From: Patescibacteria group bacterium | Lineage (GTDB): Bacteria > Patescibacteriota > Minisyncoccia > Minisyncoccales > GWA2-38-27 | DNA length: 64,000 nucleotides | NCBI GenBank assembly: GCA_020148045.1 | Contig: JAHCRG010000006.1 | Span: 137,909 to 201,908 of the forward strand | Direction of reading: 5' to 3' | Shown here: piece by piece, positions 1-64,000 of the stretch | How positions within the stretch are numbered: position 1 is the first letter of the stretch | Layout: every line of letters begins with the position of its first letter | Notes under the pieces: generated by a model | The model's database searches: none | What the model saw: the letters and a program-made list of their open reading frames with translations, nothing else | Told to the model about the DNA's origin: nothing | Made by a program: the position numbers and the translations under genes

Positions 1-456
1 TTGGAGTTAGATAATCCGCCAAATTATGGATATACTTATTCAACAGATGAAAATCCCACAAAAGAAGAAGACCATACAATGGAAATTACCGGTCTTTTGT
101 CAAATACAACTTATTGCTATCGTTGTGTTTCTCATGGTTCTTTGGCAGTGAGCACAGAGCATAGTTTTACTACTCTTAGTGTTATAGGAGAACAAGAAGA
201 AGAGGAGGAGGAAGAGGAAGAAGAACTAGGCCCAATAGTAGGCGAGGAAGAAGAGGAAGAGGAAGAAGAGGAGGAAGAAGAGGAGGAGGAAGAAGAAGAA
301 GTTGTTGAGGGGGAAGAAACGGGACTGGGCTGGCTCTTAGCAGCAATCGGTGATTTGTTTAGATTGGAGAATCTCTGGTGGCTTTTACTACTTCTTATAA
401 TTATAATAATTATTTTGTTTTTGTTATCTCGTAAGAAGAAAAGAAAAGAAGAATAA
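1..456 (+). CDS. C-terminal fragment of a surface protein: FN3-like beta domain, poly-Glu linker, C-terminal TM anchor and KKKRKEE tail. The 5' end lies outside the window.
   Basis: The ORF is open from base 1. It has an LSNTTYCYRCVS...FTT motif typical of FN3-like domains, two long E runs, then the hydrophobic stretch LWWLLLLLIIIIIILFLL followed by basic residues. Confidence 0.6.
   Translation: MELDNPPNYGYTYSTDENPTKEEDHTMEITGLLSNTTYCYRCVSHGSLAVSTEHSFTTLSVIGEQEEEEEEEEEELGPIVGEEEEEEEEEEEEEEEEEEEVVEGEETGLGWLLAAIGDLFRLENLWWLLLLLIIIIIILFLLSRKKKRKEE
190..303 (+). repeat. GAA/GAG-rich low-complexity tract encoding poly-glutamate
   Basis: Direct reading shows two runs of gaa/gag codons, at 190-226 and 241-300. 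Confidence 0.9.
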
Positions 457-471
457 AAAAGCCTTTCTATA

Positions 472-500
472 CTGCCCGAGGCCCGTCCTCGGGCAGTTTT
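472..500 (+). terminator. Intrinsic terminator, copy 1 of a triplicated GC-rich hairpin
   Basis: ctgcccgagg-cccg-tcctcgggcag followed by tttt. Identical hairpins occur at 4210 and 5541. Confidence 0.8.
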
Positions 501-521
501 GGTATAAAAGGGGTGTGAGGG

Positions 522-550
522 TTGACAAAATTCTTAGGTTGTGATAAATT
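522..550 (+). promoter_or_regulatory. Sigma70-type promoter of the csgEFG-curlin operon
   Basis: TTGACA (522-527), 17-nt spacer ending in TGa, then TAAATT (545-550). Paralogous promoters lie at 4279 and 5585. Confidence 0.6.
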
Positions 551-575
551 ATAGAATATTTAATCCGAGGTATTT

Positions 576-622
576 AATCCGAGAGGATTGATTTTTATCT
601 TGGCGGTTCGTTTAAAACTTAA
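576..622 (+). promoter_or_regulatory. Conserved 5' leader element (small GNRA hairpin plus U-run), copy 1
   Basis: A 47-nt block, aatccgagaggattgatttttatcttggcggttcgtttaaaacttaa, is repeated exactly at 4343-4389. It contains AAUCC-GAGA-GGAUU followed by GAUUUUUAU. Confidence 0.55.
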
Positions 623-722
623 TTGGATAGAAAGTTAAAGAAAGGAGATGACAGTGAGAAGATAGAAAAAAAGGTAATTGTTGTTTAGAAAGCAATGTAT
701 AAACAAAGAAAGGAGAAAACGA

Positions 723-1508
723 ATGAAAAGATTTTGGATGATTTTGGTATTGATGTTGGCCCTGGGTTTAGTTTTTACTTTGGCTGTTCAAGCAAAGCAG
801 GAAAAAACAGAGGAGGTAAAAAAAGAGCCGGCAGAAACAGCATGTACAGCATGTGTTGTTGATGCCAGAAAATGTCGTGGTTTCAACAACGTAATGTATG
901 GTGTAGTTTCTTTTAGAGAGGTTTGGAATAGTTCTAAATTTACTCTTCAAAAAGTATGTGTCGTAAAAGGTGACAAACCCAGCGTTTGGAGTTTTGAGGG
1001 TCGTGTAGCGGTTGTTTCTGAGATTACAACAACACAGCAAAAAGAGGCGAAGCAGCAAAAAGAGGTGAAACCCGAGAAAACTTCTGCAGCAGAAGAAAAA
1101 TTAAGCAGGTCAATTGGAAAAATTGAAGAAGCAGAAAGAGCAGCAACAAAAAGAGAAATAGCAGCAGAAGAAGAACTGATGGAAGAAATAACCGGGTTAA
1201 TTATTGAGCAGACCATGACCAAGATTGGTTATGAGTTCTACGAAAACTTCTTCATTCGTTGGGAAGCGCCAAAAGGGATTAAGGGCTACAACATCTTTAT
1301 TGACGAGAGAGCCAGTCCTCTATGGGGAAGCTGGATTCAGATTAAGGTTGATACAACCATGGTTTGGAGCAAAGTGCTTAAACCAAGGTCTGAAGAGATT
1401 GAGGAAGCAGCCAAACAAGCTGTTGAAGTAACCAAGGGATTTCTCTCTCGCTATGAAGAGTACAAAAGAGAGCTTGAAGGACCAGACATGGTAGGCAGCG
1501 GTATTTAG
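723..1508 (+). CDS. csgE: CsgE-like curli secretion specificity factor with an approx 130-aa N-terminal extension
   Basis: The C-terminal GLIIEQTMTKIGYEFYENFFIRWEA...IDERASPLWGSWIQIKVD aligns by eye with E. coli CsgE (GLLTDHTVSSIGHDFYRAF...INERPSARWGSWITITVN). There is a signal peptide from the ATG at 723, and an RBS aaaggag lies 7 nt upstream. Confidence 0.8.
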   Translation: MKRFWMILVLMLALGLVFTLAVQAKQEKTEEVKKEPAETACTACVVDARKCRGFNNVMYGVVSFREVWNSSKFTLQKVCVVKGDKPSVWSFEGRVAVVSEITTTQQKEAKQQKEVKPEKTSAAEEKLSRSIGKIEEAERAATKREIAAEEELMEEITGLIIEQTMTKIGYEFYENFFIRWEAPKGIKGYNIFIDERASPLWGSWIQIKVDTTMVWSKVLKPRSEEIEEAAKQAVEVTKGFLSRYEEYKRELEGPDMVGSGI

Positions 1509-1579
1509 GAGGGATTGTTAAGGAACGTGTAAGGTATTTGAAGAAAGTGTAAATTTAATCCAAAGAAAGGGGAAAGAAA

Positions 1580-2014
1580 ATGAAACGATTAGTGATGTAT
1601 GTTATTTGCGGCATTGTTTGCGTTTTGTTTTTAATGCCGGCAACTGAAGCCACAGCCACAGAATTGGTGTTTGAGTTCATAAACCCGTCTTTCGGCGGTT
1701 CGCCGTTTAATGGACCGTGGATGTTAGCTCAAGCAGAGGCCCAGAACAAGCTCGTAGAGAAGCAAAAGCCGTTTACAATGCCAAAGAGAGACCCGATACA
1801 GGACTTTGAAGATAGTCTGAATCGGCAGATACTCTACCAGATGTCAAGAAAGATAGTGAGTTCAGCATTTGGCGAGGAAGGCCTTGAGCCCGGTCAGTAC
1901 AGCGTAGGCGATTACACAATTGATGTGACGGTTGATGTCATCAGTGGCATAAAAGTTACTATAACTGACACCGTAACTGGAAACTCAACCACTGTAAAAG
2001 TACCCTATTATTAA
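1580..2014 (+). CDS. csgF: CsgF curli assembly/channel-capping protein
   Basis: Signal peptide followed by ELVFEFINPSFGGSPFNGPWMLAQAEAQN, compared with E. coli [27 protein letters not shown]. The C-terminal DYTIDVT...VTITDTVTGNSTTVKV matches DYIVDIA...LNVTDRKTGQTSTIQV. Confidence 0.88.
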   Translation: MKRLVMYVICGIVCVLFLMPATEATATELVFEFINPSFGGSPFNGPWMLAQAEAQNKLVEKQKPFTMPKRDPIQDFEDSLNRQILYQMSRKIVSSAFGEEGLEPGQYSVGDYTIDVTVDVISGIKVTITDTVTGNSTTVKVPYY

Positions 2015-2029
2015 GAGAGGAGGTAAGAA

Positions 2030-2950
2030 ATGAGAAGAATACTGAATATTGTGATTATGGCAGCCATGCTAATGGCACTTGTTCTTCTGTCTGGCTGCGC
2101 TACTACGATGGCTTCTATGTATACCGAGCGGGCAACTATGGCATTTACTACTGCTATTCATCAGGATTTGATTTCTCTGCCTCCGCCGGAAGAAAAAATT
2201 GTGGTAGCAGTTTATAAGTTTAGGGACCAGAGCGGACAGTACAAGCCTCATCCTGCCGCAGTCAGTTTTTCAACAGCTGTTACTCAAGGAGCTACTTCAA
2301 TGCTGAATAAAGCTCTTGAAGATTCTGGCTGGTTTATCCCTATAGAAAGGGAAGGATTGCCTAACTTGTTGAACGAGAGGAAAATCATTCGTTCAACAAT
2401 GATGCAGTATCAAGCCCAAAACAGTGAAGGCGAGAATTTACCGCCTTTACCACCTTTGCTCTATGCAGGTGTACTTTTAGAGGGAGGCATAATTGCCTAT
2501 GAAACCAATTTAGTTACCGGTGGTTTCGGACTCAGATACTTTGGCTTAGGCGGTTCTACCGAGGCAAGGAAAGACCAGGTAACCATTTATTTGAGGGCTG
2601 TAGCTGTCAAGAATGGCAAGATTCTTAAATCTGTCTCAACCACCAAATCCATTCTTTCCAGAGAAGTGAATTTCGGTGTTTACAGATTTGTCAGAGTCAA
2701 GAGGTTGTTGGAGGCAGAAACCGGTTTATCCACTAATGAGCCTCCGTCAATGTGCGTCCTGGAAGCAATAGAGAAAGCTGTCTACGACCTGGTTGTAGAA
2801 GGCATTCAGGACGGCCTCTGGAATTTGAGAAATCCAGAGGACATCAACTCTCCGCTTATTCAGAAGTATTTAAAAGAAAAAGAAGCGACAGAGAAGATAG
2901 TTACCTTTGACGAAGAAGGTAACTTGGTAGCAGTTAAGGACGTTGAATGA
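2030..2950 (+). CDS. csgG: CsgG curli secretion channel lipoprotein
   Basis: Lipobox LLSGC. Full-length similarity to E. coli CsgG (VAVYKFRDQSGQYKP, STAVTQGATSML, WFIPIEREGLPNLLNERKIIR, SILSREVNFGVYRF, TNEPPSMCVLEAIEKAV). Confidence 0.92.
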   Translation: MRRILNIVIMAAMLMALVLLSGCATTMASMYTERATMAFTTAIHQDLISLPPPEEKIVVAVYKFRDQSGQYKPHPAAVSFSTAVTQGATSMLNKALEDSGWFIPIEREGLPNLLNERKIIRSTMMQYQAQNSEGENLPPLPPLLYAGVLLEGGIIAYETNLVTGGFGLRYFGLGGSTEARKDQVTIYLRAVAVKNGKILKSVSTTKSILSREVNFGVYRFVRVKRLLEAETGLSTNEPPSMCVLEAIEKAVYDLVVEGIQDGLWNLRNPEDINSPLIQKYLKEKEATEKIVTFDEEGNLVAVKDVE

Positions 2951-3053
2951 TTTCTATCCAGTATAGGCATAGACAGAGATGAAAGAAAGAGAGGTAATTT
3001 ATGAACAGAAGGATTTTAATAGTAACAATGGCTTTGGTAATTCTTCTTGGTTT
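2918..3053 (+). repeat. 136-bp duplicated block, copy 1 (csgG 3' end, intergenic region, RBS and curlin signal peptide)
   Basis: Matches 4392-4527 with a single mismatch by direct comparison. Confidence 0.9.
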
Positions 3054-3978
3054 ATCCGGCTTGGCTCTTGCTGATGGTAATACCAGCACTGTCGATCAGA
3101 CCGGCAACGACAACAGAGCTAGGGTTAGCCAAGATGGCAGTGGTAATGAAGCCACTATCACCCAGGAAGGCGATGACAACGTTGCTTCTCAGAGTCAGAC
3201 CGGCGACGAGGACATTGCCATTATCACCCAGACAGGCAATGGGAACACAGCTTACCAGTCCCAGACCGGCAGCACTAACAACCAAGCCACTATTGTGCAA
3301 AACACCAGTGGCACTGGGAATATTGCTAGCCAAACCCAGAACGGCAGTTGGAATATTGCCTTGATTCAGCAAATTGAAAGTAGTACTCTCAATACTGCTG
3401 CTCAGGTCCAGACGGGTATTGGGAACGATGCCTCGATTGAGCAGAGTGGGTCCGCAGCTGGGAACACGGCTAACCAAACCCAGATTGGAACCGGCGTCGC
3501 CTGGAACATAGCTAAGATACGGCAGAGGGGAAAAGACTCCATCGCCAGGCAATACCAGGACGGCCGTGGCAACGATGCCTATATTGGCCAGTTTTCATCT
3601 TACAACTATGCTGCACAGAACCAGACAGGTGAGTACAATGGGGCCAAGATTATGCAGTTTGCCGCACACAACATTGCTTACCAAACCCAAGTTGGTATCT
3701 CCAATATTGCTGAGATTGAGCAGCGGGGAGTTGGAAACTATGCTCGACAAAACCAGACAGGTGATGACAATGAGGCCAAAATTTCCCAGAACCCGTACCC
3801 TAGTGATGGTGGCGGCAACGTAGCTTACCAAACTCAGAACGGTAACGGCAACTATGCTGAAGCTACGCAGGTTGGTTGGAACAATTGGAGTTCTCAGACC
3901 CAGACCGGTGACTTCGATTCGAGCATTGTTACTCAGATAGGGGATGGTAATGTAGCTACGGTTGTCCAAACTCCGTAA
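3001..3978 (+). CDS. csgA: Curlin-repeat amyloid subunit (CsgA/CsgB-like), 325 aa with approx 25 strand motifs
   Basis: Signal peptide (..GLALA), then iterated Q-x-G-x-x-N-x-A-x-x-x-Q units, for example VSQDGSGNEATITQEGDDNVASQSQTGDEDIAIITQTGNGNTAYQSQ. Confidence 0.88.
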   Translation: MNRRILIVTMALVILLGLSGLALADGNTSTVDQTGNDNRARVSQDGSGNEATITQEGDDNVASQSQTGDEDIAIITQTGNGNTAYQSQTGSTNNQATIVQNTSGTGNIASQTQNGSWNIALIQQIESSTLNTAAQVQTGIGNDASIEQSGSAAGNTANQTQIGTGVAWNIAKIRQRGKDSIARQYQDGRGNDAYIGQFSSYNYAAQNQTGEYNGAKIMQFAAHNIAYQTQVGISNIAEIEQRGVGNYARQNQTGDDNEAKISQNPYPSDGGGNVAYQTQNGNGNYAEATQVGWNNWSSQTQTGDFDSSIVTQIGDGNVATVVQTP

Positions 3979-4053
3979 GTTAAGTCAATGTTTTAACCCG
4001 GAGCAATAGTGCTCCATAGAATTTTCATCTTGTCTATATTTGGAAGAAATAAA

Positions 4054-4083
4054 CCCCCACTACCAATTTCATTGGTGTGAGGG
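4054..4083 (+). terminator. Imperfect hairpin of the CCCCCAC(T/A)ACCAA...TTGGTGTGAGGG family, 3' of curlin gene 1
   Basis: cccccactaccaa-atttca-ttggtgtgaggg. A second, better terminator (gggcgagga...tcttcgccc plus T-run) follows at about 4133-4170. Confidence 0.45.
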
Positions 4084-4209
4084 TAAACCTATTACTACCA
4101 GAAATTTTTTTGAAGTTTTGGTGTGAGGGTGAAGGGCGAGGATTAAAAAAATCTTCGCCCTGTTTTTATTTTTTATTTCCATTTCCGATTTTTTTTACAT
4201 TTCTATTTT

Positions 4210-4236
4210 GCCCGAGGCCCGTCCTCGGGCAGTTTT
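4210..4236 (+). terminator. Intrinsic terminator, copy 2 of the triplicated hairpin
   Basis: tgcccgaggcccgtcctcgggca plus tttt. Confidence 0.8.
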
Positions 4237-4278
4237 GGTGTAGGGGTTGACCCCCACTTTTGTTAGTTTGAATGGAGG

Positions 4279-4307
4279 TTGACAATCTTCTTTGGTTATG
4301 ATAATTT
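4279..4307 (+). promoter_or_regulatory. Sigma70-type promoter of curlin gene 2
   Basis: TTGACA (4279-4284), 17 nt ending in TGa, then TAATTT (4302-4307). Confidence 0.6.
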
Positions 4308-4342
4308 ACAAGATATCTAAAAATCAATTCGTTAAAGGAAAA

Positions 4343-4389
4343 AATCCGAGAGGATTGATTTTTATCTTGGCGGTTCGTTTAAAACTTAA
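4343..4389 (+). promoter_or_regulatory. Conserved 5' leader element, copy 2
   Basis: Exact 47-nt repeat of 576-622. Confidence 0.55.
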
Positions 4390-4391
4390 AA

Positions 4392-4424
4392 GGTAACTTG
4401 GTAGCAGTTAAGGACGTTGAATGA
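4392..4424 (+). pseudogene. 33-nt relic of the csgG 3' end (GNLVAVKDVE-stop) carried by the duplication
   Basis: Identical to csgG 2918-2950, but no csgG body lies upstream of it. Confidence 0.8.
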
Positions 4425-4474
4425 TTTCTATCCAGTATAGACATAGACAGAGATGAAAGAAAGAGAGGTAATTT

Positions 4475-5380
4475 ATGAACAGAAGGATTTTAATAGTAAC
4501 AATGGCTTTGGTAATTCTTCTTGGTTTGTCTGGATTAGCTTTTGCCGATGGGAATGTGAGCACGGTCAATCAGACCGGCGCTGGCAATAGTGCTACGGTT
4601 AGCCAAGCTGGTATTAACAACGATGCTGAGATTACTCAAAATGGCAATGGGAACGTTTCTTCTCAGAGCCAAGCCGGCCCTGTTGGTAATAACGAAGCTA
4701 AGATTCTCCAGGTTGGTAACACGAATATTGCTTCCCAAGACCAGAGGATCGGCAACAACCTGGCCGAGATTAAGCAGACCAGTACAGGTAGCAACCTTGC
4801 TTCTCAAATCCAGTGGGGCCAATGGAATATTGCCCTGATTGAGCAAATTGAAGGGAGCAACGGCAATAGGGCTTACCAAGTCCAGCTCAGTAAAGGCCAC
4901 AATGCTTATATTAAGCAGGACGAGAACGCAACTGGCAACTATGCTTCTCAAACCCAGTCTGGTGGTCCTGGGATGGGCGGCGAGAACACCGCTGGGATAT
5001 GGCAGAGCGGAGACTCCGCCACTGCCATTCAGAACCAGACTGGTAATGTGAATGGTGCCTACATTAGGCAGAGAGGCGTTGCCAGCCGGGCTTACCAAAC
5101 CCAATATGGTATCTCCAACGCCGCCTTTATTGTCCAGTTCTCATCTGGAAACTATGCTGCACAAGACCAGACAGGTGAGGGCAATGAAGCCAGGATTCGG
5201 CAGTTTGGCGGTGACGGCAACGTAGCTTACCAAACCCAGAACGGTAACGACAACGATGCTTTCGCTACGCAGGTTGGTTCTAGTAATTTCAGTTCTCAGA
5301 CCCAGAACGGCACCAGCGATTTCAGTGTTGTCCAGCAGATAGGAAACGGTAATGTGTCTACGGTTGTCCAAAGCAACTAA
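4475..5380 (+). CDS. Second curlin-repeat amyloid subunit (CsgA/CsgB-like), 301 aa
   Basis: The first 17 residues match the 3001 gene exactly, the next 8 differ at 2 positions, and the repeats then diverge (VSQAGINNDAEITQNGNGNVSSQSQ...). The C-terminal IGNGNVSTVVQ is paralogous to IGDGNVATVVQ. Confidence 0.88.
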   Translation: MNRRILIVTMALVILLGLSGLAFADGNVSTVNQTGAGNSATVSQAGINNDAEITQNGNGNVSSQSQAGPVGNNEAKILQVGNTNIASQDQRIGNNLAEIKQTSTGSNLASQIQWGQWNIALIEQIEGSNGNRAYQVQLSKGHNAYIKQDENATGNYASQTQSGGPGMGGENTAGIWQSGDSATAIQNQTGNVNGAYIRQRGVASRAYQTQYGISNAAFIVQFSSGNYAAQDQTGEGNEARIRQFGGDGNVAYQTQNGNDNDAFATQVGSSNFSSQTQNGTSDFSVVQQIGNGNVSTVVQSN

Positions 5381-5540
5381 GTCAATGTTTTAACCCGGGG
5401 CAATAGTGCTCCATAGAATTTCATCTTGTTTATGTTTGGAAGAAATAAACCCCCACTACCAATTTCATTGGTGTGAGGGTGAAGGGCGAGGATTAAAAAA
5501 TCTTCGCCCTGTTTTTTTCGATTTTTTTACATTTCTATTT

Positions 5541-5568
5541 TGCCCGAGGCCCGTCCTCGGGCAGTTTT
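5541..5568 (+). terminator. Intrinsic terminator, copy 3 of the triplicated hairpin
   Basis: tgcccgaggcccgtcctcgggca plus tttt. Confidence 0.8.
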
Positions 5569-5584
5569 GGTATAAAAGGAAGGT

Positions 5585-5613
5585 TTGACAATCTTCTTTG
5601 GCTGTGATAATTT
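5585..5613 (+). promoter_or_regulatory. Sigma70-type promoter of the beta-barrel protein gene
   Basis: TTGACA (5585-5590), 17 nt ending in TGa, then TAATTT (5608-5613). Nearly identical to the promoter at 4279. Confidence 0.6.
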
Positions 5614-5852
5614 ACAGGATAGTTTGAAACCAATTCTTTGAAGGAAAGAATTAGGAGAATTGGTTTTTAACGGTTCTTTGAAAATTTAAGAAAGGAGGTG
5701 ATGGAAATGGAAAGAAAAATGCCAAGAGAGCCACCCGGAGAATAGATTAAGCCAGAAAATGAAGTATTTGTTTTGGCAGTCAATTGTATTTTGTAGGAAA
5801 TTTTATTGAAAAGAAACTGTTTTTTCACAATTAAATTCAGAAAGGAATTGTT

Positions 5853-6671
5853 ATGGAAAAGAGATTGTTACTGTTAGTTGTGGTGCTTGTGGTGGTTGGT
5901 TTGGGGAGTTCTCCTGCTTTTGCCTTAGACCCGATGGGGCCTCCAACAGGGAACCTGAGACAGGGGCAGTCTCAAGCAGGGATTGATTACTCCTACAGCA
6001 CAATGGACCTTAAATTAACCAACGGTAAATGGACTGAGTATAAAAATGGAAGGTTTTACGACTCAGGAGAAGCGTTTTCCTTGACCCTCAAGAATTTCAA
6101 GATGAATAAGGTATATGCCAACTTTGGATATGGCATCTTTGACAACTGGGACCTATTTTTGCGTTTAGGCGGAGCAGACGCCAAATTTGGTGACTCAATC
6201 TGGGAAGAAGGAGAAAAATTTGATGGCCCGGCTAGTTTTACAATTGGCTTTGGTACCAAAGCAACCTTTTATCAAGAGGGTCCTCTCAAATTGGGCGGAC
6301 TGTTTCAAGCAAGTTGGGCTGATTTGGATGGGCATCTAAAAGCAAAGGACTGGGCTGACTCTGTTGATATTGAGCTTACTGAGATGCAAATCGCTATAGG
6401 CCCAAGCTATGAGCTGGCAGACGGTGTTTCTATTTACGGCGGCCCCTTTTTCCATTTCGTTAATGGCGATTTAGATGATAATTTTAGTGAGACGTGGAAC
6501 GGAGATGTCTTGAGTTCGAAATACTCCTGGGATATTGGTGAGGCCTCTACTTTCGGTTATTATATTGGTTTTCAGGGAGTGAACCTCACCGAAAACATTT
6601 TTCTCAACATCGAGTACCAGCGTACAGCATCAGCTGATGCTCTTGGTCTGAAGCTCATCTGGAGATTTTAG
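5853..6671 (+). CDS. Outer-membrane beta-barrel-type protein (OMP_b-brl / porin-like), 272 aa
   Basis: Signal peptide ending in PAFA. Alternating amphipathic strands rich in G, Y and aromatic residues. The C-terminal LKLIWRF ends in Phe, a typical BAM beta-signal. Confidence 0.6.
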   Translation: MEKRLLLLVVVLVVVGLGSSPAFALDPMGPPTGNLRQGQSQAGIDYSYSTMDLKLTNGKWTEYKNGRFYDSGEAFSLTLKNFKMNKVYANFGYGIFDNWDLFLRLGGADAKFGDSIWEEGEKFDGPASFTIGFGTKATFYQEGPLKLGGLFQASWADLDGHLKAKDWADSVDIELTEMQIAIGPSYELADGVSIYGGPFFHFVNGDLDDNFSETWNGDVLSSKYSWDIGEASTFGYYIGFQGVNLTENIFLNIEYQRTASADALGLKLIWRF

Positions 6672-6681
6672 TCAAAACTAA

Positions 6682-6720
6682 GCCGAGGAGGTAGCTATCT
6701 TTACCCCTCGGCATTTTTTA
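6682..6720. terminator. Hairpin terminator between convergent genes, at the compositional boundary
   Basis: gccgagg...cctcggc followed by atttttta. Confidence 0.65.
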
Positions 6721-6736
6721 TGAAGCCCGACTTCAC

Positions 6737-8467
6737 TTAATTCATCTCTATTTTGTAAACTTCTGAGTTGTTGAGAAGATGGATTGTTTTGTTGTCTGAG
6801 GAGATATCAAGATCTTTGAGATTATCAAATTTTTGGCTTTGGAATTGCTTGATGATTTTGCCTTTTTTATCAATAATAACAACTCTGTTTTTTACTGGTT
6901 CTAAAAGATAAAGATAGGGGATATCTGCTTTGGTTTTGATTTGAGTAATATTTTCTGGAAATGGGAAGAAATCAGGGATTATAGTTTCTTGAAAAGAACC
7001 AGCATAGTAGCGAAGGACTGAATTATCTTCGTTCAAAATCCAAACTGAACCGTCAACTGTCATTGATTTTGGCTCAGAGCAAGGGCCTTTATCTTTCGTC
7101 CATTTTTTAGGAGAGCCCCAATTTAGAGCCCCTAAGAGAGAATATTTAATAATCTCGCAAGTTTTTTTGTCTAAGAAGTAAAGATTGGAAAGGTAAGAAG
7201 CGGATAAATCAAAATTAAATTCAAATGAAGGTGGGTCAACAAGAGAGCTGGAAGGAGAAGAGAACAAGCTTGAATCCGGTTCATTTACAAGTTCGGGATT
7301 TTCAATCTTTTCTAATTTGTTTAAATTTTCCAAGTTTTCTTCAATTGATTGTTTTAAATCAATTATATCAGAAGTTTTTGTTTCGGTTAAAGGTAAAATT
7401 TCTTTCCAGGCCTCTTTAAAAAGAGAATTGGCTTCTTCTTCGTTTTTAAAAATTAAAAAGCTTTCTGCCTGATTAACTTTTTCTTGTATCTTAGCTAAAG
7501 AGGTTCTAATTTCTTTTTCTTTTCTTCCCACTGCTTGTTTAAAAATTAAAAATCCCAGGAGGAGAACAGAAGCTAAGACAAGAATCAGAATTAGCTTTTT
7601 CTTAATGTTTGTCTTGGGACGAAGTTTTTCTATTATAGGGCCTGGTGTAGGTATTTTTATTTTTGGCAATTTTATCTTTGGCAAATTTGGCTTTTTGATA
7701 ATCTTCGGAAGTTTAAAGGGAAATCTAATTTTTGGAAAGGAGAATTTCTTTTCGCTTTGAAAAAGAATCGCTTTGCCTCTTTTTGTTGGTTCTGTTTTTA
7801 CAACAGAGAGGAGGCAAGTCCCAGAAACTTTTGAGCCCTCGCCTTTAGTAAAAAGAGAAGAGGGTAAAATTTCTTTTATTTTTTTTCCATTAATATTTTC
7901 GCTTTGAGCGATTTTAGTCAATAGATTTTGCTGAAGGAAAAATTCAAAAATCTCCTTGGTCAAAACCAAGATTTTATCATCTTGAGTTAATTTGCCTGAA
8001 ACAACATTAAGAAAAATTTTCAAAGGATAGGGTTCAATTTCCCGGAGGTCTAAGTTTTTACCAATATCAATTATTTGTCCGGCTCTTAACAGCAAAATTT
8101 TAATATCGCCGGTTTTAGTAAAAATTAAATTAAAATCTTTTAAAGAAAAAACAGCAAAGTTTAAGTTTCCCAGCCAGCTGACATTTTCCTTTTTTACTTT
8201 TTCAGCTAAATATTCATTTGTTTTTTTTAAACTTTGCGAAAGAGCTTTTTCAGGAAATTTTTGGGAAAAAGTATAATAGCTTTTCTTGATAGCTTTAGCA
8301 ATATCATCTAAAAGTTTTAGATTTTGGGGCAGAACGTTCCGAAGTTCTCCAACAACGTATAAATTTCCTAGGTTCTTCTCGTAGATATTTTCCGGTTCAT
8401 AAATAAAACTGTCAAAGATTTGGTCTTCTTTTAGTTTAGGGTTAAAATGTAGTTCAAATACTTGCAT
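6737..8467 (-). CDS. Hypothetical membrane protein: N-terminal weak PP2C/SpoIIE-like region, central TM, C-terminal beta-rich domain
   Basis: Long ORF. I prefer the start at MQVFELHF (8467), because the longer ORF start at 8509 lies only 5 nt from tRNA-Val (8514). TM segment LILILVLASVLLLGFLIF. The functional assignment is weak. Confidence 0.6.
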   Translation of the reverse strand: MQVFELHFNPKLKEDQIFDSFIYEPENIYEKNLGNLYVVGELRNVLPQNLKLLDDIAKAIKKSYYTFSQKFPEKALSQSLKKTNEYLAEKVKKENVSWLGNLNFAVFSLKDFNLIFTKTGDIKILLLRAGQIIDIGKNLDLREIEPYPLKIFLNVVSGKLTQDDKILVLTKEIFEFFLQQNLLTKIAQSENINGKKIKEILPSSLFTKGEGSKVSGTCLLSVVKTEPTKRGKAILFQSEKKFSFPKIRFPFKLPKIIKKPNLPKIKLPKIKIPTPGPIIEKLRPKTNIKKKLILILVLASVLLLGFLIFKQAVGRKEKEIRTSLAKIQEKVNQAESFLIFKNEEEANSLFKEAWKEILPLTETKTSDIIDLKQSIEENLENLNKLEKIENPELVNEPDSSLFSSPSSSLVDPPSFEFNFDLSASYLSNLYFLDKKTCEIIKYSLLGALNWGSPKKWTKDKGPCSEPKSMTVDGSVWILNEDNSVLRYYAGSFQETIIPDFFPFPENITQIKTKADIPYLYLLEPVKNRVVIIDKKGKIIKQFQSQKFDNLKDLDISSDNKTIHLLNNSEVYKIEMN

Positions 8468-8513
8468 GATAGTTCTATTTATTATAATATATATAAAAAT
8501 GGTGAGCAATCTT

Positions 8514-8586
<73 letters not shown>

Positions 8587-8699
8587 CAATGGCATCATTA
8601 GAGTAGCTTTTTGGTTCTTTCACCAAGTTTCACCAGAGTTTACTCTCTGCACAATGATGTCAGCAAGCCCTCACACCAAAATTAGTAGTGTGACGGGCA

Positions 8700-8748
8700 A
8701 GGGAGAGTTTGGCGTTCCCTCTCCGGCCAATACTCTCCCTCTTTTTTT
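8700..8748 (+). terminator. Terminator closing the tRNA-Val transcription unit
   Basis: agggagag (8700-8707) pairs with ctctccct (8734-8741), followed by a T7 run. Confidence 0.55.
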
Positions 8749-8767
8749 AAAACAAAAGCCCAGCTTC

Positions 8768-9442
8768 TCATTGCTGAGCTTTTATTTCATCTATACCCCT
8801 TTTGTAATAGTCCTCCAAACTCTTCCAGCCCCAATAAATCATTAGTATCAGACCTAAATCAATCAAGAAAATGGAAAGATTAATTAAAGGAAATCCTTGG
8901 TATTTTTCAATACTTAAGGAAAATAGCCAAACCAGAATTACAGTAAAACCGCAGCCAGTTTTCCTTCGCCCCCATTTATTGGGAGAAAGATCAATTTTTA
9001 TCCCTTTAATGTAATAGTAGAAAGCTCCAATACATCCAGCAATAAAAATTGCTCCAACTATTGAAAGCATCAAAATTCCCAAAGCAGTGGTAAGGCCGTT
9101 AGTATAGAAGGGTAGGTTCGTTAACTTCCAACGATTGTGCCAGATTAAAACCATCAATGCTGGATAAATAAAAACATGGTCTGCTAGTATGTCTAAAATA
9201 GAACCAAACACACTTTTACCGTAACGTCGTGCGATCGGCCCATCAATACAATCGGTGAAAGTAGCGAGCCCGCCCAAAATATCTATTAACCAGAGTCGGT
9301 CGGGATTATTAATGGCTGTAAGCAAAAACCAAACAGCCATTACCAATCTACTTAAAGTAATACTGTTGGCTAGGTTTTGTTGCAGCCAAGTTGGTATCAA
9401 ACGAATCTTTTCTCTTATATATTCAGAGATTTTTCTGTTCAT
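8768..9442 (-). CDS. CDP-alcohol phosphatidyltransferase family protein
   Basis: Motif DCIDGPIARRYGKSVFGSILDILADH, which is DG(x)2AR(x)8G(x)3D(x)3D. Multiple TM segments. Confidence 0.85.
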   Translation of the reverse strand: MNRKISEYIREKIRLIPTWLQQNLANSITLSRLVMAVWFLLTAINNPDRLWLIDILGGLATFTDCIDGPIARRYGKSVFGSILDILADHVFIYPALMVLIWHNRWKLTNLPFYTNGLTTALGILMLSIVGAIFIAGCIGAFYYYIKGIKIDLSPNKWGRRKTGCGFTVILVWLFSLSIEKYQGFPLINLSIFLIDLGLILMIYWGWKSLEDYYKRGIDEIKAQQ

Positions 9443-9513
9443 TTCATTCTCCTTTCATTTTTCAGTTGAGAAGGAACATTTTTGTTTTTTGTTGGATGTA
9501 GTATAATATAATA

Positions 9514-9894
9514 ATGAGTATTTTTTTGCAAGGATTAATTTGGCAGTTTTTTGATGTGCCAAAAGCAATTTTAAAGGGCTGGAAAAATTTTCTTTTGTTT
9601 AATTTAAATTATTTTTCAGTTCCTATTCTTTTGAAAACCTTTTTTTCTCATTGGCGCAGATATCATTATCCTTATGGAAAAGTATTTGAGGCATGGAAAA
9701 ACATTGAGACATTTGTTTTTAATATGATGTCCAGAATTATTGGGGCTCTTTTAAGAACCATTTTTATAATTTTGGGACTATTCATAGAAGCTTTAATAAT
9801 TTTAGGAGGAACGATAGTATTTTTTGGCTGGCTTTTATTGCCAGTTTTATTATTGGCAGGATTATTATTCGGCTTAAAGCTCGTTTTTTACTAA
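9514..9894 (+). CDS. Small polytopic membrane protein, function unknown
   Basis: 126-aa ORF with three hydrophobic segments. TATAAT (9502-9507) lies 6 nt upstream of the ATG. Confidence 0.6.
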   Translation: MSIFLQGLIWQFFDVPKAILKGWKNFLLFNLNYFSVPILLKTFFSHWRRYHYPYGKVFEAWKNIETFVFNMMSRIIGALLRTIFIILGLFIEALIILGGTIVFFGWLLLPVLLLAGLLFGLKLVFY

Positions 9895-9910
9895 TTTTGT
9901 TTCATGACCT

Positions 9911-12412
9911 ATGTTCAACTTTAATCTTAAAAAAGCAAAGATATATCAAGCGGTGAAATGGGAAAAGTTTTCGTTTTTTAGATTTGCTAAAATTTTAAAG
10001 ATATTGTTTTTTGTTTTGTTTGTTTTAGTGTTTTTAGCATTTCTTTATGGATTTGTGCCGGAGAATTTCTCGCCAGAGACCAACAGGACTCTATTAGGTC
10101 TTTCAATAATTTTTCTTGTTTCAACTCTGAGTTCTTGGATTAAAGAAAGCTTTTTTAATTTAAAATTAAAAAAGCCAGAGCTTAAAGCTAATATTAGTGA
10201 AGCATTATTAGATCCGGAGAGCTATAACCTGGCTGAGTTTTTAAGCTTTGAAGCAGCTAAGGCGGTTAGTAAGTCCAAATTAAGCTCAACTCGTCTTTTT
10301 TATTTTATTTTAATTGATAACCCGAAATTAGATTTTATTTTCTTACGCGCCCTTTTGGATTCCAACGAGATTAAAAAAATATTAAAGAAAGAGTTAAAGG
10401 CCAAAGAATCCGATAATTTTCAAAGAACTATTCTTGAGGCCTTGGGAATAGCCCAGAAAAAAAATCATACCAGAATTGAAATAGGGGATGTCCTATCTGC
10501 TCTTGCCAAGCATAACCTGATTTTTAAAAGGATTTTAGTTAAACATAAACTCAAAGCCGAGGATATTGAAAATTTAACCTGGTGGTTGGAAAATATTAAA
10601 GAAAAAATCAAAAAAAGGAAAAGGTTCTGGGAATATGAAAATTTAGCTAAAAGAGGAACATTGGCTAAAGAATGGACAGCTGGTTATACGATAGCTTTAG
10701 ATAGATATTCCAAAGATTTAACTGATTCAATTAGGAAGAAGGATTTAGAATTTGTTGGCCATAAAGAAGAAATGAAGAGGATAGAAAGAATTTTAGCTAG
10801 AAGAGAAATTAATAATGTTTTAATAATTGGGGAACCAGGCACAGGAAAAAGAAGCATGGTTTATGCTTTAACCCAGATGAGTTTATTAGGCAGAAGTTTG
10901 CCTGGGGTGAGTTACAAGAGGGTGGTTGAATTAGATGTGCCGGCTTTACTGGCTCAACTTGAAAGTATGGAAGATGTTGAAGCTACTTTAGATAAAATTT
11001 TCCAGGAAGTAGTTTTGGCTGGCAATATTATTTTGGTGATTGATGGATTCCACAACTATATTGGCCAAGTTTCCAGGCCAGGAATAATTGATATTTCAGG
11101 AGTTATCGCACCCTATTTACGTTTTCCCCAATTTCAAATTGTAGCAATTACAACTTACGAAGGTCTTCACAGATATATTGAAAAAAATCCTTCTATCTTA
11201 TCTCTTTTTGGGAAAGTAGAGGTTTCAGGAATCTCCCAAAGGGAGACGCTTGTGCTTTTGGGGTATTTAACCTTTGCTCTTGAGAAAAGATACAAAATCT
11301 TTATTTCTTATCCTGCTATGCGAGAGATAATTTCTTTGACTGACCGTTATTTCCCTTCCCTTCATTTTCCCGAGAAAGCCATAGACATTTTAGATGAAGT
11401 AGCAGTTTATGTTGCGGGCTCAACAAGAGAAAAAGTAGTTTTGCCAAAGCATATAGCTAAGATTATTACCGAAAAGACCGAGATTCCGGTGGGAGAGATA
11501 GAGGCGAAAGAAAGAGAGGTTTTACTCAATTTAGAAAATTTAATTCATCAAAGAATTATTAATCAGGACGAAGCAGTAAAAGAAGTTTCAACTGCCCTTC
11601 GGAGAGCCAGGTCAGAAGTTACAGTAAGAAAAGGTTCAATGGGTTGCTTTTTGTTTTTAGGACCTACCGGGGTTGGTAAAACCGAAACCTCAAAAGCCCT
11701 GGCAGAGTATTATTTTGGTTCAGAAAAGAAGATGATAAGATTAGATATGTCAGAGTTTCAAGATATAAAAGACATCCCTAGATTGATTGGTTCTGCAACT
11801 GAGACAGGGCTTTTAACAACTCCGGTTCGGGAAAATCCCTTTTCTTTAATTCTTTTGGATGAAATTGAAAAAGCTAATCACAATATTTTGAATTTATTTT
11901 TACAGGTTCTTGATGAAGGTCATTTAACAGATGGTTTTGGAAGAAAGGTTGATTTTAAAAATTCAATAATTATTGCCACCAGTAATGCTGGTTATAAGGT
12001 GATTTTGGAAGCTTTAAAAAGAAAAACCGAATGGGCAGGAGTAAAACAAAAACTTTTAGATTATCTTTTTGAGAAAAGAATATTTAGACCAGAATTTATC
12101 AATCGTTTTGATGCAGTTGTCGTTTTCAGGCCCTTAACCAAAGAAAACCTTTTAGATATTGCTCAGCTGATGTTATCAAAATTAAAAAAGAATCTTCAAA
12201 AAAAAGGCATTGAATTTATAATTACAGAACCCCTCAAAGAAAAAGTAGTTGAATTAGGCTATAGCCCGGTTTTCGGGGCAAGGGCAATGAGAAGGGTTAT
12301 TCAGGATAAAGTAGAAAATGTTTTAGCTTCTGCCTTGCTTTCCGGCCAACTAAAAAGAGGGGATAGAGTAGAACTTGACCCAAAGAAATTTAAACTGATT
12401 ATTAATCCTTAA
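9911..12412 (+). CDS. Membrane-anchored ClpB/ClpC-like double AAA+ ATPase with a degenerate D1 module
   Basis: N-terminal TM segments, then Clp R-type repeats. D1 has GEPGTGKRS and ILVIDGFHN. D2 has the canonical GPTGVGKTE and LILLDEIEKA. The ClpB D2-small domain is present. Confidence 0.85.
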   Translation: MFNFNLKKAKIYQAVKWEKFSFFRFAKILKILFFVLFVLVFLAFLYGFVPENFSPETNRTLLGLSIIFLVSTLSSWIKESFFNLKLKKPELKANISEALLDPESYNLAEFLSFEAAKAVSKSKLSSTRLFYFILIDNPKLDFIFLRALLDSNEIKKILKKELKAKESDNFQRTILEALGIAQKKNHTRIEIGDVLSALAKHNLIFKRILVKHKLKAEDIENLTWWLENIKEKIKKRKRFWEYENLAKRGTLAKEWTAGYTIALDRYSKDLTDSIRKKDLEFVGHKEEMKRIERILARREINNVLIIGEPGTGKRSMVYALTQMSLLGRSLPGVSYKRVVELDVPALLAQLESMEDVEATLDKIFQEVVLAGNIILVIDGFHNYIGQVSRPGIIDISGVIAPYLRFPQFQIVAITTYEGLHRYIEKNPSILSLFGKVEVSGISQRETLVLLGYLTFALEKRYKIFISYPAMREIISLTDRYFPSLHFPEKAIDILDEVAVYVAGSTREKVVLPKHIAKIITEKTEIPVGEIEAKEREVLLNLENLIHQRIINQDEAVKEVSTALRRARSEVTVRKGSMGCFLFLGPTGVGKTETSKALAEYYFGSEKKMIRLDMSEFQDIKDIPRLIGSATETGLLTTPVRENPFSLILLDEIEKANHNILNLFLQVLDEGHLTDGFGRKVDFKNSIIIATSNAGYKVILEALKRKTEWAGVKQKLLDYLFEKRIFRPEFINRFDAVVVFRPLTKENLLDIAQLMLSKLKKNLQKKGIEFIITEPLKEKVVELGYSPVFGARAMRRVIQDKVENVLASALLSGQLKRGDRVELDPKKFKLIINP

Positions 12413-12435
12413 TAATAAAAACAAGAAATAAAACA

Positions 12436-12466
12436 GGCCGGGTGGTCTTTGACCACTCGGCCTTTT
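12436..12466. terminator. Bidirectional intrinsic terminator
   Basis: ggccgggtggtc-ttt-gaccactcggcc plus tttt, between convergent genes. Confidence 0.8.
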
Positions 12467-12471
12467 GCTTT

Positions 12472-13311
12472 TTAAAATTCTATAGCTATTGCCGTAGCTT
12501 CTGGGTAGTCTTCGTGGGTTAAGGATTTCTTATCATCTGCAATTTGGCGGGTAGCTTCTAGGATAGCATACAGCCCACCCTTTTTATAAAGCCGGATTAT
12601 TTCTCCTGCCATTCCTAATTCATTTTTTGTCCATTCAAACGGAATGAGACCGTCAGAGAAAAGAAGCAAAAACCCTATTCCCGCCCGCGGAAGTGTAAAT
12701 TTCTGCCAAAAATGTTCAAATTCAGGCTGACCATTAAGAAGAGCAAATCCTCCTTGCTTAGTGTTGATATTGGCTCGTCGCTTTTCTGTAAGAATGGGGC
12801 GGAATTCCTCCCACATTTTCTGCCTATCTCCTTTATGTTTTTTCATAAGCTCTGCGATAATGAGAAGAAGTTCCTCCTCGTAACTATATGTTTTGTTAGG
12901 GGTTGCTCCAAGGGTTCCGTCTTTTGTTTGCCATATTGCTAGAGCATCTCCTCCTTGAAGAATGTGGATATTCGTAGTGTTTACAGATGCTACAACAAAA
13001 GCAGCAGAAGGAAGCAATTCTGATTCCTTTAGAGATAAACCACTTGCCTCAATATCCTGGCGAATCAAGCTATTTGCTCTCCGAACAATGCCTTCCAAAG
13101 AAGATGTTGCTGGAGAGGCATTTCTAAAAGCATAAGAAATAATATGTGATGCAAGTTGACCACCTGTCATTCCGTGAAAAAGTGTTGGACCTTCGTCAGG
13201 AAGATAAATTCCGGTTATGCCATCAGTTACAGCATAGTAATAAGGGGGCTGGAAAATAATCCCATCTTCAGGGATACGCGCACTACCTTGATCATACAAA
13301 ACCTTTATCAT
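12472..13311 (-). CDS. Hypothetical protein, possible PPM/PP2C-like phosphatase fold
   Basis: 279-aa ORF with an RBS aaaggag. Weak motifs AVTDGITG and LLLFSDGL resemble PP2C metal-binding segments. Confidence 0.6.
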   Translation of the reverse strand: MIKVLYDQGSARIPEDGIIFQPPYYYAVTDGITGIYLPDEGPTLFHGMTGGQLASHIISYAFRNASPATSSLEGIVRRANSLIRQDIEASGLSLKESELLPSAAFVVASVNTTNIHILQGGDALAIWQTKDGTLGATPNKTYSYEEELLLIIAELMKKHKGDRQKMWEEFRPILTEKRRANINTKQGGFALLNGQPEFEHFWQKFTLPRAGIGFLLLFSDGLIPFEWTKNELGMAGEIIRLYKKGGLYAILEATRQIADDKKSLTHEDYPEATAIAIEF

Positions 13312-13417
13312 TGGTTACTCCTTTCTTTCATTTTTTGATTTTCAAATAACATTGGTTATGACAACAGCGCCATAACACTTGAATTGTATCATAGTATATC
13401 AAATCTGTCAAGATTTT

Positions 13418-13534
13418 GTGGGTGTGAAAAAAATGTGGAAAAGTATGGGTTGACGGGGGTATATGAAGTGGGGTATAAAGAAAGCAGAGTGTATAATTGT
13501 GGAAAACTATGGGAAAACCCCTAGTTTTTGTGGA
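13418..13534 (+). promoter_or_regulatory. mraZ promoter region with phased GTGG(G/A)/ATGGG boxes (candidate MraZ operators)
   Basis: Boxes at 13418, 13435, 13445, 13468, 13499, 13509 and 13530. Two pairs are spaced exactly 10 bp apart. TTGACG (13450) and TGTATAAT (13490-13497) are promoter candidates. Confidence 0.5.
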
Positions 13535-13539
13535 AAACT

Positions 13540-13971
13540 ATGTTTATTGGAGAATATTGTCATATTATAGATACTAAAAAACGTTTATCTCTTCCAGCTA
13601 AATTTCGAAGAGAGCTCGGTAAAAAAGTAACAGTGACTAGGGGTTTTGAGAATTGTTTGGCTATTTATCCAGAAAAAGAATGGAAGATAGTAACAGATAA
13701 GTTAGAAAAATTGCCAACAAGTCAAATTGGAGTCAGAAGTTTTAGCAGAGTTATTCTTGCTGGTGCCATGGAGGTTAGCTTAGATAAGCTAGGAAGAATT
13801 CTTATTCCAGATTATTTAAAAAAATACGCTGGTTTAAAAAAGAATGTTATAATCTGCGGACTCTCTAACAAGTTAGAAGTTTGGGATGTTCAGAAATGGG
13901 AAATATACCGGAAGAGAGCTGAAAAGGATATTGAGAAGGTTGGAGAGCAATTACCAGAGTTGGGAATTTAA
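13540..13971 (+). CDS. mraZ: Transcriptional regulator MraZ
   Basis: MFIGEYCHIIDTKKRLSLPAKFR and a second SpoVT-AbrB repeat (GRILIPDYL). Located at the head of the dcw cluster. Confidence 0.9.
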   Translation: MFIGEYCHIIDTKKRLSLPAKFRRELGKKVTVTRGFENCLAIYPEKEWKIVTDKLEKLPTSQIGVRSFSRVILAGAMEVSLDKLGRILIPDYLKKYAGLKKNVIICGLSNKLEVWDVQKWEIYRKRAEKDIEKVGEQLPELGI

Positions 13972-13979
13972 ATTAAAAA

Positions 13980-14822
13980 ATGCACATACCTGTTCTTCAA
14001 AAAGAAGTTTTACAATATTTAGATCCAAAGCCAAATGAAAATTTTATTGATGCAACGATTGATGGCGGGGGACATACTATTACTATCCTCGGGAAAATTA
14101 AGCCAAATGGGAAAGTATTGGGGATTGAAATTGACCCAGAAATTTATCAGAAATTGGAGTCAAAGAATTTAGACAGATTAGTTTTAACAAATGATTCTTA
14201 TGTAAATTTAAAAAGCATCCTTGAGAAAAGTAATTTCAGACCGGTTAATGGAATATTATTTGACCTTGGAATGTCAAGCTGGCACTTGGAAGAATCGGGC
14301 AGGGGATTTACATTTTTAAAAGATGAGCCACTTGATATGAGATATAGTTTAGAGAATAATTTAACTGCTGAAAAAATTATAAATAATTATTCTCAAGAAG
14401 AGATTGAAAAAATATTGAAAGAATACGGAGAAGAGAGATTTGCCAGAAGAATTGCTAAAAGAATTATAAAAGAAAGGCCCATTAAGACAACTCTTCAACT
14501 GGTAGAGATTATTAAAAGAGTAGTCCCGGGGAGAACAAAGATTAACCCAGCCACCCGAACATTTCAGGCATTAAGGATTGCTGTTAATGATGAGCTAAAT
14601 AACTTAAGGAAAGTTTTACCCCAAACAATAGAAGTTTTAGCGCCAGGGGGAAAGATTGTCATAATTTCCTTTCATTCTTTAGAAGATAGAATTGTCAAGA
14701 ATTTTTTCAAAAGTTCAAATTTAAATATCTTAACAAAAAAACCAGTAAGACCTTCAAAAGAAGAAATTAAAATTAACCCCCGCTCGCGTAGCGCGAAGCT
14801 CCGAGCAGCGGTAAAACAATAA
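13980..14822 (+). CDS. rsmH: 16S rRNA (cytosine1402-N4)-methyltransferase RsmH
   Basis: HIPVL, DATIDGGGHT, FDLGMSSWHLEE..RGFTF, ISFHSLEDR. Confidence 0.92.
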   Translation: MHIPVLQKEVLQYLDPKPNENFIDATIDGGGHTITILGKIKPNGKVLGIEIDPEIYQKLESKNLDRLVLTNDSYVNLKSILEKSNFRPVNGILFDLGMSSWHLEESGRGFTFLKDEPLDMRYSLENNLTAEKIINNYSQEEIEKILKEYGEERFARRIAKRIIKERPIKTTLQLVEIIKRVVPGRTKINPATRTFQALRIAVNDELNNLRKVLPQTIEVLAPGGKIVIISFHSLEDRIVKNFFKSSNLNILTKKPVRPSKEEIKINPRSRSAKLRAAVKQ

Positions 14823-14825
14823 ACA

Positions 14826-15164
14826 ATGAACAATACTCTAACACTAAACCATCCATTGATTATAAGACCCCTAAAAGGGCCAATTACTTTGAGGTTATTT
14901 TGGCTTTTAACCATTTTATCAGTAGCCGCTCTTTTGGCTTTTTATGTTTTTCAAATTAATGCAGTAGTTTCAGAAAGATACTTAATTCAAAAATACGAAA
15001 AAAGAATAAGTGAGATTTCAATGGAAAATCAAAATTTAGAAATTAGTTCGGCCCAGACGAATTCTTTAGATAATATCACAGCGCTCTTGGGGGAACTTAA
15101 TTTTGAGAAAGCAGATAAAATTCATTACATCCGAGTTTTAGATACTCAAGTTGTTGCAAAATGA
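14826..15164 (+). CDS. ftsL: FtsL-like cell division protein
   Basis: 112 aa with a single TM followed by a coiled-coil segment. Sits in the canonical position between rsmH and the PBP gene. Confidence 0.6.
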   Translation: MNNTLTLNHPLIIRPLKGPITLRLFWLLTILSVAALLAFYVFQINAVVSERYLIQKYEKRISEISMENQNLEISSAQTNSLDNITALLGELNFEKADKIHYIRVLDTQVVAK

Positions 15165-16786
15165 AGAAATGGCGTGTTAATTTAATCTTTATCGTAATTA
15201 TCTTATTTGGGGCGGCTATTATTAGCCGCTTGGTTTATCTTCAAATTATTCAAGAAGAACTTTATAAAGCATTAGCCCAAGGACAACAAAAAGACTTCCA
15301 ACTTATAAAAGGGGAGCGAGGAGAAATTTTTTTTAGCGGAGGAGAAATTTTAGCTACAAATATAAAGGGAAGGTATGTCTTTGTTTCTCCTCAAGAAATT
15401 AAAGAAAAAGAAAAGACAGCAAGGACGCTTTCTCAAATTTTTAATTTAGAGGAAGAGTTGATTTTAGAAAAACTTAAAAAAGATAGTTTGTTTGAGAAAA
15501 TAAAAAGCAAAATAACAAAAGAGGAAGAACAGGCTCTAAAAGAAATAAATTTAGCCGGGGTTTATTTAGGAGAAGCGGTTTTTAGGGAATATCCTCAGAG
15601 AACTACGGCTTCTCAGACCATTGGATTTTTCGGGGGCGGAGAAAGAGGACAGTATGGAATAGAAGGTCATTATGATGATGTTCTTCAGGGGGAGGAAGGA
15701 ATTCAAGAATTTAACAAAGGTTTTGATATTTTTCTAACTCTTGACTATAATATTCAATTTATGGCTGAGAAGTTATTGGAGAGCGCCAAAGAAAATTTAA
15801 ATATTAAAGGAGGTCAAATTATAGTTTTAGACCCCAATTCAGGAAAAATTTTAGCTTTAGCTAATTTTCCAAACTTTGACCCAAATAATTATTCAGAAGT
15901 TGATTTTGAGCTCTTTCAAAATTCAACAGTTCAAAAACTTTTTGAACCGGGTTCAGCCTTTAAACCGATTACTATGGCAGCTGCCCTTGAGCAAGAAAAA
16001 ATAACACCCAAAACTACTTATATTGATACCGGGAAAGTAAAAATCGGAGAACACACTATTGATAATTATAATGAAAGGGTGTTCGGAAAACAAACCATGA
16101 CCGAGGTTTTGGAAAAATCAATTAATACTGGAGCAGTATTTGTTGAAAGACAGTTGGGGCACGAGCTTTTTTTGGAATACATAGACCTGTTTGGTTTTTT
16201 TGAACCAACTGGAATTGATTTGCAAGGAGAGGAATTTTCTGAAAATAGAGAATTTAAAAAAGGCTATGAGATAAATTTTGCCACTGCCTCTTATGGTCAA
16301 GGAATTGAAATGACACCTATTCAATTGGTTAGAGCTTTTTGTGCGATTGCTAATGGGGGGAAATTAGTCAGGCCTTATATAGTAGAAAAAATTGTTGAGA
16401 ATGGTACAATGATTGAAACCCAACCTGAGATATCTTCAAATCAGATTATTTCCCCCAAAACTGCTTCTCAGTTAACGGCAATGTTAATTAGCGTAGTTGA
16501 AAATGGTTTTGCCAGAGCAGCTAAAGTTCCAGACTACTACATTGCTGGAAAAACCGGTACTGCTCAGATTCCTTGGTCAACTCTTGATATAGATAAAAGA
16601 GGTTATTCTCAAGAAACCTGGCAAAGTTTTATTGGATTTGTTCCTGCTTTTAGTCCCAGGTTTCTAATTTTAATAAAACTTGATAATCCTGGAACTAAAA
16701 CTGCTGAATATTCAGCAGTCCCAATCTTCAAAGAATTGGCTAAATATATTATAGATTATTTAGAGATACCACCGGACTACGAATAA
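15161..16786 (+). CDS. ftsI: Class B penicillin-binding protein (FtsI/PBP2-type transpeptidase)
   Basis: N-terminal TM, SAFK (SxxK), SIN (SxN) and KTGT motifs. Overlaps ftsL by 4 nt. Confidence 0.88.
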   Translation: MKKWRVNLIFIVIILFGAAIISRLVYLQIIQEELYKALAQGQQKDFQLIKGERGEIFFSGGEILATNIKGRYVFVSPQEIKEKEKTARTLSQIFNLEEELILEKLKKDSLFEKIKSKITKEEEQALKEINLAGVYLGEAVFREYPQRTTASQTIGFFGGGERGQYGIEGHYDDVLQGEEGIQEFNKGFDIFLTLDYNIQFMAEKLLESAKENLNIKGGQIIVLDPNSGKILALANFPNFDPNNYSEVDFELFQNSTVQKLFEPGSAFKPITMAAALEQEKITPKTTYIDTGKVKIGEHTIDNYNERVFGKQTMTEVLEKSINTGAVFVERQLGHELFLEYIDLFGFFEPTGIDLQGEEFSENREFKKGYEINFATASYGQGIEMTPIQLVRAFCAIANGGKLVRPYIVEKIVENGTMIETQPEISSNQIISPKTASQLTAMLISVVENGFARAAKVPDYYIAGKTGTAQIPWSTLDIDKRGYSQETWQSFIGFVPAFSPRFLILIKLDNPGTKTAEYSAVPIFKELAKYIIDYLEIPPDYE

Positions 16787-16813
16787 ATAATTTTCAATTT
16801 GAGAGCCTAAACT

Positions 16814-17860
16814 ATGAGCATATTTAAAAAACTCATCTTTATTTTCAAAAGGCCTTCTGTTATCCTTATCACCGGTAAGGGTCGTTCTTGCGCTACTCAA
16901 GCTATTTCCAAGGCATTAAAGTCATACACTGAAAAGGGAAAAATTAAGATTTTTGAATCAGATTTATCAGAACCCAAAGAGATAGAAAAATTTAGCTTCT
17001 TGCTTAAGAGGTCTCAATTGCCAATTTTAGTGGTGACTCATATCGGAGATATCCCGGCAGATAAAGATTTTTTTGCTGGAGACAGAGAAGAAACTCTTCA
17101 GATAAGAAAGTTAGCTAAAATTTTGCCAGACCGGGCTTTCCTAATTTTAAATTTTGACGATGAAACTGTTCGGGAAATAGAAAATGAATCTTTAGCTCAT
17201 TCTTTAACTTATGGCTTTCAAAAAAGAGCGGATTTTCGAGTAAGTGATATCAACCTCAATTTAACCGGAACAAACTTTAAAATGAATTATGAGGAAAATA
17301 TCGTTCCTTTTTGGCTAAAAAATCTTTTTGGAAAAGAGCAAATATATAGTGCCTTGACAGCGATTTGTCTGGGGGTAGTAAAGAATATAAATTTGGTTGA
17401 AATATCTCAGGCCTTAGGGACTTATGAATCGCTTCCTGGAAAAATGAGATTAATAAAGGGCATAAAAAATTCTTCAGTTCTTGATGATAGTGAAAATGCT
17501 ACTCTTTTTTCAATGATTGAAGGTTTGGAGATTTTAGGAAAGATTGAGGTAGAAGGGAGAAAAATTGCTGTTTTAGGAGATGTTTTAGGAATTGGAAAAT
17601 ATACAATTGAAGCCCATGAAACGATTGGGGAGAAAGTAGCCCGAGTTAGTGGTTTACTTTTTACGGTTGGCTCAAGGACCAAGTTCATTGCCCAGGGAGC
17701 AATGAGTAAGGGAATGCCAGAGCAAAATATTTTTCAATTTGATAATATTGAAGAAGCGAAAAAAGCTCTTCAAAAAGAAATAAAAAAAGGTGACTTAATT
17801 TTAGTAGATGGCTCAAAAGAAATGAAAATGGGGGAGATAATTGAGGAGATAAAAGCGTAA
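16814..17860 (+). CDS. Short Mur-ligase-family protein (MurF-like) with a degenerate P-loop
   Basis: 348 aa. ITGKGRSCATQA stands in place of GTNGKTT. The Mur ligase middle and C-terminal domain pattern is present (LNFDD, VLDDSENA, VLGDVLGIG). The N-terminal domain is absent. Confidence 0.6.
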   Translation: MSIFKKLIFIFKRPSVILITGKGRSCATQAISKALKSYTEKGKIKIFESDLSEPKEIEKFSFLLKRSQLPILVVTHIGDIPADKDFFAGDREETLQIRKLAKILPDRAFLILNFDDETVREIENESLAHSLTYGFQKRADFRVSDINLNLTGTNFKMNYEENIVPFWLKNLFGKEQIYSALTAICLGVVKNINLVEISQALGTYESLPGKMRLIKGIKNSSVLDDSENATLFSMIEGLEILGKIEVEGRKIAVLGDVLGIGKYTIEAHETIGEKVARVSGLLFTVGSRTKFIAQGAMSKGMPEQNIFQFDNIEEAKKALQKEIKKGDLILVDGSKEMKMGEIIEEIKA

Positions 17861-17911
17861 TAGTTTTTGTAAATCGACAAAATCTAAATTTTATGATAAG
17901 TTAGATATGAT

Positions 17912-17986
17912 GCCGCCTTCGTCTAGTGGTTTAGGACATCTCGTTCTCAACGAGAAGATTCGCGGGTTCGAATCCCGCAGGCGGCA
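17912..17986 (+). tRNA. tRNA-Glu (anticodon CUC)
   Basis: GCCGCCT/AGGCGGC acceptor, GTCTAGTGGTTTAGGAC D arm typical of tRNA-Glu, TCTCG-TTCTCAA-CGAGA anticodon arm, GCGGG-TTCGAAT-CCCGC T arm. The variable region appears to be 6 nt. Confidence 0.82.
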
Positions 17987-17993
17987 CACAAAA

Positions 17994-18020
17994 AGAGGTT
18001 TTTAACAAACCTCTTTTTTT
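17994..18020 (+). terminator. Intrinsic terminator after tRNA-Glu
   Basis: agaggttt-ttaac-aaacctct plus a T7 run. Confidence 0.8.
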
Positions 18021-18070
18021 ATTATAGCATTAGAGTTTTTTTCCACAAGGTTTTAAATATGTCTCTTTCT

Positions 18071-18079
18071 TGTTAGAAT
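18071..18079 (+). promoter_or_regulatory. Extended -10 (TGtTAGAAT) 8 nt upstream of the ATPase ATG, with leaderless geometry
   Basis: Direct reading. There is no SD between the -10 and the ATG at 18088. Confidence 0.5.
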
Positions 18080-18087
18080 AAAACAAT

Positions 18088-20697
18088 ATGACAAAAGAAG
18101 TTGCGTGGCACAGTCTTTCTTGGAGAGAAGTGGTTGAAAAGCTTAAATCAGATTATAAAGATGGCTTAGATGAAAAAGAGGTAAAAGAGAGAAGAGAGAA
18201 ATTTGGCAGAAATTTACTTCCAAAGGAAAAGTCCCTCTCCAAATTGGAGATATTTTTAGAGCAATTCAAAAGCCCCTTAATTTATATTTTAGTGATAGCT
18301 GGAATTGTGGTTTTGTTTTTTAAAGAATTTACTGATGCTATTGTTATTTTCGGGGCTGTTATTTTGAATACTGTTGTTGGATATTTTCAGGAAAATAAAG
18401 CCAGTCAAGCCCTGAGAAAACTAAAAAAGATAGTTAAGATTAAAGCCCAGGTAATAAGAGAAGGAAATATAAAAATTATAGATTCTGGAGAATTGGTTCC
18501 AGGTGATATTTTTATTTTAAGTCCTGGAGATAAGGTACCAGCTGATGGGAGAATTATTGAAAGTTATAATTTAAAAACTAATGAAATGGCTTTAACTGGT
18601 GAATGGCTGCCAGCTGAGAAAAAATCAGATGTCCTTCCAGGGAAAACACCGTTGGCAGATAGAGATAATATGGTTTATATGGGAACGGTTACAGAAGATG
18701 GGAAGGCAAAAGTTGTTGTTACCTCAACTGGCCTGGAAACTGAAATAGGCGAGGTAGCTCAGATGGTAAAAGAAGCCAAGGAAGAAAAGACACCCTTGCA
18801 AAAGAAGTTAGCGAGGTTTGCTAAAATTGTTGGTGGAGTTATTGTAGCGATTTGTATTGTTATTTTCATTGAAGGAGTGATTACCGGAAACACTCTCTTG
18901 GAAATGTTTGAAGTAGCAGTAGCTGTGGCAGTAGCTGCTATTCCCGAGGGTTTGCCAGTAGCAATGACAGTCATTTTGGCTTTAGGGATGCAGAGAATTT
19001 TAAAAAAGAGAGGATTAGTTAGAAAACTTGCTTCAGCAGAAACCTTAGGAAGCACCAGTATTATAGCAACCGATAAGACCGCCACCTTAACAGAGGGAAA
19101 AATGAAAGTAACTGAAATTTTAACAGAAACAAAGGCAGGCCGACGTTTAGCTCTTAAGATTGCCACTTTGTGTAATGAGGCGTTTATTGAAAACCCAGAG
19201 GAGCCAATGGAAAAATGGGTTATCCGAGGCAGGCCAACAGACAAGGCATTGCTTTTGGCAGGGGTACAAGCTGGAATTAATAAAAAAGAATTGGAAAGAA
19301 AAATGCTAAAAACTGCTGAACTTCCATTTAGCACAATAAATAAATACTTAGCTCGGGCATTTGCCTTAAGTAAAAAAGAAGACATCCTTTATATTTCTGG
19401 GGCCCCTGAAAAAATATTGGAAATATCAAAATATTTAAGAAAAGGCAATAGGGAAATACCCCTGACCCCAGAGATAGAAGATAAAATAAAAGCTGAATTG
19501 GAGGAGTTGACCGGGGAGGGATTGAGAGTAGTAGCTGTTGGTTATAAAAAAATTAAGAGCTTGAAAAGTTTTTTTGATAATTTGGTTTTTGTTGGCTTAA
19601 TAGCCCTAAAAGACCCGGTTAGGAAAGAAGTGAAAAAAGCAATAAAAATCTGCCGACAGGCAGGGATGAAACCGATTATTGCTACTGGCGACCACAAGTT
19701 AACAGCAAAGGCAGTAGCTCAGGAATTAGGATTTAAAGTAAAGGAAGAAAATATTATGGAAGGCAGAGAATTAGATAAACTTTCAGACAAAGAATTTGAA
19801 AAGAGGGTAAAAGATATTCAGATTTATGCCCGAGTTGAACCGAAACATAAAATGAGAATTATTCAGGCCTGGCAGGAGAAAGGGGAAGTAATAGCAATGA
19901 CTGGAGATGGAATTAATGACGCCCCAGCTTTAAAGAAAGCTGATATTGGAGTAGCTTTGGGCTCGGGCACAGAAGTTGCCAAAGAGGTTTCTGACCTTGT
20001 TTTGCTGACTGATAATTTCAATATCATTGTAGCTGCAGTAGAAGAGGGGAGAGCGATTATTGATAATGTCCGCAAGGTAATTACCTATCTGCTTTCTGAT
20101 TCTTTTACTGAAACAATCTTGATTGGAGTAGGTCTTTTCTTTGGTTATTTACCAATTACTGCTGTCCAAATTTTATGGGTAAATCTTATTGAAGACGGTC
20201 TTCCTGATATTGCTTTAGCTTTTGAGCCAAAAGAAAAAGATTTAATGAAGCAAAAACCTCAGGGTCATGATATGCCGCTTTTGAATCGAGAAATGAAAGT
20301 ATTGATTTTTATTATTGGGATAATAACTGATCTCTTTCTTTTAGGATTATTTTTCTGGCTTTTAAAATATTCTAATTATGAAATTCCTCATATTAGAACA
20401 GTGATTTTTGGGGGATTAGCCATAGATTCGCTTTTTTATGTTTTTTCTTGCAAAAGTTTAAGAAGGAATGTCTGGCATATAAATCCGTTTTCTAATAAGT
20501 TTTTAGTTTTTGCCTGGGTTTTCGGCGCTCTAACCCTTATCGGAGCCATTTATCTATCTCCGCTTCAAACTCTTTTGAAAACCGTGCCCCTAAATCTTTT
20601 TGATTGGGGATTACTTTTAACCCTTGGTCTTATTAATTTAATTTTGATTGAGGCTACGAAACATTATTTCATTGTGAGGCATCAAACTGATATATAA
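18088..20697 (+). CDS. P-type ATPase, type IIA/IIB cation (Ca2+)-transporting family
   Basis: Cation_ATPase_N-like start, DKTATLT phosphorylation site, TGDGINDAPALKKADIGVA, 10-TM architecture. Confidence 0.88.
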   Translation: MTKEVAWHSLSWREVVEKLKSDYKDGLDEKEVKERREKFGRNLLPKEKSLSKLEIFLEQFKSPLIYILVIAGIVVLFFKEFTDAIVIFGAVILNTVVGYFQENKASQALRKLKKIVKIKAQVIREGNIKIIDSGELVPGDIFILSPGDKVPADGRIIESYNLKTNEMALTGEWLPAEKKSDVLPGKTPLADRDNMVYMGTVTEDGKAKVVVTSTGLETEIGEVAQMVKEAKEEKTPLQKKLARFAKIVGGVIVAICIVIFIEGVITGNTLLEMFEVAVAVAVAAIPEGLPVAMTVILALGMQRILKKRGLVRKLASAETLGSTSIIATDKTATLTEGKMKVTEILTETKAGRRLALKIATLCNEAFIENPEEPMEKWVIRGRPTDKALLLAGVQAGINKKELERKMLKTAELPFSTINKYLARAFALSKKEDILYISGAPEKILEISKYLRKGNREIPLTPEIEDKIKAELEELTGEGLRVVAVGYKKIKSLKSFFDNLVFVGLIALKDPVRKEVKKAIKICRQAGMKPIIATGDHKLTAKAVAQELGFKVKEENIMEGRELDKLSDKEFEKRVKDIQIYARVEPKHKMRIIQAWQEKGEVIAMTGDGINDAPALKKADIGVALGSGTEVAKEVSDLVLLTDNFNIIVAAVEEGRAIIDNVRKVITYLLSDSFTETILIGVGLFFGYLPITAVQILWVNLIEDGLPDIALAFEPKEKDLMKQKPQGHDMPLLNREMKVLIFIIGIITDLFLLGLFFWLLKYSNYEIPHIRTVIFGGLAIDSLFYVFSCKSLRRNVWHINPFSNKFLVFAWVFGALTLIGAIYLSPLQTLLKTVPLNLFDWGLLLTLGLINLILIEATKHYFIVRHQTDI

Positions 20698-20712
20698 AGT
20701 ATTTATAATAAT

Positions 20713-21750
20713 ATGATTTGGTTATTCATTTTTATAATCTCTTGTTTCGTCTTATTCTGGTCAGGTTCCAGGTTAGTTAAAGGCCTAATAAGAATGGCTC
20801 GGTATTTAGGTTGGCGGGAGTTTGTAGTAGCTTTTTTTGTTATGGCTTTTGCTGGTACTCTCCCTAACCTATTTGTTGGAATTAATTCGGCTTTGCATGG
20901 AATCCCCCAGCTTTCTTTTGGAGAAGTTGTCGGTGGGAATGTTGCTGATTTAACTTTAGCTGTGGCTTTGGCTATTTTAATCGGCGGCACCGCCCTGCAA
21001 GTTAGAAGTAAAATGGTTCAGACCAGCACTATTTTTACTGTTGCAGTCGCCATTTTACCTTTAATTTTAATCTTGGATGGAAATTTAGGAAGGGGCGATG
21101 GTTTAATTTTACTTTTAGCTTTTGGTCTGTATATCCTTTGGCTTTTTTCAAAAGAAGAAAGATTTAGAAAGGTTTATAAAGGAGATAAATATAAAGAAAA
21201 TAAAAATAAAGAAAATAAAAACGAACAGGGACACAACCTACGGTTTATAGATTTTTTAAGGAACAGAAAAGAGCCAAAAAGTATTAGACGGTTTAAGACC
21301 TTTTTAAAAGATTTAAGAAAGATAACAGTGGCTTTAATTTTACTTTTAGCAGCTTCCTGGGGAGTGGTCCAAAGTGCTCAGGTTTTTGCTGATGCATTAA
21401 ACGTTACCCTTCCAATAATTGGGATTTTAATTGTTGGATTAGGAAATGCCCTCCCAGAAACTTATTTTGCCATTGTTTCGGCAAGAAAACGACATACCTG
21501 GCTGATTTTAGGAAACTTAATGGGCTCGGTTATTGTTTGTGCTACCCTTGTTTTAGGAATCGTTGTTTTAATTCACCCAATTAAAGACATTGACTTTTCT
21601 CCTTTTGCTATTGCTCGTATCTTCCTTATAATTTCAGCTGTATTCTTTTTGATAGTTGTTAGAACCGATCAAAAAATCACTAAAATAGAAGCTTTTCTCC
21701 TGCTGGGAATTTACATCCTTTTTCTTGTAGCTGAAATATTCTTCAGATAA
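20713..21750 (+). CDS. Ca2+/Na+ (CaCA, YrbG-like) antiporter family membrane protein
   Basis: Two alpha-repeat motifs (GEVVGGNVADLTL and GLGNALPETYFAIVSA) separated by a charged cytoplasmic loop. Confidence 0.8.
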   Translation: MIWLFIFIISCFVLFWSGSRLVKGLIRMARYLGWREFVVAFFVMAFAGTLPNLFVGINSALHGIPQLSFGEVVGGNVADLTLAVALAILIGGTALQVRSKMVQTSTIFTVAVAILPLILILDGNLGRGDGLILLLAFGLYILWLFSKEERFRKVYKGDKYKENKNKENKNEQGHNLRFIDFLRNRKEPKSIRRFKTFLKDLRKITVALILLLAASWGVVQSAQVFADALNVTLPIIGILIVGLGNALPETYFAIVSARKRHTWLILGNLMGSVIVCATLVLGIVVLIHPIKDIDFSPFAIARIFLIISAVFFLIVVRTDQKITKIEAFLLLGIYILFLVAEIFFR

Positions 21751-21876
21751 AAAAAGGAAGGCTGCTTGCTGCAATACCTTCCTTGTGGCATTGTGGAGGA
21801 TAAGGCATTAGCCTTGGCAGAACTTCGTGGGGAACTTCCAAAGCCATGTCTGACACGATGCCATTTCCGTCGTTCT
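21749..21876 (-). ncRNA. Candidate small RNA (approx 128 nt) with its own promoter and terminator and an exposed CCUCC
   Basis: On the minus strand: TTGACA (21912-21907), 18 nt, TATAAT (21888-21883), then hairpins, then GGAAGG-N15-CCUUCC plus U7 (21782-21749). No ORF is present, and it lies between convergent units. Confidence 0.5.
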
Positions 21877-21921
21877 ATTTTCATTATAGACTCATCATTT
21901 ACATCCTGTCAAGGGGAATCA

Positions 21922-21942
21922 CTACGAGAACAGTTCTCGTAG
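21922..21942. promoter_or_regulatory. Perfect 21-bp palindrome CTACGAGAAC-A-GTTCTCGTAG, copy 1
   Basis: Direct reading. Lies 9 bp upstream of the -35 of the sRNA candidate promoter. The second copy is at 22294-22314. Confidence 0.5.
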
Positions 21943-21983
21943 AAATAAAGCAGGCCGAAAGTTTAATCTCTCGGCCTTTTGGT

Positions 21984-22217
21984 TTATTGCTGAGAATATG
22001 CTTTGGGTTGACCAAATCTTCTTCTCCTTTCTTTTTGGAAATGTCGCAAGAAACTTATTGCTAAAATCAGGCAGAACATATCCGAGAAGCCTGCTAGGTA
22101 GTACCCAAGATAGTCAGGGTTATTCATTAGGTCTAATAAGTTTCCTCTCATGAATATGGCCAAAAGAATTATAAAGAAAATACCATATTGAAGACAATTT
22201 TTCTCTGTTACATTCAT
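21984..22217 (-). CDS. Small two-TM membrane protein (77 aa) with a basic C-terminal tail
   Basis: RBS aggagg 5 nt upstream. Flanked by the duplicated promoter block and the double hairpin. Confidence 0.6.
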   Translation of the reverse strand: MNVTEKNCLQYGIFFIILLAIFMRGNLLDLMNNPDYLGYYLAGFSDMFCLILAISFLRHFQKERRRRFGQPKAYSQQ

Positions 22218-22230
22218 AACTACCTCCTTT

Positions 22231-22291
22231 TAAATTTTGAAGTTGCTTTTGTTTAATATATATTATCGTAATATTTTAAATTTGTCAAAAG
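22231..22291 (-). promoter_or_regulatory. 61-bp duplicated promoter block, copy 1
   Basis: On the minus strand: TTGACA (22288-22283), 17 nt, TAATAT (22265-22260). Two mismatches to 22634-22694. Confidence 0.65.
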
Positions 22292-22293
22292 AA

Positions 22294-22350
22294 CTACGAG
22301 AACAGTTCTCGTAGAAATAAAACAGGCCGAAAGGTTTTTGTCTTTCGGCC
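22294..22350 (-). terminator. Palindrome copy 2 plus GGCCGAAAG hairpin (terminator of the 79-aa gene)
   Basis: Repeat of 21921-21980. ggccgaaag...ctttcggcc with flanking A/T runs. Confidence 0.6.
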
Positions 22351-22375
22351 CTTAGCTTAATATAGTGAGTGTGTT

Positions 22376-22615
22376 TTAGCCTAACATATTTTCTTTTTTC
22401 TTTCTGTCAGATGGTAGCATGTGGGTGTTAGAAAAAACACTGACAAACAGCAAGAATCCTATTCCAATCACTATTGCCCCTCCAAAAAATAAAACTACTA
22501 CTAAATCAATTCCTAATTTATGGATGGATTCCACTGCCTCAAGAATGAGAGAAGTCCCTATGTAGATAGCCAGAACACCCGCGAAAAGCAAGATTATTTT
22601 TTTTATAAGTTTCAT
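22376..22615 (-). CDS. Small two-TM membrane protein (79 aa) with a basic C-terminal tail
   Basis: RBS aaggag. Same flanking module as the 77-aa gene, but the protein sequence is unrelated. Confidence 0.6.
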   Translation of the reverse strand: MKLIKKIILLFAGVLAIYIGTSLILEAVESIHKLGIDLVVVLFFGGAIVIGIGFLLFVSVFSNTHMLPSDRKKKENMLG

Positions 22616-22633
22616 CTTTTCTCCTTTACTTAT

Positions 22634-22694
22634 TAAATTTTGAAGTTACTTTTGTTTAATATATATTATCGTAATATCTTAAATTTGTCAAAAG
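22634..22694 (-). promoter_or_regulatory. 61-bp duplicated promoter block, copy 2
   Basis: TTGACA at 22691-22686 and TAATAT at 22668-22663, on the minus strand. Confidence 0.65.
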
Positions 22695-22733
22695 ATAATT
22701 GATTTTTTATTGGAAACATTGTAAGATGAGGTA

Positions 22734-23771
22734 ATGATGGAGTATATAATCGGAATTTTAATATTAATTATTGTTGGTTTGGCAGTGGGGCTTTTTTTAT
22801 TATTGAGAAAAAAACCAGAAAAGCAGTCAGATGCATTAGTGATGCTTCAGCAGCAAATGAATCATATTAGTCAGGTTTTAGATAGTAAATTGTCTGAATC
22901 AACTAAAGCCATCCAAGCCCAGTTTGGACAAAGCGCTAAAATTATTCAGGATGTTACAGAAAAACTTACTCGGCTTGATGAAACCAATAAACAGGTTGTA
23001 AGTTTCGCTGATCAATTGAGAAATTTACAGGATATTTTAAAGAACCCAAAGCAAAGAGGGGTTTTAGGAGAGTATTATTTAGAAACTGTTTTGAAAAATG
23101 TCTTGCCTCCCGGCTCATATCAAATGCAATATCCATTTAAGGATGGAACTATAGTTGATGCTGCAGTATTTATTGATAAACGGATTATTCCAATTGATTC
23201 TAAGTTTAGTTTAGAAAATTACAATAGAATATTAGAAACAAATAACCCCGAAGAGAAAAGAAAATACGAAAGAGCTTTTATAAATGATCTTAAAATTAGA
23301 ATTGACGAAACATCAAAATATGTAAAACCAGAAGAAAACACAATGGATTTCGCTTTTATGTTTATTCCTTCAGAAGCAGTTTATTATGATTTGCTTATTA
23401 ATAAAGTTGGAGCGGTTACTGATGATACCAATAATTTGATTTACTACGCTGGCAAGAAAAAAGTTATAGTTATTTCTCCTACTTCTTTCTTGGCATATTT
23501 GCAAACTGTTCTTCAAGGACTAAGAAACCAAAAGATTTCAGAACAGGCCAGAGAAGTGATTAGAGAGGTTGAGCGTTTGGGCAGGCATTTGGGAAGTTAT
23601 AGTGAATATATGAAAAAACTTGGAAATCACTTGGGCACAACTGTAAGTACTTATAAAAAGGCCCACAAAGAATTTGCCAAAGTTGATAAAGATGTGGTAA
23701 AAATTACTGGTACAGGGTCAAAAATAAAACTCAAAGAACCAGATATTGAACCACCATTATTAGAAGAATAA
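22734..23771 (+). CDS. rmuC: DNA recombination protein RmuC
   Basis: N-terminal TM, coiled-coil, then NPKQRGVLGEYYLETVL and the RmuC nuclease-like C-terminal region. Confidence 0.85.
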   Translation: MMEYIIGILILIIVGLAVGLFLLLRKKPEKQSDALVMLQQQMNHISQVLDSKLSESTKAIQAQFGQSAKIIQDVTEKLTRLDETNKQVVSFADQLRNLQDILKNPKQRGVLGEYYLETVLKNVLPPGSYQMQYPFKDGTIVDAAVFIDKRIIPIDSKFSLENYNRILETNNPEEKRKYERAFINDLKIRIDETSKYVKPEENTMDFAFMFIPSEAVYYDLLINKVGAVTDDTNNLIYYAGKKKVIVISPTSFLAYLQTVLQGLRNQKISEQAREVIREVERLGRHLGSYSEYMKKLGNHLGTTVSTYKKAHKEFAKVDKDVVKITGTGSKIKLKEPDIEPPLLEE

Positions 23772-23777
23772 CTGAAT

Positions 23778-24089
23778 ATGTTAGCTGTAATTAAAACTGG
23801 GGGCAAACAATATCTTGTTAAACCCGGGGATAAAATAAAAATTGAGAAAATTGCAGGGAAAGAAAGAAAGGAGATAACTTTCAAAGAAGTTTTGTTATTG
23901 GAGAAAAATAAAAAAGTGGAGATTGGCACGCCTTTAGTAAAAGGCGCTAAAGTGATTGCTAAAATTTTATCACAAGGCAAAGGAAAAAAAGTCATCATTT
24001 TCAAATACAAACCAAAAACCCGCTACAAGAAAAAAGCGGGCCATAGGCAACCCTTTACCGAAGTCGAAATATTAAAAATTGAACTTTAA
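23778..24089 (+). CDS. rplU: 50S ribosomal protein L21
   Basis: MLAVIKTGGKQYLVKPGDKIKIEK...GHRQPFTEVEI. Confidence 0.93.
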   Translation: MLAVIKTGGKQYLVKPGDKIKIEKIAGKERKEITFKEVLLLEKNKKVEIGTPLVKGAKVIAKILSQGKGKKVIIFKYKPKTRYKKKAGHRQPFTEVEILKIEL

Positions 24090-24121
24090 AATTTTTGAAC
24101 AGAGAAGAAAGGAGAGAAAAA

Positions 24122-24352
24122 ATGGATTACAGTATCCTATTTAGAACTAATTTGAGGCGACTTAAAGAAAAAGCTGGCGTCAGTTTTAATGAAATAGGGC
24201 AGGCAGTAAATCGAGGAGCTGGAACGGTTCAGCGATGGGGACCCGATGGACTACCAGATTATAACGTCTTGGTTGGTTTAGCTGATTTTTTTACTAAAAC
24301 TTTAGGAAGATTTGTTTCCATTGATGAATTCTTTGATAGAAAGCCGAACTAG
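24122..24352 (+). CDS. Small XRE/Cro-type helix-turn-helix protein
   Basis: RBS aaaggagag upstream of the ATG at 24122. LRRLKEKAGVSFNEIGQAVNRGAGTVQRW looks like an HTH_3 pattern. It occupies the slot usually held by rpmA. Confidence 0.5.
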   Translation: MDYSILFRTNLRRLKEKAGVSFNEIGQAVNRGAGTVQRWGPDGLPDYNVLVGLADFFTKTLGRFVSIDEFFDRKPN

Positions 24353-24382
24353 CCAGCGTCCCAGAAATCATTGGTTTTTTAG

Positions 24383-24411
24383 AAAAAAGGCCTCTTGAGA
24401 GGCCTTTTTTT
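24383..24411. terminator. Bidirectional intrinsic terminator
   Basis: A6-aggcctc-ttga-gaggcct-T7. Confidence 0.85.
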
Positions 24412-24433
24412 ATTTGTTTCAAGTTTTAGGTTT

Positions 24434-25027
24434 TTATTTTCTTCCTTCAAAGGCGCTGGACAGGGTGTCTTCGTCAGCGTACTCCAATTCGCCACCAACA
24501 GGGAGGCCCCGTCCGAGGCGGGTGGTTTTAATATTAAAAGATTTTAGTTCTCTTTTTATAAATAAAGCAGTGGCTTCGCCTTCAGTAGTGGAATTGGTAG
24601 CAATAATGATTTCTTTAAAACCATTATTTTTAATTCTTTCTTTTAATTCTTCAATCCTTATTTTCTTTGAATCTGCTTTTTTAAAACTAATTGTCCCGCC
24701 CAAAATAAAATAAAGACCCTTGTATTTCTTTGTTTTTTCAATTGAAATTAAGTCAGTTTCTTTTTCTATCACACAAAGTAATGTTTTGTCCCGCGAATTA
24801 TCTCTACAAATAGAACATAAAGTTTCCTCTGAATCCTCAAAAGGATTAAAACAAGATGAACAGATTCTTATTGCTTTCTTCAAATTGGTTATTGAAGCCA
24901 AAAGCTCATCAAATTTTTCTTGAGGAAGTTTTATTAAATAAAAAACAAAACGGGCAGCAGTTCGCGGCCCAACAGTGGGGAACTTAGAAAACAAATCAAT
25001 AAGTTTTTGAATAGATTTTGGATACAT
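24434..25027 (-). CDS. recR: Recombination protein RecR
   Basis: HhH start (LIDLFSKFPTVGPRTAARF), C4 zinc finger (CSSC...CSIC), Toprim domain. Confidence 0.92.
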   Translation of the reverse strand: MYPKSIQKLIDLFSKFPTVGPRTAARFVFYLIKLPQEKFDELLASITNLKKAIRICSSCFNPFEDSEETLCSICRDNSRDKTLLCVIEKETDLISIEKTKKYKGLYFILGGTISFKKADSKKIRIEELKERIKNNGFKEIIIATNSTTEGEATALFIKRELKSFNIKTTRLGRGLPVGGELEYADEDTLSSAFEGRK

Positions 25028-26401
25028 TTATTCTGTATATTCTCCTTTTTCAAGGTTTCTAAAGCATACTCTTCGGTCGTCAAAATAAAGTTCAACTTTT
25101 CCTACCGGTCCATTTCTATGTTTAGCAATAATAATATCAGCAATATTTTTCCTGGTAGTGTCAGGACGGTACCTGTCCTCGCGATATATAAAGAGCACCA
25201 CATCCGAGTCCTGCTCCAGGCTCCCACTTTCACGTAAATCTGCTAATCTGGGGATTTGGGGGGAGCGTTGTTCTACTGCCCGGGAAAGCTGGGATAAAGC
25301 AAGGACTGGAACATTAATCTCTCTAGCCAAACCTTTAAGGGCTCGAGAGATTTCAGTTACTTGTTGAACCATAGTGGTCGCTGGATTTCTGGGCTCCATC
25401 AGTTGTAAATAATCAATAATAATAAGCCCTAATCCATGTTCTGCCTGTAATCTCCTTGCCATTGCTCTCATTTGCAAAACATTAGAAGAGGCAGCATCAT
25501 CAATATAAATTGGGGCTTCGGATAGCAGACCCATTGTATGTTGAATTCTCGTAAAATCATTGTCTTCGCCTTCGCTGGAAAGCCGGCCAGTCCTTAACCT
25601 CCATAAGTCAACATTAGATAAACCAGCAATCAATCTATCTACTACCTGGTCTTTTGACATTTCTAAACTAAATAATCCTATTGGGATTTTTTGATTGACG
25701 GCAATATTAGCTGCAATATTTACAGCCAAAGCGCTCTTTCCCAGAGAGGGGCGGGAAGCTAAAATTACCAGGTCAGATTTTTGGAGGCCAGCTAAAATAT
25801 TATCTAAATCAGTAAAGCCGGTTGGAAGTCCTCGAAGACCTCCTTCGTGTTTGGAGAGTTTATCAATTCTTTCAAAAGCATCTTCTAAACCATCTTTAAT
25901 CAGGATAAACCGTTGGGTTAAACTTTTTTGGGCAATACTAAAAATTCTTTGTTCAGCCCGGTCCAAAAGCACATCAATATCTTCTTTTTCGTCATAGCCT
26001 ATTGAATTAATTTCCTGGCTGGCTTCAATTAAGTCCCTTAAAATTCTTTTTCTTTGGACGATTTTGGCGTAATTTGAGATATGGGCAGCAGTAGGAACAG
26101 TATTAATAAGTTCAGTTAAATAACTATTTCCACCAACTTCTTCCAAGAGTTTCTTTTCTTTGAGGCGGCTAGAAACAGCTAATAAGTCAACTGGTTCTCC
26201 TTTTTCAAAAAGCTCTACAATTGCCTGGTAAATTTGCTGATGATTTTGTTTATAAAAATCTCGCGGCTGAAGGAAATCCGCCACCTTAATAATAGCGTTC
26301 TTATCCAACGTTAAAGAACCTAATAAAGATTTTTCTGCCTCAATATTTTGGGGCGGAAGTTTTTCAGGCCCGCCCAAGTTTTGATTTTCCTTAGCCATCA
26401 A
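25028..26401 (-). CDS. dnaB: Replicative DNA helicase DnaB
   Basis: PPQNIEAEKSLLGS, Walker A SRPSLGKSA, IIDYLQLM, ALSQLSR. Confidence 0.93.
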   Translation of the reverse strand: MMAKENQNLGGPEKLPPQNIEAEKSLLGSLTLDKNAIIKVADFLQPRDFYKQNHQQIYQAIVELFEKGEPVDLLAVSSRLKEKKLLEEVGGNSYLTELINTVPTAAHISNYAKIVQRKRILRDLIEASQEINSIGYDEKEDIDVLLDRAEQRIFSIAQKSLTQRFILIKDGLEDAFERIDKLSKHEGGLRGLPTGFTDLDNILAGLQKSDLVILASRPSLGKSALAVNIAANIAVNQKIPIGLFSLEMSKDQVVDRLIAGLSNVDLWRLRTGRLSSEGEDNDFTRIQHTMGLLSEAPIYIDDAASSNVLQMRAMARRLQAEHGLGLIIIDYLQLMEPRNPATTMVQQVTEISRALKGLAREINVPVLALSQLSRAVEQRSPQIPRLADLRESGSLEQDSDVVLFIYREDRYRPDTTRKNIADIIIAKHRNGPVGKVELYFDDRRVCFRNLEKGEYTE

Positions 26402-26487
26402 TTCCTGTATAGCAAAAATAAGAAACTATGGCAAGAATTTGACAAAGAAAAGACCCAAAAAGCCCCGCCAAGGCAGGGCTTTTTTGT

Positions 26488-26516
26488 TTGACAAGATTTA
26501 AATAATAAAATATAGT
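26488..26516 (+). promoter_or_regulatory. Sigma70-type promoter for the 125-aa basic protein gene
   Basis: TTGACA, 17 nt, TATAGT. A leader of about 60 nt with SD aaaggag follows. Confidence 0.6.
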
Positions 26517-26584
26517 GTTAATAGAAAGGAGATGGTTTGTTGAAAAGTTAAAGAGCACATTTACAAAAGAAAGGAGCGTGCGGT

Positions 26585-26962
26585 ATGGCACGTAAAGATA
26601 TGAGACATAAAAGTGAAGAGGAGCTTGCTTTCTTAGACAAATTATCCAAAAGTCCTTACAATCCCGAAGGTTTACCAAATGATGGAGCAGTTGAAAGGGG
26701 TGACTTTGTTTGGAAACGGGAAGGTATTGGTCATGTATTTTTTCTGAGGCGGAAAAATCCTAAGAAAAGACCTAAGGGCCTTTATGATGGGATACCTTTA
26801 TTTGTTAGATCGTCTGCTTCACTAAAAGCTTTTGGACAACTAACAATGGAGGATTATTTAAGCTTTTTTGCCAAGAGATTCGGACTTTCACTCAGAAGAC
26901 TTAAAAAAAGAGGAGAGGAAAAAATTTGGCAGTTTTATAAACCAAGGAAAAAACCAGATTAA
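26585..26962 (+). CDS. Hypothetical basic protein (125 aa)
   Basis: ORF with a good SD. I recognise no family. Confidence 0.55.
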   Translation: MARKDMRHKSEEELAFLDKLSKSPYNPEGLPNDGAVERGDFVWKREGIGHVFFLRRKNPKKRPKGLYDGIPLFVRSSASLKAFGQLTMEDYLSFFAKRFGLSLRRLKKRGEEKIWQFYKPRKKPD

Positions 26963-26974
26963 CAAAGCCTGCAA

Positions 26975-28381
26975 TTATTTGCAGGCTTTAATTTTCGGGC
27001 CTTCTTTTGTGTCTTTAATCTGATAGCCCATTTGTTTGATTTTTTTTCTTATTTCATCAGCTAATTTCCAGTCCTTTTTTTTACGGGCTTGCTCTCTTTG
27101 TTTGACTAATTTTTTGACAGACAAGGAGATTTTAACAGCTTCTCTTTTACCCCAAAAGATAAAACTAAAAACTTTATCAACTTCCTTTAAAAATTTTAAA
27201 ATATCTCTGGCATCTTTAGAAGTGAGTTTATTTTTGTTGAGCAGTAGATTGCCTTGATTGACTAATTGAAATATTGAGGCCAAAGCCCTTGGCGTGTTAA
27301 AATCATTTTCCATATGGTCTTCAAAATCCTTTTTAATTTTTGAAATTAGATTTTTAGCAATTTTTGTTTTTTGTTTCTCGTTTCTTATTTTCTGTTTCTT
27401 GATTTTATCTAAAAATTCGTCAATTCTTTCCAACTGCCTCTTGACTTGGTCAATCTCTTTTTCGCTATAATTGATAGGGGAGAGGTAATGAGTTTTGAGA
27501 ACAAACAGACGGAGAATTCTGGCTGAATGATTTTTTAAAAAGTCCTTGATAGTAATAAAATTGCCAAGAGATTTTGCCATCTTTTTTCCTTTGACAGTTA
27601 AAAACCCAGTATGAAGCCAATATTTTACCATTGGGCTTTTGCCGGATATAGCTTCCATCTGGCTAATTTCAGCTTCATGATGAGGGAAGATTAAATCTTT
27701 TGCTCCGCCGTGAATATCATACTGGGGCCCAAAATATTTTTCAGTAATAGCAGTATCTTCAATATGCCAGCCAGGACGCCCAGGTCCCCAGGGACTGGGC
27801 CATTTTGGTTCTCTTTTTTTTGAGAATTTCCATAAGCAAAAGTCACCCTTGTTCCTTTTATCTTTTGCCTCGTCAATTCGGGAAACAGCGTCCTCGGCTT
27901 GAACAGCCGTCCTTCCAGAGAGCTTGCCATAATTTTTAAATTTAGAAATGTCATAATAAATCCCGTCTTTTATTTGATAAGCAAAACCTTTGTCCAGTAA
28001 TCTTGTGACTTGGCTAATGATTTCTTTAATGTGAGCTGTTGCCCTGGCATACTTGGTAACACTATTTACATTCAGGGCTTTCATATCTTTTAAGTATTCT
28101 CTTTCAAATTTCTGAGATAAGTTCTTCCAAGAAACCTTTTGTCTTTTTGCTTGATTTATAATCTTATCATCAACATCAGTAATATTTTGAAGATAAAAAA
28201 CATCATACCCCTTTTGCTTGAGATATTTAGCTATCATATCAAAAACAATATAGGTCCTTGCATGACCAATATGAGAAAAGTCATAACTTGTTATCCCGCA
28301 GACAAAAAGATTTATCTTTTTACCTCTTCTGGATTTTAAAATCTCTTTCTTTCTGGTTAAAGTATTGTAGAGTTTGAGCAT
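26975..28381 (-). CDS. cysS: Cysteine--tRNA ligase
   Basis: HIGHARTY and KMAKSLGN (HIGH/KMSKS), plus the CysRS-specific WPSPWGPGRPGWHIE. Confidence 0.93.
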   Translation of the reverse strand: MLKLYNTLTRKKEILKSRRGKKINLFVCGITSYDFSHIGHARTYIVFDMIAKYLKQKGYDVFYLQNITDVDDKIINQAKRQKVSWKNLSQKFEREYLKDMKALNVNSVTKYARATAHIKEIISQVTRLLDKGFAYQIKDGIYYDISKFKNYGKLSGRTAVQAEDAVSRIDEAKDKRNKGDFCLWKFSKKREPKWPSPWGPGRPGWHIEDTAITEKYFGPQYDIHGGAKDLIFPHHEAEISQMEAISGKSPMVKYWLHTGFLTVKGKKMAKSLGNFITIKDFLKNHSARILRLFVLKTHYLSPINYSEKEIDQVKRQLERIDEFLDKIKKQKIRNEKQKTKIAKNLISKIKKDFEDHMENDFNTPRALASIFQLVNQGNLLLNKNKLTSKDARDILKFLKEVDKVFSFIFWGKREAVKISLSVKKLVKQREQARKKKDWKLADEIRKKIKQMGYQIKDTKEGPKIKACK

Positions 28382-28430
28382 ATTAATTCATTTTATCATA
28401 AAATTTAGTCTTTTCAAAAATTAAAATTTG

Positions 28431-28439
28431 TGATAAGAT
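28431..28439 (+). promoter_or_regulatory. Extended -10 (TGaTAAGAT) 6 nt upstream of the ATG, with leaderless geometry
   Basis: Direct reading. Confidence 0.45.
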
Positions 28440-28445
28440 AAAAGA

Positions 28446-29063
28446 ATGAGAAAAGCAAATATTATATATCCTTTTATTATCGGAGAAGCGATTGCCTTAA
28501 TTTTCCTTGGCGTTTTAAAATATTCACCAGAATATTTGCCAGAAATGCCCTCCTTTATAATCCGAATGGTATGGTATTTCCCCATAGTTTTACCCCTTCT
28601 TTCAATTTTTGGCGTTTTTGTTGCTTCTCTTTTGACGAAAAAAATCCCAGCCCTTTTTCAACTGGCTAAATTTGTTTTAGTTGGTGCCTTAAATACTTTT
28701 GTTGATTTTGGGATATTGATTCTTTTATTGACAATTTTTGGAGTTGCTGCGGGCTTGCTCTATTCTATTTCCAAAGCTTTTTCTTTCAGTTGTTCAGTAG
28801 TAAACTCTTATTTCTGGAATAAGTTTTGGACTTTTGAGAAAAAAGAAACTAAGGGAGCTGGCAGGGAGTTTGGAAAGTTTTATTTAATAGCTGGAATTGG
28901 GTTTTTCCTTAATGTTAGTATTGCTTCTCTTATAGTTAATATTATTGGACCTCAATTCGGTTTGTCAGTAGAAATCTGGGCAATAGTCGGAGCTTTTATA
29001 GCTGTTCTTTGTGTTTTTATCTGGAACTTTCTCGGATATAAATTTATAGTATTTAAAAAGTAG
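28446..29063 (+). CDS. GtrA-family membrane protein with an N-terminal TM extension
   Basis: LAKFVLVGALNTFVDFGILILL and a four-TM GtrA-like C-terminal region. Confidence 0.75.
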   Translation: MRKANIIYPFIIGEAIALIFLGVLKYSPEYLPEMPSFIIRMVWYFPIVLPLLSIFGVFVASLLTKKIPALFQLAKFVLVGALNTFVDFGILILLLTIFGVAAGLLYSISKAFSFSCSVVNSYFWNKFWTFEKKETKGAGREFGKFYLIAGIGFFLNVSIASLIVNIIGPQFGLSVEIWAIVGAFIAVLCVFIWNFLGYKFIVFKK

Positions 29064-29065
29064 CT

Positions 29066-30184
29066 ATGGCTAATTTAGTTTTATACAGAAAATACAGGCC
29101 GCAGACCTTTACTGAGATTATCGGCCAAGAGCATGTGGTCCAAACCCTGACTAATGCAATTGCTTCAGGCATGATTTCCCATGCTTATTTGTTTTCTGGC
29201 CCCCGGGGTTCAGGAAAAACCACTATTGCCCGGCTTTTGGCAAAATCAGTAAATTGTCGTAATCATAAGGATTCTGAATTTGAGCCCTGCGATAAATGCT
29301 CTTCTTGTTTGGAAATTAAACAAGGCAACTCTTTAGATTTGATTGAAATTGATGCTGCCTCACACCGAGGCATTGATGAAATCAGAGAATTGAGAGAAGG
29401 GATTAAATTTGCTCCGACAAAAGAAAAATACAAAGTTTTTATAATTGACGAGAGCCACCAATTGACCCGCGAAGCAGTCAATGCTCTTTTAAAAACTTTG
29501 GAAGAACCACCTTCTCATGCAATATTTGTTTTAGCTACAACCGAGATTCATAAAATGATTCCAACCATTATTTCCAGATGCCAGAGATTTGATTTCAGAA
29601 AACTAACCTTGCCTGAAATTATCAAAAGATTAGATATTATTTCTAAAAAAGAAAAAGCAAAAATTGATAGACCAGCTCTGGAACTCATTGCTTTAAATTC
29701 CGGGGGTTCAATAAGAGATGCTGAAAGTTTATTAGACCAGGCCTTGACTTTTACCGGAACTTTAGGGAGAGAGGGGATAATCAAAACAGAAGATATTAAA
29801 GATTTATTGGGATTGACAGATATAAATTTAATCAACCAGTTTGTTGATTTTATTTCTGAAAAAAGCGGGGAGAAAGCTATTAAATTTTTGGAGGAAACTT
29901 TTGAAAAGGGTTATGACCCTCAAGAATTTGCCAAGGCATTAGTTCGTTATTTAAGGCAGACAATGCTTTTGAAAATAAATCCCAGTCCAATGAACCCGGT
30001 GATTATTGGTTTAACCAAAGAAGAGCAAGAAAAAATTCAAACTCAGGCAGAGAAGTTTAACTCCCAGGAACTTCAGCACATTTTAAACCTTTTTCTGGAG
30101 GCAGAAAACAAAATGAAATATTCCTCAATTCCGCAACTTCCATTGGAATTAGCAATAGTTGACATAATACACCAAGAAGGGTAA
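29066..30184 (+). CDS. dnaX: DNA polymerase III subunit gamma/tau (short form)
   Basis: YRPQTFTEIIGQEHV, GPRGSGKTT, zinc module CxxCxxC, FIIDESHQL, SRCQRF. Confidence 0.92.
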   Translation: MANLVLYRKYRPQTFTEIIGQEHVVQTLTNAIASGMISHAYLFSGPRGSGKTTIARLLAKSVNCRNHKDSEFEPCDKCSSCLEIKQGNSLDLIEIDAASHRGIDEIRELREGIKFAPTKEKYKVFIIDESHQLTREAVNALLKTLEEPPSHAIFVLATTEIHKMIPTIISRCQRFDFRKLTLPEIIKRLDIISKKEKAKIDRPALELIALNSGGSIRDAESLLDQALTFTGTLGREGIIKTEDIKDLLGLTDINLINQFVDFISEKSGEKAIKFLEETFEKGYDPQEFAKALVRYLRQTMLLKINPSPMNPVIIGLTKEEQEKIQTQAEKFNSQELQHILNLFLEAENKMKYSSIPQLPLELAIVDIIHQEG

Positions 30185-30196
30185 AATATATTTTAT

Positions 30197-30267
30197 TCCG
30201 GGGTCATCTAATGGTAGGATGTTGGGTTTTGGTCCCAAAAATTTTGGTTCGAATCCAAACCCCGGAG
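30197..30267 (+). tRNA. tRNA-Gln (anticodon UUG)
   Basis: TCCGGGG/CCCCGGA acceptor, TTGGG-TTTTGGT-CCCAA anticodon arm, TTTGG-TTCGAAT-CCAAA T arm. 71 nt, no encoded CCA. Confidence 0.85.
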
Positions 30268-30383
30268 CACCGATTAGAGGGTTAATAACTCTCTTTTTAT
30301 TTGACTAATTTAAATAATAAGTATAATCTTTAAGCAGTATTTTCCAAATAGAATAATGAAAGAATAAATCAGAAAGGGAAAAA

Positions 30384-30800
30384 ATGGGTAAAAAAAAATC
30401 AAATAAGCGGATTTTAAGACCAATAGAAGTAGAAGATTTAATGAGGGGGCGTGCTGGAAAAATTACTATTCGTTTTGATCCGCAAGACTTAGTGGAATTA
30501 CAATGTCATTGTGATTATGATCCTAAGCTATGCGGTAAAGAAGACGAAGATAACAAAGTAATGTTAGTAAGAAAAATAGAAGTTCAGAATCCCGATGGTT
30601 CTTGGAGCCCTTATCCAAGTGTTACTTGGCTCGATGGCGTTGAGGGTGAAGACGATGAACAACTTGTTACCAGAGCTTTTATTAAAAAAACTGACGAAGA
30701 AGGATTTGACATCATGAGTTCTTGGCAAGGGGTTCCAGATGGAACATTGATGTGTGCTGCTAAAGGAGCTGGTATTCATACGGAAACCATATATGGATAA
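30384..30800 (+). CDS. Hypothetical protein (138 aa, acidic, Cys-containing)
   Basis: ORF with an RBS aaagggaaaaaa. An own terminator hairpin lies at about 30810-30848. Confidence 0.55.
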   Translation: MGKKKSNKRILRPIEVEDLMRGRAGKITIRFDPQDLVELQCHCDYDPKLCGKEDEDNKVMLVRKIEVQNPDGSWSPYPSVTWLDGVEGEDDEQLVTRAFIKKTDEEGFDIMSSWQGVPDGTLMCAAKGAGIHTETIYG

Positions 30801-30851
30801 TAAATATAAAGCGACTTATCGTTAGATGTATAAGTTGCTTTTTATTTTCCT

Positions 30852-30924
30852 AAACAGGTTCTAACATCGTCCATCCCGTGGCACGCCAAAAAAAATCGCC
30901 AAGAAGGCGATTTTTTGGTAGAAT
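30852..30924 (+). repeat. Intergenic cassette-flank repeat, copy A (AAACAGGTTCTAAC box, A8-TCGCC hairpin, TGgTAGAAT)
   Basis: Shared with 31803-31881 and partially with 32723-32780 by direct comparison. Confidence 0.8.
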
Positions 30925-30932
30925 AAAAAAGC

Positions 30933-31778
30933 ATGTATTTTGATTTTCCAATTATAGACATACATACTCATTTAAGAGAATACCCTTCTCTGGGTTTAAG
31001 ATTGAAAAACCGAAAAAACATAAAGAATGTCTTGGGCAGAGAGGCATACTTTGGTCGGATTAACATCTTTCTTTATATGGCGAACACCGAACCGCCATTA
31101 GACAGCCTTGGGATTATAAAGAAATCATTAGAAATTCCAAGATATAAAGAAGTAAAAGCAATACCGGTAAGCGCGATTACAAAGAATTTAGATGGAAAAG
31201 AGCCAGTTGATGTGGAGAATATAAAACCTTATGTTGCAGGATTTAGCGATGATGGAAAATGTTTAGGCAATCTAGAAATATTAAAATATGTACTAAGTAA
31301 AAATGTTTTGGTAATGGCTCATTTAGAACCCGAAACGGAAATGCTGAAAAAATATTTAGAGATTTATAGCGAGACTGGTGGCCATTTACATTTCCAGCAT
31401 ATAAGTAGAAAAGAAAGTGTTGATTTAATCAGAATAGCAAAAAAGGATGGATTAAAAATAACTTGTGAAACCTGCCCCCATTATTTTTATTTTACTTCTC
31501 GAGACATGGATCTAATAATGAATCCTCCTCTTGGAGACACCGAAGATTTAAACGCCATTATTGAGGGGTTAAAAGACGGCACAATAGATGCAATTGCTTC
31601 TGATCACGCACCCCACGATGACCCCTTAAAGAATGGTTTAAGGGGTATAAGAGTATTAGTTCCTTTGTCTTCAGGATTGGTTTTAAAAGGTTTTTTAAAC
31701 GAAGAACAACTGAAAGAGAAACTGTATACTAACCCCAAAAAGATAATTGAAAGTGGGGGATATAAGCTTCATCTGTGA
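30933..31778 (+). CDS. Truncated dihydroorotase-like metal-dependent amidohydrolase
   Basis: IDIHTHLRE and ASDHAPH motifs. At 281 aa it is far shorter than canonical PyrC. Confidence 0.65.
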   Translation: MYFDFPIIDIHTHLREYPSLGLRLKNRKNIKNVLGREAYFGRINIFLYMANTEPPLDSLGIIKKSLEIPRYKEVKAIPVSAITKNLDGKEPVDVENIKPYVAGFSDDGKCLGNLEILKYVLSKNVLVMAHLEPETEMLKKYLEIYSETGGHLHFQHISRKESVDLIRIAKKDGLKITCETCPHYFYFTSRDMDLIMNPPLGDTEDLNAIIEGLKDGTIDAIASDHAPHDDPLKNGLRGIRVLVPLSSGLVLKGFLNEEQLKEKLYTNPKKIIESGGYKLHL

Positions 31779-31802
31779 AGTAAGCTTCTTTAAATTTCAA
31801 CC

Positions 31803-31881
31803 AAACAGGTTCTAACCCTTCAATTTTTCAGGGCAGGCATCGTCCAAAAAAATCGCCAAGAAGGCGATTTTTTGGTAGAAT
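31803..31881 (+). repeat. Intergenic cassette-flank repeat, copy B
   Basis: AAACAGGTTCTAAC, then CATCGTCC, then the ccaaaaaaatcgccaagaaggcgattttttgg hairpin, then TAGAAT. Confidence 0.8.
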
Positions 31882-31922
31882 AGAAACGAAAGGTCGCAAT
31901 ATAACTTTAATTAAAAAATAAT

Positions 31923-32702
31923 ATGTCTAAAACATTAATTGCAATCATTACCATAGTAGTTATTATAATAGTAGGTTATTGGATTTATCAATCAATTTCA
32001 GCACCTCAAGGAATAACTGAGGCAGAAGCCAAGAACTGTGAAGTTGATTCTGATTGTGTTGTTTTTGGAGAAGATGGGGACTGTAATTGTGGATGTTTTA
32101 ATAAAAACTACCAATGGGAAAAAGAAGGCGATTGTTTTTGTGCAGCCCCAAAGTCCTGTAAATGCGTAAATGGGAAATGCGAAGGAGTTTTTGAAGAAGA
32201 GCCTTTAGTTTCTAAAGAGGAAGCAATAAAAAAACTTTTTGCTGAAAAGTACGATAAAGAAGTTTCAGAAATCACCATAAATATCAGCAAGGAAACAGAG
32301 GGTCATCTTATGGGCGGAGTTAAGTTTGGAGAAGGAGGACCTGGCGAAGAGGGTGGTTTTTTAGCAGCTAAAGAAAATGGTAACTGGAAATTAGTATATG
32401 ATGGGGTTGGAGCTATGTTTTGTTCAGACATTGAGCCTTATAACTTTCCAGTAGATATGGTTATTGAATGTTGGGATGAAGAGGCTGGAAAAGTAAAAGA
32501 TAGAGCAGGAGAGGCATGTATTGATTCTGGAGGCGAGATAACAACTTCTCTATGCTGTAAAGCAACCAGTGATTATCCAAACCTCTGTCTTGTTGGTCCC
32601 TGCGGGTGTGCTCCGGATTACAGCCATCAGGTAAAAATTTGTGATTGTGGACCCGATAAATGCTTTAATGGTAATGAATGTGTAGTTCTGGAAAATAAAT
32701 AG
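31923..32702 (+). CDS. Membrane-anchored Cys-rich secreted protein, function unknown
   Basis: N-terminal TM, then two Cys-rich modules (CEVDSDCVVFGEDGDCNCGC... and CIDSGGEITTSLCC...CGCAPD...CDCGPDKC). Confidence 0.6.
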   Translation: MSKTLIAIITIVVIIIVGYWIYQSISAPQGITEAEAKNCEVDSDCVVFGEDGDCNCGCFNKNYQWEKEGDCFCAAPKSCKCVNGKCEGVFEEEPLVSKEEAIKKLFAEKYDKEVSEITINISKETEGHLMGGVKFGEGGPGEEGGFLAAKENGNWKLVYDGVGAMFCSDIEPYNFPVDMVIECWDEEAGKVKDRAGEACIDSGGEITTSLCCKATSDYPNLCLVGPCGCAPDYSHQVKICDCGPDKCFNGNECVVLENK

Positions 32703-32722
32703 GAAAATTCTCCCAAAACTAA

Positions 32723-32780
32723 GTTCTAACATCGTCCGTCCCCCGGAGCAAAGTAAAATTGCCCAGCGATGGGCAATTTT
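32723..32780 (+). repeat. Intergenic cassette-flank repeat, copy C (GTTCTAACATCGTCC plus an AAAATTGCCC hairpin)
   Basis: The 15-mer is identical to 30858-30872. It contains CCCCGGAGCA (32741-32750), identical to the tRNA-Gln 3' end at 30260-30269. Confidence 0.7.
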
Positions 32781-32812
32781 ATTTATCCAATGAACAAAAC
32801 AATAGTTAAATC

Positions 32813-34591
32813 TTAGGGAATATAATAGATAAATATTGAGTTGCCGACCCGGGTTATTGGCTGATAATCGTCAAGCCAGCGATAGTAGCCGGTTGGTTGA
32901 TCAAAACCATGGGTAGGACTTCCTTTGCCTCCCTGAAGAAGGGTTGCCGAGACCGCCAGATAACTTCCTTGGGGAAGTTCTTTTTTATTACGATCGCCCC
33001 ACCAGGAAGCATATTTTTCTTTTAGATAATATTCGGTATCGCCTCCGCCAAAATAATCAACATAAATTTTCTCAATCTTATTTTCATCCACCCATTTTTT
33101 TAGTCGTTTCAAATCCTGGCCCCAATCATAGTTTGAATCCACCACATATTTGTATCCATTTTGGGGCCCTCCGGCAATTTCATTAAAATAGGTTAAGTAG
33201 TGAGGCCAAACCAAGAGAGAAGAAATTATGTAAAAGCCCAAAAGCACCGAAACAAGAGAAGTTCCCATTTTTTTCCGGGATATGCCGGGTATTCTTTTTA
33301 TCCATTTTGCTATTCCCAGACTAACTAAAATATAGGTAAAAGGAAAAACAGGCAAAAGGTGCCTTACTCCAATATTAAGAGTTCCAGTTATAGAAGTGAG
33401 CCAATAAATTATTAAAAATACCATCATTGAAAATTCGGGAAAATGATTTTTTATCCAATCTTTTAACCGATGAAAAGTATTTTGCCAAAAAGGCTTTTTA
33501 ATTATAATTAACCAGGCTGCATACAAAAGAACAATTAAAGTTAAAATATGAAAAGCTAAGGGTATTTTTAAAAGATAAACAGTCGGGAAATAATACCACC
33601 AGCCCCCATTTGAAATTTCATTAAGAAAATACACAGTATTGCCGCCAGCTACCCTTTGAGTAACCATTAGAAGTCCTAAAAGATAATAGGCATAGGGTCG
33701 GAGCACTGGTTTGTCAGCCATCCAGAGACAAAGATTTTTTAGAGGATTTATGCCGCTTGAAGCTAAAATAAATTCAGAATCTTGTAATTGGCGTTCGGCT
33801 GGATAATTTAAAAGATGAAATTGATAAACCGGCCAGATAAGAATCATTCCAATTATTCCTACAATTAGAGCCAGCCCGATGTATTTCAGAATTCCTAAGA
33901 GGCATTTTTTAGAACCCTTTTCTTGAGACCAAGCATAAATTACGGTAATTACAGCAAAGAAGGGAACAAGCAGGGCTAAGGAAAATTTTAAGAGCATTGA
34001 TAGCCCGAATATCAGCCCGGCTAAAATTATATTCTTTTTTGTCGGGCTTTTTAGAAATTTTAACCAAAAATAAGTAGCCAAGACCACTCCCAAAGCAGCT
34101 GCAATATCAGTAGTTACCAATCTCCCATGAGCCAGAAAAGTAGGGGAGAAGGAAAATAGGGTTAAGACCAAAAGAGCAACTTTGTTTCCGGCTAATTCTC
34201 TTGCCCAGCGAAAGAGGAACCAACCTAAAAATATTAAAAGCAAAATCATTGGGATTCGGGCCCAAAATACAATCTGATCAGGATTGTTCCCCGAACGATA
34301 CAAAAACTGAGAACCAAACCACCACTGTTCATTAATTCCCTCAGTCCAGGAAGCATGGTTTTTTGGGAAATTCAGGTCCAAAGATAGAAGAGGGACAGCA
34401 GCTAGGTCTTTTATCAATGGCGGATGCTCCGGGTTAATTCGAAAATCTTTCTGGGTTAAATAAGAATAGCCGGCCGGGATATGAGACATTTCGTCCATGG
34501 TGGCTGAATCATCTTTCATACTGAAAAAGCAAACTAAGAATACCGTAAGAAGCAGAAGACCAGCGATTAAATTTGTGAGACGGTTAGACAT
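32813..34591 (-). CDS. GT-C fold glycosyltransferase (family 39/83-like, polyprenyl-phosphate-sugar dependent)
   Basis: 592 aa and polytopic. The first-loop acidic motif is DDSATMDEMSHIPAGYSY. The C-terminal soluble domain is typical of PMT/ArnT-like enzymes. Confidence 0.7.
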   Translation of the reverse strand: MSNRLTNLIAGLLLLTVFLVCFFSMKDDSATMDEMSHIPAGYSYLTQKDFRINPEHPPLIKDLAAVPLLSLDLNFPKNHASWTEGINEQWWFGSQFLYRSGNNPDQIVFWARIPMILLLIFLGWFLFRWARELAGNKVALLVLTLFSFSPTFLAHGRLVTTDIAAALGVVLATYFWLKFLKSPTKKNIILAGLIFGLSMLLKFSLALLVPFFAVITVIYAWSQEKGSKKCLLGILKYIGLALIVGIIGMILIWPVYQFHLLNYPAERQLQDSEFILASSGINPLKNLCLWMADKPVLRPYAYYLLGLLMVTQRVAGGNTVYFLNEISNGGWWYYFPTVYLLKIPLAFHILTLIVLLYAAWLIIIKKPFWQNTFHRLKDWIKNHFPEFSMMVFLIIYWLTSITGTLNIGVRHLLPVFPFTYILVSLGIAKWIKRIPGISRKKMGTSLVSVLLGFYIISSLLVWPHYLTYFNEIAGGPQNGYKYVVDSNYDWGQDLKRLKKWVDENKIEKIYVDYFGGGDTEYYLKEKYASWWGDRNKKELPQGSYLAVSATLLQGGKGSPTHGFDQPTGYYRWLDDYQPITRVGNSIFIYYIP

Positions 34592-34667
34592 GTTAGTATT
34601 TTAACATCCTCTATGTTAAAATACAATTGCAAGTCGAATAATTAACATTAGTAATTAAAATAAAATA

Positions 34668-35420
34668 ATGAATAACCAAAATCAAAAAATTCACCTTTCA
34701 GTGATTATTCCAGCCTATAATGAAGAGAAAAGAGTACCAAAGACCCTGCGGGAAATTAATGATTATTTGAAAAAACAGTCTTATTTGTCGGAAATTATCG
34801 TTGTTAATGACGGTTCAACCGATAGAACTTCAGAAGTAGTCAAAGAATTACAGAAAATAATTCCAAATTTAAAATTGATAAATATCGAAAACTCGGGTAA
34901 AGGCTACGCAGTCAAAAAAGGAATACTTGAGGCCAAAGGAGAATATCGAATTTTTACTGATGCCGATAATGCAACTTCAATTAATCAGGTTGAGAGAATG
35001 TGGCCAGAGTTTTCCAAGGGATACGATGTTGTCATCGGTTCGCGAGATGTTAAAGGGGCGGTCCTGGCTGTACCTCAACCCTGGTTAAGAAAGGTAATTT
35101 TGGGAGGAGGTTTTAAATTAGTTAGAAAAATAATTATTGGTCTTTGGAAGATTCAAGATACTCAGTGCGGTTTTAAGGGTTTTAAAGAAAAGGCAGGGCA
35201 AGATATTTTTTCCAGAGTCACAATTTACCGTTTTGGATTTGATCCCGAGGTCTTGGTTATAGCAAAAAGACTGGGCTATAAAATTAAAGAAATTCCCATA
35301 ACTTGGATAAATGATCCAGAAAGCAAGGTAAAATTTAAAAATATGGTTAAAATGTTTTTTGAGATATTAAAAATCAGATGGAATCTAATTTTGGGAAAGT
35401 ATAAGAATATAATAAAATAA
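34668..35420 (+). CDS. GT2 glycosyltransferase (polyprenyl/dolichyl-phosphate hexose synthase-like)
   Basis: LSVIIPAYNEE, VNDGSTDRT, TDADNAT (DxD), QCGFKGF. Confidence 0.82.
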   Translation: MNNQNQKIHLSVIIPAYNEEKRVPKTLREINDYLKKQSYLSEIIVVNDGSTDRTSEVVKELQKIIPNLKLINIENSGKGYAVKKGILEAKGEYRIFTDADNATSINQVERMWPEFSKGYDVVIGSRDVKGAVLAVPQPWLRKVILGGGFKLVRKIIIGLWKIQDTQCGFKGFKEKAGQDIFSRVTIYRFGFDPEVLVIAKRLGYKIKEIPITWINDPESKVKFKNMVKMFFEILKIRWNLILGKYKNIIK

Positions 35421-35424
35421 ATTA

Positions 35425-36429
35425 ATGCCAAAGATTGTTAAAAATGCTTTAGGGAATTTTTTGGTGATTTGCCTTATTTTTACTTTGGTGACGGTTTGGA
35501 TTTTTTCCGGCTGGCCCCAGATTTGGCAGAAACCGCCAGTGCCACCGGAAGTAAAGGAGGTTAAAGCTGCGCCGGAAACGCTTTCATTATATGTTAACAC
35601 AGAGGTTTCGGTTGGTGTTTGGACTACCGCGGGTACGGTTCCTTATCTTAACGCACAAGACCAACCAACCAACTATATTTATAGTATTGGCAGAAATTCT
35701 GATTCTGGTGTTTATGGCTTTGCAGACACTGCTCAAACAGGCACGATTAATAGCGTTTATCTTTATATTTATGCTTACGGAGTTGCTTCTACTAATTTTA
35801 CAACATACATAAATTCTACTGATACCGGTTTAGGACCACCTACAAGTTGGGGTTGGGTAAGCGTTAATGTGTCAACAATTCTTACTACTTGGGACGCTAT
35901 AAATGCTGCCACTTGTTATTTTGATAGACCAAATACTACCGATAATGCTGGGGTTGATGCCGCCTACTTTTATGTAGATTATACTCCTGCTCCTACGTTG
36001 GATATCACTGCTCCTGAGAATGTTCAGATGCCTGATTATACTTTAGGAGGAGTGGGATATAGCGAGAGAAATTTTAATGCTGACCCTCCGGCTTTAGTTC
36101 AGGTGACTGCTGAAGCTGGTTTTACTGTTACTGTTTCTTCCACTAATCTTACTGGTGGGGGTAACACCATTCTTGCCTCTGATGTTAAATTAAAAACTGA
36201 CGATAATCCCGAAACCAATCCCACCCAAATTCCAGCGGCAAATTGCAGTGGTTTTAGCGAGATAGACGAGCCGATTAGCGATGAATATAGTTTAGATTCT
36301 ACCAGAACCATTGTAACCACTTCATCTGGCAGCGGCACCTGCGATATTTATCCGACTATTAAAGTTTACATTTCTAATAATCTTTTGGCTGCGGAGGTTA
36401 CTGGTACATTAACTTTTACTGTTCAGTAA
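35425..36429 (+). CDS. Surface protein with an N-terminal TM anchor and a WxL-like C-terminal domain
   Basis: TM segment LVICLIFTLVTVWIF. The C-terminal GFTVTVSSTNLTG...LASDVKLK...VTGTLTFTVQ resembles the two conserved WxL-domain segments (F in place of W). Confidence 0.5.
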   Translation: MPKIVKNALGNFLVICLIFTLVTVWIFSGWPQIWQKPPVPPEVKEVKAAPETLSLYVNTEVSVGVWTTAGTVPYLNAQDQPTNYIYSIGRNSDSGVYGFADTAQTGTINSVYLYIYAYGVASTNFTTYINSTDTGLGPPTSWGWVSVNVSTILTTWDAINAATCYFDRPNTTDNAGVDAAYFYVDYTPAPTLDITAPENVQMPDYTLGGVGYSERNFNADPPALVQVTAEAGFTVTVSSTNLTGGGNTILASDVKLKTDDNPETNPTQIPAANCSGFSEIDEPISDEYSLDSTRTIVTTSSGSGTCDIYPTIKVYISNNLLAAEVTGTLTFTVQ

Positions 36430-36441
36430 TAAATAGAAAAC

Positions 36442-36475
36442 AAAAATCCACCGAGTTTTATTTGGTGGATTTTTA
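36442..36475. terminator. Bidirectional intrinsic terminator
   Basis: aaaaatccacc-N11-ggtggattttt. Confidence 0.75.
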
Positions 36476-36490
36476 ATTGAGGGACATCAG

Positions 36491-37645
36491 TTATTTCTTT
36501 TTTGGAATAAATAGAGTGTCTCCTTTTTTTAATATATAGGGCGGTTTGAGACGATTAATTCGGGCCAGTTTTTTCCAGGAAACACTATATTTTTTAGCAA
36601 TATCCATAATAGTCTGCTTTTTTTCTACAGTATGACTTTCCATAGTAAGCTTGACTTTAGCTAACCAGAGATGCCAGAGCAACCGGCCAAGGAAGAAAAG
36701 AATAATTAAGACAACTAAGAAAAATATTAATGGCCAGGGAATAATAAAGAAAGAAATATTTTTTTCAATGGTTTGATTATCACCATAATTGATAAGGAGG
36801 CTGGCTCGGACAAAATTAAAAGCCGGAGGATTTTCCCAGCGTCGAGGAAGGAGAGTGGATTTTACAGGAAAGGTAGTACCCAGGGCAATGTTTTCCAGGG
36901 TAGCTATATGACCGCCAAAAATATCACGTATCTCAATGGTAGCCAAAGGATTAAGGTGGACATTACCGGTGTTTTTTAAAGCAATGTTAAGCTGTCCATA
37001 TTTATGAAGTCCTAAAACATGTTTAATCTTTTCCCAGGTAGTATTTTTATCGGTAAGACGTTTATTATGAATAGTAAAATCAAAACCAGTTAGCTCAATT
37101 TTTTTAACAATTTCACCTGGTACCGTTTCATAGACTCGCACCCCTACCCGGGTGATAATGGTTAAAGCCCCTTCTCTGCCGCCTTTCTGCCTTTCTAAAT
37201 TCTCCACTATAATTCCACCCATATGATCACCCACCTCAGCGTCTTGAGGAATAGAGATAGTGAAATAGATAAGCTGCTCAGTATCATTTGGAATAACTAA
37301 TTTATAACTCTCCATTTCAATCCACCCGCCAATACCCAGACGTTCATCGCCTTCATTATTCAGGGCAAAAGCACCGTCTGGAGTGAGGCCAGCATCTACT
37401 GGATAAATTTTTATTTCTACATCTTCACCGGTACGATTTTTAATTCTTACTGCGTCCCGCTTACTTTCTTCTTTGTCAAGATTGTAAATAAACCAGATAT
37501 CAGAATATTTGACATCAAGGTCAGGAAAAGCTGGTAAAATACTTAAGCCTCCTATCCCGGCTGCCTTAACCTCCATGACCCCGCCTATTATGCCTATTAT
37601 GATTATTCCTATAATTATTAACTTTATTAAATTATTTTTTTTCAT
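36491..37645 (-). CDS. DUF916/DUF3324-like cell-surface protein with a TM and a C-terminal LysM domain
   Basis: Start at MKKNNLIKL (37645), avoiding overlap with the upstream gene. Ig-like body similar to the WxL-cluster CscA class. TM segment FFIIPWPLIFFLVVLIILFFL. LysM segment HTVEKKQTIMDIAKKYSVSWKKLARINRLKPPYILKKGDTLFIP. Confidence 0.6.
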   Translation of the reverse strand: MKKNNLIKLIIIGIIIIGIIGGVMEVKAAGIGGLSILPAFPDLDVKYSDIWFIYNLDKEESKRDAVRIKNRTGEDVEIKIYPVDAGLTPDGAFALNNEGDERLGIGGWIEMESYKLVIPNDTEQLIYFTISIPQDAEVGDHMGGIIVENLERQKGGREGALTIITRVGVRVYETVPGEIVKKIELTGFDFTIHNKRLTDKNTTWEKIKHVLGLHKYGQLNIALKNTGNVHLNPLATIEIRDIFGGHIATLENIALGTTFPVKSTLLPRRWENPPAFNFVRASLLINYGDNQTIEKNISFFIIPWPLIFFLVVLIILFFLGRLLWHLWLAKVKLTMESHTVEKKQTIMDIAKKYSVSWKKLARINRLKPPYILKKGDTLFIPKKK

Positions 37646-37649
37646 AATT

Positions 37650-38387
37650 TTAATTCTTTTGGGCGAGACAGACAACTGAAGTGCCAAAGGGAAGATTGAT
37701 ATATTTAAGTAATTGAGCTTCTATTTTTAATGTAAAAATTAAAAGATTATTAAGAAATTTTGGTAAAATAACGTAAGAAGTTTGAGGAGTTAAATTACCT
37801 TTGGATAATATACCCTTTAATAAACGATAACCTAGAATTAAAGGAAAGGTAAAAGTAATAACATAACTTCGTTTCACTACCCGAAAACCGGCTTGATTGA
37901 GTTTTTGGTGGAGCTGAGAAGCAGTATAGCGGCGGAAATGATGAAGGGCTTCGTCATGCTCTGACCAAATAAACTGGTAGGCAGGAGCAGTAATTAAAAG
38001 TAGACCTTGGCTTTTCAATACTCGATGAAATTCCTTGAGAGTCTTTAAATCATCAGCAATATGTTCAATTACATCGAGGGCGGTAACTAAATCAAAAGAT
38101 TTATCACCAAAAGGAAGTTTTTCTGCTTTGGCTTGCCGGAGATTTTTAAAACCCCGTTTGCGAGTAAATTGTAGAGCTTTTTTTGAAGAATCAACTCCGA
38201 TAACCTTTCCAAATTTTCCCAAGGTGGCCAAATTGATACCGGTCCCACAGCCTACATCTATTATAACAAAAGGTTCTTCATTGGGCAAATAGTTTTTTAG
38301 CAGCCTATAAATAATTTTACCTCTACCTACATGCCACCAGTAGTAATTTTCGAATTGATATAATTTTTCGTATTCGTTTTTCTCCAT
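37650..38387 (-). CDS. Class I SAM-dependent methyltransferase
   Basis: Motif I VIDVGCGTGINL. Post-I and motif II pattern (DLVTALDVIEH). Confidence 0.85.
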   Translation of the reverse strand: MEKNEYEKLYQFENYYWWHVGRGKIIYRLLKNYLPNEEPFVIIDVGCGTGINLATLGKFGKVIGVDSSKKALQFTRKRGFKNLRQAKAEKLPFGDKSFDLVTALDVIEHIADDLKTLKEFHRVLKSQGLLLITAPAYQFIWSEHDEALHHFRRYTASQLHQKLNQAGFRVVKRSYVITFTFPLILGYRLLKGILSKGNLTPQTSYVILPKFLNNLLIFTLKIEAQLLKYINLPFGTSVVCLAQKN

Positions 38388-38389
38388 AA

Positions 38390-40003
38390 CTAAGGTTTTT
38401 TAATAATAATACTAATTTCATCTTGATAAACTATTTGCCAATCGGCATTTACTAAAATATACGAAACAACCCGTTGAGGATATGCTAATACCCAATCAAT
38501 GTCATATTTATCAATAAATTGAGCATAATTCATTTTACCACTTAAAAAATTATCATGATCTTCAAAGGGATTTCTGCCCGGTAATTGCCAGATTGCCATC
38601 CGACCATCAATAAACACCTTTTTCTCGGGCAATTGCCAGGTTAAATAGCCTCCCCAATTATATTCATTAAACATCTGACCGGGAAGTTCATCAAGATGCT
38701 GTTTGATATATTGAACCGCCCCGTAAGGGTAGTTTCCGGCTTGGGCAGCTTTCTCGGGAGAATTAATTAAAGGAAAAGTTTGGGTTACTCTCTGCCAACC
38801 AATCAATACAGTTACTAAAAGTAAAAGCGAAATTACTAATTTTGAACGTGACATTGAAGAAAGAGTTTCACCTACCAGATTTTTCATTGATGAAACCCAT
38901 AAAGGAAGGGTAATGACAATATAGACTGGCATATGGCGCCAAGAAGAAAAACCAAAATAAAGAGAGATTAAGGCAAAAGCTATTAAAGTAAAGCCCAGTT
39001 TTTTTATATTCAGCAGCACTAAAAATCCTAAAAAAATCACATAGATAATAAAGAAATAGCTCATGGCATTAGCTGAAGTAACATTCTGCCATTCACCAAT
39101 ATGTTCTTTTACATAAGCTCCGGATTGAGTTTGAGCAAAAGTATTATAAATCTCTTTATAAATTCCCACTCCATAAGGATTAACCAAGGTTGCCAGTATA
39201 CTTATTAAAAATATTAATGCCAGCTTTCCTAAAAGTTGTTTGCTTAATACTTCATTTTGGAACCACCTGATATTAAATAAGCGTTTTTTTAATTTTACCA
39301 ACCAAATTTTGATTAGGGTTTGGGAATAAGAAACAGAAGAAGATTGCCAAAAAGAAATCTTTTGGTAGAAAAACTTTGTTGTTTCTAAAAGAAGAAATAA
39401 AAATAATACCACCAGACCAATAGAAAAACCGCCATGTAAATTTACCCAGAAAAGAAAAATTAAAGGTAGCCAAAAGATTAATTTATTGGAGGGAGAACGA
39501 CGCCAGCGGAATAATAAAAAAATAATTAAAGCTAAACTAAAAAGAGTAATGACCTGAGGTCGAATTCCAATAATGGGAACACTGGCCAGGGAGCCAATTA
39601 GGGCAGCAGTGATCCGGTATTCCCAGCTGGTAAAAATAGCTGAGGCAGCTAATAAGAAAGCGGCGCTGGCTATGAGAGAAAAAATAATTACTAAGGGCCA
39701 AAAACCAAAATTATTATAAATCCAGAAAAAAATAATATCAGTAAACCACTCGTGGGCAATCCAGGGGTAGTCAGCCATACTATGGGAGAGCATATCTAAA
39801 CGGGGAATAGTACGATGTTCTAAAAAATATCTACCATTAGCTAAATGCCAGCCCAAATCAGGATCTAAAGGAGCTTTTAAATTAATAAAGAACATTGCAA
39901 TTAAAGCAAGAAATATAAAAATGAGCAATCTCTTTTGCGGATAAAATTTAAAATCCCTAATTCTTTTGATTAGGGATTTACTAAATTTACCAGATTGATT
40001 CAT
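38390..40003 (-). CDS. Large polytopic membrane protein, putative GT-C-type glycosyltransferase
   Basis: 537 aa with at least 11 TM segments. The first-loop acidic motif is PLDPDLGWHL. The C-terminal soluble domain and genomic context support the call, but the function is inferred. Confidence 0.5.
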   Translation of the reverse strand: MNQSGKFSKSLIKRIRDFKFYPQKRLLIFIFLALIAMFFINLKAPLDPDLGWHLANGRYFLEHRTIPRLDMLSHSMADYPWIAHEWFTDIIFFWIYNNFGFWPLVIIFSLIASAAFLLAASAIFTSWEYRITAALIGSLASVPIIGIRPQVITLFSLALIIFLLFRWRRSPSNKLIFWLPLIFLFWVNLHGGFSIGLVVLFLFLLLETTKFFYQKISFWQSSSVSYSQTLIKIWLVKLKKRLFNIRWFQNEVLSKQLLGKLALIFLISILATLVNPYGVGIYKEIYNTFAQTQSGAYVKEHIGEWQNVTSANAMSYFFIIYVIFLGFLVLLNIKKLGFTLIAFALISLYFGFSSWRHMPVYIVITLPLWVSSMKNLVGETLSSMSRSKLVISLLLLVTVLIGWQRVTQTFPLINSPEKAAQAGNYPYGAVQYIKQHLDELPGQMFNEYNWGGYLTWQLPEKKVFIDGRMAIWQLPGRNPFEDHDNFLSGKMNYAQFIDKYDIDWVLAYPQRVVSYILVNADWQIVYQDEISIIIKKP

Positions 40004-40035
40004 ACAGCTCTTTTGATAATTCTTGTCCCTCTAAA

Positions 40036-40647
40036 TTACGAAACCGTTAAAGTTAGTACCGCAGTATAATCTCCAGCAGCATCCCCGGCTTCAATACTAA
40101 GATTCATCACGGTGTTATCTAATTGGAAAGCACCAGCCCCATTGCCAGCACTCGCTGTCATCATATTAACAGCATTAGTGGCATTAGACCCCAAAGCCTG
40201 GTTATCTGAACCAGCAGTAACCCCGGTGTTATCAGATGAATTTAAGTTAGTAACATCACCAGGACTCGTTTTTGCTCGAGCATAGGTATTTAAGATATTA
40301 GTACCTGCTTCCAGATTATTAGCAGTAGCAGTTAAGGACCAACCGCCAGAATTGCCCCGATAGTCAGTGACCTGGATATTGTTCATATTCTCCTGTTGGT
40401 TTGAAGCTTGACCAGCAGTAGCATCGGGCCAGTCGAAATCTGTATTTTCTGCAGCCGTATCTAAGGAGCCAGTGGTAATATTAACAGCCAAATTGGTAGT
40501 ATCTTGATTACTAGCAGTAGCAACATTGAGAGAAGTAAAGAGCATCCCAAAAAGTATGCTCAAAATTAAAAGAGAATAAATTCGTTCTTTAATAGTTTTT
40601 ATTTCGTTTTTTACCTGGGACATATTTGTATTTCTTAATTGTAGCAT
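40036..40647 (-). CDS. WxL-domain-like secreted surface protein
   Basis: Signal/TM segment, then VTDYRGNSGGWSLTATANNL (WxL motif 1) and the C-terminal GDYTAVLTLTVS (motif 2). An alternative start is at 40623. Confidence 0.6.
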   Translation of the reverse strand: MLQLRNTNMSQVKNEIKTIKERIYSLLILSILFGMLFTSLNVATASNQDTTNLAVNITTGSLDTAAENTDFDWPDATAGQASNQQENMNNIQVTDYRGNSGGWSLTATANNLEAGTNILNTYARAKTSPGDVTNLNSSDNTGVTAGSDNQALGSNATNAVNMMTASAGNGAGAFQLDNTVMNLSIEAGDAAGDYTAVLTLTVS

Positions 40648-40724
40648 GATTGTAGATTATCCTGTCAAGAGAGGTTATCCACAAGCGATATTTTATTATA
40701 TTTTCTTTTCTTTTAATATTTCGT

Positions 40725-40730
40725 TATAAT
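40725..40730 (+). promoter_or_regulatory. TATAAT -10 box 6 nt upstream of the ATG, with leaderless geometry
   Basis: Direct reading: gttataataataaaATG. Confidence 0.45.
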
Positions 40731-40736
40731 AATAAA

Positions 40737-41765
40737 ATGCTTAGTAATAGTCTTTTAAAAAAGACCTCCCTGCTGATTTTATTTATTATTTTTAGTTTAT
40801 TAATTAGTGAATATTACACTTTCGCCGCTGATACTCAACTTCATATTGAGATTACCGCAGTTTGCGGCGACGGCGAGAGGGAAGGAAACGAGGAATGTGA
40901 TGGAGATGATTTAGGAGGCCAAACCTGTCAGGGGCTTGGTTATGAAAGCGGGAATCTAAGCTGCTATCCAGCCGGCGGACCCGACGAATGCACCTTTAAT
41001 ACTTCTAATTGCACAACTACAGCGCCGCCTTCGGGCGGCGGAGGCGGTGTTGCGCGAGTTGCAACTAAAGTTATCTTCAAAGGAAAAGCTTATCCAAATT
41101 CCTCAATCACAATCTTAAAAGATGGCAAAATAACAACTACTGTTAAGGCAGATTCCAAAGCAGATTTTAGAGCAGAAATTACTAATATCACTGCTGGAAT
41201 TTATACTTTCGGTCTCTGGGCTAAGGATAAAGATGGTATAAAATCTATTACTTATACCTTAACTTTTCGTGTTTTCTCAAATACCACAACTACGGTTAGC
41301 GGAATTTATTTACCCCCGACTATTGATTTAGATAAAACTGCTCTTCAAAAAGGAGAAACTTTAAATATTTTTGGCCAGGCTGTGCCAGAAGTAGAAGTTG
41401 ATGTTCATATTCATTCATCAGAGATTATTGAACAAGTTCAAACTGATGAAATTGGCGCATGGCTTTTGGCATTTGATACTCAACCTTTGGAAGAAGGTTC
41501 TCATATTACAAAAGCTCGTTTTAACTTAAACGAGGAAGAAAGAAGCGGATTTAGCGGGCTTTTGACCTTTTATATAGGAGAAGAAGGTCTGCCTGAAGAA
41601 TTTTGTCCTCGTGCTGATTTAAACAAAGATGGAAGAACAAATTTAGTTGATTTTTCTATTTTACTTTATTGGTGGGGCAGGGCTAATGCTTGTGTTGACC
41701 AGAACAGGAACGGGATAGTGGACTTGCCAGATTTTTCAATTATGATGTATTACTGGAGCGGCTAA
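40737..41765 (+). CDS. Secreted protein with a Cys-rich CGDG repeat, Ig-like domains and a C-terminal dockerin
   Basis: Signal peptide. CGDGEREGNEECDGDDLGGQTC (Myxococcus-type Cys-rich repeat). Duplicated EF-hand-like dockerin segments DLNKDGRTNLVDFSILLYWW and DQNRNGIVDLPDFSIMMYYW. Confidence 0.7.
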   Translation: MLSNSLLKKTSLLILFIIFSLLISEYYTFAADTQLHIEITAVCGDGEREGNEECDGDDLGGQTCQGLGYESGNLSCYPAGGPDECTFNTSNCTTTAPPSGGGGGVARVATKVIFKGKAYPNSSITILKDGKITTTVKADSKADFRAEITNITAGIYTFGLWAKDKDGIKSITYTLTFRVFSNTTTTVSGIYLPPTIDLDKTALQKGETLNIFGQAVPEVEVDVHIHSSEIIEQVQTDEIGAWLLAFDTQPLEEGSHITKARFNLNEEERSGFSGLLTFYIGEEGLPEEFCPRADLNKDGRTNLVDFSILLYWWGRANACVDQNRNGIVDLPDFSIMMYYWSG

Positions 41766-41770
41766 ACTAT

Positions 41771-42679
41771 ATGACAAATCAAAAATCAAAAATTATTATT
41801 TTAATTATTGGTCTTCTTTTATTTCCTGTTATTGCTTTTGCAGCAACCTTGTATTTAGAACCATCCCAAGGAGAATATCAGCCAGAAGATACTTTTATAG
41901 TGAAGATAAAAATTGATATTGAAGAAGAATGTATTAATACTGTAAAGGTTGATTTAAAGTTTTCTCAGGAGATATTAGAAGCAGTTGATTTCAGTCAAGG
42001 TGATTCTATTTTAACTCTTTGGTTGGAAACTCCTCAGATTAATCAATCCGAGGGTTTAATTTCTTTTGTTGGCGGAGTACCGGCAGGTTATTGCGGGGAA
42101 ATACCTGGCGGCGTAGGAGAGAGTAATTTATTAGGAAGAATTATATTTAAAGTACAGGAAAGCGGGATAAAGCAAGCAGAAGTAAAGTTTTTACATACTT
42201 CACAAGTATTATTAAATGATGGGCTGGGGACTTTGGCTGAATTAAGTACCAAAGGAGTAGCATATACAATTTCGCAGGAGAGATTAGGACCTGCAAAAGA
42301 TGAATGGCAGCAAGAACTTGAAGAAGACAAAATTCCCCCAGAACCATTTGAAATAGAAATTCATCAGGATTCGGCCATTTTTGAGGGTAAATATTTTATT
42401 ATCTTTTCTACCACTGATAAACAAACTGGTCTTAGTCATTTTGAGTTTAAGGAGGGGGAAAGAGATTGGGAAAAAGCGGAAAGCCCTTATCTATTGGAAG
42501 ACCAAAGCTTAAAGAGTATAATAAAAGTGAAAGCAGTTGATAAAGCAGGAAATGAAAGGATTGCTGAATATATTCCAGAAATTCCAAAGAAACCATTTCC
42601 TTGGTGGATAATCCCCGTAGTTTTATTCGGTGTCTTGGTAGTAATTTGGATATGGAAAAAATACATAAAAAAACACTAA
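41771..42679 (+). CDS. Cohesin-domain protein with a C-terminal TM anchor
   Basis: Signal peptide, then ATLYLEPSQGEYQPEDTFIVKIKID...VKVDLKFSQEILEAVDF (cohesin-like). C-terminal TM segment WWIIPVVLFGVLVVIWIW followed by KKYIKKH. Confidence 0.6.
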   Translation: MTNQKSKIIILIIGLLLFPVIAFAATLYLEPSQGEYQPEDTFIVKIKIDIEEECINTVKVDLKFSQEILEAVDFSQGDSILTLWLETPQINQSEGLISFVGGVPAGYCGEIPGGVGESNLLGRIIFKVQESGIKQAEVKFLHTSQVLLNDGLGTLAELSTKGVAYTISQERLGPAKDEWQQELEEDKIPPEPFEIEIHQDSAIFEGKYFIIFSTTDKQTGLSHFEFKEGERDWEKAESPYLLEDQSLKSIIKVKAVDKAGNERIAEYIPEIPKKPFPWWIIPVVLFGVLVVIWIWKKYIKKH

Positions 42680-44133
42680 TTTTAGCTTTGTGTATTTTTG
42701 CGCTCTTTTTTGCATGCTTTTGGGTAAATGAAGCCCAGGGGGCTTCGGTTTCTTTGTATTTATCTCCTTCCAGCGGCACTTATACTGTTGGCAGTACTTT
42801 TCCTGTTGCAGTTAAAGTAAGTAGCGGAGGACATGCAATTAACGCTGCCGAAGGAGTTTTAGTTTTCAATACAAAAGAGCTTGAAGTAGTTAGCGTTTCA
42901 AAATCAAGCTCAATTTTTACTCTCTGGACTAATGAACCGACTTTTTCTAATTCTACTGGAAATATAACTTTTGGCGGAGGCACGCCCGACAAATTTACCG
43001 GAACTTCAGGAACTATTATTACTATTACTTTTAAAGCTAAAGCTAATGCTTCAGCTAAGGTAACTTTTTCCTCAGGTTCAGTTTTAGCAGCTGATGGAAA
43101 GGGAACAAATGTATTAGATAATATGGTTTCTGGAACTTATGTTATTCAAAAAAAAGTAATTACTGAACCTCCAGAAGAATACACTCCTCCAGTTCCGGCC
43201 GGAGCTCCAGCTGCTCCTATTGTTTCTTCTCCTACTCATTCTGACCCGGATGAATGGTATTCTAATAATAACCCAGAATTTTCCTGGGAGCTCCCTCCAG
43301 ATGTTACCGGAGTAAGTTTAGCGCTTCATCCAGAACCTTTTGCTGATCCCGGACCGATTTCAGATGGTTTAATGGTATCAAAGAAATATGAAAACGTTGA
43401 AGGTGGAATCTGGTATTTCCATATTAAATTTAAGAATAAATATGGCTGGGGCAAGATTACTCATCGAAAAGTTTTAATTGCCTTAGAGGCACCGATTATT
43501 ACTGATTTTCCTCAGACAGTTCAAGTAGAAGATATTTTAGTTATTAAGGGAGCTTCTAAATACCCGGATGCCACAGTTACAGTTTTTGTTAAAAAAGAAG
43601 GAGAAGAACCAATTACTAGAGATATTAAGACAGATAGTGAAGGTAATTGGACTTTTATCTATGACAAAAGTTTAGAGAAAGGAACTTATCAGGTTTGGGC
43701 AAAAATAACTGACAGCCGAGGCGCAAAGAGCTACTCAACCGAAAAAATTACTATCGCAGTTACCTTGCCAGCTTTAATAAAGTTTGGTAAAATAACTATA
43801 GGTTATCTAACAGTTATGATTACTCTTATATCCTTAATTATATTATTAATATTAACAATCCTTTTGTTAATATTAATAACCTTTTATGCTTGGTATCGAA
43901 TTTCTCTTTGGCGGAAAAGAATTGGGAGAGAAACAGAGGAGGCGAAAAGAAGTGTTGAACAGGCCTTTAGTAATTTGCGTAAAGAAGTTCGAGAGCAGGT
44001 TGAATATTTTGATAAGAGACGAGGCTTATCAAAGGGAGAAAAAGAAATTCGCGATAAATTACAAAAAGCCTTAAGGGTTTCTGAAGAAGCTATTAGCAAA
44101 GAAATCAAAGATGTAGAAAAAGAATTGGAATGA
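42652..44133 (+). CDS. Cohesin-domain protein with Ig-like modules, a TM and a cytoplasmic coiled-coil tail
   Basis: Start at MEKIHKK (42652). Signal peptide, then SVSLYLSPSSGTYTVGSTFPVAVKVSSGGHAINAAEGVLVFNTKELEVVSV (cohesin-like). TM segment at ITIGYLTVMITLISLIILLILTILLLILITFYAW. Confidence 0.62.
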   Translation: MEKIHKKTLILALCIFALFFACFWVNEAQGASVSLYLSPSSGTYTVGSTFPVAVKVSSGGHAINAAEGVLVFNTKELEVVSVSKSSSIFTLWTNEPTFSNSTGNITFGGGTPDKFTGTSGTIITITFKAKANASAKVTFSSGSVLAADGKGTNVLDNMVSGTYVIQKKVITEPPEEYTPPVPAGAPAAPIVSSPTHSDPDEWYSNNNPEFSWELPPDVTGVSLALHPEPFADPGPISDGLMVSKKYENVEGGIWYFHIKFKNKYGWGKITHRKVLIALEAPIITDFPQTVQVEDILVIKGASKYPDATVTVFVKKEGEEPITRDIKTDSEGNWTFIYDKSLEKGTYQVWAKITDSRGAKSYSTEKITIAVTLPALIKFGKITIGYLTVMITLISLIILLILTILLLILITFYAWYRISLWRKRIGRETEEAKRSVEQAFSNLRKEVREQVEYFDKRRGLSKGEKEIRDKLQKALRVSEEAISKEIKDVEKELE

Positions 44134-44190
44134 ATGGTTAAAACTTTCACTTGAAGTAGTCAAAAGATGTTCTTTTGGCTACTTTGTTTG

Positions 44191-44230
44191 CCCCCACACC
44201 AATATTTTGGTAGTGGGGGTCGAATTTTTT
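44191..44230 (+). terminator. Intrinsic terminator of the CCCCCACACCAA hairpin family
   Basis: cccccacaccaa-tatt-ttggtagtggggg plus tcgaatttttt. Confidence 0.75.
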
Positions 44231-44302
44231 CAAAATTTTTGTTATCATAGTAATACAGAAAACTGTTCTCTGTAAGCTGTTGCTTTTTAAAGGAAGGTTA
44301 GG

Positions 44303-44308
44303 TAGAAT
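44303..44308 (+). promoter_or_regulatory. TAGAAT -10 box 6 nt upstream of the ftsZ ATG, with leaderless geometry
   Basis: Direct reading: ggtagaataaattaATG. Confidence 0.45.
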
Positions 44309-44314
44309 AAATTA

Positions 44315-46057
44315 ATGGTTAAGAAAAAGAGTATGGCCAAGAAAAAGAAAACTAAACCTCGTACCACTGTTCGAAAAAAGAGGTTGGACAAAAGAACTGG
44401 AAAAAAAGTGCTACGGGGTAAAAAAATAGAAAAGAAAAAGAAAACTTTAAAACCTACCAAAAAGAGGAAAGTTAAGGTTAAGGCTAAATTAAAAGTAAAG
44501 AAAAGGGTAAAAATAAGAAGAAAACCCAAGAGGACTAAGTCTGTAAAACGTCGAACTATTGTACGAAAAAAGGTGCGGGTTAAACCTCCTTTTTCTGACA
44601 TTACAATTCACAAAACCAAAATCAGGGTAATCGGGATTGGAGGAGGAGGTGGTTCAATTGTTTCAGAGATTGTTTCCAGGATAAAGAAGGCAGATTTTGT
44701 AATAGCTAATACTGATATTAGATCTCTTAGGGCAGTAAGACAAGTAAAGCGATTTCAGTTTGGTCAGAGTTTAACCAAAGGATTGGGTACTGGGATGAAT
44801 ACTGAGTTAGGGGAGCTGGCTGCCCTAGATGAGAAAGAGAAAATAAAAAAGCTTTTTGAGGGGCAAGATCTTTGTATTATAGTTGCCTGTTTGGGAGGAG
44901 GAACTGGCTCAGGGGCTACCCCTGTTTTCGCTAAGATTTCAAAGAATTTAGGTTGCCTTACTTATGGAATTTTTACTTTACCTTTTGAATTTGAGGGAGA
45001 GAAAAAAATGGAGATTGCCAAAGAATCTCTTGAGAAGATAAGGCCTAACCTTAATGCTTATTCAGTTATCCCTAATGAAAGAATTTTTCAAATAATTGAT
45101 AAAGATACGCCTTTAAAAGATGCTCTTTCCGCTATTAACGAAAGATTAGCTGAGAACTTAGAAGGATTAATTGGGATGATTTACTTGCCCGGTCTCATTA
45201 ACATTGATTTTGCTGATTTGAGAACGATTCTTGGTGGTCGCGGTCGTTTAAGTTATTTAAATACAATAGAAATTGAAGAGCCCGATAGGGAAGAGGTAGC
45301 TAAAAAAGTAATTTCCAGTCCCCTCTATCCTTACACTATCAAAGGAGCCAAGGGGATTTTATATAACATAGTAGGAGGAAAGACGCTTCAGCTTTCAGAA
45401 GTTTCTCAGCTGTCAAAGATAATTGCTGATTCCATAAATAAAAATGCAAAAATTATCTTCGGCATTAGTCAAGGTCAGAAATATCAAGGGAAAATCAAGA
45501 TAACCCTGTTAGCTACAGGTTGTGGGAAAAAGAGATTTTTGTTAAAACCCACTGAGAAGAAAACCAAATCCTTTACTTTTCGAAAGAAGCCAAAAAGGAA
45601 AAAGAAAACCCCAAAGACAAAAAAGCCAAAAATAGAAAAGAAAGAAAAGCCGAAATCAAAAACCAAGATAGTAAGGAAACCCAAATCCAAGCCAAAAGTA
45701 AAAATAAAAGAAAAAATTAAAATTAAAACTAAACGCAAAACTGTTAGTAAGAAAGCTTTATCCCGCACCTTTTCTCGATTAAAAAAGGTGAGGGGTTTAA
45801 TTAAAAAGAAACCCAGGAAAACTAAGCCCAAAAAAGAAAAAGTAATTCCCAAAACTAAAAGGCAACTCAAAAGGAAAGAGAAAAAAACTAAAGGGCCTGC
45901 CCGCCATTCGCCTAAGGCGAAGCCGATGGCAGGCGAGAAAGTTAGACGAAATGCTCTTCAATTAAAAAAGGTTATTGAAGAAGAAGAAAAAGAATTATTA
46001 GAAAGGGAAAAGATTTGGGAAACCCCGGCTATATTTAGAAGAAAAATAAATGATTAA
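44315..46057 (+). CDS. ftsZ: Cell division GTPase FtsZ with long polybasic N- and C-terminal extensions
   Basis: Core has IRVIGIGGGGGSIVSEI, GLGTGMNTELG, GGGTGSGATPVFA and NIDFADL. It is flanked by about 95 aa (N-terminal) and about 170 aa (C-terminal) of K/R-rich sequence. Confidence 0.9.
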   Translation: MVKKKSMAKKKKTKPRTTVRKKRLDKRTGKKVLRGKKIEKKKKTLKPTKKRKVKVKAKLKVKKRVKIRRKPKRTKSVKRRTIVRKKVRVKPPFSDITIHKTKIRVIGIGGGGGSIVSEIVSRIKKADFVIANTDIRSLRAVRQVKRFQFGQSLTKGLGTGMNTELGELAALDEKEKIKKLFEGQDLCIIVACLGGGTGSGATPVFAKISKNLGCLTYGIFTLPFEFEGEKKMEIAKESLEKIRPNLNAYSVIPNERIFQIIDKDTPLKDALSAINERLAENLEGLIGMIYLPGLINIDFADLRTILGGRGRLSYLNTIEIEEPDREEVAKKVISSPLYPYTIKGAKGILYNIVGGKTLQLSEVSQLSKIIADSINKNAKIIFGISQGQKYQGKIKITLLATGCGKKRFLLKPTEKKTKSFTFRKKPKRKKKTPKTKKPKIEKKEKPKSKTKIVRKPKSKPKVKIKEKIKIKTKRKTVSKKALSRTFSRLKKVRGLIKKKPRKTKPKKEKVIPKTKRQLKRKEKKTKGPARHSPKAKPMAGEKVRRNALQLKKVIEEEEKELLEREKIWETPAIFRRKIND

Positions 46058-46940
46058 TATGGAAATAAAAAAAGCTATTATTCCTTTGGCTGGTGCAGCT
46101 ACAAGATTTCTGCCCTTAACAAAGGTGGTGTCAAAAGAGCTTTGGCCATTGGCAGATGTACCGATTATTCAATATATTATTGAAGAAGCAAAGAACTCAG
46201 ATATTCAAGAGATAATTTTTGTTCTAAACCCTGAGAACAAAAAGGTTTTAGATTATCTAAAACCTTCTCCTAAAATAGAAAAAATCTTAAAAGAGAGAAA
46301 AAAAGAAAATATCTTGGCAGAGATGAAAAAATTAGAAGAACTTTTAAAAGATATTTCTTTTTCTTATGTTTTACAAAAAAAGCCTTTAGGGGACGGTCAC
46401 GCGCTTTTACAGGCGGCAAAACTTGTAGGGGAAGGACCTGTGGCTTGTATGTTTGGAGATGATGTTATTGATTCAAAAACACCCGGTGTTTTACAATTAG
46501 CCAGAATTTTTAAGACCTGCCAAAAACCAATTATTGCCCTCCATCGTCCGCCTAAAGATAAAATCCCTCAATATGGAATAGTTGGTGTTGAGAAAATTGC
46601 TAATCGTCTTTACAAAATTAAAAAAATCATAGAAAAGCCATCTTTGGAAGAAGCTCCTTCTGATTTGGCAATTGTGGGAAGATATATTTTGACTCCTGAA
46701 GTGTTTGATTATTTGAAAAAAGCCAGGCCCACTAAAAAGGGAGAAATAATTCTGGCTGAGGTTTTTAATAATCAGATGCTGAAAGATGGTAAAGTGATTT
46801 ATGGATATGAATTTGAAGGGAACTGGCTTGAATGCGGGGATAAAATTAGATGGCTAAAATCAAACCTTTATTTCTCTTTGAAACATCCCAAATTCGGCCC
46901 TGAATTAAAAAATTATTTAAAAGAATTAAAAATAATATGA
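46050..46940 (+). CDS. galU: UTP--glucose-1-phosphate uridylyltransferase
   Basis: KAIIPLAGAATRFLPLTKVVSKELWPLADVPIIQYIIEE. The start may be the ATG at 46059, because 46050 overlaps the ftsZ stop. Confidence 0.88.
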   Translation: MINMEIKKAIIPLAGAATRFLPLTKVVSKELWPLADVPIIQYIIEEAKNSDIQEIIFVLNPENKKVLDYLKPSPKIEKILKERKKENILAEMKKLEELLKDISFSYVLQKKPLGDGHALLQAAKLVGEGPVACMFGDDVIDSKTPGVLQLARIFKTCQKPIIALHRPPKDKIPQYGIVGVEKIANRLYKIKKIIEKPSLEEAPSDLAIVGRYILTPEVFDYLKKARPTKKGEIILAEVFNNQMLKDGKVIYGYEFEGNWLECGDKIRWLKSNLYFSLKHPKFGPELKNYLKELKII

Positions 46941-47815
46941 TTGAAGTAAATAAATCCATTCTAAAAAATATCTATCAAAAAAGGCCTGCGACTGCCAGAA
47001 AATATGATTATGGTTTGTTGTTAGTTATTGGCGGTTCAGAATTTTATAGTGGTTCTCCAGCTTTTTCAGCCCTTGCTGCTTTTAAAACAGGAGTAGATAT
47101 GGTTAGAATTATTGCTCCAAAAAGAGCGGCTGATATAATTGCTTCTTTTAGCCCTAATTTAGCAGCTTATCCTTTACAAGGAGTTCATTTGAACAAAGAG
47201 AACTTAATTACTTTAATTTCAATGACGAAAGGCGCTAAAGCTGCTGCTAAAGGAAAAGCAGCTGTGGTGATCGGCGGAGGAATGGGAAGGTCGCAAGAAA
47301 CCCAAGAAGCAATTTTGGAATACTTATCTCAGGTTTCCGTGCCAGTTGTTGTTGACGCTGATGGAATTCATGCTTTAGGGAAAAAACCAGAAACAATATC
47401 TGACCAACCGTCTTTGATTACTCCCCATGCTCACGAATTTTTCGTTTTGACAGGAAAAGAAGTGGCTGAACTTTCTGACGAAGAGAAAATAAGGATAGTT
47501 CAGGAAGAAGCTGGCCGGCTTAAGACAACAATTTTATTAAAAGGAAAAATAGATATAATTTCTAATGGCAAAGAAGTTGCTATTGCCAAAGCTGGTTCTC
47601 CATATATGACCGTCGGCGGTATGGGAGATACTTTAGCTGGTGTTTGCGGGGCTTTGTTAGCAAGAGGGATGAGTCCTTTTGAAGCAGCCCAAGCCGGTAT
47701 TTTAATCAATGATTTGGCTGGAGAAATAGCTTGCAAAAAATTAGGAGAATCAGTAATGGCTACTGATTTAATTGAGGCAATCCCTCAAGTAATAAAAGGT
47801 CGCTTTCTAAAATAA
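46937..47815 (+). CDS. nnrD: ADP/ATP-dependent NAD(P)H-hydrate dehydratase (YjeF C-terminal family)
   Basis: YDYGLLLVIGGSEFYSGSPAFSALAA, TPHAHEF, GSPYMTVGGMGDTLAG. Confidence 0.85.
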   Translation: MIEVNKSILKNIYQKRPATARKYDYGLLLVIGGSEFYSGSPAFSALAAFKTGVDMVRIIAPKRAADIIASFSPNLAAYPLQGVHLNKENLITLISMTKGAKAAAKGKAAVVIGGGMGRSQETQEAILEYLSQVSVPVVVDADGIHALGKKPETISDQPSLITPHAHEFFVLTGKEVAELSDEEKIRIVQEEAGRLKTTILLKGKIDIISNGKEVAIAKAGSPYMTVGGMGDTLAGVCGALLARGMSPFEAAQAGILINDLAGEIACKKLGESVMATDLIEAIPQVIKGRFLK

Positions 47816-47829
47816 AAACTTAATTAAAG

Positions 47830-48591
47830 ATGCTTAATTTAAAAAACAAAGTAGCAATTATTACCGGAGCCAGAAGAGGCATGGGCAGAACTCATGCTTT
47901 AACTTTGGCTAAGGCAGGAGCAAAAGTGGTTGCTTCTGATATTTCTTTAGAGGATTGTGAAAAAGTAGTAAAAGAAATTGAAAAAGATGGAGGAGAGGGC
48001 TTGGCTCTAAAGTGTGATGTTACTAAAAAGAAAGAAGTTGAGGAGATGGTTAAAAAGACAGTAAAAAAATGGGGCAGGTTGGATATTTTGGTAAATAATG
48101 CTGGAATTTGTCAATTTAAACCATTTCTGGACCTAACTGAAGAAGAATGGGATAGGACAATTAATATTAATTTGAAAGGATATTTTCTTTGCGCCCAAGC
48201 AGCAGCAAAAGAAATGGCAAAGCAAAAGTCAGGAGTGATTGTTAATATTGCGTCTGTGGCTATGGGCCAGCAGGGAATTGGTTTTCCTAATATTGTTCAT
48301 TACTGCGCTTCAAAAGGAGGAATTGTTGGGATGACTGAAGCTCTGGCTCTTGAGATGGCACCATATAATATCAGGGTTAATGCTATTTCTCCTGGAATGA
48401 TTGATACTCCAATGATTGACCCGGTTAAGAAAGATCCTCAACAAGAAAAAGGAATTTTAGCCAGGATTCCAATGCATCGCATGGCAGATGCTCAAGAAGT
48501 TTCTAATTTAGTTTTGTTTCTGGCATCAGATGAGTCCTCTTATATGACCGGCTCCACTGTGGTAATTGACGGCGGCTGGCTCGCCGGGTAG
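47830..48591 (+). CDS. Short-chain dehydrogenase/reductase (FabG-like)
   Basis: TGARRGMGR (TGxxxGxG), NNAG, YCASKGG (YxxxK). Confidence 0.85.
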   Translation: MLNLKNKVAIITGARRGMGRTHALTLAKAGAKVVASDISLEDCEKVVKEIEKDGGEGLALKCDVTKKKEVEEMVKKTVKKWGRLDILVNNAGICQFKPFLDLTEEEWDRTININLKGYFLCAQAAAKEMAKQKSGVIVNIASVAMGQQGIGFPNIVHYCASKGGIVGMTEALALEMAPYNIRVNAISPGMIDTPMIDPVKKDPQQEKGILARIPMHRMADAQEVSNLVLFLASDESSYMTGSTVVIDGGWLAG

Positions 48592-48614
48592 TTATTCTCT
48601 AAAAACTTTTGAGA

Positions 48615-48640
48615 AGCCCCGTCCAGGCGGGGCTTTTTCT
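48615..48640 (+). terminator. Intrinsic terminator
   Basis: agccccg-tccagg-cggggct plus a T-run. Confidence 0.8.
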
Positions 48641-48671
48641 TTTTAGAGGAATGGTGTAAAATGGATATAAT

Positions 48672-49592
48672 ATGAAGCATGATTTAATTATTATTGGTGG
48701 GGGACCGGCTGGAATGACAGCTGGTATCTACGCTGGTCGTTTGGGTTTAAAAACTCTTTTAATTACCAAGAGCTTTGGAGGACAAATAGCTAAGAAGGCT
48801 GTAAGTATTGAGAATTATCCTGGATTTGAATCAATTTCCGGAATTGAATTAGTTCAGAAAATAGAAAAGCATTTGAAATCTCAAAAAATTGATATTGAGA
48901 TGGATGAAATAAGAAAGGTTGAGAAAAAGAATAATGATTTCTTGGTTTTTGCTAAAAGCAAAAAAGAATTTCAGGTAAAAGCAGTAATTCTGGCTTCTGG
49001 AGCTGACCCTCGTCCTTTGGAGGTTCCCGGCGAGAAAGAATTTATTGGCAAAGGGGTGAGCTACTGCTCCGTCTGCGATGGTCCATTGTTTAAGGATAAA
49101 GTTGTAGCCGTGATTGGAGGAGGAAATGCTGGTTTTGAAACAGCTATATTTTTAGGTCAACATGCTAAGAAAATATATATTTTAGAATATGCGTCAGAGC
49201 CAGGGGCAGATGCTGCAAATCAGGAAATAGTTAAAAAAGCTGGCAAGACAGAGATAATAACAAATGCTGCTCCAAGAGAAATTAAGGGAAAGGATTTTGT
49301 AGGTTCAATAATCTATGAAGATAGAAAAACAGGAAAAGAGAAAACTTTAAAGGTTCAGGGCGTCTTTGTGGAAATTGGTTATCAGCCAGCAACTTCCTAT
49401 GTTAGGGGCTTGGTTGATTTTAATGAAAGGGATGAAATAAAGGTAGATTATGAAACCTGTCAGACAAAAACTCCTGGGCTTTTTGCAGCGGGAGATGTAA
49501 ATGTAGGTTCTGCTAAGCAGATTGTTACAGCTGCAGGCGAAGGAGCAAAAGCTGCCATAGCCGCTTATAACTATATTCAAAAGAAAACATGA
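48672..49592 (+). CDS. trxB: Thioredoxin-disulfide reductase
   Basis: IIGGGPAGMTAG, redox CSVCDG, GGGNAGFETA, GLFAAGDV. Confidence 0.9.
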   Translation: MKHDLIIIGGGPAGMTAGIYAGRLGLKTLLITKSFGGQIAKKAVSIENYPGFESISGIELVQKIEKHLKSQKIDIEMDEIRKVEKKNNDFLVFAKSKKEFQVKAVILASGADPRPLEVPGEKEFIGKGVSYCSVCDGPLFKDKVVAVIGGGNAGFETAIFLGQHAKKIYILEYASEPGADAANQEIVKKAGKTEIITNAAPREIKGKDFVGSIIYEDRKTGKEKTLKVQGVFVEIGYQPATSYVRGLVDFNERDEIKVDYETCQTKTPGLFAAGDVNVGSAKQIVTAAGEGAKAAIAAYNYIQKKT

Positions 49593-50689
49593 TTAAGGGT
49601 TTGAAAGCAAGAGAAATATTGGATTCCAGGGGGAAGCCAACTGTTGAGGTTGAATTAAGAACTAATAAAGGTGTTTTTAGAGCATCTGTTCCTTCAGGTG
49701 CTTCTGAAGGAAAACACGAGGCAATCGAGTTAAAAGCATCAGAAGCAGTTAAAAACGTAAATCAAATTATTGCTCCTGAGCTTGAAGCTAGAGATCCAGC
49801 TCTTCAGAAAGAGATAGATGAGTTAATGATTGATTTGGATGGTACAGAAAATAAATCAAAATTAGGAGCTAATGCTATTTTACCTGTTTCCATTGCTGTT
49901 TGCCGAGCTGGTGCTGCTGTTAAAAAACTTCCTCTTTGGAAATATATTTCTCAAATTGCTAAAACAAAACCTGGTTTACCTACACCTTCTGTTCTTTTAA
50001 TTGAAGGGGGACTTCATGCTAAAAATAAACTTGATTTCCAGGAATTTATGATAGTTACGAAGTTTGAGCAAGCAAAGGAAATTTATCAGAAGCTTGGAAA
50101 GATTTTAGCTACAGGGCTAGGTGATGAAGGTGGTTTTGCTCCACAGATTTCAGACCCAAACCAGACCCTGGATTTTATTATGGAGGCGGCCAGAGGATAT
50201 ACTATAAAAATAGGCCTGGATTGTGCTGCGTCACACTGGAGGAAGAAAAAATATGACATAGATTTTTATACCAGCTTAGTTAGCAAATATCCAATTATTT
50301 TTCTTGAGGATCCTTTTGGAGAAGAGGACTGGGAACTGTTTCAGGAAATTACTAGAAAATTGGGTAAAAAAGTGACTATTGTAGGAGATGACCTTTTAAC
50401 CACTAATGTTAAAAGAATCAAAAAGGCTAGAAGTAAAAGGGCTTGCAATGGGACAATTATTAAACCAGATCAAGTTGGCACAGTAAATGAAGTTATTGAA
50501 GCTGTAAAATTAGCCAAGTCGTTTGACTGGAAAATTATGGTCTCTCATCGGGCAGGGGAGACCATGGATGATTTTATTGCTGATTTGGCAGTTGGCATTG
50601 GCGCTGATTTCATTAAATCCGGCGGTCCAACCAAACCTGAACGATTAGTAAAGTATAACCGTTTATTAAAAATCGAAGAAGAAAAATGA
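49589..50689 (+). CDS. eno: Enolase (compact, 366 aa)
   Basis: AREILDSRGKPTVEVE, SGASEGKHEA, VGDDLLTTN, SHRAGETMDDFIADLAV. Confidence 0.88.
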   Translation: MIKGLKAREILDSRGKPTVEVELRTNKGVFRASVPSGASEGKHEAIELKASEAVKNVNQIIAPELEARDPALQKEIDELMIDLDGTENKSKLGANAILPVSIAVCRAGAAVKKLPLWKYISQIAKTKPGLPTPSVLLIEGGLHAKNKLDFQEFMIVTKFEQAKEIYQKLGKILATGLGDEGGFAPQISDPNQTLDFIMEAARGYTIKIGLDCAASHWRKKKYDIDFYTSLVSKYPIIFLEDPFGEEDWELFQEITRKLGKKVTIVGDDLLTTNVKRIKKARSKRACNGTIIKPDQVGTVNEVIEAVKLAKSFDWKIMVSHRAGETMDDFIADLAVGIGADFIKSGGPTKPERLVKYNRLLKIEEEK

Positions 50690-51888
50690 AAAAGATTGTT
50701 TTAATTATTATTGATGGGCTGGGGGATAGGCCGATTGCGGCTCTTGGGAATAAAACCCCGCTTGAAGCAGCTAAGACGCCTAATTTGGATTTTTTAGTTG
50801 AAAATGGAATTTGTGGTTTAGTTGAACCTAAGTTTCAAGGCGCTACCCCAACATCTGAAGGCGCCCATTTTTCTTTGTTTGGTTATGACCCTGAAGTTTA
50901 TAAAATAAGGAGGGGAATTATTACAGCAACAGGCGCTGGGCTTAAAGCAAAAAAAGGAGATGTTGCTTTGAGAGGAAACTTTGCTACTGTTGATAAAGAA
51001 CTAAATATGATTGATAGAAGAGCTGGCAGAATTAAAAATCCAGGTCTTTTGATTAAAGCTTTAAATGGAATAAAAATTAACAATGTAAGATTTTTATTAA
51101 AAAGCGCCACAGAACATAGATTGGGAATTATAATGAGAGGGAAAAATTTGAGCCCTGATATTTCAGACGGTGATCCTCATTATGGAAAACTTGGGAAAAA
51201 GGCAAGAAAAATTAAACCTTTTAATAAGAGTGCTAACGCAGTTTTTACAGCTAAAGTTTTGAATAAATTTTTAAAAAGAGCCGGTCAGATTTTAAAAGCT
51301 CATCCCTTGAATAAAAAAAGAGAAAAAATGGGATTGCCAGTAGCAAACTATATTTTAGTGAGAGGTGCTTCTACTGTTAAAAAATTACCTTCTTTTAAAA
51401 AGAGATATAACTTGAAAGCCTGTTGTATCGCCGGCAAGTTTCTTTATCAACAGATTGGCAAGATTTTAGGGATGGACCTGATAAAAGTTAAAGGAGCTAA
51501 TGGGCTTGTTAACACAAACTTGAAAGGGAAAGTTCAAGCTGTAAAAAAGGCCCTGAGAAAGTATAATTTTGTTTTCTTACATATTAAGGCAACGGATTCT
51601 TTGGCTGAGGACGGGAACTTTAAAGGAAAAAAAGAATTTATTGAGAAGATAGATGGAAATTTGAAACCAATTTTAAATCTTAAAGATACCTTAATAGTAG
51701 CTACGGCTGACCATTCCACTTGCTGTTCTCTCAAAAGACATTGTTCAGAGCCGATACCAATTTTAATTTTTGGCGATGGTAAAGATTCGGTGAAAGAATT
51801 TTCTGAAAAGGTTTGTCAGAAAGGAAAGTTAGGAAGAATAAAGCAGACAAATTTAATGAAGAAAGTTTTGGCTATTGCCAAGAAATAA
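50686..51888 (+). CDS. apgM: Cofactor-independent phosphoglycerate mutase, archaeal type (ApgM)
   Basis: IIDGLGDRP, KTPNLDFL, FLHIKATDSLAEDGN, ATADHSTC. Confidence 0.85.
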   Translation: MKKIVLIIIDGLGDRPIAALGNKTPLEAAKTPNLDFLVENGICGLVEPKFQGATPTSEGAHFSLFGYDPEVYKIRRGIITATGAGLKAKKGDVALRGNFATVDKELNMIDRRAGRIKNPGLLIKALNGIKINNVRFLLKSATEHRLGIIMRGKNLSPDISDGDPHYGKLGKKARKIKPFNKSANAVFTAKVLNKFLKRAGQILKAHPLNKKREKMGLPVANYILVRGASTVKKLPSFKKRYNLKACCIAGKFLYQQIGKILGMDLIKVKGANGLVNTNLKGKVQAVKKALRKYNFVFLHIKATDSLAEDGNFKGKKEFIEKIDGNLKPILNLKDTLIVATADHSTCCSLKRHCSEPIPILIFGDGKDSVKEFSEKVCQKGKLGRIKQTNLMKKVLAIAKK

Positions 51889-51910
51889 ACATTTTGCTAA
51901 AATAAAAAAT

Positions 51911-52639
51911 ATGAACAAGAACTTATTAGCAATAGCAATTATTATTGCAGGTGTCCTAATTGCTGGGGCAATCGTTTACACCAACTATTCAAAGTCTTCA
52001 GAAGAGGGTGAGGTTTTGTCTTCCCAAGAAGCCGGGGAGAAGATGGTAAATTTTATTAGTGATAATATCTTACAGGGAGAAGCTGCCATTTCTTTAATAG
52101 AGACATTGGAAGAGAATGGGTTGTACAAAGTTAAGTTTGAGGTTGAAGGAGAAGAGGTAGAATGGCGTATAACAAAAGATGGAGAGCTTATCTTTCCTCA
52201 AGTAATTGATTTAGCAGAATTTGAACTACCGGCAGAAGAGACAGGTCAGACAATTGGGAATTTTTCAGTAAGTAATGATGAAGTTTGTAAAGAGAATGGT
52301 AAACCCATTGTTTATTTTTTTGGCTCTGAGGAATGTAGTTATTGTAAATGGGAGCATCCTGTAATGGAAGAGGTGGCAGCAAAATTTGAGGGAGAGATAG
52401 CTTTTCATAATAATATGGATTCAGAAGCTGATATGGATGTATTTTCCAAATATAGCACTGGCGGTGGCATACCAACTTTAGTTTTAGGGTGTAAATATTA
52501 CCGAGTTGGAGCTGGAACCCAATCTGGCGAAGAAAAAGAAACAGAGTATTTAACTGCTTTAATTTGTAAGTTAACAGAGAATAAACCTGCTGACGTCTGT
52601 AGCTCTGTTCAAGATTTAATTAACGAAATAAAAGATTAA
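51911..52639 (+). CDS. Membrane-anchored thioredoxin-fold (DsbA-like) protein
   Basis: Start at MNKNLLAIAIIIAG. CSYC redox motif in a thioredoxin-like C-terminal domain. Confidence 0.65.
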   Translation: MNKNLLAIAIIIAGVLIAGAIVYTNYSKSSEEGEVLSSQEAGEKMVNFISDNILQGEAAISLIETLEENGLYKVKFEVEGEEVEWRITKDGELIFPQVIDLAEFELPAEETGQTIGNFSVSNDEVCKENGKPIVYFFGSEECSYCKWEHPVMEEVAAKFEGEIAFHNNMDSEADMDVFSKYSTGGGIPTLVLGCKYYRVGAGTQSGEEKETEYLTALICKLTENKPADVCSSVQDLINEIKD

Positions 52640-52643
52640 TGAA

Positions 52644-52871
52644 ATGGTTAAAGTTTTTTCCACCCCAAGCTGTCCATACTGTGTTACTTTAAAAGAATTT
52701 TTGAAAGAGCATGATATTGAATTTGAAGATATTGATGTTTCTCAAGATAAAGTTGCTTTGGATGAGATGGTAAAAAAATCAGGCCAGATGGGAGTTCCAG
52801 TTGTGGATATAGATGGCCAGATTGTTATTGGCTTTGATAAGGAGAAAATCACTAAATTATTAAATCTATGA
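52644..52871 (+). CDS. Glutaredoxin/NrdH-like small redoxin
   Basis: 75 aa. KVFSTPSCPYC...GVPVVDIDG. Confidence 0.85.
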   Translation: MVKVFSTPSCPYCVTLKEFLKEHDIEFEDIDVSQDKVALDEMVKKSGQMGVPVVDIDGQIVIGFDKEKITKLLNL

Positions 52872-53833
52872 TAAAAATTGCTATAAATGGTTTCGGAAGA
52901 ATAGGTCGTCCTACATTCCGAAGAATTATTGACAATCATCCTGATTTGGAAGTTGTTGCTATTAATGATTTAACTGATAACAAAACATTGGCTCATCTTT
53001 TAAAATACGATTCTATATATGGAAGATATGATAAAGAGATTACTTGTGCTATGCTTGCTGAAGCAGAACCGGAGAAACTTCCATGGAAGAAATTAGAAGT
53101 TGATATTGTTTTAGAATGCACTGGTCGTTTTACTGATTTGCAAGGAGCTAAAAAACATATTAAAGCAGGCGCAAAAAAAGTAATAATTTCAGCTCCCGGA
53201 AAAGACCCAGAGATTCCGGGTTTTGTTTTGGGCGTTAATGAAGAGAAATTTGACCCTAAAAAAGATGAAATTATTGATATGGGCTCTTGCACTACTAATT
53301 GTTTGGCTCCGCTCGTAAAAGTTTTAAATGATAATTTTGAAATTAAAAATGGCTTTATGACCACTGTTCACAGCTATACCAATGACCAGAGAATATTGGA
53401 TTTACCTCACAAGGATTTAAGAAGAACCAGGGCCGCTGCTTTGAATATTATTCCAACTACTACTGGGGCTACCAAAGCAATTGGAAAGATTATCCCTGAA
53501 TTAGACGGGAAGTTGGATGGAATTGCTATAAGAGTTCCAACTCCAACAGTTTCAATTTTAGATTTAATCGTTGAAATAGAGAAATCAACAACTAAAGAGA
53601 AAGTTAATGCTGCATTTAAAAAAGCTGCTAACCAGCTTAAAGGGATTTTGAGAGTAGAAGAAGAGCCATTGGTTTCCACTGACTATATCGGCGACACTTA
53701 TTCAGCCATTGTTGACGCTTCTCAAACAATGGTTAAAGACAAGTTAATTAAAGTCCTTGGCTGGTATGATAATGAATATGGTTATGCCTGCCGTTTAGCA
53801 GAATTCACTGAATACGTAGGCAAGAAATTATAA
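52868..53833 (+). CDS. gap: Glyceraldehyde-3-phosphate dehydrogenase (compact, 321 aa)
   Basis: INGFGRIGR, SCTTNCLAP, WYDNEYGY. Confidence 0.92.
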   Translation: MIKIAINGFGRIGRPTFRRIIDNHPDLEVVAINDLTDNKTLAHLLKYDSIYGRYDKEITCAMLAEAEPEKLPWKKLEVDIVLECTGRFTDLQGAKKHIKAGAKKVIISAPGKDPEIPGFVLGVNEEKFDPKKDEIIDMGSCTTNCLAPLVKVLNDNFEIKNGFMTTVHSYTNDQRILDLPHKDLRRTRAAALNIIPTTTGATKAIGKIIPELDGKLDGIAIRVPTPTVSILDLIVEIEKSTTKEKVNAAFKKAANQLKGILRVEEEPLVSTDYIGDTYSAIVDASQTMVKDKLIKVLGWYDNEYGYACRLAEFTEYVGKKL

Positions 53834-53852
53834 TTATATAATTTAGAGAAGC

Positions 53853-53884
53853 AAAAAGGCCGAAACTTTCGTTTCGGCCTTTTT
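53853..53884. terminator. Bidirectional intrinsic terminator
   Basis: A5-ggccgaaac-tttc-gtttcggcc-T5. Confidence 0.85.
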
Positions 53885-53899
53885 GCTTCTTGCTCCTCT

Positions 53900-54076
53900 T
53901 TAGTCTTCTTTCTCTTCTTTTTTTTCTATTTTCTTTTTCTCTTCCACTTGCGGAAATCTCTTTTTAATATCTTTAGTAAGCCAATCACCGCTAAGTTTTT
54001 GGCTTCTTTTTATTATATCAGTGGTGGTATATTTTTCTTTGGTTTTATCTCTTTTTGGAAGATTTTTTAACATCAT
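53900..54076 (-). CDS. Possible 58-aa charged protein overlapping the 3' end of the protease gene (below the ORF-track cutoff)
   Basis: Hand translation gives MMLKNLPKRDKTKEKYTTTDIIKRSQKLSGDWLTKDIKKRFPQVEEKKKIEKKEEKED. I recognise no RBS. It ends just before the terminator. Confidence 0.3.
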   Translation of the reverse strand: MMLKNLPKRDKTKEKYTTTDIIKRSQKLSGDWLTKDIKKRFPQVEEKKKIEKKEEKED

Positions 54077-54902
54077 TTTTTTCTATATAAATTATTTTAA
54101 AGTAATATTTTTTAAATATTTCCTCAAAGTCTTTTTTGATTATTTTCCATTCTTTCAAAGACTCTAACTTTTCAACGGTCAGCTTGAGAGCATTTTTTGC
54201 TTCATTTAAAAATATAGAATATTCGTGCGCTGGATAATTATTAACAAAGGCTCTCGCTGTTCGAAGAGCTTTTTTGAAATCATTTTTCATCATTGCAGCC
54301 GATAATAAATCTATGGCATAAAATAAAGCTACTCTAAGTTCCCGATAACTCTTTTGAAGGTGATAAGGGTCAATTTGTTGAATAACTGGTTTAACAAATT
54401 CGGTTGCTATATGTAGAGCTAACTTAGCAGAATCAAGTCTTGATAATTTAATTTCGTTTTGACGAAGAAATTTATATCGGTCGTTTGCTATACTCTCTGA
54501 AAGATTAGATAGTGTCGTTATTATATTTTGGATATCAAGTGCAGATATCCTTGAACCATCTCTTGGGTGTTCCATAGGTAAATCCAAAGGACCAAGAGCA
54601 GCTTTGTCGCTCATATAAATTACATCTCCTCCTAATGCCATTAAAGTTCCCGCACTTTTTGCATAATTTGGAATAAGTATATAAATTTTTTGAAACCTCT
54701 TTCTCAAAAGAGTCATAATGGCAACTGCAGAAAAAGGATCTCCTCCATATGTTTGCAAAACCAAAAATAGCTTTTCACTTTGGTGATTTTTAATTTCTTT
54801 TTCAACTTCGTCTAAACAGGTTGAATCTATTTTTCTATTTTCATCTACTAAAAAAATTAAGTAGGAAGTTTTTGGCATCAATCTAATTATATCATAATCC
54901 AA
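54045..54902 (-). CDS. ClpP/crotonase-fold serine protease (SDH / SppA-like family)
   Basis: LVLQTYGGDPFSAVAIMTLL and NYAKSAGTLMALGGDVIYM match the serine dehydrogenase proteinase pattern. Confidence 0.65.
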   Translation of the reverse strand: MDYDIIRLMPKTSYLIFLVDENRKIDSTCLDEVEKEIKNHQSEKLFLVLQTYGGDPFSAVAIMTLLRKRFQKIYILIPNYAKSAGTLMALGGDVIYMSDKAALGPLDLPMEHPRDGSRISALDIQNIITTLSNLSESIANDRYKFLRQNEIKLSRLDSAKLALHIATEFVKPVIQQIDPYHLQKSYRELRVALFYAIDLLSAAMMKNDFKKALRTARAFVNNYPAHEYSIFLNEAKNALKLTVEKLESLKEWKIIKKDFEEIFKKYYFKIIYIEKNDVKKSSKKR

Positions 54903-54919
54903 AAATATTACAAATTTAC

Positions 54920-54948
54920 TTGACTTATCTTTTAAAGAACTTTATACT
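54920..54948 (+). promoter_or_regulatory. Sigma70-type promoter driving the structured RNA candidate
   Basis: TTGACT (54920-54925), 17 nt, TATACT (54943-54948). Confidence 0.6.
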
Positions 54949-54954
54949 GAAAGT

Positions 54955-55145
54955 AGCCTCCCAGAGGCAGCCCGTTAGAGCAACCGCAACATAGCGAGAA
55001 GCGGGGCAACGGCAATACGATGAAATAAGTGTAAAAATCCTTATAGTAGCAGTAGAGTTTGACTCTCAATTCGAGAAGATATACAACTAACTATTATAAG
55101 GGGCTTATTGAAGGAGATATGTGCTGGGAGGCTTTTCGTTTTTGG
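54955..55145 (+). ncRNA. Unclassified structured RNA candidate (approx 190 nt, multi-helix junction)
   Basis: P1 AGCCUCCCAG (54955-64) pairs with CUGGGAGGCU (55124-33), followed by UUUUCGUUUUU. Nested helices are GCCCGUU/AACGGC, CCGC/GCGG, the 11-bp CCUUAUAGUAG/CUAUUAUAAGG, and GAGU/ACUC. The segment is GC-enriched relative to its flanks and has no ORF. Confidence 0.55.
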
Positions 55146-55210
55146 AAAAATTCCATTACTTGAAACATTGGGCTATATGCCTTGAAGGGGGCTTTGAGGA
55201 GAGGCCTTGA

Positions 55211-55250
55211 CCATGCCAAAAATCGTCCGATCGGACGATTTTTGGCATGG
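55211..55250. terminator. Perfect 40-bp palindrome (strong hairpin) upstream of the acs promoter
   Basis: ccatgccaaaaatcgtccga|tcggacgatttttggcatgg, followed by gtacttttt. Confidence 0.65.
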
Positions 55251-55272
55251 GTACTTTTTCACAGAAAAACCT

Positions 55273-55300
55273 TTGTTAAATTTCTTCTACAGGGTATAAT
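55273..55300 (+). promoter_or_regulatory. acs promoter with leaderless geometry
   Basis: TTGTTA, 16 nt, TATAAT (55295-55300). The ATG lies 8 nt downstream and there is no SD. Confidence 0.5.
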
Positions 55301-55308
55301 AGAATAAC

Positions 55309-57231
55309 ATGATTAAAAAAGGCAATCTATATTATCCAAGCAAAGAATTTAAAAAAAAGGCCTGGGTTAATAATAAGGCAATTTATAAGAAAGCTAGCAG
55401 GAATCCAAAAAAGTTTTGGGAGGATTTAGCCAAAGATTTGCTTTGGTTTAAAAAATGGAGAAAAGTTTTTGTTCACAAGCCGCCATACTTTAAGTGGTTT
55501 GTAGACGGAAAACTCAATATTACTCAAAATGCTTTGGACAGAAATTTAGAGAAGAAGAAAAATAAAGTTGCTCTAATCTGGGAACCGGAGCCAATTAAGG
55601 AGAAATCAAGAGTTTTCACCTATTACGACCTGTTTAGAGAAGTTAACAAATTTGCCAATGTTTTGAAGAAATTAGGAGTGAAAAAGGGGAATAGGGTAGG
55701 AATTTATTTGCCAATGATTCCAGAAGTGGTAATTGCAATGTTGGCTTGCGCTCGTCTTGGAGCAGTTCATTCAGTTGTGTTCTCAGCTTTTAGTTCTCGG
55801 GCTTTGAACATAAGATTGCAAGATACTAAAGCAAAAATCTTAATAACAGCAGATGGTTATTTTCGGCGAGGTAAGGTTATTGATTTAAAGAAAAATGCTG
55901 ACGAAGGTATAAAGAAGACAGAGGTGAAAAAAGTTATTGTGGTAAAAAGAACAGGGAATCCAGTCAAGATAAAGAAAGGTCGTGATCTTTGGTGGCAGGA
56001 ATTAATTGAGAAGGAGAAAGACCAATGCGAGCCAGTACCAATGGATTCAGAAGACCTTTTGTTTGTGCTTTACACAAGCGGGAGTACGGGACGGCCCAAA
56101 GGCTGCGAACACGTCTGCGGTGGCTACACTGTCCAGGCCTATTGGACAGGCAAATGGATATTTGATTTGAAAGAGGATGATATTTTTTGGTGCACTTCAG
56201 ACCCTGGCTGGATAACAGGACATACCTACACAGTTTATTCTCCATTGCTTAACGGAGTAACAAGTCTGATGTATGAAGGCGTTCCGGATTACCCGACGCC
56301 TGATAGATGGGCTCAGATTATTGAAAAATACGGGGTGACGATTTTTTATACTGCGCCAACAGCCATCCGGATGTTTGAGAAATACGGAACAGGTTTAGTT
56401 AGAAAGCATAAATTTAAAACCTTGCGGCTTTTAGGTTCAGTAGGTGAGTGTATTGATCAAGCAGCGTGGCAGTGGTATTTTAAAGAAGTTGGAAAGGGAA
56501 AGCGTCCTTTGGTAGATACTTGGTGGCAGACGGAAACAGGCGGAATTTTAATTACTTCTTTACCCGGCCTCGGTCCCTTTAAGCCAACTTTCACCGGACT
56601 ACCTTTTCCGGGAATAAAAGCTGATATTTTAGATAGTAAGGGAAAATCACTGCCTCCTAACAAAGAAGGAAATTTGGTGATATTGCCTCCTTTCGCTCCC
56701 GGGCTTTTGCGAGGGGTCTATAAGAATCCAAAGAGATATTTAAAAACTTATTGGAGTCAATATGGTAAGAAAACTTATTTTACCAGCGATGGGGCTTATC
56801 GGGATAAGAAGGGACTAATAAGAATTATTGGCAGGGTTGATGATGTAATTAAAGTAGCAGGCCATAGGGTAACTACCGGTGAGTTAGAAAGTGCGATTGC
56901 TTTGCACAAAGATATCACAGAGTGCGCTGTGGTTGGCAAGACGGATGAAATAAAAGGAGAGGTTCCAATTGCTTTCGTGGTTTCCAAAACCAAAAAATCG
57001 TCAGAAGTGATAGCAAAAGAGGTAATTACTCAAGTGAGAAAAGAAATAGGACCGATTGCTTCGCCTAAAGAAGTTTATCTGGTTAAAGATTTACCAAAAA
57101 CCCGCAGCGGAAAAATTATGAGACGGATTTTAAGAAAATTATTTACCGGGGAAGAGTTGGGCGATTTGAGTACTTTAGCTAATCCTGAAAGCGTTGAGAA
57201 GATTAAAAAAATAATTCACCCGATTAAATAA
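55309..57231 (+). CDS. acs: Acetyl-CoA synthetase (AMP-forming)
   Basis: YTSGSTGRPKG, WWQTETGG, TRSGKIMRR. The length of 640 aa is typical. Confidence 0.93.
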   Translation: MIKKGNLYYPSKEFKKKAWVNNKAIYKKASRNPKKFWEDLAKDLLWFKKWRKVFVHKPPYFKWFVDGKLNITQNALDRNLEKKKNKVALIWEPEPIKEKSRVFTYYDLFREVNKFANVLKKLGVKKGNRVGIYLPMIPEVVIAMLACARLGAVHSVVFSAFSSRALNIRLQDTKAKILITADGYFRRGKVIDLKKNADEGIKKTEVKKVIVVKRTGNPVKIKKGRDLWWQELIEKEKDQCEPVPMDSEDLLFVLYTSGSTGRPKGCEHVCGGYTVQAYWTGKWIFDLKEDDIFWCTSDPGWITGHTYTVYSPLLNGVTSLMYEGVPDYPTPDRWAQIIEKYGVTIFYTAPTAIRMFEKYGTGLVRKHKFKTLRLLGSVGECIDQAAWQWYFKEVGKGKRPLVDTWWQTETGGILITSLPGLGPFKPTFTGLPFPGIKADILDSKGKSLPPNKEGNLVILPPFAPGLLRGVYKNPKRYLKTYWSQYGKKTYFTSDGAYRDKKGLIRIIGRVDDVIKVAGHRVTTGELESAIALHKDITECAVVGKTDEIKGEVPIAFVVSKTKKSSEVIAKEVITQVRKEIGPIASPKEVYLVKDLPKTRSGKIMRRILRKLFTGEELGDLSTLANPESVEKIKKIIHPIK

Positions 57232-57234
57232 AAA

Positions 57235-57789
57235 ATGAAAGTTCTTATTGCAATTGACAATAACTTTATAAGGGAAACCTATTCAGAGGTTTTTAAGACA
57301 GAAAATTTTGAGGTGTTAGAGACAAAAAAGGGAAAAGAGGCCCTGGCTTTGTCTAAGGAAGAAAAACCGGATATTGTTATAGCTGACATCGCTCTTTCAG
57401 AAATAGGAGGATTTAAATTATTAAAAACCCTCAAAGAAGAAACTTCAACTGAGAAAATCCCAGTAATTATTTTTGCTCAATTTGAAAAAAAAGAGGATAG
57501 GAGAAAAGCAATGGAATTGGAAGCCAAGGACTTTATTGCAGCTGCCAGCGTTTCCCCAGTTGAAGTAATTCGAAAAGTAAAAATTGCTTTAGGGAAACAA
57601 AGATCTTACCGTATATCTATGCCGAAGGACCTACATGATGCCAGAGAATTGATTACTGATTTAGGTTATAGTTATGATTTTAAATGTCCCAAATGCGGCT
57701 CTGATCTTTTGTTGTGTTTAATAAGAGACCTTTCAAAAGGTGAGAAATATTTTATATTATCTGTTATTTGTCCTGAATGTAATAAATGA
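57235..57789 (+). CDS. Orphan response-regulator receiver domain fused to a C-terminal zinc ribbon
   Basis: REC pattern (KVLIAIDNN, PDIVIADIAL, PVIIFA, K at the expected position). CPKC...CPEC at the C-terminus. Confidence 0.7.
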   Translation: MKVLIAIDNNFIRETYSEVFKTENFEVLETKKGKEALALSKEEKPDIVIADIALSEIGGFKLLKTLKEETSTEKIPVIIFAQFEKKEDRRKAMELEAKDFIAAASVSPVEVIRKVKIALGKQRSYRISMPKDLHDARELITDLGYSYDFKCPKCGSDLLLCLIRDLSKGEKYFILSVICPECNK

Positions 57790-57790
57790 T

Positions 57791-60166
57791 ATGCTAAGAA
57801 AATCTCAAAAAAATATTCTATGGCTTAATAAAATCGGTTTAAAAGATGTTCCCTTGGTGGGAGGAAAAAATGCTTCTTTGGGAGAGATGTATAGAGAGTT
57901 TTTTAAAAAAGGGGTTAATATTCCAGATGGCTTTGCTTTGACTACCAAAGCATATTGGAAGTTTTTAAAAGCAAATAAAATTGATAAAAAATTGAAAGAA
58001 ATTTTTAAAGAATTTGAGCCCAAGAGTTTAAAAAGTCTTCAAGCAACCGGGAAAAATGCTCGCGCTTCTATTTTAGAAGGAGAATTTCCCGATGATTTAA
58101 AAAGAGAGATTTTAAGAGCTTATCAAAAATTAGAGAAAAAATATGGTGAAAATCTTGCTGTTGCTGTTCGTTCTTCTGGGGTTTGCGAGGATATGCCCGA
58201 AGCTTCTTTTGCCGGCCAATTCGAAACTTTTTTAAATATTAAAGGAGAGGAAGAATTATTAAAGGCGATTAGAAAATGTTTAGCTTCAACATTTAATGAT
58301 AGGGTTATTGCTTATAGGGAAGAAAAGAAAATTCCTCATTTAAAATTTGCTCTTTCAGTTGGAATTATAAAAATGGTAAGGAGTGACTTGGCTTCATCCG
58401 GAGTAATTTTTACTTTAGATACCGAGACCGGTTTTCCTGATGTTGTTTTGATTAATTCTATTTGGGGGATAGGAGAAATGATTGTAAAAGGAAAAATTAC
58501 CCCTGATGAATTTTATGTTTTTAAATCGACTTTGGAAAAGGGGTTTAAATCAATAATTGTTAAAAATTTGGGAAGGAAGACAAAGAAATATATCTATAGC
58601 AGAAAAGGAGGATTAAAAGAGGTAACCGTTAGCCCTGCTAAACAATTAAAATTTTCTTTAACTGATAAAGAAATTTTAACTTTATCTCGCTGGGCAATTT
58701 TGATTGAGGAACTTTATTCAAAAAAATTCAAGAAGTGGATGCCCCAGGATATTGAATGGGCAAAAGACGGAAAAACCGGAGAGCTTTTTATTGTTCAGTC
58801 AAGACCAGAGACAGTTCATGCTTCGAAAACAGCAAAAACTTATGAGGAATATGAAATCAAAACTAAGAAAAAGCCAGTTTTAACTGGCATTGCTATTGGA
58901 GATAAAATCGGGTTCGGGAAAGCAAAAATAATTCCTGATGTTTCAAAAATTGACCAGTTTCAAAAAGGGGAAGTTTTAGTGACTAAAATGACTGACCCTG
59001 ATTGGGTTCCAATAATGCGTTTAGCTTCAGCAATTGTGACAGATGAAGGCGGAAAAACTTGTCATGCAGCAATAGTGGCAAGAGAACTAAACATTCCTAC
59101 TATTGTCGGGGCAAGAGAAGCTACAGAAAAACTGAAAACAGGGAATACAGTTACTGTTGATTGCACTCAAGGATTAAATGGCAGAGTTTTTGAAGGGAAA
59201 GTTCCTTTTGAAGTAAAGGAGTATAATTTAAGGAAGATACCTAAATTGAAAACAAAAATAATGCTCAATATTGGAGCGCCAGAAATAGCTTTTAAGACCT
59301 CTTTTCTACCAAACAATGGAGTCGGGTTAGCTAGAGAAGAATTTATAATTGCTGAAAAAATTCGGGTTCATCCTTTGGCGCTTTATCACTATAAAGATTT
59401 AAAAGATAAGAAGTTAAAGAAAAAAATTGCAAGAATAACAATTGAGCATAAAGATAAGAAAGAGTATTTTATAAAAGAATTGGCTGAAGGAATTGCTCAA
59501 ATAGGAGCTGCCTTTTACCCCAAAGAGGTAATTGTTAGGTTTTCTGATTTTAAAACAAATGAGTATAGAAATTTAATTGGAGGGGAGCTTTTTGAAAGAG
59601 AGGAAGCAAATCCAATGCTTGGATTCAGAGGAGCTTCCAGATATATTGATGAAAGTTTTCAGCCAGCTTTTAAAATGGAATGCCAGGCAATAAAAAGAGC
59701 AAGAAATATATTTGGATTGAAAAATATTTCAGTGATGGTGCCATTTTGTAGAACCGTGGAAGAGGGAGAAAAAGTAAAAAAACTAATAGAAAAGTTTGGG
59801 TTAAAAGAACTGAAGATTTATGTGATGTGTGAAATTCCATCTAATGTTATTTTAGCTGAAGATTTCTTGAGAATTTTTGACGGAATGAGTATTGGTTCAA
59901 ATGATTTAACCCAATTAGTTTTGGGTATTGATAGAGACAATGCCCAGATAGCTTATATCGGAGATGAAAGAAATGAAGCAGTAAAGCAGATGGTCAGTAA
60001 AGTTATTAAGCTTTGTCGGCAAAAGAAGAAATATTGCGGAATCTGCGGCCAGGCTCCAAGCGACCTACCAGAGTTTGCTAAATTTTTACAGAAAGAAGGC
60101 ATAGAAAGTATGTCTTTAAACCCTGACACTGTAATCAAAACAATTTTAAATTTGGCTAAATTATGA
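57791..60166 (+). CDS. ppsA: Phosphoenolpyruvate synthase
   Basis: Start at MLRKSQKN (57791). VGGKNASLGEM, phospho-His loop GGKTCHAAIVARE, PEP-utilising C-terminal domain (IGSNDLTQ). Confidence 0.9.
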   Translation: MLRKSQKNILWLNKIGLKDVPLVGGKNASLGEMYREFFKKGVNIPDGFALTTKAYWKFLKANKIDKKLKEIFKEFEPKSLKSLQATGKNARASILEGEFPDDLKREILRAYQKLEKKYGENLAVAVRSSGVCEDMPEASFAGQFETFLNIKGEEELLKAIRKCLASTFNDRVIAYREEKKIPHLKFALSVGIIKMVRSDLASSGVIFTLDTETGFPDVVLINSIWGIGEMIVKGKITPDEFYVFKSTLEKGFKSIIVKNLGRKTKKYIYSRKGGLKEVTVSPAKQLKFSLTDKEILTLSRWAILIEELYSKKFKKWMPQDIEWAKDGKTGELFIVQSRPETVHASKTAKTYEEYEIKTKKKPVLTGIAIGDKIGFGKAKIIPDVSKIDQFQKGEVLVTKMTDPDWVPIMRLASAIVTDEGGKTCHAAIVARELNIPTIVGAREATEKLKTGNTVTVDCTQGLNGRVFEGKVPFEVKEYNLRKIPKLKTKIMLNIGAPEIAFKTSFLPNNGVGLAREEFIIAEKIRVHPLALYHYKDLKDKKLKKKIARITIEHKDKKEYFIKELAEGIAQIGAAFYPKEVIVRFSDFKTNEYRNLIGGELFEREEANPMLGFRGASRYIDESFQPAFKMECQAIKRARNIFGLKNISVMVPFCRTVEEGEKVKKLIEKFGLKELKIYVMCEIPSNVILAEDFLRIFDGMSIGSNDLTQLVLGIDRDNAQIAYIGDERNEAVKQMVSKVIKLCRQKKKYCGICGQAPSDLPEFAKFLQKEGIESMSLNPDTVIKTILNLAKL

Positions 60167-60990
60167 AAAAACAAAAGGCATTCACTCTAATTGAAGTTTT
60201 AGTAGTTATTGCTATAATAGGTTTTTTAGCCAGTATTACTTTAGTATCTATAAAAGAAGCCAGAGAAAGGGCCAGGATTGCCAAGGGTCTTAACTTTGCT
60301 GCCCAAGTTCATCACGCTCTCGGAGCTTATGCAGTAGGAATTTGGGATTTTGATGATAATACATTTCCTACTCAGGATATAAGTGGTTATGAAAACCATG
60401 GTGATTGCACAAATTGCCCTATTTGGACCGCTGAGAAAGATACGCCAAGCAGAAAGGGTTATGCTTTGATCTTTGATGGTCAGAATGATTACCTTGATTG
60501 TGGAGATGCTAATTTATTAGGTGGGGGAAATCAATTTACCATAATGTATTGGGCAAGACCAGGTAGAGATTTAAAGGAAGAGTCATCTGTTTGGTATGGA
60601 GGTGTAACAGAATACACAGAATATTCGCTAGGTTGGCAGGGTTGGACAGATGGCATAACTGTAGATTTTTTAGATACTTCTGGAACCCGTCATTTTATGG
60701 ATACTTGGGATACTTATCTTTTAGAAGACCAATGGTATCATATAGTTGGGCTTTATGATGGTACTTATTTAAAAGTCCATATAAATGGAGAATTTATAAG
60801 GCAGGAAAATGAGGGTTCTCATACTGTCAGAACTACAACTAATGCTTTTAGAATTGGTTATGCTGGAGGAGTTTATTGGGATGGCACAATCGACGAAGTC
60901 CGCGTTTATGAAGAAGCCCTGACCTCAGCCCAAATCAAAAAACTCTATGTTGAAGGAGCGAGAAAACGGGGGTTATTAACTCAAGAATAA
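60163..60990 (+). CDS. Type IV pilin-like protein (prepilin N-terminal methylation motif) with a LamG/ConA-like lectin domain
   Basis: KAFTLIEVLVVIAIIGFLASI. The C-terminal GTIDEVRVYEEALTSAQIKKLY is typical of LamG domains. Confidence 0.8.
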   Translation: MKKQKAFTLIEVLVVIAIIGFLASITLVSIKEARERARIAKGLNFAAQVHHALGAYAVGIWDFDDNTFPTQDISGYENHGDCTNCPIWTAEKDTPSRKGYALIFDGQNDYLDCGDANLLGGGNQFTIMYWARPGRDLKEESSVWYGGVTEYTEYSLGWQGWTDGITVDFLDTSGTRHFMDTWDTYLLEDQWYHIVGLYDGTYLKVHINGEFIRQENEGSHTVRTTTNAFRIGYAGGVYWDGTIDEVRVYEEALTSAQIKKLYVEGARKRGLLTQE

Positions 60991-60994
60991 AAAT

Positions 60995-61984
60995 ATGTTT
61001 GATATTATAACTTTTGGGTCTGCTACTTGGGATGTTTTTTTGAGACCAAAACCAACCCAGGGCTGGCAGGTAGTAAAAAACAAAAAATTTATCACCGGTA
61101 AAGGGATTTGCTTTAATTTGGGTTCCAAGGTTGATGTTAAAGATATTTGTCTTTCCTCTGGTGGAGGTGGAACTAATACAGCTGCTACTTTTGCCAAGCA
61201 AGGTTTTAAGGTAGCTTATTGTGGCAGAGTGGGGGATGATTTGAGTGGTCAAGAGATAATTAAAGAATTAAAGAAATTTGGGATTGACTGTCAGTTCATT
61301 TTTAAAACAAAACTGAAACCGACTAATTGTTCCATTGTTTTAAATAGCGGTTTAAAAATAGACCGAACTATCTTGGTTTATCGAGGGGCATCAGAACTCT
61401 TGGGAAAAAAAGATATTCCCTGGAGCAAATTGAGAGCAAAATGGTTTTATTTAGCTCCTCTTTCAGGAAAACTCTGTAATATCACCGAAGATATAGTTAA
61501 TTTCGCTTACAGAAATAAAATAAAAATTGTTTTTAATCCGGGTAACTCTCAACTTTCATTGTCTCCAGAAACCCTGAAAAGAATTGTTAAAAAAGTCAAT
61601 ATTTTAGTTTTAAATCAAGAAGAGGCTTCTTTGTTAACTAAAATTCCTTATCAGAAAGAAAAGAAAATTTTTAAAAAAATTGATGAAATATGTCCTGGTA
61701 TTGCTATAATGACAAAAGGTCCCGGGGGAGTGGTAGTTTCTGATGGAAAAAAGCTTTATCGAGCCAAACCTGCAAAAACAAAAGTAACTGACCGGACCGG
61801 AGCTGGGGATTCTTTTACTTCTGGATTTGTTTCTGGTTTTATAAAAAAGGGTAAGATAGAATATGCTATTCAAATAGGCACGGCTAATGCTTATTCCTGT
61901 CTTCAAAAATGGGGAGCTAAAGATGGATTATTAAAAAACAAGGAAAAGTTTAAAAAAGTGAAAGTTATAAAGAAGAAATTATGA
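60995..61984 (+). CDS. PfkB-family carbohydrate kinase
   Basis: GGGGTNTA and TGAGDSFTSGF motifs. Confidence 0.85.
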   Translation: MFDIITFGSATWDVFLRPKPTQGWQVVKNKKFITGKGICFNLGSKVDVKDICLSSGGGGTNTAATFAKQGFKVAYCGRVGDDLSGQEIIKELKKFGIDCQFIFKTKLKPTNCSIVLNSGLKIDRTILVYRGASELLGKKDIPWSKLRAKWFYLAPLSGKLCNITEDIVNFAYRNKIKIVFNPGNSQLSLSPETLKRIVKKVNILVLNQEEASLLTKIPYQKEKKIFKKIDEICPGIAIMTKGPGGVVVSDGKKLYRAKPAKTKVTDRTGAGDSFTSGFVSGFIKKGKIEYAIQIGTANAYSCLQKWGAKDGLLKNKEKFKKVKVIKKKL

Positions 61985-62784
61985 CATTAAAAGATTGTCT
62001 TAAAAAAGCACAGAGACAAAAGTTCGCTATTGGCCAGTTTAATTTCTCAACTATTGAGCAGTTGAAAGGGATTTTGGCTGCTGCTCAGAAAACAAGGGTT
62101 CCAGTGATTTTGGGGACCTCTGAAGGGGAAAGTAAATTTTTGGGTCTGAGAGAAATTATTGCTTTGGTTGAAATCTCTAAAATGAAATACAAGGTTTCTG
62201 CTTTTTTAAATCTTGACCACGGAAAGGATTTAAATTGGCTCAAAAAAGCTATTGATTTTGGATATTCAGCAGTTCATTTTGATGGTTCAGGATTAGCCTT
62301 TAAAGAAAATGTAAAACGTGCTAAAAAGATAGTAGATTACGCTCACAAAAGAGGGGTTTTAGTTGAAGGAGAAATAGAAGCTATAAAGGAGAAAAACCTG
62401 ACTTCTTCAGTTCAAGCAGAGAAATTTGTTAAAGAGACAAAAGTAGATAGCTTGGCAGTAGCTATAGGGAACATTCACGGATTATATACTGGAATGCCAA
62501 AATTGAATCTTGGAAGGTTAAAAGAAATTAACAAAAAAACAAATGCTTATCTGGTTTTACATGGAGGGTCAGGTATTCCAGATGTTCAGATTAAAAAAAC
62601 AATCAAGCTCGGGATTGCTAAGATCAATATTAATACTGAATTAAGGCTAACTTGGAAAAGAGCTTTAACAAGAAGTTTGAAGGCCCAGGAGATTAAACCC
62701 TATAAAATTTTGCCCAAAGTTCAAAAAGCTATCCAAAAAAAGGTCGAAGAGAAAATAGGAATCTACCTCGCTAACGCTCGGTAG
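61981..62784 (+). CDS. fba: Class II fructose/tagatose-bisphosphate aldolase
   Basis: FNFSTIEQ, LNLDHG, AIGNIHG, LVLHGGSG. Confidence 0.88.
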   Translation: MTLKDCLKKAQRQKFAIGQFNFSTIEQLKGILAAAQKTRVPVILGTSEGESKFLGLREIIALVEISKMKYKVSAFLNLDHGKDLNWLKKAIDFGYSAVHFDGSGLAFKENVKRAKKIVDYAHKRGVLVEGEIEAIKEKNLTSSVQAEKFVKETKVDSLAVAIGNIHGLYTGMPKLNLGRLKEINKKTNAYLVLHGGSGIPDVQIKKTIKLGIAKININTELRLTWKRALTRSLKAQEIKPYKILPKVQKAIQKKVEEKIGIYLANAR

Positions 62785-62838
62785 AACCTTGATTCGCTAA
62801 GGTATTAAAATATAATCTTAAATTAAAACTATTTGAAA

Positions 62839-63276
62839 ATGAATAAAAAAGATTTTTTAATAATAGGAGCAGGAATAGTTATTTTGGTTGCAATAATTTT
62901 AGTTGCTGTTTTAACAAAGGTTCCTGGAGAGGTGAATGTTATTACTGAAAAAACAGAATATAAAATTGGGGATGTTATAAAGGTAAAAATTGAAAACAAT
63001 TTAAAGAAAAACGTTTGTTTTTCTTCTTGTTATCCTTATTATCTTGAGAAGAAAGAAGAGGAATGGAAAAGTTATGATTATATGGGTTGTCCAAACAGTG
63101 ATTTAGTTAAAGATTGTATTGATTCAAGGCAAGTCAAAGCATTTGAACTTATTGTCCCTCCTATTGAGGAAGGACTTCACCGGCTTGCTATATCAGTTTG
63201 TATTGGATGTAATCTTGACGAAGTGTTTAGAGAAGACCAAAAGTTTTATTCTAATGAGTTTATAATCAACGAATAA
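62839..63276 (+). CDS. Membrane-anchored hypothetical protein (about 145 aa)
   Basis: ATG at 62839 (the track start at 62833 is TTG). N-terminal TM and a Cys-containing beta-rich body. Confidence 0.55.
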   Translation: MNKKDFLIIGAGIVILVAIILVAVLTKVPGEVNVITEKTEYKIGDVIKVKIENNLKKNVCFSSCYPYYLEKKEEEWKSYDYMGCPNSDLVKDCIDSRQVKAFELIVPPIEEGLHRLAISVCIGCNLDEVFREDQKFYSNEFIINE

Positions 63277-63444
63277 CGAATCTAATACGAATATAAGAAC
63301 CTGGCTTCGCCAGAACCTTGATTCGCTATTGTATAAACACATAGTCTTGAATTAAGAATTCGTAAAGCAACCCTACGGGGAGTCTCATTTGTTTTGAAGA
63401 AAAAATAAGACAGCGAAACTAATTCGCTATTCGTTGATGATTTT

Positions 63445-63663
63445 ATGAAGATTATCCATGAGCGAGAAAAATGCATTGGTTGTGGGTCTTGTGCAGCAAT
63501 ATGCCCAAAGTATTGGGAAATGGCCGAAGATGGAAAAGCTAAACTTTTGGAAGCCGAGGCAACCCCCCAAAAAGGAAATTATGAGTTAGAGATAAAAGAA
63601 ATTGAATGTAACCAAGAGGCAGCTGATGCCTGCCCGGTGGAGTGCATCCACATTATAAAATAA
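63445..63663 (+). CDS. Small 4Fe-4S ferredoxin
   Basis: CIGCGSCAAICP plus the distal CP. 72 aa. Confidence 0.85.
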   Translation: MKIIHEREKCIGCGSCAAICPKYWEMAEDGKAKLLEAEATPQKGNYELEIKEIECNQEAADACPVECIHIIK

Positions 63664-63666
63664 TCG

Positions 63667-64000
63667 ATGTTAACCCTTAAAGCCAAAATTAGAGAGGAGC
63701 GGGGTAAAAAGGTAAAGAAATTAAGGAAGAGGGGTATTCTGCCTGCTGTTTTATATGGACCAAAGATAAAAAATTTATCTTTGGAAGTAGACTTAAAAAA
63801 GTTTGGAAATATTTATAAAGAAACTGGAGAAAGTTCTTTGATTTCGCTTGAAGTAGGAGATGAGAAATTTCCAGTTCTAATTCATGAAGTAAAAAAGAAC
63901 CCATTAACTGGCAAGCCAATCCATATTGATTTTTATCAGCCAATTCTTACCGAAGAAGTTGAGGCAACAGTTCCAATAGTTTTTGAAGGAGAAGCTCCGG
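63667..64000 (+). CDS. rplY: 50S ribosomal protein L25/Ctc (3' end outside the window)
   Basis: Not in the ORF track because it runs off the end. Hand translation gives MLTLKAKIREERGKKVKKLRKRGILPAVLYGPKIKNLSLEVD...PIHIDFYQ. Confidence 0.85.
   Translation, partial: MLTLKAKIREERGKKVKKLRKRGILPAVLYGPKIKNLSLEVDLKKFGNIYKETGESSLISLEVGDEKFPVLIHEVKKNPLTGKPIHIDFYQPILTEEVEATVPIVFEGEAP

Follow-up and report, generated by a model that had tools for sequence, protein, structure and literature searches.

An ultra-small, Parcubacteria-type CPR bacterium carries what its sequence identifies as a full curli (type VIII secretion) gene set, with all genes pointing the same way. The preliminary description of this DNA had recognized the genes; we find in addition that, judged by composition and junctions, these genes form a foreign island that arrived by horizontal transfer and occupies a defined insertion site. 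We put the probability at roughly three in four that this is a genuine curli island, acquired by a Parcubacteria-type CPR lineage from a Planctomycetota-like donor, arranged in three transcription units and giving rise to curli fibers outside the cell. The curli system itself is of a known type, and it is the host lineage that is unexpected. Curli machinery normally sits in the bacterial outer membrane. A literature search found no paper on curli in CPR bacteria. The window referred to below is the whole 64,000-nucleotide stretch that was analyzed, and its relevant features are these:

1-456, + strand: 3' end of the left flanking host gene, with a Pfam match, GC3 0.26, outside the island
457-6736, no strand: curli island, by its sequence horizontally acquired, between two convergent host genes
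471-497, + strand: terminator-like hairpin of cassette copy 1, GCCCGAGG-CCCG-TCCTCGGGC followed by a T-run
522-550, + strand: promoter-like site, copy 1 of 3, 5' of csgE, TTGACA-17-TAAATT with an upstream TG
576-622, + strand: 47-nt leader segment containing a small hairpin, exactly repeated at 4343-4389
723-1508, + strand: csgE, 261 aa, with signal peptide, extra N-terminal 4-Cys domain, K/E-rich linker and C-terminal CsgE domain
840-1034, + strand: extra CsgE N-terminal domain, C.VDARKC...VSFR.VWN...TLQKVCVVKGD.PSVWSF
1580-2014, + strand: csgF, 144 aa, with signal peptide and N-terminal CsgG-plug motif (alignment to PDB 6l7a)
2030-2950, + strand: csgG, a 306-aa lipoprotein with LSGC lipobox, constriction loop and two TM hairpins
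3001-3978, + strand: curlin 1 (Cur1), 325 aa, with Sec signal peptide and 13 curlin repeats, a predicted beta-solenoid
4133-4232, + strand: two tandem terminator-like hairpins (4133-4161 and 4208-4232) 3' of curlin 1
4279-4389, + strand: cassette copy 2, upstream of curlin 2, with a TTGACA...TGATAAT box at 4279-4307 and the 47-nt leader at 4343-4389
4475-5380, + strand: curlin 2 (Cur2), 301 aa, about 12 repeats by length
5483-5613, + strand: tandem terminators (5483-5510 and 5540-5564) and cassette copy 3 (TTGACA box 5585-5613), upstream of the barrel gene
5853-6671, + strand: outer-membrane-type beta-barrel protein, 272 aa, with signal peptide and about 12 long strands
6682-6719, + strand: hairpin 3' of the barrel gene at the right edge of the island, GCCGAGG...CCTCGGC followed by a T-run, read from the sequence
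6737-8509, - strand: right flanking host gene p590, 590 aa, no Pfam family, GC3 0.27, outside the island

The open reading frames of csgE, csgF, csgG, the two curlins and the barrel gene are all present between 723 and 6671 on the + strand, and all of the curli genes lie on one strand within 6 kb. The preliminary description had proposed a co-directional locus of CsgE, CsgF, CsgG and curlin-repeat proteins, and had named profile scores below the family thresholds as an outcome that would refute it. Pfam searches with CsgE, CsgF, CsgG and Curlin_rpt instead gave scores 3-10 times the gathering cut-offs (GA), which bears the proposal out, and with E-values of 1e-20 to 1e-65 chance matches are excluded. 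In the sequences of csgE, csgF, csgG and the curlins, the signal peptides, lipobox, pore hairpins and CsgF plug are all intact.

The secretion pore and its plug are readily aligned to the solved E. coli proteins. CsgF scores 145 bits against PF10614 (GA 25.8). Its N-terminal plug motif FEFINPSFGGSPFNG is kept and has a counterpart segment in the aligned E. coli CsgF, and the motif FINPSFGGSPFNG aligns with the E. coli plug segment. CsgG scores 220 bits against PF03783 (GA 20.8) and 248 bits against E. coli CsgG (PDB 3x2r/4uv3), in a full-length alignment that covers the lipobox, the constriction loop and both TM hairpins. E. coli TM1 and TM2 line up with the hairpin segments YETNLVTGGFGLRYFGLGG and SREVNFGVYRFVRVKRLLEAETG, and the constriction loop reads KPHPAAVSFSTAV against KPYPAS-NFSTAV in E. 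coli. At the constriction, Y51 and N55 of E. coli CsgG are replaced by H and S, and N17 of CsgF by F. Against the NCBIfam E. coli equivalog model CsgG reaches 263 bits, with a cut-off of 505; on this score it is an orthologue-level relative and not the enterobacterial equivalog. An identical CsgG is already in NCBI (MBZ9577843.1), automatically labeled 'curlin [Patescibacteria group bacterium]'.

The csgE frame opens at 678 (678-1508, 276 aa), and the true start is ATG 723, with AAGGAG at 710-715 and an NCBI product likewise of 261 aa. The Pfam CsgE match (PF10627, 89 bits, GA 25) is limited to residues 171-271 of the longer frame, and this C-terminal domain also matches PDB 2na4 (E = 7e-9). 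The extra N-terminal domain matches no Pfam family. CsgE was aligned with its counterparts in three related contigs, L017, L018 and L019, and in E. coli. The extra domain is kept in the window, L017 and L018, and absent from L019, from Planctomycetes CsgE and from E. coli. Among 1.8 billion representatives it has just 30 matches, mostly the C-terminal part of small membrane-anchored proteins.

Both predicted fiber subunits are curlins. Curlin 1 scores 91 bits and curlin 2 73 bits against Curlin_rpt (PF07012, GA 20.7), and the AF2 model of curlin 1 (pLDDT 82) has 26 regular strands, equal to 13 repeats. The preliminary description had called these proteins giant. With 12-13 repeats they are mid-sized, as known CsgA homologs range from 4 to 62 repeats and show secondary peaks around 15 and 22 (Sleutel et al. 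2023, PMC10192328). Both score higher with the NCBIfam CsgB model than with the CsgA model (curlin 1, 130 and 77 bits), each below its equivalog cut-off; CsgA and CsgB are distinguishable only in Gammaproteobacteria (Dueholm et al. 2012, PMC3521004). Curlin 2 and curlin 1 are tandem paralogues (60 % aa identity), with conserved N- and C-terminal ends and a divergent central part, and the duplication takes in the upstream region.

A regulatory cassette is repeated along the island. The site at 522-550 is the best sigma-70-type match in the region (10/12). The 26-nt promoter box occurs three times in the window against zero expected, and it likewise lies upstream of csgE in L018. The 47-nt leader has no match in Rfam. 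The three probable transcription units (csgE-csgF-csgG-curlin 1, curlin 2 and the barrel gene) would share one duplicated terminator-promoter-leader cassette.

The island stands out from its surroundings. Its GC content is 0.40-0.51 and its GC3 0.36-0.52, and host genes have a GC of about 0.35 and a GC3 of about 0.27 (range 0.24-0.36). The left flanking gene codes for a surface protein of 384 aa that combines a Pur_ac_phosph_N (FN3-like) domain with a poly-Glu run and is anchored by a TM segment at its C-terminus. In a more distant relative, L008, the homolog of this gene and p590 lie only 95 bp apart, forming an empty site, and no curli genes were found in 13 CPR relatives with enough flank. 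The curli gene cluster is also present in L017, L018, L019 and L025. In L017 (DRR433233; CsgG 84 %), csgEFG-curlin is followed by p590, a CDP-OH transferase, ClpB, MraZ, MraW and PBP. In L018 (ERZ27247117; CsgG 91 %), the left-flank homolog is the upstream host gene and adjoins csgE of a csgEFG-curlin cluster. In L019, a second genome of Parcubacteria type, a related island occupies a different site, between nifU and mnmA; the named relatives of its MnmA are all Parcubacteria or Staskawiczbacteria. Island content varies among these relatives, with one or two curlins and with or without the barrel gene and a TPR gene. From composition and junctions, the curli island is foreign and was acquired horizontally.

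The closest named CsgG is that of Planctomycetes RBG_16_55_9 (MHYK01000314; L025), at 74 %. This genome has the same csgE-csgF-csgG-curlin order, the same CsgG subfamily with a C-terminal extension, and likewise a long multi-repeat curlin. Its host is a high-GC diderm, with a GC3 of 0.75 in the neighboring sulfatase. Unlike the island, it has a CsgE without the 4-Cys N-domain, no triplicated promoter cassette and, in the available sequence, no adjacent barrel. On the basis of a handful of taxon-labeled matches and a neighbor-joining tree without support, the donor would most likely have been a Planctomycetota-like diderm. The recipient would be a Parcubacteria-type CPR lineage of anoxic marine subsurface sediment.

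The host itself is, by labels and neighboring genes, a Parcubacteria-type CPR bacterium; the preliminary description had supposed Patescibacteria/CPR. CsgG, CsgE and the barrel protein are identical to NCBI MBZ9577843/41/46, all labeled Patescibacteria group bacterium. Relatives of p590 in GTDB genomes fall in Patescibacteria MAGs at 15/15 loci; its homologs occur only in Parcubacteria, Nealsonbacteria, Paceibacter and other CPR MAGs, and the p126-ClpB-MraZ synteny is conserved. The window contains no rRNA gene. By these labels and neighbors the contig places in Patescibacteria, and not in a lineage where curli are routine, which the preliminary description had given as its other refuting outcome. 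The sample is subseafloor sediment of the Costa Rica Margin, in which Planctomycetes rank among the major phyla.

An unexpected gene set in a metagenomic contig could be an artifact, in which a curli locus from a diderm such as a planctomycete was misjoined to a CPR contig during assembly or binning. The GC and GC3 of the island are clearly above those of its flanks, and repeated cassettes and duplicated genes could confuse assemblers. The locus is nevertheless internal to a 165-kb ENA scaffold and a 207-kb NCBI contig. The right junction is the same in L017 and the left junction the same in L018, which are related but non-identical organisms from other runs; their island genes differ by 9-16 % (aa) and so do not derive from the same reads. 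The empty site in L008 matches as well. A chimera is extremely improbable, and this reading is essentially refuted by junctions that recur in independent assemblies from other samples.

Compared with the E. coli and Salmonella system (csgBAC plus csgDEFG), the island likewise encodes CsgE, CsgF, CsgG and curlin-repeat subunits with Sec signal peptides. However, its genes run in one direction and not as divergent operons, and it is without csgC, csgD and a distinguishable csgB. Its curlins have 12-13 repeats and no N22-type leader segment, against 5 repeats in E. coli; its CsgE has the extra Cys-containing domain and its CsgG a C-terminal extension. A barrel gene is attached to it, and its host is thought to be monoderm. 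The preliminary description took the collinear layout as unusual, and here we disagree. A collinear layout without csgC and csgD is normal outside Enterobacterales (PMC3521004), these genes being absent outside some Gammaproteobacteria (PMC3521004, PMC10192328), and the gene order is shared with the Planctomycetes MAG. Variable operon layouts and multiple csgA/B paralogues are on record (Dueholm et al. 2012, PMC3521004; Sleutel et al. 2023, PMC10192328), and the layout and repeat numbers of the island fall within this range. What departs from the earlier survey is the host and the history. Curli were reported there in Proteobacteria, Bacteroidetes, one Firmicutes strain and one Thermodesulfobacteria strain, and horizontal transfer was judged minor (Dueholm et al. 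2012, PMC3521004), whereas the present host belongs to Patescibacteria and the locus is clearly a transferred island.

The barrel gene deserves separate mention. Its product scores 23.2 bits against Pfam OMP_b-brl (PF13505), under the GA of 28.7, and many of its homologs carry a precomputed PF13505 match. The AlphaFold2 model (pLDDT 85, pTM 0.78) is all-beta with about 12 long strands, and its top 50 Foldseek PDB matches are outer-membrane barrels in 50/50 cases (TM 0.42-0.47), the best being Pla/OmpT, NalP and FapF. Despite the sub-threshold Pfam score, the modeled product is an outer-membrane-type beta-barrel. Named homologs are all from Planctomycetota. The gene is linked with curli genes in L023 and L024, and relatives carry a secreted TPR protein next to it. 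It is missing in L017, so the barrel is not essential to the system.

The host envelope makes these results difficult to interpret. Patescibacteria are not known to have an outer membrane or the machinery to build one (PMC12102498). In the 74 kb of genome read there are no Bam, Lol, Lpt, Lpx or Tol genes, and the WxL, WxLIP_PGBD+LysM and type IV pilin proteins encoded in the window are of monoderm type. Going by the 74 kb and the literature, the canonical curli mechanism would here be without its membrane.

Substitution rates bear on whether the genes are used. For csgE, csgF and csgG combined, dN/dS is 0.245 [0.19-0.32] between the window and L017, 0.24 between the window and L018, and 0.21 between L017 and L018. 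The upper 95 % bound is at most 0.33, and flanking genes give 0.11. Taken singly, CsgG gives 0.19-0.27, CsgE 0.2-0.4 and the barrel 0.33-0.42. Curlin 2, 70 % identical to the L024 curlin, has a dN/dS of about 1. Judged by these ratios, csgEFG and the barrel gene are under purifying selection inside the CPR clade and the island is selectively maintained. Selection on the island is weaker than on its flanks (about 0.24 against 0.11).

The island could be functionless cargo, recently transferred, unworkable without an outer membrane, tolerated and heading to decay. The lack of recognizable outer-membrane machinery in 74 kb would fit, as would a dN/dS about twice that of the flanks and near 1 for a curlin, and the differing island content of relatives. 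CPR genomes, though, are strongly streamlined. All six frames are intact here, as are csgEFG in at least four other contigs, and the csgEFG bound is far under 1. The CsgG TM hairpins, the Cys of its LSG-C lipobox and the CsgF plug hardly vary within the CPR clade. The gain of a lineage-specific CsgE domain and the triplication of the promoter cassette are signs of adaptation after transfer. In favor of the cargo reading there is also the precedent of VirB9/VirB10-like T4SS parts, diderm-type components that are rare in CPR, attributed to independent transfers and of unknown functionality (Quinonero-Coronel et al. 2025, PMC12102498). These are likewise rare genes for outer-membrane-associated machinery; the curli island differs in being a complete multi-gene system, at one site in several related genomes, with measurable purifying selection. 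We consider decaying cargo distinctly unlikely. Conversely, the system might work canonically if this clade had an outer membrane or equivalent outer lipid layer, a diderm exception within Patescibacteria. A CsgG pore and a barrel of about 12 strands kept by purifying selection under the same promoter cassette would suit such an envelope, as would the secreted TPR protein beside the barrel in relatives. Against it stand the absence of Bam, Lpt, Lol, Lpx and Tol genes from the 74 kb, the Gram-positive-type cell-wall-binding WxL and LysM surface proteins, the view of Patescibacteria in the literature (PMC12102498), and the status of the island genes as recent imports and not ancestral ones. This reading is very improbable.

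Under our preferred reading, a genuine and acquired curli island, the curli proteins would be exported by Sec, as their signal peptides suggest. CsgG would be lipidated and form the usual nonameric pore, with CsgF as plug and nucleation adaptor and CsgE as substrate cap. Both curlins, with their 12-13 repeats, would polymerize extracellularly into beta-solenoid amyloid fibers, which may serve adhesion, aggregation or host-cell attachment.

It is tempting to speculate further, at rather long odds, that this Parcubacteria lineage actively uses a planctomycete-derived CsgG-CsgF pore and barrel without a conventional outer membrane of its own, either through an evolved or borrowed outer lipid layer or by inserting them into the outer membrane of a host cell. 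In the episymbiont variant, the outer membrane of a host, possibly a planctomycete, may receive pore and barrel, and fibers and pore may form an interface for attachment or exchange. If this were true, a type VIII secretion system would for the first time be working in an envelope of CPR or monoderm type, and the lineage of the donor would be a pointer to the host of this CPR clade, which is otherwise unknown.

The curli-type locus of this Patescibacteria (CPR) genome consists of six open reading frames that share one direction (678-6671, + strand).

678/723-1508, + strand: csgE; Pfam CsgE, 89 bits vs a GA of 25, the match limited to the C-terminal ~100 residues
1580-2014, + strand: csgF; Pfam CsgF, 145 bits
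2030-2950, + strand: csgG; Pfam CsgG, 220 bits
3001-3978, + strand: curlin 1 (Cur1); Pfam Curlin_rpt, 91 bits
4475-5380, + strand: curlin 2 (Cur2); Pfam Curlin_rpt, 73 bits
5853-6671, + strand: beta-barrel gene; Pfam OMP_b-brl, weak at 23 bits and under the GA of 28.7

The CsgE, CsgF, CsgG and curlin-repeat assignments made in the preliminary description are borne out by profile-HMM scores above GA and by comparison with solved structures. CsgG aligns over its full length with the solved E. coli CsgG structure (248 bits), an alignment that takes in the lipobox (LSG-C) and both transmembrane hairpins; the constriction loop reads KPHPAAVSFSTAV here vs KPYPAS-NFSTAV in E. coli. Structure alignment shows the N-terminal plug motif retained in CsgF, and the CsgE C-domain matches PDB 2na4. 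The AlphaFold2 model of Cur1 (pLDDT 82) is a regular solenoid whose 26 strands make up 13 curlin repeats. Signal peptides can be read at the start of 6/6 island proteins, and the true start of csgE is the ATG at 723, which has AAGGAG just 5′ and is consistent with the 261-aa NCBI call. The curli proteins also matched the NCBIfam E. coli equivalog models with scores under the strict cut-offs, as expected for distant orthologues. Because Pfam, structure comparisons and models agree, the curli locus is confirmed. Calling the curlins giant was an overstatement: Cur1 and Cur2 carry 12-13 repeats vs 4-62 in CsgA homologues, where secondary maxima lie near 15 and 22 (PMC10192328). Cur2 is a tandem duplicate of Cur1, upstream region included (60 % amino-acid identity); both ends are conserved and the central part has diverged.

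CsgE carries an extra N-terminal domain of ~65 residues with 4 Cys (840-1034), well conserved in the clade formed by this genome and two relatives, L017 and L018. The domain is absent from planctomycete and E. coli CsgE and from that of L019, a second Parcubacteria-type genome. An exhaustive search of 1.8 billion representatives returned 30 occurrences, all remote, mostly C-terminal in small proteins that have an N-terminal anchor and disordered linkers. No Pfam family covers it, and the searches gave no assignable function.

The six genes form an island between two host genes. On the right, the gene for p590 (a 590-aa protein with no Pfam family; 6737-8509) abuts the island. This junction recurs in L017, a 32.7-kb contig from the unrelated run DRR433233 (CsgG 84 % identical), where csgE-csgF-csgG-curlin is followed by a p590 homologue, CDP-alcohol phosphatidyltransferase, ClpB, MraZ, MraW and PBP. 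The left junction recurs in L018 (ERZ27247117; CsgG 91 %), where the Pur_ac_phosph_N host gene precedes csgE-csgF-csgG-curlin. In L008, from a more distant relative, the two host flank genes are convergent, separated by 95 bp and with nothing in between: an empty site. Curli genes were found in 0/13 CPR relatives whose contigs reach at least 1.9 kb beyond p590. The junctions, the empty site and the 13 curli-free relatives place the island at about 457-6736 and confine it to a small subclade. The host-island junction is real: both junctions in independent contigs of other runs, and the empty site, rule out a chimeric assembly. The left-flank host gene (1-456 in the window; whole gene L001:7273-8427 on the surrounding scaffold) encodes 384 aa with an FN3-like Pur_ac_phosph_N domain, a ~45-residue poly-Glu run and a C-terminal TM anchor, and evolves fast (56 % amino-acid identity to its L018 homologue vs 90 % for CsgG).

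Hallmarks of a mobile element were sought and rejected. The island has no ORF for an integrase or a transposase, a search for flanking direct repeats turned up nothing apart from an internal cassette, and the nearest tRNA (Val, 8514-8587) lies past the p590 gene. L019 carries a related island (CsgG 76 %) between nifU and mnmA, and the named relatives of its MnmA are all Parcubacteria or Staskawiczbacteria; thus curli islands occupy at least two chromosomal sites in CPR.

Composition and homology point to a foreign source. GC3 is 0.36-0.52 in the island genes and 0.24-0.36 in 20 host genes of the window, a contrast that recurs in L017 and L019; in the curli genes of Planctomycetes bacterium RBG_16_55_9 it is 0.58-0.65. 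The island values, between planctomycete and host, are consistent with partial amelioration. The closest taxon-labelled CsgG (74 %) belongs to the same planctomycete, whose contig (MHYK01000314) shares the collinear csgE-csgF-csgG-curlin order and also carries a sulfatase, and whose CsgG has a C-terminal extension like that of the window CsgG. The co-directional layout without csgC or csgD had been noted as a departure from the enterobacterial arrangement. That layout is indeed present, but it is not unusual: RBG_16_55_9 has the same order, and a collinear arrangement without csgC/csgD is ordinary outside Enterobacterales (PMC3521004). The layout was therefore inherited from an environmental curli type. 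A planctomycete origin of the genes is likely. A neighbour-joining tree of the top 120 CsgG hits places the donor no finer than an environmental clade containing a Planctomycetes MAG, since its taxon labels are too few and it lacks support values.

Rates of divergence were compared between this genome (W) and its relatives, using 678-2950 for the island and 6737-14822 for the flank in the comparison with L017.

Divergence of island and flanking genes
csgE+F+G, W vs L017: dN/dS 0.245 (95 % CI 0.19-0.32), dS 0.42 (0.34-0.51)
csgE+F+G, W vs L018: dN/dS 0.24, dS 0.30
csgE+F+G, L017 vs L018: dN/dS 0.21, dS 0.47
flanking host genes, W vs L017: dN/dS 0.114, dS 1.16 (95 % CI 1.02-1.35)
barrel gene, W vs L023 / L024: dN/dS 0.33-0.42, dS 0.24 / 0.22
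curlin 2 vs L024 curlin: dN/dS about 1.0, dS 0.19

Across the clade there is hardly any variation in the pore-forming hairpins, the lipobox Cys or the CsgF plug. Together with the low dN/dS, this indicates that csgEFG have been under purifying selection during their residence in CPR, weaker than that on core genes. Island dS (0.42) is about one third that of the adjoining host genes (1.16), even though the two genomes carry the island at the same site. The difference suggests that recombination through the flanks carried it between CPR relatives that had already diverged; alternatively, the synonymous rates may differ.

The barrel protein gives a confident AlphaFold2 model (pLDDT 85) whose PDB matches are only outer-membrane barrels, such as Pla/OmpT, NalP and FapF. 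Its taxon-labelled homologues (50-60 % identity) are all Planctomycetota, including Phycisphaerales and Sedimentisphaerales. Two close relatives from Guaymas Basin sediment link the gene to curlins: L024 has csgG, a curlin, a 480-aa TPR-like protein and the barrel, and L023 has two curlins, abiEi/abiEii, the TPR-like protein and the barrel. The gene is absent from L017, and in L022 (Planctomycetota) and L021 no curli genes adjoin it, which makes it a clade-specific accessory and not a universal curli partner. Many close CsgG homologues carry fused C-terminal extensions or PF13505 domains; the idea that the barrel is their detached equivalent was rejected on a BLASTP comparison, which found no similarity at E < 1e-3. 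The ~480-aa secreted protein, conserved and encoded 5′ of the barrel gene (L024:1255-2697, L023:3091-4542, L021:3863-5236), has weak TPR matches and a Pro/Ser/Arg-rich N-terminal region; the window lacks its gene and has curlin 2 in that position. The AbiEi/AbiEii toxin-antitoxin (abortive infection) pair of L023 (1568-2901) has the curlin genes on one side and the TPR-barrel pair on the other, and its GC3 is low and host-like (0.24-0.32).

A regulatory cassette stands 5′ of three genes: csgE, curlin 2 and the barrel gene. Each copy combines a terminator hairpin (GCCCGAGGCCCGTCCTCGGGC plus a T-run), a promoter-like box (TTGACA-17-TAAATT/TAATTT, with TG upstream) and a conserved leader; 47 nt of the leader recur without change. 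In the 64 kb the 26-nt promoter box is found at 3 places, all in cassettes (0 expected), and it is also present 5′ of csgE in L018. A consensus scan ranked the first copy as the best sigma-70-type site of the region and also detected the terminators. From this we infer that csgEFG-cur1, cur2 and the barrel gene make up three co-regulated transcription units. For the leader, a riboswitch or sRNA of known type was rejected: it has no Rfam match even at E <= 1 and no convincingly structured hairpin (z-scores -0.4, -1.1 and -3.3; thermodynamically unremarkable in 2/3 copies). The ~500-bp post-curlin spacers (4077-4250 and 5406-5588) are likewise duplicated, at 78-98 % identity, each with a tandem pair of terminator-like hairpins and a short ORF that looks spurious.

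The host was first read as CPR-like, and correctly so. NCBI holds the exact CsgG, CsgE and barrel proteins (MBZ9577843, MBZ9577841, MBZ9577846) as Patescibacteria group bacterium on a 207-kb contig, and the region also lies inside a 165-kb ENA scaffold (ZHAO22-1_SAMN13740702 scaffold_16). Relatives of p590 occur in 15 GTDB genomes, 15/15 of them Patescibacteria MAGs (including Parcubacteria DG_74_1, Ca. Paceibacter normanii, Ca. Nealsonbacteria and UBA6532) that share p126-ClpB-MraZ synteny. The rest of the window encodes a minimal dcw cluster, glycolysis genes, DnaB, CysS and FtsZ, with surface proteins of monoderm type (WxL, WxLIP_PGBD+LysM, cohesin/Big, a type IV pilin-LamG fusion). No Bam, Lol, Lpt, Lpx or Tol genes were found in the 74 kb of genome read. 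The sample came from Costa Rica Margin subseafloor sediment (IODP U1379B, 2-9 mbsf, sulfate-reduction zone), where Planctomycetes are among the major phyla (PMC9723726).

Gram-positive-style surface proteins cluster at 36491-44133, along with a 537-aa protein without assigned function and an Ig-like protein.

36491-37687: WxLIP_PGBD+LysM protein
40036-40647: WxL domain protein
42601-44133: cohesin+Big_13 protein

WxL complexes, typical of the cell walls of Firmicutes, are notable in a CPR genome. On the same scaffold, 2.7-4.6 kb upstream of window position 1 (L001:3416-5256), adjoining 377- and 212-aa genes match Peptidase_M73, the camelysin/TasA family, to which the biofilm fibre protein of Bacillus belongs; next come genes of 170 and 516 aa. 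The curli island may therefore have a second fibre locus, of monoderm type, as its immediate neighbour. The type IV pilin (N_methyl motif) at 60163-60990, fused to a Laminin_G_3/concanavalin-like lectin domain, is a candidate adhesive pilin. FtsZ (44315-46057; 580 aa) has a ~100-residue N-terminal extension, a tubulin domain from residue 102 and a long C-terminal tail. The sole Mur ligase of the dcw cluster (16814-17860) is short (348 aa), matches only the distal Mur_ligase_M part and the C domain, and may be N-terminally truncated or highly divergent.

A working curli system is the best-supported reading of the island. Sec would export all components, CsgG would form a lipidated nonameric pore, CsgF would act on it as plug and nucleation adaptor, and CsgE would cap it on the periplasm side. 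Cur1 and Cur2 would then polymerise outside the cell into beta-solenoid fibres for adhesion or aggregation, a plausible role for an attached, ultra-small sediment cell. Curli biogenesis is a textbook case of outer-membrane-dependent secretion, and current models of envelope evolution treat Patescibacteria as monoderm. Where the pore and barrel would sit cannot be squared with present knowledge, as an outer membrane is proposed to be absent from Patescibacteria (PMC12102498), and the 74 kb of genome read contains nothing that speaks against that absence.

There are several possible ways out of this conflict. The clade may possess an unrecognised outer layer, the pore and barrel may be inserted into the outer membrane of a partner cell, or the lipid-anchored CsgG may serve in a non-canonical role. 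The island could also be tolerated, useless cargo, a disfavoured explanation against which the selection data speak.

By every sequence and structure criterion tested, the locus belongs to the curli/T8SS family and is not a new kind of system; its closest counterparts are environmental planctomycete-type curli loci. The novelty lies in the CPR host, in the structure of the horizontally transferred island with its empty site, in the domain fused to CsgE and in the attached barrel, which in relatives comes with a TPR gene. We found no paper on curli in CPR, papers naming both CsgG and Planctomycetes mention them only incidentally, and the sole prior trace is the automatic NCBI label of MBZ9577843.1.

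The observation of curli in CPR is robust, will surprise curli and CPR specialists alike, and is directly testable, in E. coli and in vitro, through a small set of genes. A complete CsgEFG-curlin and barrel island, kept by selection in several related CPR genomes, leaves three options. Either the envelope model for this CPR clade needs revision, or the CsgG pore functions in some new way, or streamlined CPR genomes keep a six-gene system they cannot use. The island offers a candidate structure for adhesion or aggregation in uncultured subsurface CPR, and the likely planctomycete origin of its genes hints at a physical partner.

Follow-up and report, generated by a model that had tools for sequence, protein, structure and literature searches.

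The curli (type VIII secretion) locus in this Patescibacteria genome includes csgE, csgF, csgG and two curlin-repeat genes, all identified by Pfam with scores above the curated cut-offs, and raises the question of how two neighbouring curlin genes came to have nearly identical flanks and strongly diverged bodies. The locus lies in a 64,000-nt stretch of DNA (the window) from a short-read metagenome scaffold, and includes the following genes.

723 to 1508, plus strand: csgE, with a long N-terminal extension (Pfam CsgE PF10627, 89 bits; cut-off 25).
1580 to 2014, plus strand: csgF (Pfam CsgF PF10614, 145 bits).
2030 to 2950, plus strand: csgG, with a lipoprotein signal (Pfam CsgG PF03783, 220 bits; cut-off 20.8).
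3001 to 3978, plus strand: curlin 1, 325 aa, about 13 two-strand repeats (Pfam Curlin_rpt PF07012, 90.7 bits; cut-off 20.7).
4475 to 5380, plus strand: curlin 2, 301 aa, about 12 repeats (PF07012, 73.1 bits).
5853 to 6671, plus strand: gene for a beta-barrel outer-membrane-type protein, predicted to be driven by promoter P3 (see below).
6737 to 8509, minus strand: convergent gene for a 590-aa protein, the 3' end of which is the source of two 16-nt relics (see below).

The translated CsgG includes the lipobox LLSGC, and its score of 263 bits against the NCBIfam enterobacterial equivalog (cut-off 505) is below threshold, as expected for a distant member. The operon would be organised as promoter-leader-csgE-csgF-csgG-curlin 1; no plus-strand terminator was found between csgG and curlin 1, which is predicted to be co-transcribed with csgEFG. 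Curlin 2 is predicted to form a monocistronic unit with a promoter of its own. The AF2 model of the beta-barrel protein (pLDDT 91) gave Foldseek matches to the OmpT/Pla, NalP, COG4313 and FapF barrels. Its gene was found in none of the related loci, the tblastn matches being confined to this stretch and locus L001.

The near-identical sequence on the 5' side of the two curlin genes comprises the following segments.

2916 to 3053, plus strand: 5' block, copy 1 (csgG tail, RBS spacer and signal-peptide codons 1-17.7), 137/138 identical to 4390-4527.
4390 to 4424, plus strand: non-coding csgG relic, made up of 2 nt, the last 10 sense codons and the stop; 35/35 identical to 2916-2950.
4425 to 4527, plus strand: intergenic region, RBS and start of the signal peptide, copy 2, 102/103 identical to copy 1.

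The first-pass annotation had described 2918-3053 and 4392-4527 as identical apart from one base and as covering the last 11 codons of csgG, the intergenic region, the RBS and the signal peptide. This proved correct (135/136; the 11 codons are 10 sense codons and the stop, and the start of the signal peptide is included), with the identity beginning two bases earlier, at 2916/4390. The sole mismatch is G at 2967 against A at 4441. It falls between csgG codons 297-306 with the stop (2918-2950) and the first 53 nt of the curlin ORFs (53/53), in the 50-nt intergenic region that includes the ribosome-binding site (49/50). The 35-nt csgG tail shows 3 differences from that of related locus L067 and more from those of other relatives.

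Identity in the 5' block stops sharply at 3053/3054, with 71% from the next base onward, and the first differences between the bodies arise in the codon straddling this boundary. Nucleotide identity is 71.5% (108/151) in codons 18-68, 67% in the centre and 77% in the last 57 codons, and the mature proteins are 57% identical; the bodies are thus strongly diverged, as had been claimed. The earlier reading depended on the flanks being significantly more alike than the bodies. This was checked, and the reading withstands the comparison because flank identity significantly exceeds that of the adjacent body (Fisher's exact test, p = 9e-13 on the 5' side and 1e-5 on the 3' side). With the divergence of the body, one mismatch or none in 138 nt would have a probability of 4e-19. 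The dS between the bodies is ~0.75 (0.43-1.1 by region), reaching 0.98 in the ungapped codons 18-68, while the values for codons 166-268 are rough because the alignment of the repeats is ambiguous there. Different codons are used for 46/160 (29%) of the conserved residues in the bodies and for 0/16 in the first 17 codons, where dS is 0.

Downstream of the curlin genes, the following paired segments were recognised.

3979 to 4087, plus strand: conserved 3'UTR, copy 1, 99/103 identical to 5381-5483.
4133 to 4161, plus strand: curlin terminator, copy 1, kept in relatives.
4195 to 4210, minus strand: 16-nt relic of the 3' end of the 590-aa gene; the reverse complement reads K I E M stop.
5381 to 5483, plus strand: conserved 3'UTR, copy 2.
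5483 to 5510, plus strand: curlin terminator, copy 2.
5527 to 5542, minus strand: second 16-nt relic from the end of the 590-aa gene.

The 3' flanks had been reported as paralogous, and they are (99/103), with the start in copy 2 moved from 5386 to about 5382. The terminator blocks, likewise reported as paralogous, match at 49/50 positions (4118-4168 against 5468-5517) and are followed by a further segment matching at 57/59 (4183-4242 against 5515-5574). Overall, the 3'UTR and terminator are 96-98% identical between the copies, and the 3'UTR of either copy carries private indels. The 3'UTR of copy 1 is also kept in related loci L067, L068 and L147. Both K-I-E-M-stop relics are collinear with the true end of the gene in L147 (...IEM-stop) and L068.

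Similarity extends further, to three copies of a hairpin, promoter and leader module.

471 to 497, plus strand: terminator-like hairpin T1, GCCCGAGGCCCGTCCTCGGGC and then a T run, located 3' of the upstream gene; first of the three copies.
522 to 550, plus strand: predicted promoter P1 of the csgEFG-curlin 1 operon, TTGACA, 17 nt and TAAATT, with TG upstream; consensus match 10/12.
576 to 622, plus strand: leader L1, 47/47 identical to 4343-4389 (L2).
648 to 665, plus strand: mini-ORF in the csgE leader, MTVRR-stop preceded by AAGGAG (MRR-stop if the start is GTG at 654).
4208 to 4232, plus strand: hairpin T2, 46/47 identical to the T3 region.
4279 to 4307, plus strand: predicted promoter P2, private to curlin 2, similar in sequence to P1 and P3.
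4343 to 4389, plus strand: leader L2, identical to L1 (47/47), its 3' end forming the junction with the csgG relic.
5540 to 5564, plus strand: hairpin T3, the third copy.
5585 to 5690, plus strand: predicted promoter P3 and leader L3, the third module copy, 5' of the beta-barrel gene.

Curlin 2 is therefore preceded by a terminator hairpin, a putative promoter and a leader of its own (4208-4389). Among the 151 loci compared, the T1-type hairpin is restricted to this organism, and the P1 motif is kept 5' of csgE in L067, L148 and L127, each with a single promoter module at this position. The mini-ORF of the csgE leader is kept as MTMKR-stop in L067 and MTMRK-stop in L147, and is missing from the curlin 2 leader. 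The middle module is a mosaic: its hairpin resembles copy 3 (46/47), its promoter core is nearer to P3 (30/33) than to P1 (26/33) or the L067 csgE promoter (28/33), and its leader is that of L1 (47/47). The promoter cores differ from one another by 9-21%, similar to their distance of 12-15% from L067. Leader L2 adjoins the csgG relic directly at 4389/4390, as though the stretch from csgE to csgG had been lost, and no microhomology was found at this junction.

A variable curlin copy number among related genomes had been suggested as a check, and this variation was found: six related loci (L067, L148, L068, L069, L147 and L149; CsgG 84-91% identical) have one curlin gene each, as compared with two here. 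In L068 and L147, the 590-aa gene comes immediately after the csgG-curlin pair. The two copies of the 5' block have eight derived sites in common and no private ones; both also include a 6-nt insertion that all relatives lack, and both curlins begin with the signal peptide MNRRILIVT in place of MSKKVLTVA in the relatives. The distance between the two blocks is 0.01 (0.7%), as compared with 0.10-0.21 to the orthologous blocks. In the collections searched there was no closer relative, the next CsgG after the 100% match being 91% identical, nor another two-curlin genome of this lineage, and conversion is thus inferred from one genome and its outgroups.

These data make it fairly probable, on sequence comparison, that a tandem duplication was followed by patchy gene conversion of the flanks. 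This history is favoured because the bodies appear old (dS ~0.75) and the flanks young. The collinear segments, the gene fragments at their boundaries and the single-copy relatives are features of tandem duplication; the discordant divergence with sharp boundaries and the derived states shared by paralogues are those of gene conversion. A segmental duplication of the csgG tail with the curlin gene, proposed in the first-pass annotation, holds as to the tandem copy with its csgG relic, but the unit is larger and takes in the operon hairpin, promoter and leader as well as the 16-nt relic of the convergent gene. Of its two explanations for the conserved flanks, homogenising gene conversion is favoured by the dS of the bodies, the eight shared derived sites and the 6-nt insertion.

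The multiplied unit would have begun at the hairpin that precedes the operon promoter and, at its far end, have taken in the 3'-terminal 16 nt of the convergent gene. Copy 2 would then have lost the sequence corresponding to 623-2915, beginning just after the leader and ending 35 nt short of the csgG stop, which would leave the hairpin, promoter and leader fused to the csgG tail, spacer, RBS, curlin 2, 3'UTR and terminator. A third copy of the promoter and leader would drive the gene for the beta-barrel protein; this third unit, whose gene is non-homologous, is not accounted for by a simple tandem triplication. The multiplication may date from about the time when this lineage split from the nearest sampled species. 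Later conversion would have affected short tracts, namely L1 with L2, the block from the csgG tail to the signal peptide, the 3'UTR with the terminator, and the hairpins of copies 2 and 3, and the promoter cores and curlin bodies would have been left to diverge.

It is unlikely, though worth weighing, that the body of one cassette was instead swapped in by homologous recombination from a diverged curlin allele of another lineage. The conserved flanks would have served as homology arms, the body would be foreign and the flanks recent or resident, and therefore no conversion within the genome would be needed. Curlin bodies are indeed hypervariable across species and their flanks conserved: distances to the orthologues are 0.25-0.40 in the body as compared with 0.10-0.21 in the 5' block, and dS between curlin orthologues (0.65-1.46) is well above that of csgG (0.30-0.35) in the same genome pairs. 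Given this excess, recombinational allele replacement may also shape the curlin genes. In addition, the N-terminal block of curlin 1 lies at a smaller distance from that of the L149 curlin (p = 0.25) than from that of curlin 2 (p = 0.28); two types of stop-codon context are each common to several species (QTP-stop and a duplicated TAAGT in curlin 1 and L067; QSN-stop or QGN-stop in curlin 2, L068 and L147); and the asymmetry in relative-rate tests depends on the outgroup. However, no sampled relative is nearer to the curlin 2 body than curlin 1 is, and in the C-terminal block the two curlins are the nearest pair (0.21 as compared with 0.26-0.29). Such an import also leaves unexplained the identity of the non-coding csgG relic and of leader L2, and the mosaic promoter module.

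The spacer, 3'UTR and terminator are kept in L067, L068, L147 and L149, as they would be if the pair were old and its flanks identical purely through purifying selection on the UTRs, RBS, signal peptide and terminators. This is nevertheless very improbable, as the block differs by 10-21% between species and the copies share the derived substitutions, insertion and signal peptide described above; moreover, the csgG relic of copy 2 is non-coding and still 35/35 identical, and there are no synonymous changes over 17 codons.

Diversifying evolution of the amyloid core, the other explanation offered in the first-pass annotation, is not borne out. The curlin dN/dS is ~0.5 overall and does not exceed 1 in any block, and between the two curlins 44/48 (92%) inward positions and 24/24 (100%) strand-end Gln residues are identical, as compared with 22/71 (31%) outward positions. 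Since inward positions are conserved and outward positions are not, the predicted fibre surface has diverged and the core has not. The net charges of the curlins are -16 and -8, and their solvent-exposed faces also differ. The low outward identity, the 99% identity of the flanks and the single curlin of the nearest relatives would suit a very recent duplication with bodies that diverged fast under diversifying selection and no conversion. It is highly unlikely in view of the heavy synonymous divergence of the bodies, the dN/dS values and the 9-21% divergence of the copy 2 promoter core from the other two; the dS of 0.98 in ungapped codons speaks against an alignment artefact of repeat shuffling.

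An assembly artefact joining two strain variants of a single-curlin locus could be envisaged for a short-read metagenome scaffold, in which exact repeats of 86 and 51 nt and the 47-nt leader repeat could mispair bodies and 5' blocks, but is hardly probable, as the sequences meeting at 4389/4390 have no k-mer in common that might produce a false join, the P2 region (4243-4342) is unique, each 3'UTR copy has private indels, and two contig records, of 165 kb and 207 kb, carry the curlin 2 protein amid the same neighbours.

There are 26 strand units ending in Gln in curlin 1 and 24 in curlin 2. Both sequences match that of PDB 8c50, a solved CsgA with 15 repeats from Pontibacter korlensis, with E = 7e-23 and 2e-19, respectively. 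AF2 predicts 26 regular strands for curlin 1 (pLDDT 82.5); the Foldseek match of this model to the solved CsgA was not significant (E = 0.37). As the signal peptide, RBS and inward core are the same, both curlins should depend on the same CsgG/CsgE/CsgF machinery, and one could stack on the other. Having its own copy of the same promoter, curlin 2 would be transcribed independently of the machinery, with its dosage uncoupled and its regulation shared.

Like the curli systems of E. coli and Salmonella (csgBAC, csgDEFG), the locus encodes CsgE, CsgF, a lipoprotein CsgG and two secreted curlin-repeat subunits. It differs from them in the predicted single csgEFG-curlin operon with a monocistronic second curlin, in having no csgD or csgC within the locus, in the extended CsgE, and in subunits with 12-13 repeats rather than 5 and without the Gly-rich N22 segment. 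Neither curlin reaches the NCBIfam equivalog cut-offs for CsgB (NF007506; 129.9 and 76.7 for curlins 1 and 2, cut-off 165) or CsgA (NF007470; 76.7 and 50.1, cut-off 160), and both score higher with the CsgB model. A distinct, degenerate or charged C-terminal repeat, as a mark of CsgB, is absent; the two curlins have similar last repeats, which are also like those of the single curlins with which the relatives manage. These features single out neither copy for the nucleator (CsgB) role suggested in the first-pass annotation. Outside Gammaproteobacteria, CsgA and CsgB are indistinguishable, several dissimilar csgA/B homologues occur per genome, and curlin copy numbers reach 30 (Dueholm et al. 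2012, PMC3521004; Sleutel et al. 2023, PMC10192328).

The case is one of clear but ordinary gene-family evolution, and multi-curlin loci are already known; a curli locus in what appears to be a Patescibacteria genome is the more surprising point. The tufA/tufB genes and the flagellin genes fliC/fljB are examples of conversion between paralogues, or of conserved ends with a variable middle. The mosaic identity, sharp tract boundaries, shared derived states and diverged surface-encoding centre seen here appear analogous, whereas the putatively converted tracts are chiefly non-coding regulatory sequence and the signal peptide. The related loci compared have 1-7 curlin ORFs, and tandem curlins elsewhere have 5' flanks that are 85-95% similar. 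This locus differs from other multi-curlin loci in the 99% identity between the flanks of its two copies, in having nearest relatives with a single copy, and in its readable scars, namely the csgG tail, the operon leader fused to it and the remnant of the gene next door.

The tandem duplication of the curlin gene in the curli locus is real and well preserved, its scars can still be read, and its two ends have probably evolved in concert. The genes concerned are the following.

723-1508, +, csgE (Pfam, above the curated cut-off)
1580-2014, +, csgF (Pfam, above the curated cut-off)
2030-2950, +, csgG (Pfam, above the curated cut-off)
3001-3978, +, curlin 1 (Pfam Curlin_rpt, above the curated cut-off)
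4475-5380, +, curlin 2 (Pfam Curlin_rpt, above the curated cut-off)
5853-6671, +, predicted beta-barrel outer-membrane protein (OMP) gene, 272 aa, behind promoter copy P3

CsgE has 261 aa, and its Pfam CsgE domain is restricted to residues 156-256. The extra N-terminal half contains Cys, is rich in Lys and Glu and is variable in length among the relatives, in which the csgE products have 183-234 aa. At its 3' end, the upstream gene (window 1-456) encodes a very long low-complexity stretch rich in Glu (GAA/GAG repeats, 190-330), followed by a membrane anchor; its counterpart in the related locus L067 (L067 736-1872) encodes 378 aa with a Pur_ac_phosph_N (FN3-like) domain.

The source sequence is a 165-kb metagenome scaffold, and its relatives were gathered via CsgG searches; with curlin 2, a word-indexed protein search gave no match at E <= 1e-20. 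CsgG is 84-91% identical in the related loci L067, L148, L068, L069, L149-L151 and L147. The first-pass annotation had read the two curlin cassettes as a segmental duplication of the csgG tail plus curlin, and copy number does vary among related genomes, csgEFG being followed by one curlin in every relative whose sequence reaches far enough. L068 and L147 carry the curli system at the same chromosomal site, with the convergent 590-aa gene (6737-8509, - in the window) directly 3' of the single curlin, and in L147 the genes beyond it are also the same as in the window. Similar csgEFG-curlin operons are found in four further related loci. More distant curli loci include 1 to 7 curlin ORFs, and in several of them the 5' flanks of neighbouring curlins are 85-95% similar; this multiplicity agrees with published surveys (PMC3521004, PMC10192328). 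Since multi-curlin loci and concerted evolution are both already well known, the understanding of curli is unchanged by the duplication.

The reported near-identity of 2918-3053 and 4392-4527 was borne out (135/136), though the repeat starts 2 bases further 5', at 2916/4390. Within it, the csgG tail segment matches at 35/35 positions, the intergenic spacer with the ribosome-binding site at 49/50 and the start of the curlin ORFs at 53/53. Directly after, identity drops to 108/151 in codons 18-68, and it is 67% in the central repeats, where the register of the alignment is ambiguous because curlin 1 is internally duplicated, and 77% in the last 57 codons. High identity returns in the 3'UTR (99/103), the curlin terminator (49/50) and the stretch beyond (57/59). 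Flank identity thus exceeds that of the adjacent body on both the 5' side (Fisher p = 9e-13) and the 3' side (p = 1e-5). Paralogy of the 3' flanks was also seen, but these start at ~3981/5378 and not at 3985/5386. The internal duplication in curlin 1 involves two repeat units (3570-3664 and 3702-3796; 132-nt spacing, 64% identity), the first of which is 81% identical to 5116-5210 of curlin 2.

A module in which a G+C-rich hairpin and its T run precede a sigma-70-like promoter (TTGACA, 17 nt, TG-extended -10) and a leader occurs at three sites only within the 64-kb window: ahead of csgE (471-622), ahead of curlin 2 (4208-4389) and ahead of the 272-aa ORF (5540-5690). L067, L148 and L127 each have one copy of the promoter module, and the hairpin is absent from all fetched loci. 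With three sites in 64 kb and one per related locus, a mobile or genome-wide repeat was rejected.

The final 47 nt of leader 2 match leader 1 (47/47) and adjoin, at 4389/4390, the csgG relic, a non-coding copy of the csgG 3' end. Hence, cassette 2 corresponds to the operon minus 623-2915, i.e. csgE, csgF and most of csgG. The sequence TTACATTTCTATTTTG lies 3' of each curlin terminator, at 4195-4210 and 5527-5542, and alignment with L147 and L068 identified it as the stop and last four codons (K-I-E-M) of the 590-aa gene; the repeated unit therefore spans from the hairpin to the inside of that gene. The actual end of the gene (6737-6760, -) reads ...KIEMN*, and both relics and L147 have ...KIEM*, which indicates that its stop region was altered after the relics were copied.

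The middle module is a mosaic. In addition to the leader end shared with leader 1, its hairpin matches that of copy 3 at 46/47 positions, its promoter core matches P3 at 30/33 and P1 (the copy ahead of csgE) at 26/33, and the part after the -10 element matches the csgE leader of L067 at 26/31, a piece that has been lost from P1. One recent unequal crossover involving module copies 1 and 3 would account for a hybrid middle module; it was rejected as the only event, since both the promoter core and the curlin body of copy 2 are old.

From this layout, P1 would drive the leader, csgE, csgF, csgG and curlin 1 as one transcript without a terminator ahead of 4133, closed by two consecutive terminators (4133-4161 and 4208-4232). 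P2, ahead of curlin 2, would give a short transcript with the leader, csgG relic, conserved spacer and curlin 2, and P3 would serve the beta-barrel protein. The identical signal peptides and ribosome-binding sites suggest the same export route for both curlins, and the copied promoter suggests shared regulation with independent dosage. The locus is a well-preserved example of a curli operon acquiring a second subunit gene: its break-points can still be read, and the operon's promoter and leader were passed on in copy to the new gene.

Distances in the coding sequences were determined by NG86.

Synonymous and non-synonymous distances in the curlin genes and csgG (NG86)
Curlin 1 vs curlin 2, codons 19-325: dS 0.75, dN 0.37
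Curlin 1 vs curlin 2, codons 19-68 (ungapped): dS 0.98
Curlin 1 vs curlin 2, last 57 codons: dS 0.43
Curlin 1 vs curlin 2, first 17 codons: no difference
csgG, window vs five relatives: dS 0.30-0.35

Conserved residues are encoded by different codons at 46/160 positions in the body and at 0/16 at the curlin start. The distance in the 5' block is 0.01 between the window copies and 0.10-0.21 to the orthologous blocks; among the sites on which the relatives are unanimous, 8 are derived in both window copies and 0 in just one. A 6-nt spacer insertion is common to both copies, and the signal peptide reads MNRRILIVT in both and MSKKVLT[VI][AV] in every relative. The csgG relic, non-coding in copy 2, is nevertheless preserved at 35/35, and the same stretch differs from L067 at 3/35 positions and from the others at more. 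With bodies that are old and flanks that are young, a recent duplication with fast selection is excluded, as is selection alone as the source of the flank identity. This leaves two possibilities: the flanks were homogenised, or a body was replaced. The three promoter cores are 9-21% apart, about the same as their distance from L067, which would date the multiplication roughly to the species split and make the identical patches secondary.

Duplication followed by patchy gene conversion, which the first-pass annotation had offered as one of two explanations, is the somewhat favoured reading. In the C-terminal block the window curlins are mutually nearest (0.21 vs 0.26-0.29), which fits divergence in place. 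Import or swap of a curlin body is considered unlikely; it draws on the N-terminal block, where the L149 curlin (0.25) is slightly nearer to curlin 1 than curlin 2 is (0.28), on relative-rate tests that show an asymmetry when L149 or L067 is the outgroup and a balanced result with L068, on interspecies curlin orthologue dS of 0.65-1.46, several times the csgG value, and on two types of stop-codon context, each common to several species. Judged by sequence, the curlin body acts across species too like a hypervariable cassette framed by conserved arms, and part of its variation may come from allele exchange. A simple model in which curlin 2 evolves faster was rejected, as the relative-rate outcome shifts with the outgroup.

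The divergence of the two curlins is not one of the amyloid core, as had been proposed; the opposite was found. Curlins 1 and 2 have 26 and 24 strand units ending in Gln, respectively. When positions are classed by the kernel N-$-Psi-$-Psi-$-Q (PMC10192328), the two proteins are identical at 44/48 inward positions and 24/24 terminal Gln, compared with 22/71 outward positions and 49% in turns. Thus, the core has been kept and the exposed surface differs. dN/dS is <1 in every block of the alignment, and the mature proteins have net charges of -16 (curlin 1) and -8 (curlin 2). The AF2 model of curlin 1 (pLDDT 82.5) has 26 evenly spaced 7-residue strands, and in sequence searches both curlins match the solved multi-repeat CsgA (8c50). 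A Foldseek comparison of this model with the PDB gave beta-helix matches only, all non-significant. Regulatory and export signals have stayed identical; change has affected the fibre surface and spared the amyloid core.

One copy had also been suggested to have taken the nucleator (CsgB) role. NCBIfam was unable to separate a CsgA-like from a CsgB-like copy, both curlins falling under the CsgA and CsgB cut-offs and both scoring higher on the CsgB model. The last repeats of curlins 1 and 2 are alike, and like those of the relatives' single curlins; from sequence a CsgB-like role cannot be assigned to either. The pair is a testable case of whether extra curlins change fibre surface chemistry or nucleate, and bears on how far two curlins can drift and still co-polymerise.

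The 272-aa protein behind P3 is modelled confidently (pLDDT 91) with long antiparallel strands, and the model matches outer-membrane barrels such as OmpT/Pla, NalP, the COG4313 channel and FapF. About 500 homologues were found among 1.8 billion cluster representatives, and none in any related locus by tblastn. CsgG homologues P0044, P0048 and P0114 (66-72% identity; 459-491 aa) have a C-terminal fused OMP_b-brl Pfam domain, and many further CsgG homologues have 340-520 aa; BLASTP revealed no similarity of the OMP to the fused OMP_b-brl domains. The curli locus in this genome may be in the course of expansion, the triplicated module putatively driving a second curlin and a predicted beta-barrel OMP.

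The host is a more unusual point than the duplication. CsgG and CysRS (26975-28381, -) carry the NCBI label 'Patescibacteria group bacterium', those CysRS relatives that carry a name (68-74% identity) come from Patescibacteria, Parcubacteria DG_74_2 and Nealsonbacteria, and the host chromosome appears to be that of Patescibacteria (CPR). The remainder of the window consists of ordinary chromosomal genes, and no outer-membrane biogenesis markers were seen within the 64 kb. Patescibacteria are generally regarded as lacking an outer membrane; a complete outer-membrane-type curli secretion system is nonetheless encoded at the locus. No description of curli from CPR or Patescibacteria came up in searches of the literature. 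If taxonomy and function hold, a CPR lineage with an outer-membrane-like layer, or an undescribed use of CsgG and the beta-barrel, e.g. in host-cell attachment, can be proposed only tentatively. Curli and a beta-barrel protein in a Patescibacteria genome bear on the questions of the CPR envelope and host attachment, and may matter more than the duplication.

The leader 3' of each promoter copy (565-600, 4319-4365 and 5625-5672; L067 1926-1975) is predicted to form a long hairpin followed by a U run, resembling an attenuator, and leaders 2 and 3 differ by paired changes that preserve the stem (AAATCAATTC/GGATTGATTT vs AAACCAATTC/GAATTGGTTT). Folding z-scores of the leaders are only -1.1 to -2.8, and no known Rfam family was found in window 1-7000 or in the leaders. 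A Shine-Dalgarno sequence and tiny ORF are kept in the csgE leader of the window (642-665; MTVRR* or MRR*), L067 (~2022-2046; MTMKR*) and L147 (24-47; MTMRK*). This mini-ORF has been lost from the curlin 2 leader, and the OMP leader has a different ORF of 14 codons (5703-5747). The curlin 3'UTR (3979-4087 and 5381-5483; L067 4976-5130) is kept across species with a hairpin GGAGCA-ATAG-TGCTCC, in the loop of which L067 has a 36-nt nested hairpin inserted with the outer stem retained. A 46-nt insert repeating TTGGTGTGAGGGT (4084-4129) is present after curlin 1 only.

Follow-up and report, generated by a model that had tools for sequence, protein, structure and literature searches.

Genetic organization of the exchanger-rmuC locus

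This study analyzed a short segment of DNA from a member of the Patescibacteria that is located between the gene of a cation exchanger and rmuC; the window denotes the whole 64-kb stretch of DNA that was searched. On the plus strand, a P-type cation ATPase gene is followed by the gene of a 345-aa exchanger of the Na_Ca_ex family, and all exchanger relatives that were found came from Patescibacteria/CPR MAGs. The candidate RNA gene lies on the minus strand. Two genes encoding small hydrophobic proteins of 77 and 79 aa are located directly upstream of it on the same strand, and its downstream side holds solely the 3' end of the convergent exchanger gene, with no downstream ORF. The rmuC gene is followed by genes for L21, RecR, and DnaB. 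For comparison, the exchanger locus was collected from 24 related contigs, and homologues of the RNA gene were identified in three of them (L002, L004, and L017, all related Patescibacteria MAGs), each on the same strand and, as in the window, between the stop codon of the exchanger gene and the start codon of rmuC. The features are listed in Table 1.

Table 1. Positions of the genes, transcription signals, and RNA segments at the locus (window coordinates)
Feature	Position	Strand	Remarks
P-type cation ATPase gene	18088-20697	plus	
345-aa Na_Ca_ex family exchanger gene	20713-21750	plus	Convergent to the RNA gene
Predicted sRNA transcript, ~127-129 nt	21749-21877	minus	Covariance-model match, 114.7 bits
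Intrinsic terminator	21749-21784	minus	AAGGAAGG (21784-21777), 15-nt loop (21776-21762), CCUUCC(UU) with CCUUCC at 21761-21756, U-run (U7, 21755-21749)
P1 3' strand, CACAAUGCC	21787-21795	minus	
Unpaired pyrimidine-rich internal loop, UAUCCUC	21796-21802	minus	Predicted unpaired in all four sequences
P2 3' strand, CCAAGGCU-A-AUGCCU	21803-21817	minus	
Apical region, AAGUUCCCCACGAAGUUCUG	21818-21837	minus	GAAGUUC present twice
P2 5' strand, AGACAU + GGCUUUGG	21838-21851	minus	Pairs with 21817-21803
P1 5' strand, GGCAUCGUG	21854-21862	minus	Pairs with 21795-21787
Unpaired A/G-rich 5' tail, UAGAACGACGGAAAU	21863-21877	minus	Mean P(unpaired) 0.92-0.99, all four sequences
-10 hexamer, TATAAT	21883-21888	minus	18 nt after the -35 hexamer; identical in all four sequences
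-35 hexamer, TTGACA	21907-21912	minus	Identical in L002, L004, and L017
77-aa small hydrophobic protein gene	22217-21984	minus	
79-aa small hydrophobic protein gene	22615-22376	minus	
RmuC gene	22734-23771	plus	

The first-pass annotation of this DNA had proposed a stand-alone sRNA with a near-consensus promoter and a rho-independent terminator, and both signals were borne out. The TTGACA-N18-TATAAT promoter (21912-21883) reached 12/12 in the promoter scan, and it was the single occurrence of TTGACA-N16-18-TATAAT in the window, in which 0.03 occurrences were expected and for which 3 of 100 shuffles yielded at least one. The terminator, described earlier as GGAAGG-N15-CCUUCC-U7, is located approximately 127 nt downstream of the promoter and abuts the stop codon of the convergent antiporter gene as had been claimed, with the last two U of its U7 tract shared with the exchanger TAA (21748-21750). 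Positions 21755-21884 have a GC content of 48.5% compared with approximately 35% for the window, in agreement with the earlier description of a GC-richer segment. In the window, the -35 box is preceded by the palindrome CTACGAGAACAGTTCTCGTAG at a distance of 9 nt. The predicted 5' end of the RNA lies approximately 6-7 nt past the -10 box and the predicted 3' end within the U-tract.

The orientation of the RNA gene is set by the promoter and the U-tract, and the two strands could not be told apart by folding energy. The sense strand was more stable in three of the four homologues, whereas the antisense strand was more stable in the window sequence; this mixed asymmetry was uninformative and was discarded as evidence for orientation. 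The statement that the segment holds no credible ORF was upheld as well. The sole ATG-led ORF (57 aa) begins inside the -10 box and is not conserved, because it meets a stop after five codons in L004 and lies in another frame in L017. The indels among the homologues were not multiples of three, and a Pfam search of the RNA gene returned no match.

A conserved fold supported by covariation

The 129-nt RNA had a predicted folding energy of -40.5 kcal/mol (z = -2.7), which was matched by 1 of 200 shuffles. When the four sequences were folded separately, their MFE structures revealed the same architecture, consisting of a 5' tail of 15-22 nt, a P1 helix of 9 pairs, a P2 helix with at most 14 pairs, an apical region of 18-20 nt, and, on the 3' side of the long hairpin, a C/U-rich internal loop of 7-10 nt that separates P2 from P1, with the terminator after P1. 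The pairings named in the first-pass annotation belong to this conserved fold: GGCUUUGG (21845-21838) pairs with CCAAGGCU (21817-21810), and GGCAU (21862-21858) pairs with the second AUGCC (21791-21787). Conservation coincided with a predicted lack of pairing in the 5' tail and the C/U-rich loop and at a few nucleotides of the apical region.

The homologues differed by roughly 20-40% outside the promoter and terminator signals, and spacer and loop sequences in particular had diverged. Both hexamers were nevertheless perfect and 18 nt apart in all four sequences, with a diverged spacer between them; AUAGAA near the transcript start and the GGAAGG, CCUUCC, and U6-7 elements of the terminator were likewise kept in all four. 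That the hexamers, their 18-nt spacing, and the orientation of the U-tract were kept despite this divergence points to selection for transcription.

A covariance model was built from the window, L017, and L002, which scored 114.7, 134.4, and 123.5 bits, respectively; L004, which had been left out, was recovered with 40.7 bits (E = 2e-8) by this three-sequence model. Neither the window nor 23 related loci yielded a further match to the model. In the four-sequence alignment, standard pairs occupied 90.9% of the pair cells, compared with 34-53.5% when the 3' partners were slid by 1-3 columns. Changes on both sides were seen in five pairs, a count that 10 of 500 shuffles reached, whereas the slid controls had 0-1; the covariation score was 0.194 against a shuffled mean of 0.133 and was reached in 6 of 500 shuffles. 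By element, P1 was paired in 94% of cells, with compensatory A-U to G-C changes and G-U / U-G variants, P2 had 4 of its 14 pairs changed on both sides across the four sequences, and the terminator stem was paired in 97% of cells. RNAalifold predicted the same helices without having been supplied with them. These statistics are modest because only four homologues were available, and we regard the four-sequence covariation as good, not overwhelming, structural evidence.

The apical region carried a duplicated motif (GAAGUUC/CUUCU) in all four homologues, and its CACGAAGUUC stretch was shared by L002, L017, and the window. The apical segment of L004 gave a better alignment with the L017 segment when the latter was reverse-complemented, with a 10-nt exact run and a score that was reached by 5 of 5000 shuffles. 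If this inversion of the hairpin tip is real, the apical segment probably does not serve as a seed for base pairing.

Accessory distribution at a hot spot

The search in related genomes that the first-pass annotation had suggested thus yielded three homologues at the same site, as well as at least 12 related loci in which the RNA gene is absent and only a 40-60-nt spacer separates the exchanger gene from rmuC (L001, L005, L006, L014, L015, L016, L018, L020, L022, L024, L151, and L009/L011). The closest relative, L024, whose exchanger is 90% identical, lacks the gene. The RNA gene is accessory: four lineages of a single clade of Patescibacteria carry it, and most of their relatives do not. Its absence from the closest relative and at least 11 others indicates that its role is dispensable.

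When the exchanger proteins were placed in a neighbor-joining tree, the four carriers fell into two sub-clades and were mixed with noncarriers, a scatter that requires several losses or several gains. The junctions between filled and empty sites had clean indel boundaries, which fit insertion and deletion alike. The same site held other material in other relatives, namely a Y1 transposase gene (PF01797) flanked by the palindrome CTACGAGAACAGTTCTCGTAG in L003, L007, and L025, an 82-aa gene in L025 and L026, and another small hairpin insertion in L004 and L019. Presence and absence at this fixed exchanger-rmuC site mark it as a hot spot of gene flux in streamlined genomes.

The C/U-rich loop, Shine-Dalgarno use, and target searches

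The first-pass annotation had described an exposed, single-stranded CCUCC that could pair with Shine-Dalgarno (SD) sequences. This description held in part. The UAUCCUC loop of the window was predicted to be mostly unpaired, but the final C of CCUCC (21799-21795) and the following AC sit in P1, so the exposed stretch is shorter than first described. An unpaired C/U-rich loop was present in all four homologues, whereas its exact sequence was not conserved (GACCCUC in L017, UCAUUCUU in L002, and CUUCCUGA in L004); CCUCC occurred in two of the four, the window and L017, and its position was taken by CCCUCAUUCUU in L002 and CCCUUCCU in L004.

Within the window, a 4-mer SD core preceded 13 of 58 genes, and GGAGG preceded two of them (csgG and the 77-aa gene). 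Most window genes lack an SD, and many appear leaderless, with a TATAAT box 5-9 nt ahead of the ATG. Because SD-led genes are a minority, an anti-SD RNA would be selective. The curli genes of the window, as a separate observation, appear to be horizontally acquired. The targets suggested earlier, the curli genes and the small transmembrane proteins, did not stand out: pairing of the RNA to the SD of csgG or of the 77-aa gene would comprise 5 bp only. Across the 65 script-called ORFs of the window, duplex scans of the translation-start regions gave no site above random windows, and neither the apical loop nor the 5' tail had exact or near-exact complements elsewhere in the window. Given that most genes have no SD and that no target exceeded background, a general anti-SD role is unlikely and a selective one possible.

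Interpretation and alternative explanations

The retention of the unit in four genomes, with its own promoter and terminator and with compensatory changes in its helices, bears out the proposal of a stand-alone sRNA, and we consider it highly probable that the segment is a real noncoding RNA gene of approximately 125 nt. The sigma-70-type consensus promoter would drive transcription of the minus strand; the transcript would fold into an unpaired A-rich 5' tail, a long hairpin (P1, P2, and the apical region), and a C/U-rich loop on the 3' side; and transcription would end at the strong intrinsic terminator against the exchanger stop codon. We infer that the RNA is most likely a trans-acting riboregulator that base-pairs by way of its conserved single-stranded segments, and the existence of the gene and a trans-acting base-pairing role of some kind, taken together, seem to us slightly better than an even bet. 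The leading candidate for the pairing segment would be the C/U-rich loop, which may pair with the purine-rich ribosome-binding sites of the SD-bearing minority of mRNAs. We hold this specific anti-SD mechanism to be doubtful, and it is improbable that the RNA is dedicated, through this loop, to silencing the SD-led minority, which in the window would comprise the curli genes and the small membrane-protein cassettes.

Several other readings of the locus were weighed. The RNA might be a sponge, scaffold, or decoy whose hairpin, perhaps through the repeated GAAGUUC/CUUCU motif, binds a protein instead of an mRNA. Conservation is stronger for its structure than for any single-stranded sequence, its duplicated apical motif occurs in all four homologues, and the window searches yielded no mRNA target; nonetheless, no recognizable protein-binding motif of a known class was found, no neighbor gene co-occurs with the RNA, which stands alone in L002, L004, and L017, and the seeming inversion of the L004 apical segment would change a single-stranded protein site, all of which leaves protein binding unlikely. 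A role in cis was rated a little lower, as improbable. Convergent transcription might block or trim read-through from the ATPase-exchanger genes into rmuC-rplU, or the RNA might be antisense to the exchanger 3' UTR, so that the act of transcription or the antisense overlap would outweigh the fold. A good terminator of the exchanger gene itself is missing from the plus strand, on which the shared hairpin is followed by UUGUGG and not by a U-run; the exchanger-rmuC gap is just 40-60 nt in genomes without the RNA; and the unit always has the same orientation and site. Pure transcriptional interference, however, needs none of the compensatory changes that keep the RNA helices, most relatives do without the unit, and a strong terminator without an antiterminator alternative makes antisense run-in to the exchanger gene unlikely. 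The latter point also bears on an orphan riboswitch or attenuator, in which a sensing leader would control termination and hence read-through antisense to the cation-transport operon. A structured RNA does stand directly before a terminator and convergent to cation-transporter genes, and its C/U-rich loop is similar to the 3' half of the terminator stem, with the L004 loop even containing CCUUCC. When the four transcripts were truncated before the 3' half of the terminator, however, pairing of GGAAGG with the C/U loop was absent in all of them; GGAAGG was fully unpaired in three, and its partial pairing elsewhere in the window sequence gains only 0.2 kcal/mol. With no Rfam riboswitch match at E <= 10 and no downstream ORF, we give this reading very little credence.

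A palindromic or mobile insertion acting at the DNA level (REP- or MITE-like), with promoter-like and terminator-like ends that are incidental, would account for the patchy presence on the exchanger tree, the clean indel boundaries, and the possibly inverted hairpin tip in L004, and the site is one that holds REP palindromes and a Y1 transposase (L003, L007, and L025), small gene cassettes (the window and L025/L026), and a hairpin insertion (L004/L019). Against this, the element is present in one copy per locus, with no second copy in the window or the 23 related loci, no other context was seen, searches of phage, plasmid, and viral-contig sequences gave no match to it, and perfect hexamers at 18-nt spacing together with the U-tract orientation were retained in all four sequences despite divergence; such an origin of the signals is quite improbable. 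The two small hydrophobic protein genes directly upstream on the same strand raised the question of a type I toxin-antitoxin system, with the RNA as the antitoxin of these genes, or of an RNA that itself encodes a small protein. The longest run complementary to either mRNA was 9 nt, however, compared with a shuffled mean of 9.3, and L002, L004, and L017 have the RNA without the small genes, whereas L025 and L026 carry a small gene but not the RNA. The toxin-antitoxin reading is thus largely refuted by absent complementarity and co-occurrence, and the coding variant is countered by the nonconserved ORFs and by the start codon within the -10 box described above; we judge the two together extremely unlikely.

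A base-pairing sRNA gene of this kind would be of interest for its host group. To our knowledge, the regulatory RNAs of Patescibacteria (CPR) are almost unknown, and full-text literature searches on the subject returned nothing relevant. The gene is compact, predicted to be strongly expressed, and has covarying helices, and the element, which no Rfam family covers, is a candidate for the first CPR sRNA family; if the SD-silencing reading were true, the RNA would be the candidate phyla radiation's first described regulatory sRNA that acts in trans. We expect a moderate impact, as the sRNA is lineage-restricted and dispensable and no target was found in the window.

Comparison with known RNA families and systems

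A match to a known family would have explained the RNA, and no such match emerged from the Rfam scans of the window or the three homologues. At gathering thresholds, Rfam 15, whose families include RsaE, csRNA, SRP RNA, 6S, Y RNA, riboswitches, and leaders, identified only three tRNAs in the window; at E <= 10, the region 21650-22050 contained only an 11.7-bit lncRNA fragment, and in L002, L004, and L017, only subthreshold terminator-like matches overlapped the element. A likeness to SRP RNA, seen in a shared GCCAAGGC/AAGCAGCC motif, was rejected, as there was no Rfam match and the terminator loop that carries the motif is not conserved. The accessory distribution and the lack of an Rfam match exclude a housekeeping RNA (SRP, 6S, or RNase P RNA). 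Searches for distant copies also ended in rejected candidates. The metagenome pattern TATAATGAAANTAGAAN{5,25}GGNNTCGTGT had a sole match (L012), in the 5' UTR of a cspA-like gene of a GC-rich organism, which had no covariance-model match and is probably due to chance; the pattern was too strict, because L017 has GAACAATAGAA. Among viral contigs, a loose pattern gave 120 chance matches and a stricter one gave five, none with covariance-model support, and BLAST searches of phages and plasmids gave short chance matches or none.

The element shares with the REP/RAYT systems the palindrome beside its -35 box, which in relatives flanks the Y1 transposase at the same site, and a presence/absence polymorphism of the same type. 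It differs in that the RNA gene is not a copy of the palindrome, occurs as a single copy in the searched loci, carries transcription signals, and has helices that covary.

Among regulatory RNAs, the RsaE/RoxS sRNAs of the Bacillales (Rfam RsaE, RF01820) are stand-alone RNAs of approximately 100-130 nt with their own promoter and intrinsic terminator, and pairing of their unpaired C-rich motifs with G-rich ribosome-binding sites has been proposed or shown. The candidate resembles them as a stand-alone gene of similar size with its own promoter and terminator in low-GC bacteria. In contrast to RsaE/RoxS, it has no Rfam match at E <= 10, its host belongs to the Patescibacteria, its C/U stretch lies in one asymmetric internal loop instead of several hairpin loops, and the sequence of that loop is not conserved. 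The cia-dependent csRNAs of Streptococcus are small noncoding RNAs with a terminator and an anti-SD-like CCUCC in an unpaired region, and their promoters carry the CiaR repeat TTTAAG-N5-TTTAAG instead of a -35 box. The candidate is likewise a small RNA with a terminator and, in the window and L017, has a largely unpaired CCUCC. The candidate, by contrast, has a perfect TTGACA -35 hexamer, the sequence upstream of its -10 box (TTGACAGGATGTAAATGATGAGTC) contains no TTTAAG repeat, it lacks an Rfam match, and no anti-AUG element was identified. We therefore class the element as a new family within an already known kind of sRNA; it is a member of neither RsaE/RoxS nor the csRNAs.

Loci resembling the candidate sRNA gene and variation in its hairpin

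A match to the search pattern in metagenomic contigs (JGI contig Ga0153915_10255757, L012, positions 1185-1295) belongs to a cspA-like cold-shock gene from a GC-rich organism, of which it spans the promoter and 5' UTR. This region and the 5' part of the candidate sRNA have TATAATGAAAATAGAAG and GGCGTCGTGTCG in common; the covariance model of the sRNA yielded no match in L012, which is probably a chance match to the search pattern. In locus L021, a run of N and a duplicated end of the exchanger gene (2740-2830) imitate a 200-nt intergenic gap; we attribute this to a scaffolding artefact and not to a further sRNA gene copy.

Among the exchanger loci of related Patescibacteria that carry a homologue of the sRNA, the apical 19-20 nt of the hairpin in L004 (5190-5215, minus strand) matched the reverse complement of the L017 segment (3065-3090), including a 10-nt exact run, CTTCGTGAGA. 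An equal score was obtained in 5 of 5000 shuffles. In L004, the apical segment may have been inverted between the two P2 arms.

Curli genes and translation starts in the window

A curli/type VIII secretion gene set was observed at window positions 1580-6671, although the contig is in other respects a typical patescibacterial one. The set is made up of CsgF, CsgG, two curlin-repeat proteins, and a weak outer-membrane beta-barrel match. The GC content of this region was 40-46%, versus approximately 35% elsewhere in the window, and the 25-nt regions upstream of the two curlin-repeat genes were identical. An outer membrane is generally considered absent from Patescibacteria. Horizontal transfer or a chimeric assembly could account for the set.

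The upstream regions of the 58 listed window genes were inspected, with start codons taken from the longest ORFs, so that the counts are rough. Most genes lacked a Shine-Dalgarno sequence, and GGAGG preceded only csgG and the gene of a 77-aa protein. Because TATAAT-like boxes lay 5-9 nt before the ATG of many genes (for example, 9514, 20713, 40737, and 55309), we suggest that leaderless mRNAs are widespread in the window.

Small-protein cassettes and putative mobile elements around the exchanger-rmuC site

Two cassette-like genes encoding small hydrophobic proteins of 77 and 79 aa were observed on the minus strand within window positions 21950-22700. The proteins are unrelated to each other, and neither had a match in Pfam, and the 63-nt promoter/5' UTR regions of the genes (22230-22292 versus 22633-22695) were 97% identical. 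Both genes are closed by a terminator of a similar GGCCGAAAG...CTTTCGGCC type, after which the same 21-nt palindrome follows. At the same site, locus L026 carries an 82-aa gene with this terminator type.

Coordinates of annotated features
Feature	Sequence	Positions	Strand
CsgF	Window	1580-2014	
CsgG	Window	2030-2950	
Curlin-repeat protein, first of two	Window	3001-3978	
Curlin-repeat protein, second of two	Window	4475-5380	
Outer-membrane beta-barrel match, weak	Window	5853-6671	
79-aa small hydrophobic protein gene	Window	22615-22376	minus
77-aa small hydrophobic protein gene	Window	22217-21984	minus
Palindrome CTACGAGAACAGTTCTCGTAG	L003	5010-5032, 5228-5249, 5761-5786	
Extra insertion directly after exchanger stop codon	L004	5005-5135	
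Same insertion type	L019	3008-3075	

The insertion found in L004 and in a second exchanger locus, L019, is 60-130 nt long and resembles a small MITE-like element: it includes repeated GAATCAAGGTTCT hairpin units, and approximately 15 nt from the end of the exchanger gene (TTATTTCAAGAATAT) are duplicated in it.

The perfect palindrome CTACGAGAACAGTTCTCGTAG occurred only twice in the window (21922-21942 and 22294-22314). In three loci of related genomes (L003, L007, and L025), it flanks a Y1 transposase (IS200-like/RAYT-like, PF01797) inserted at the intergenic site between the exchanger gene and rmuC. The palindrome and the transposase together look like a REP/RAYT system in Patescibacteria.
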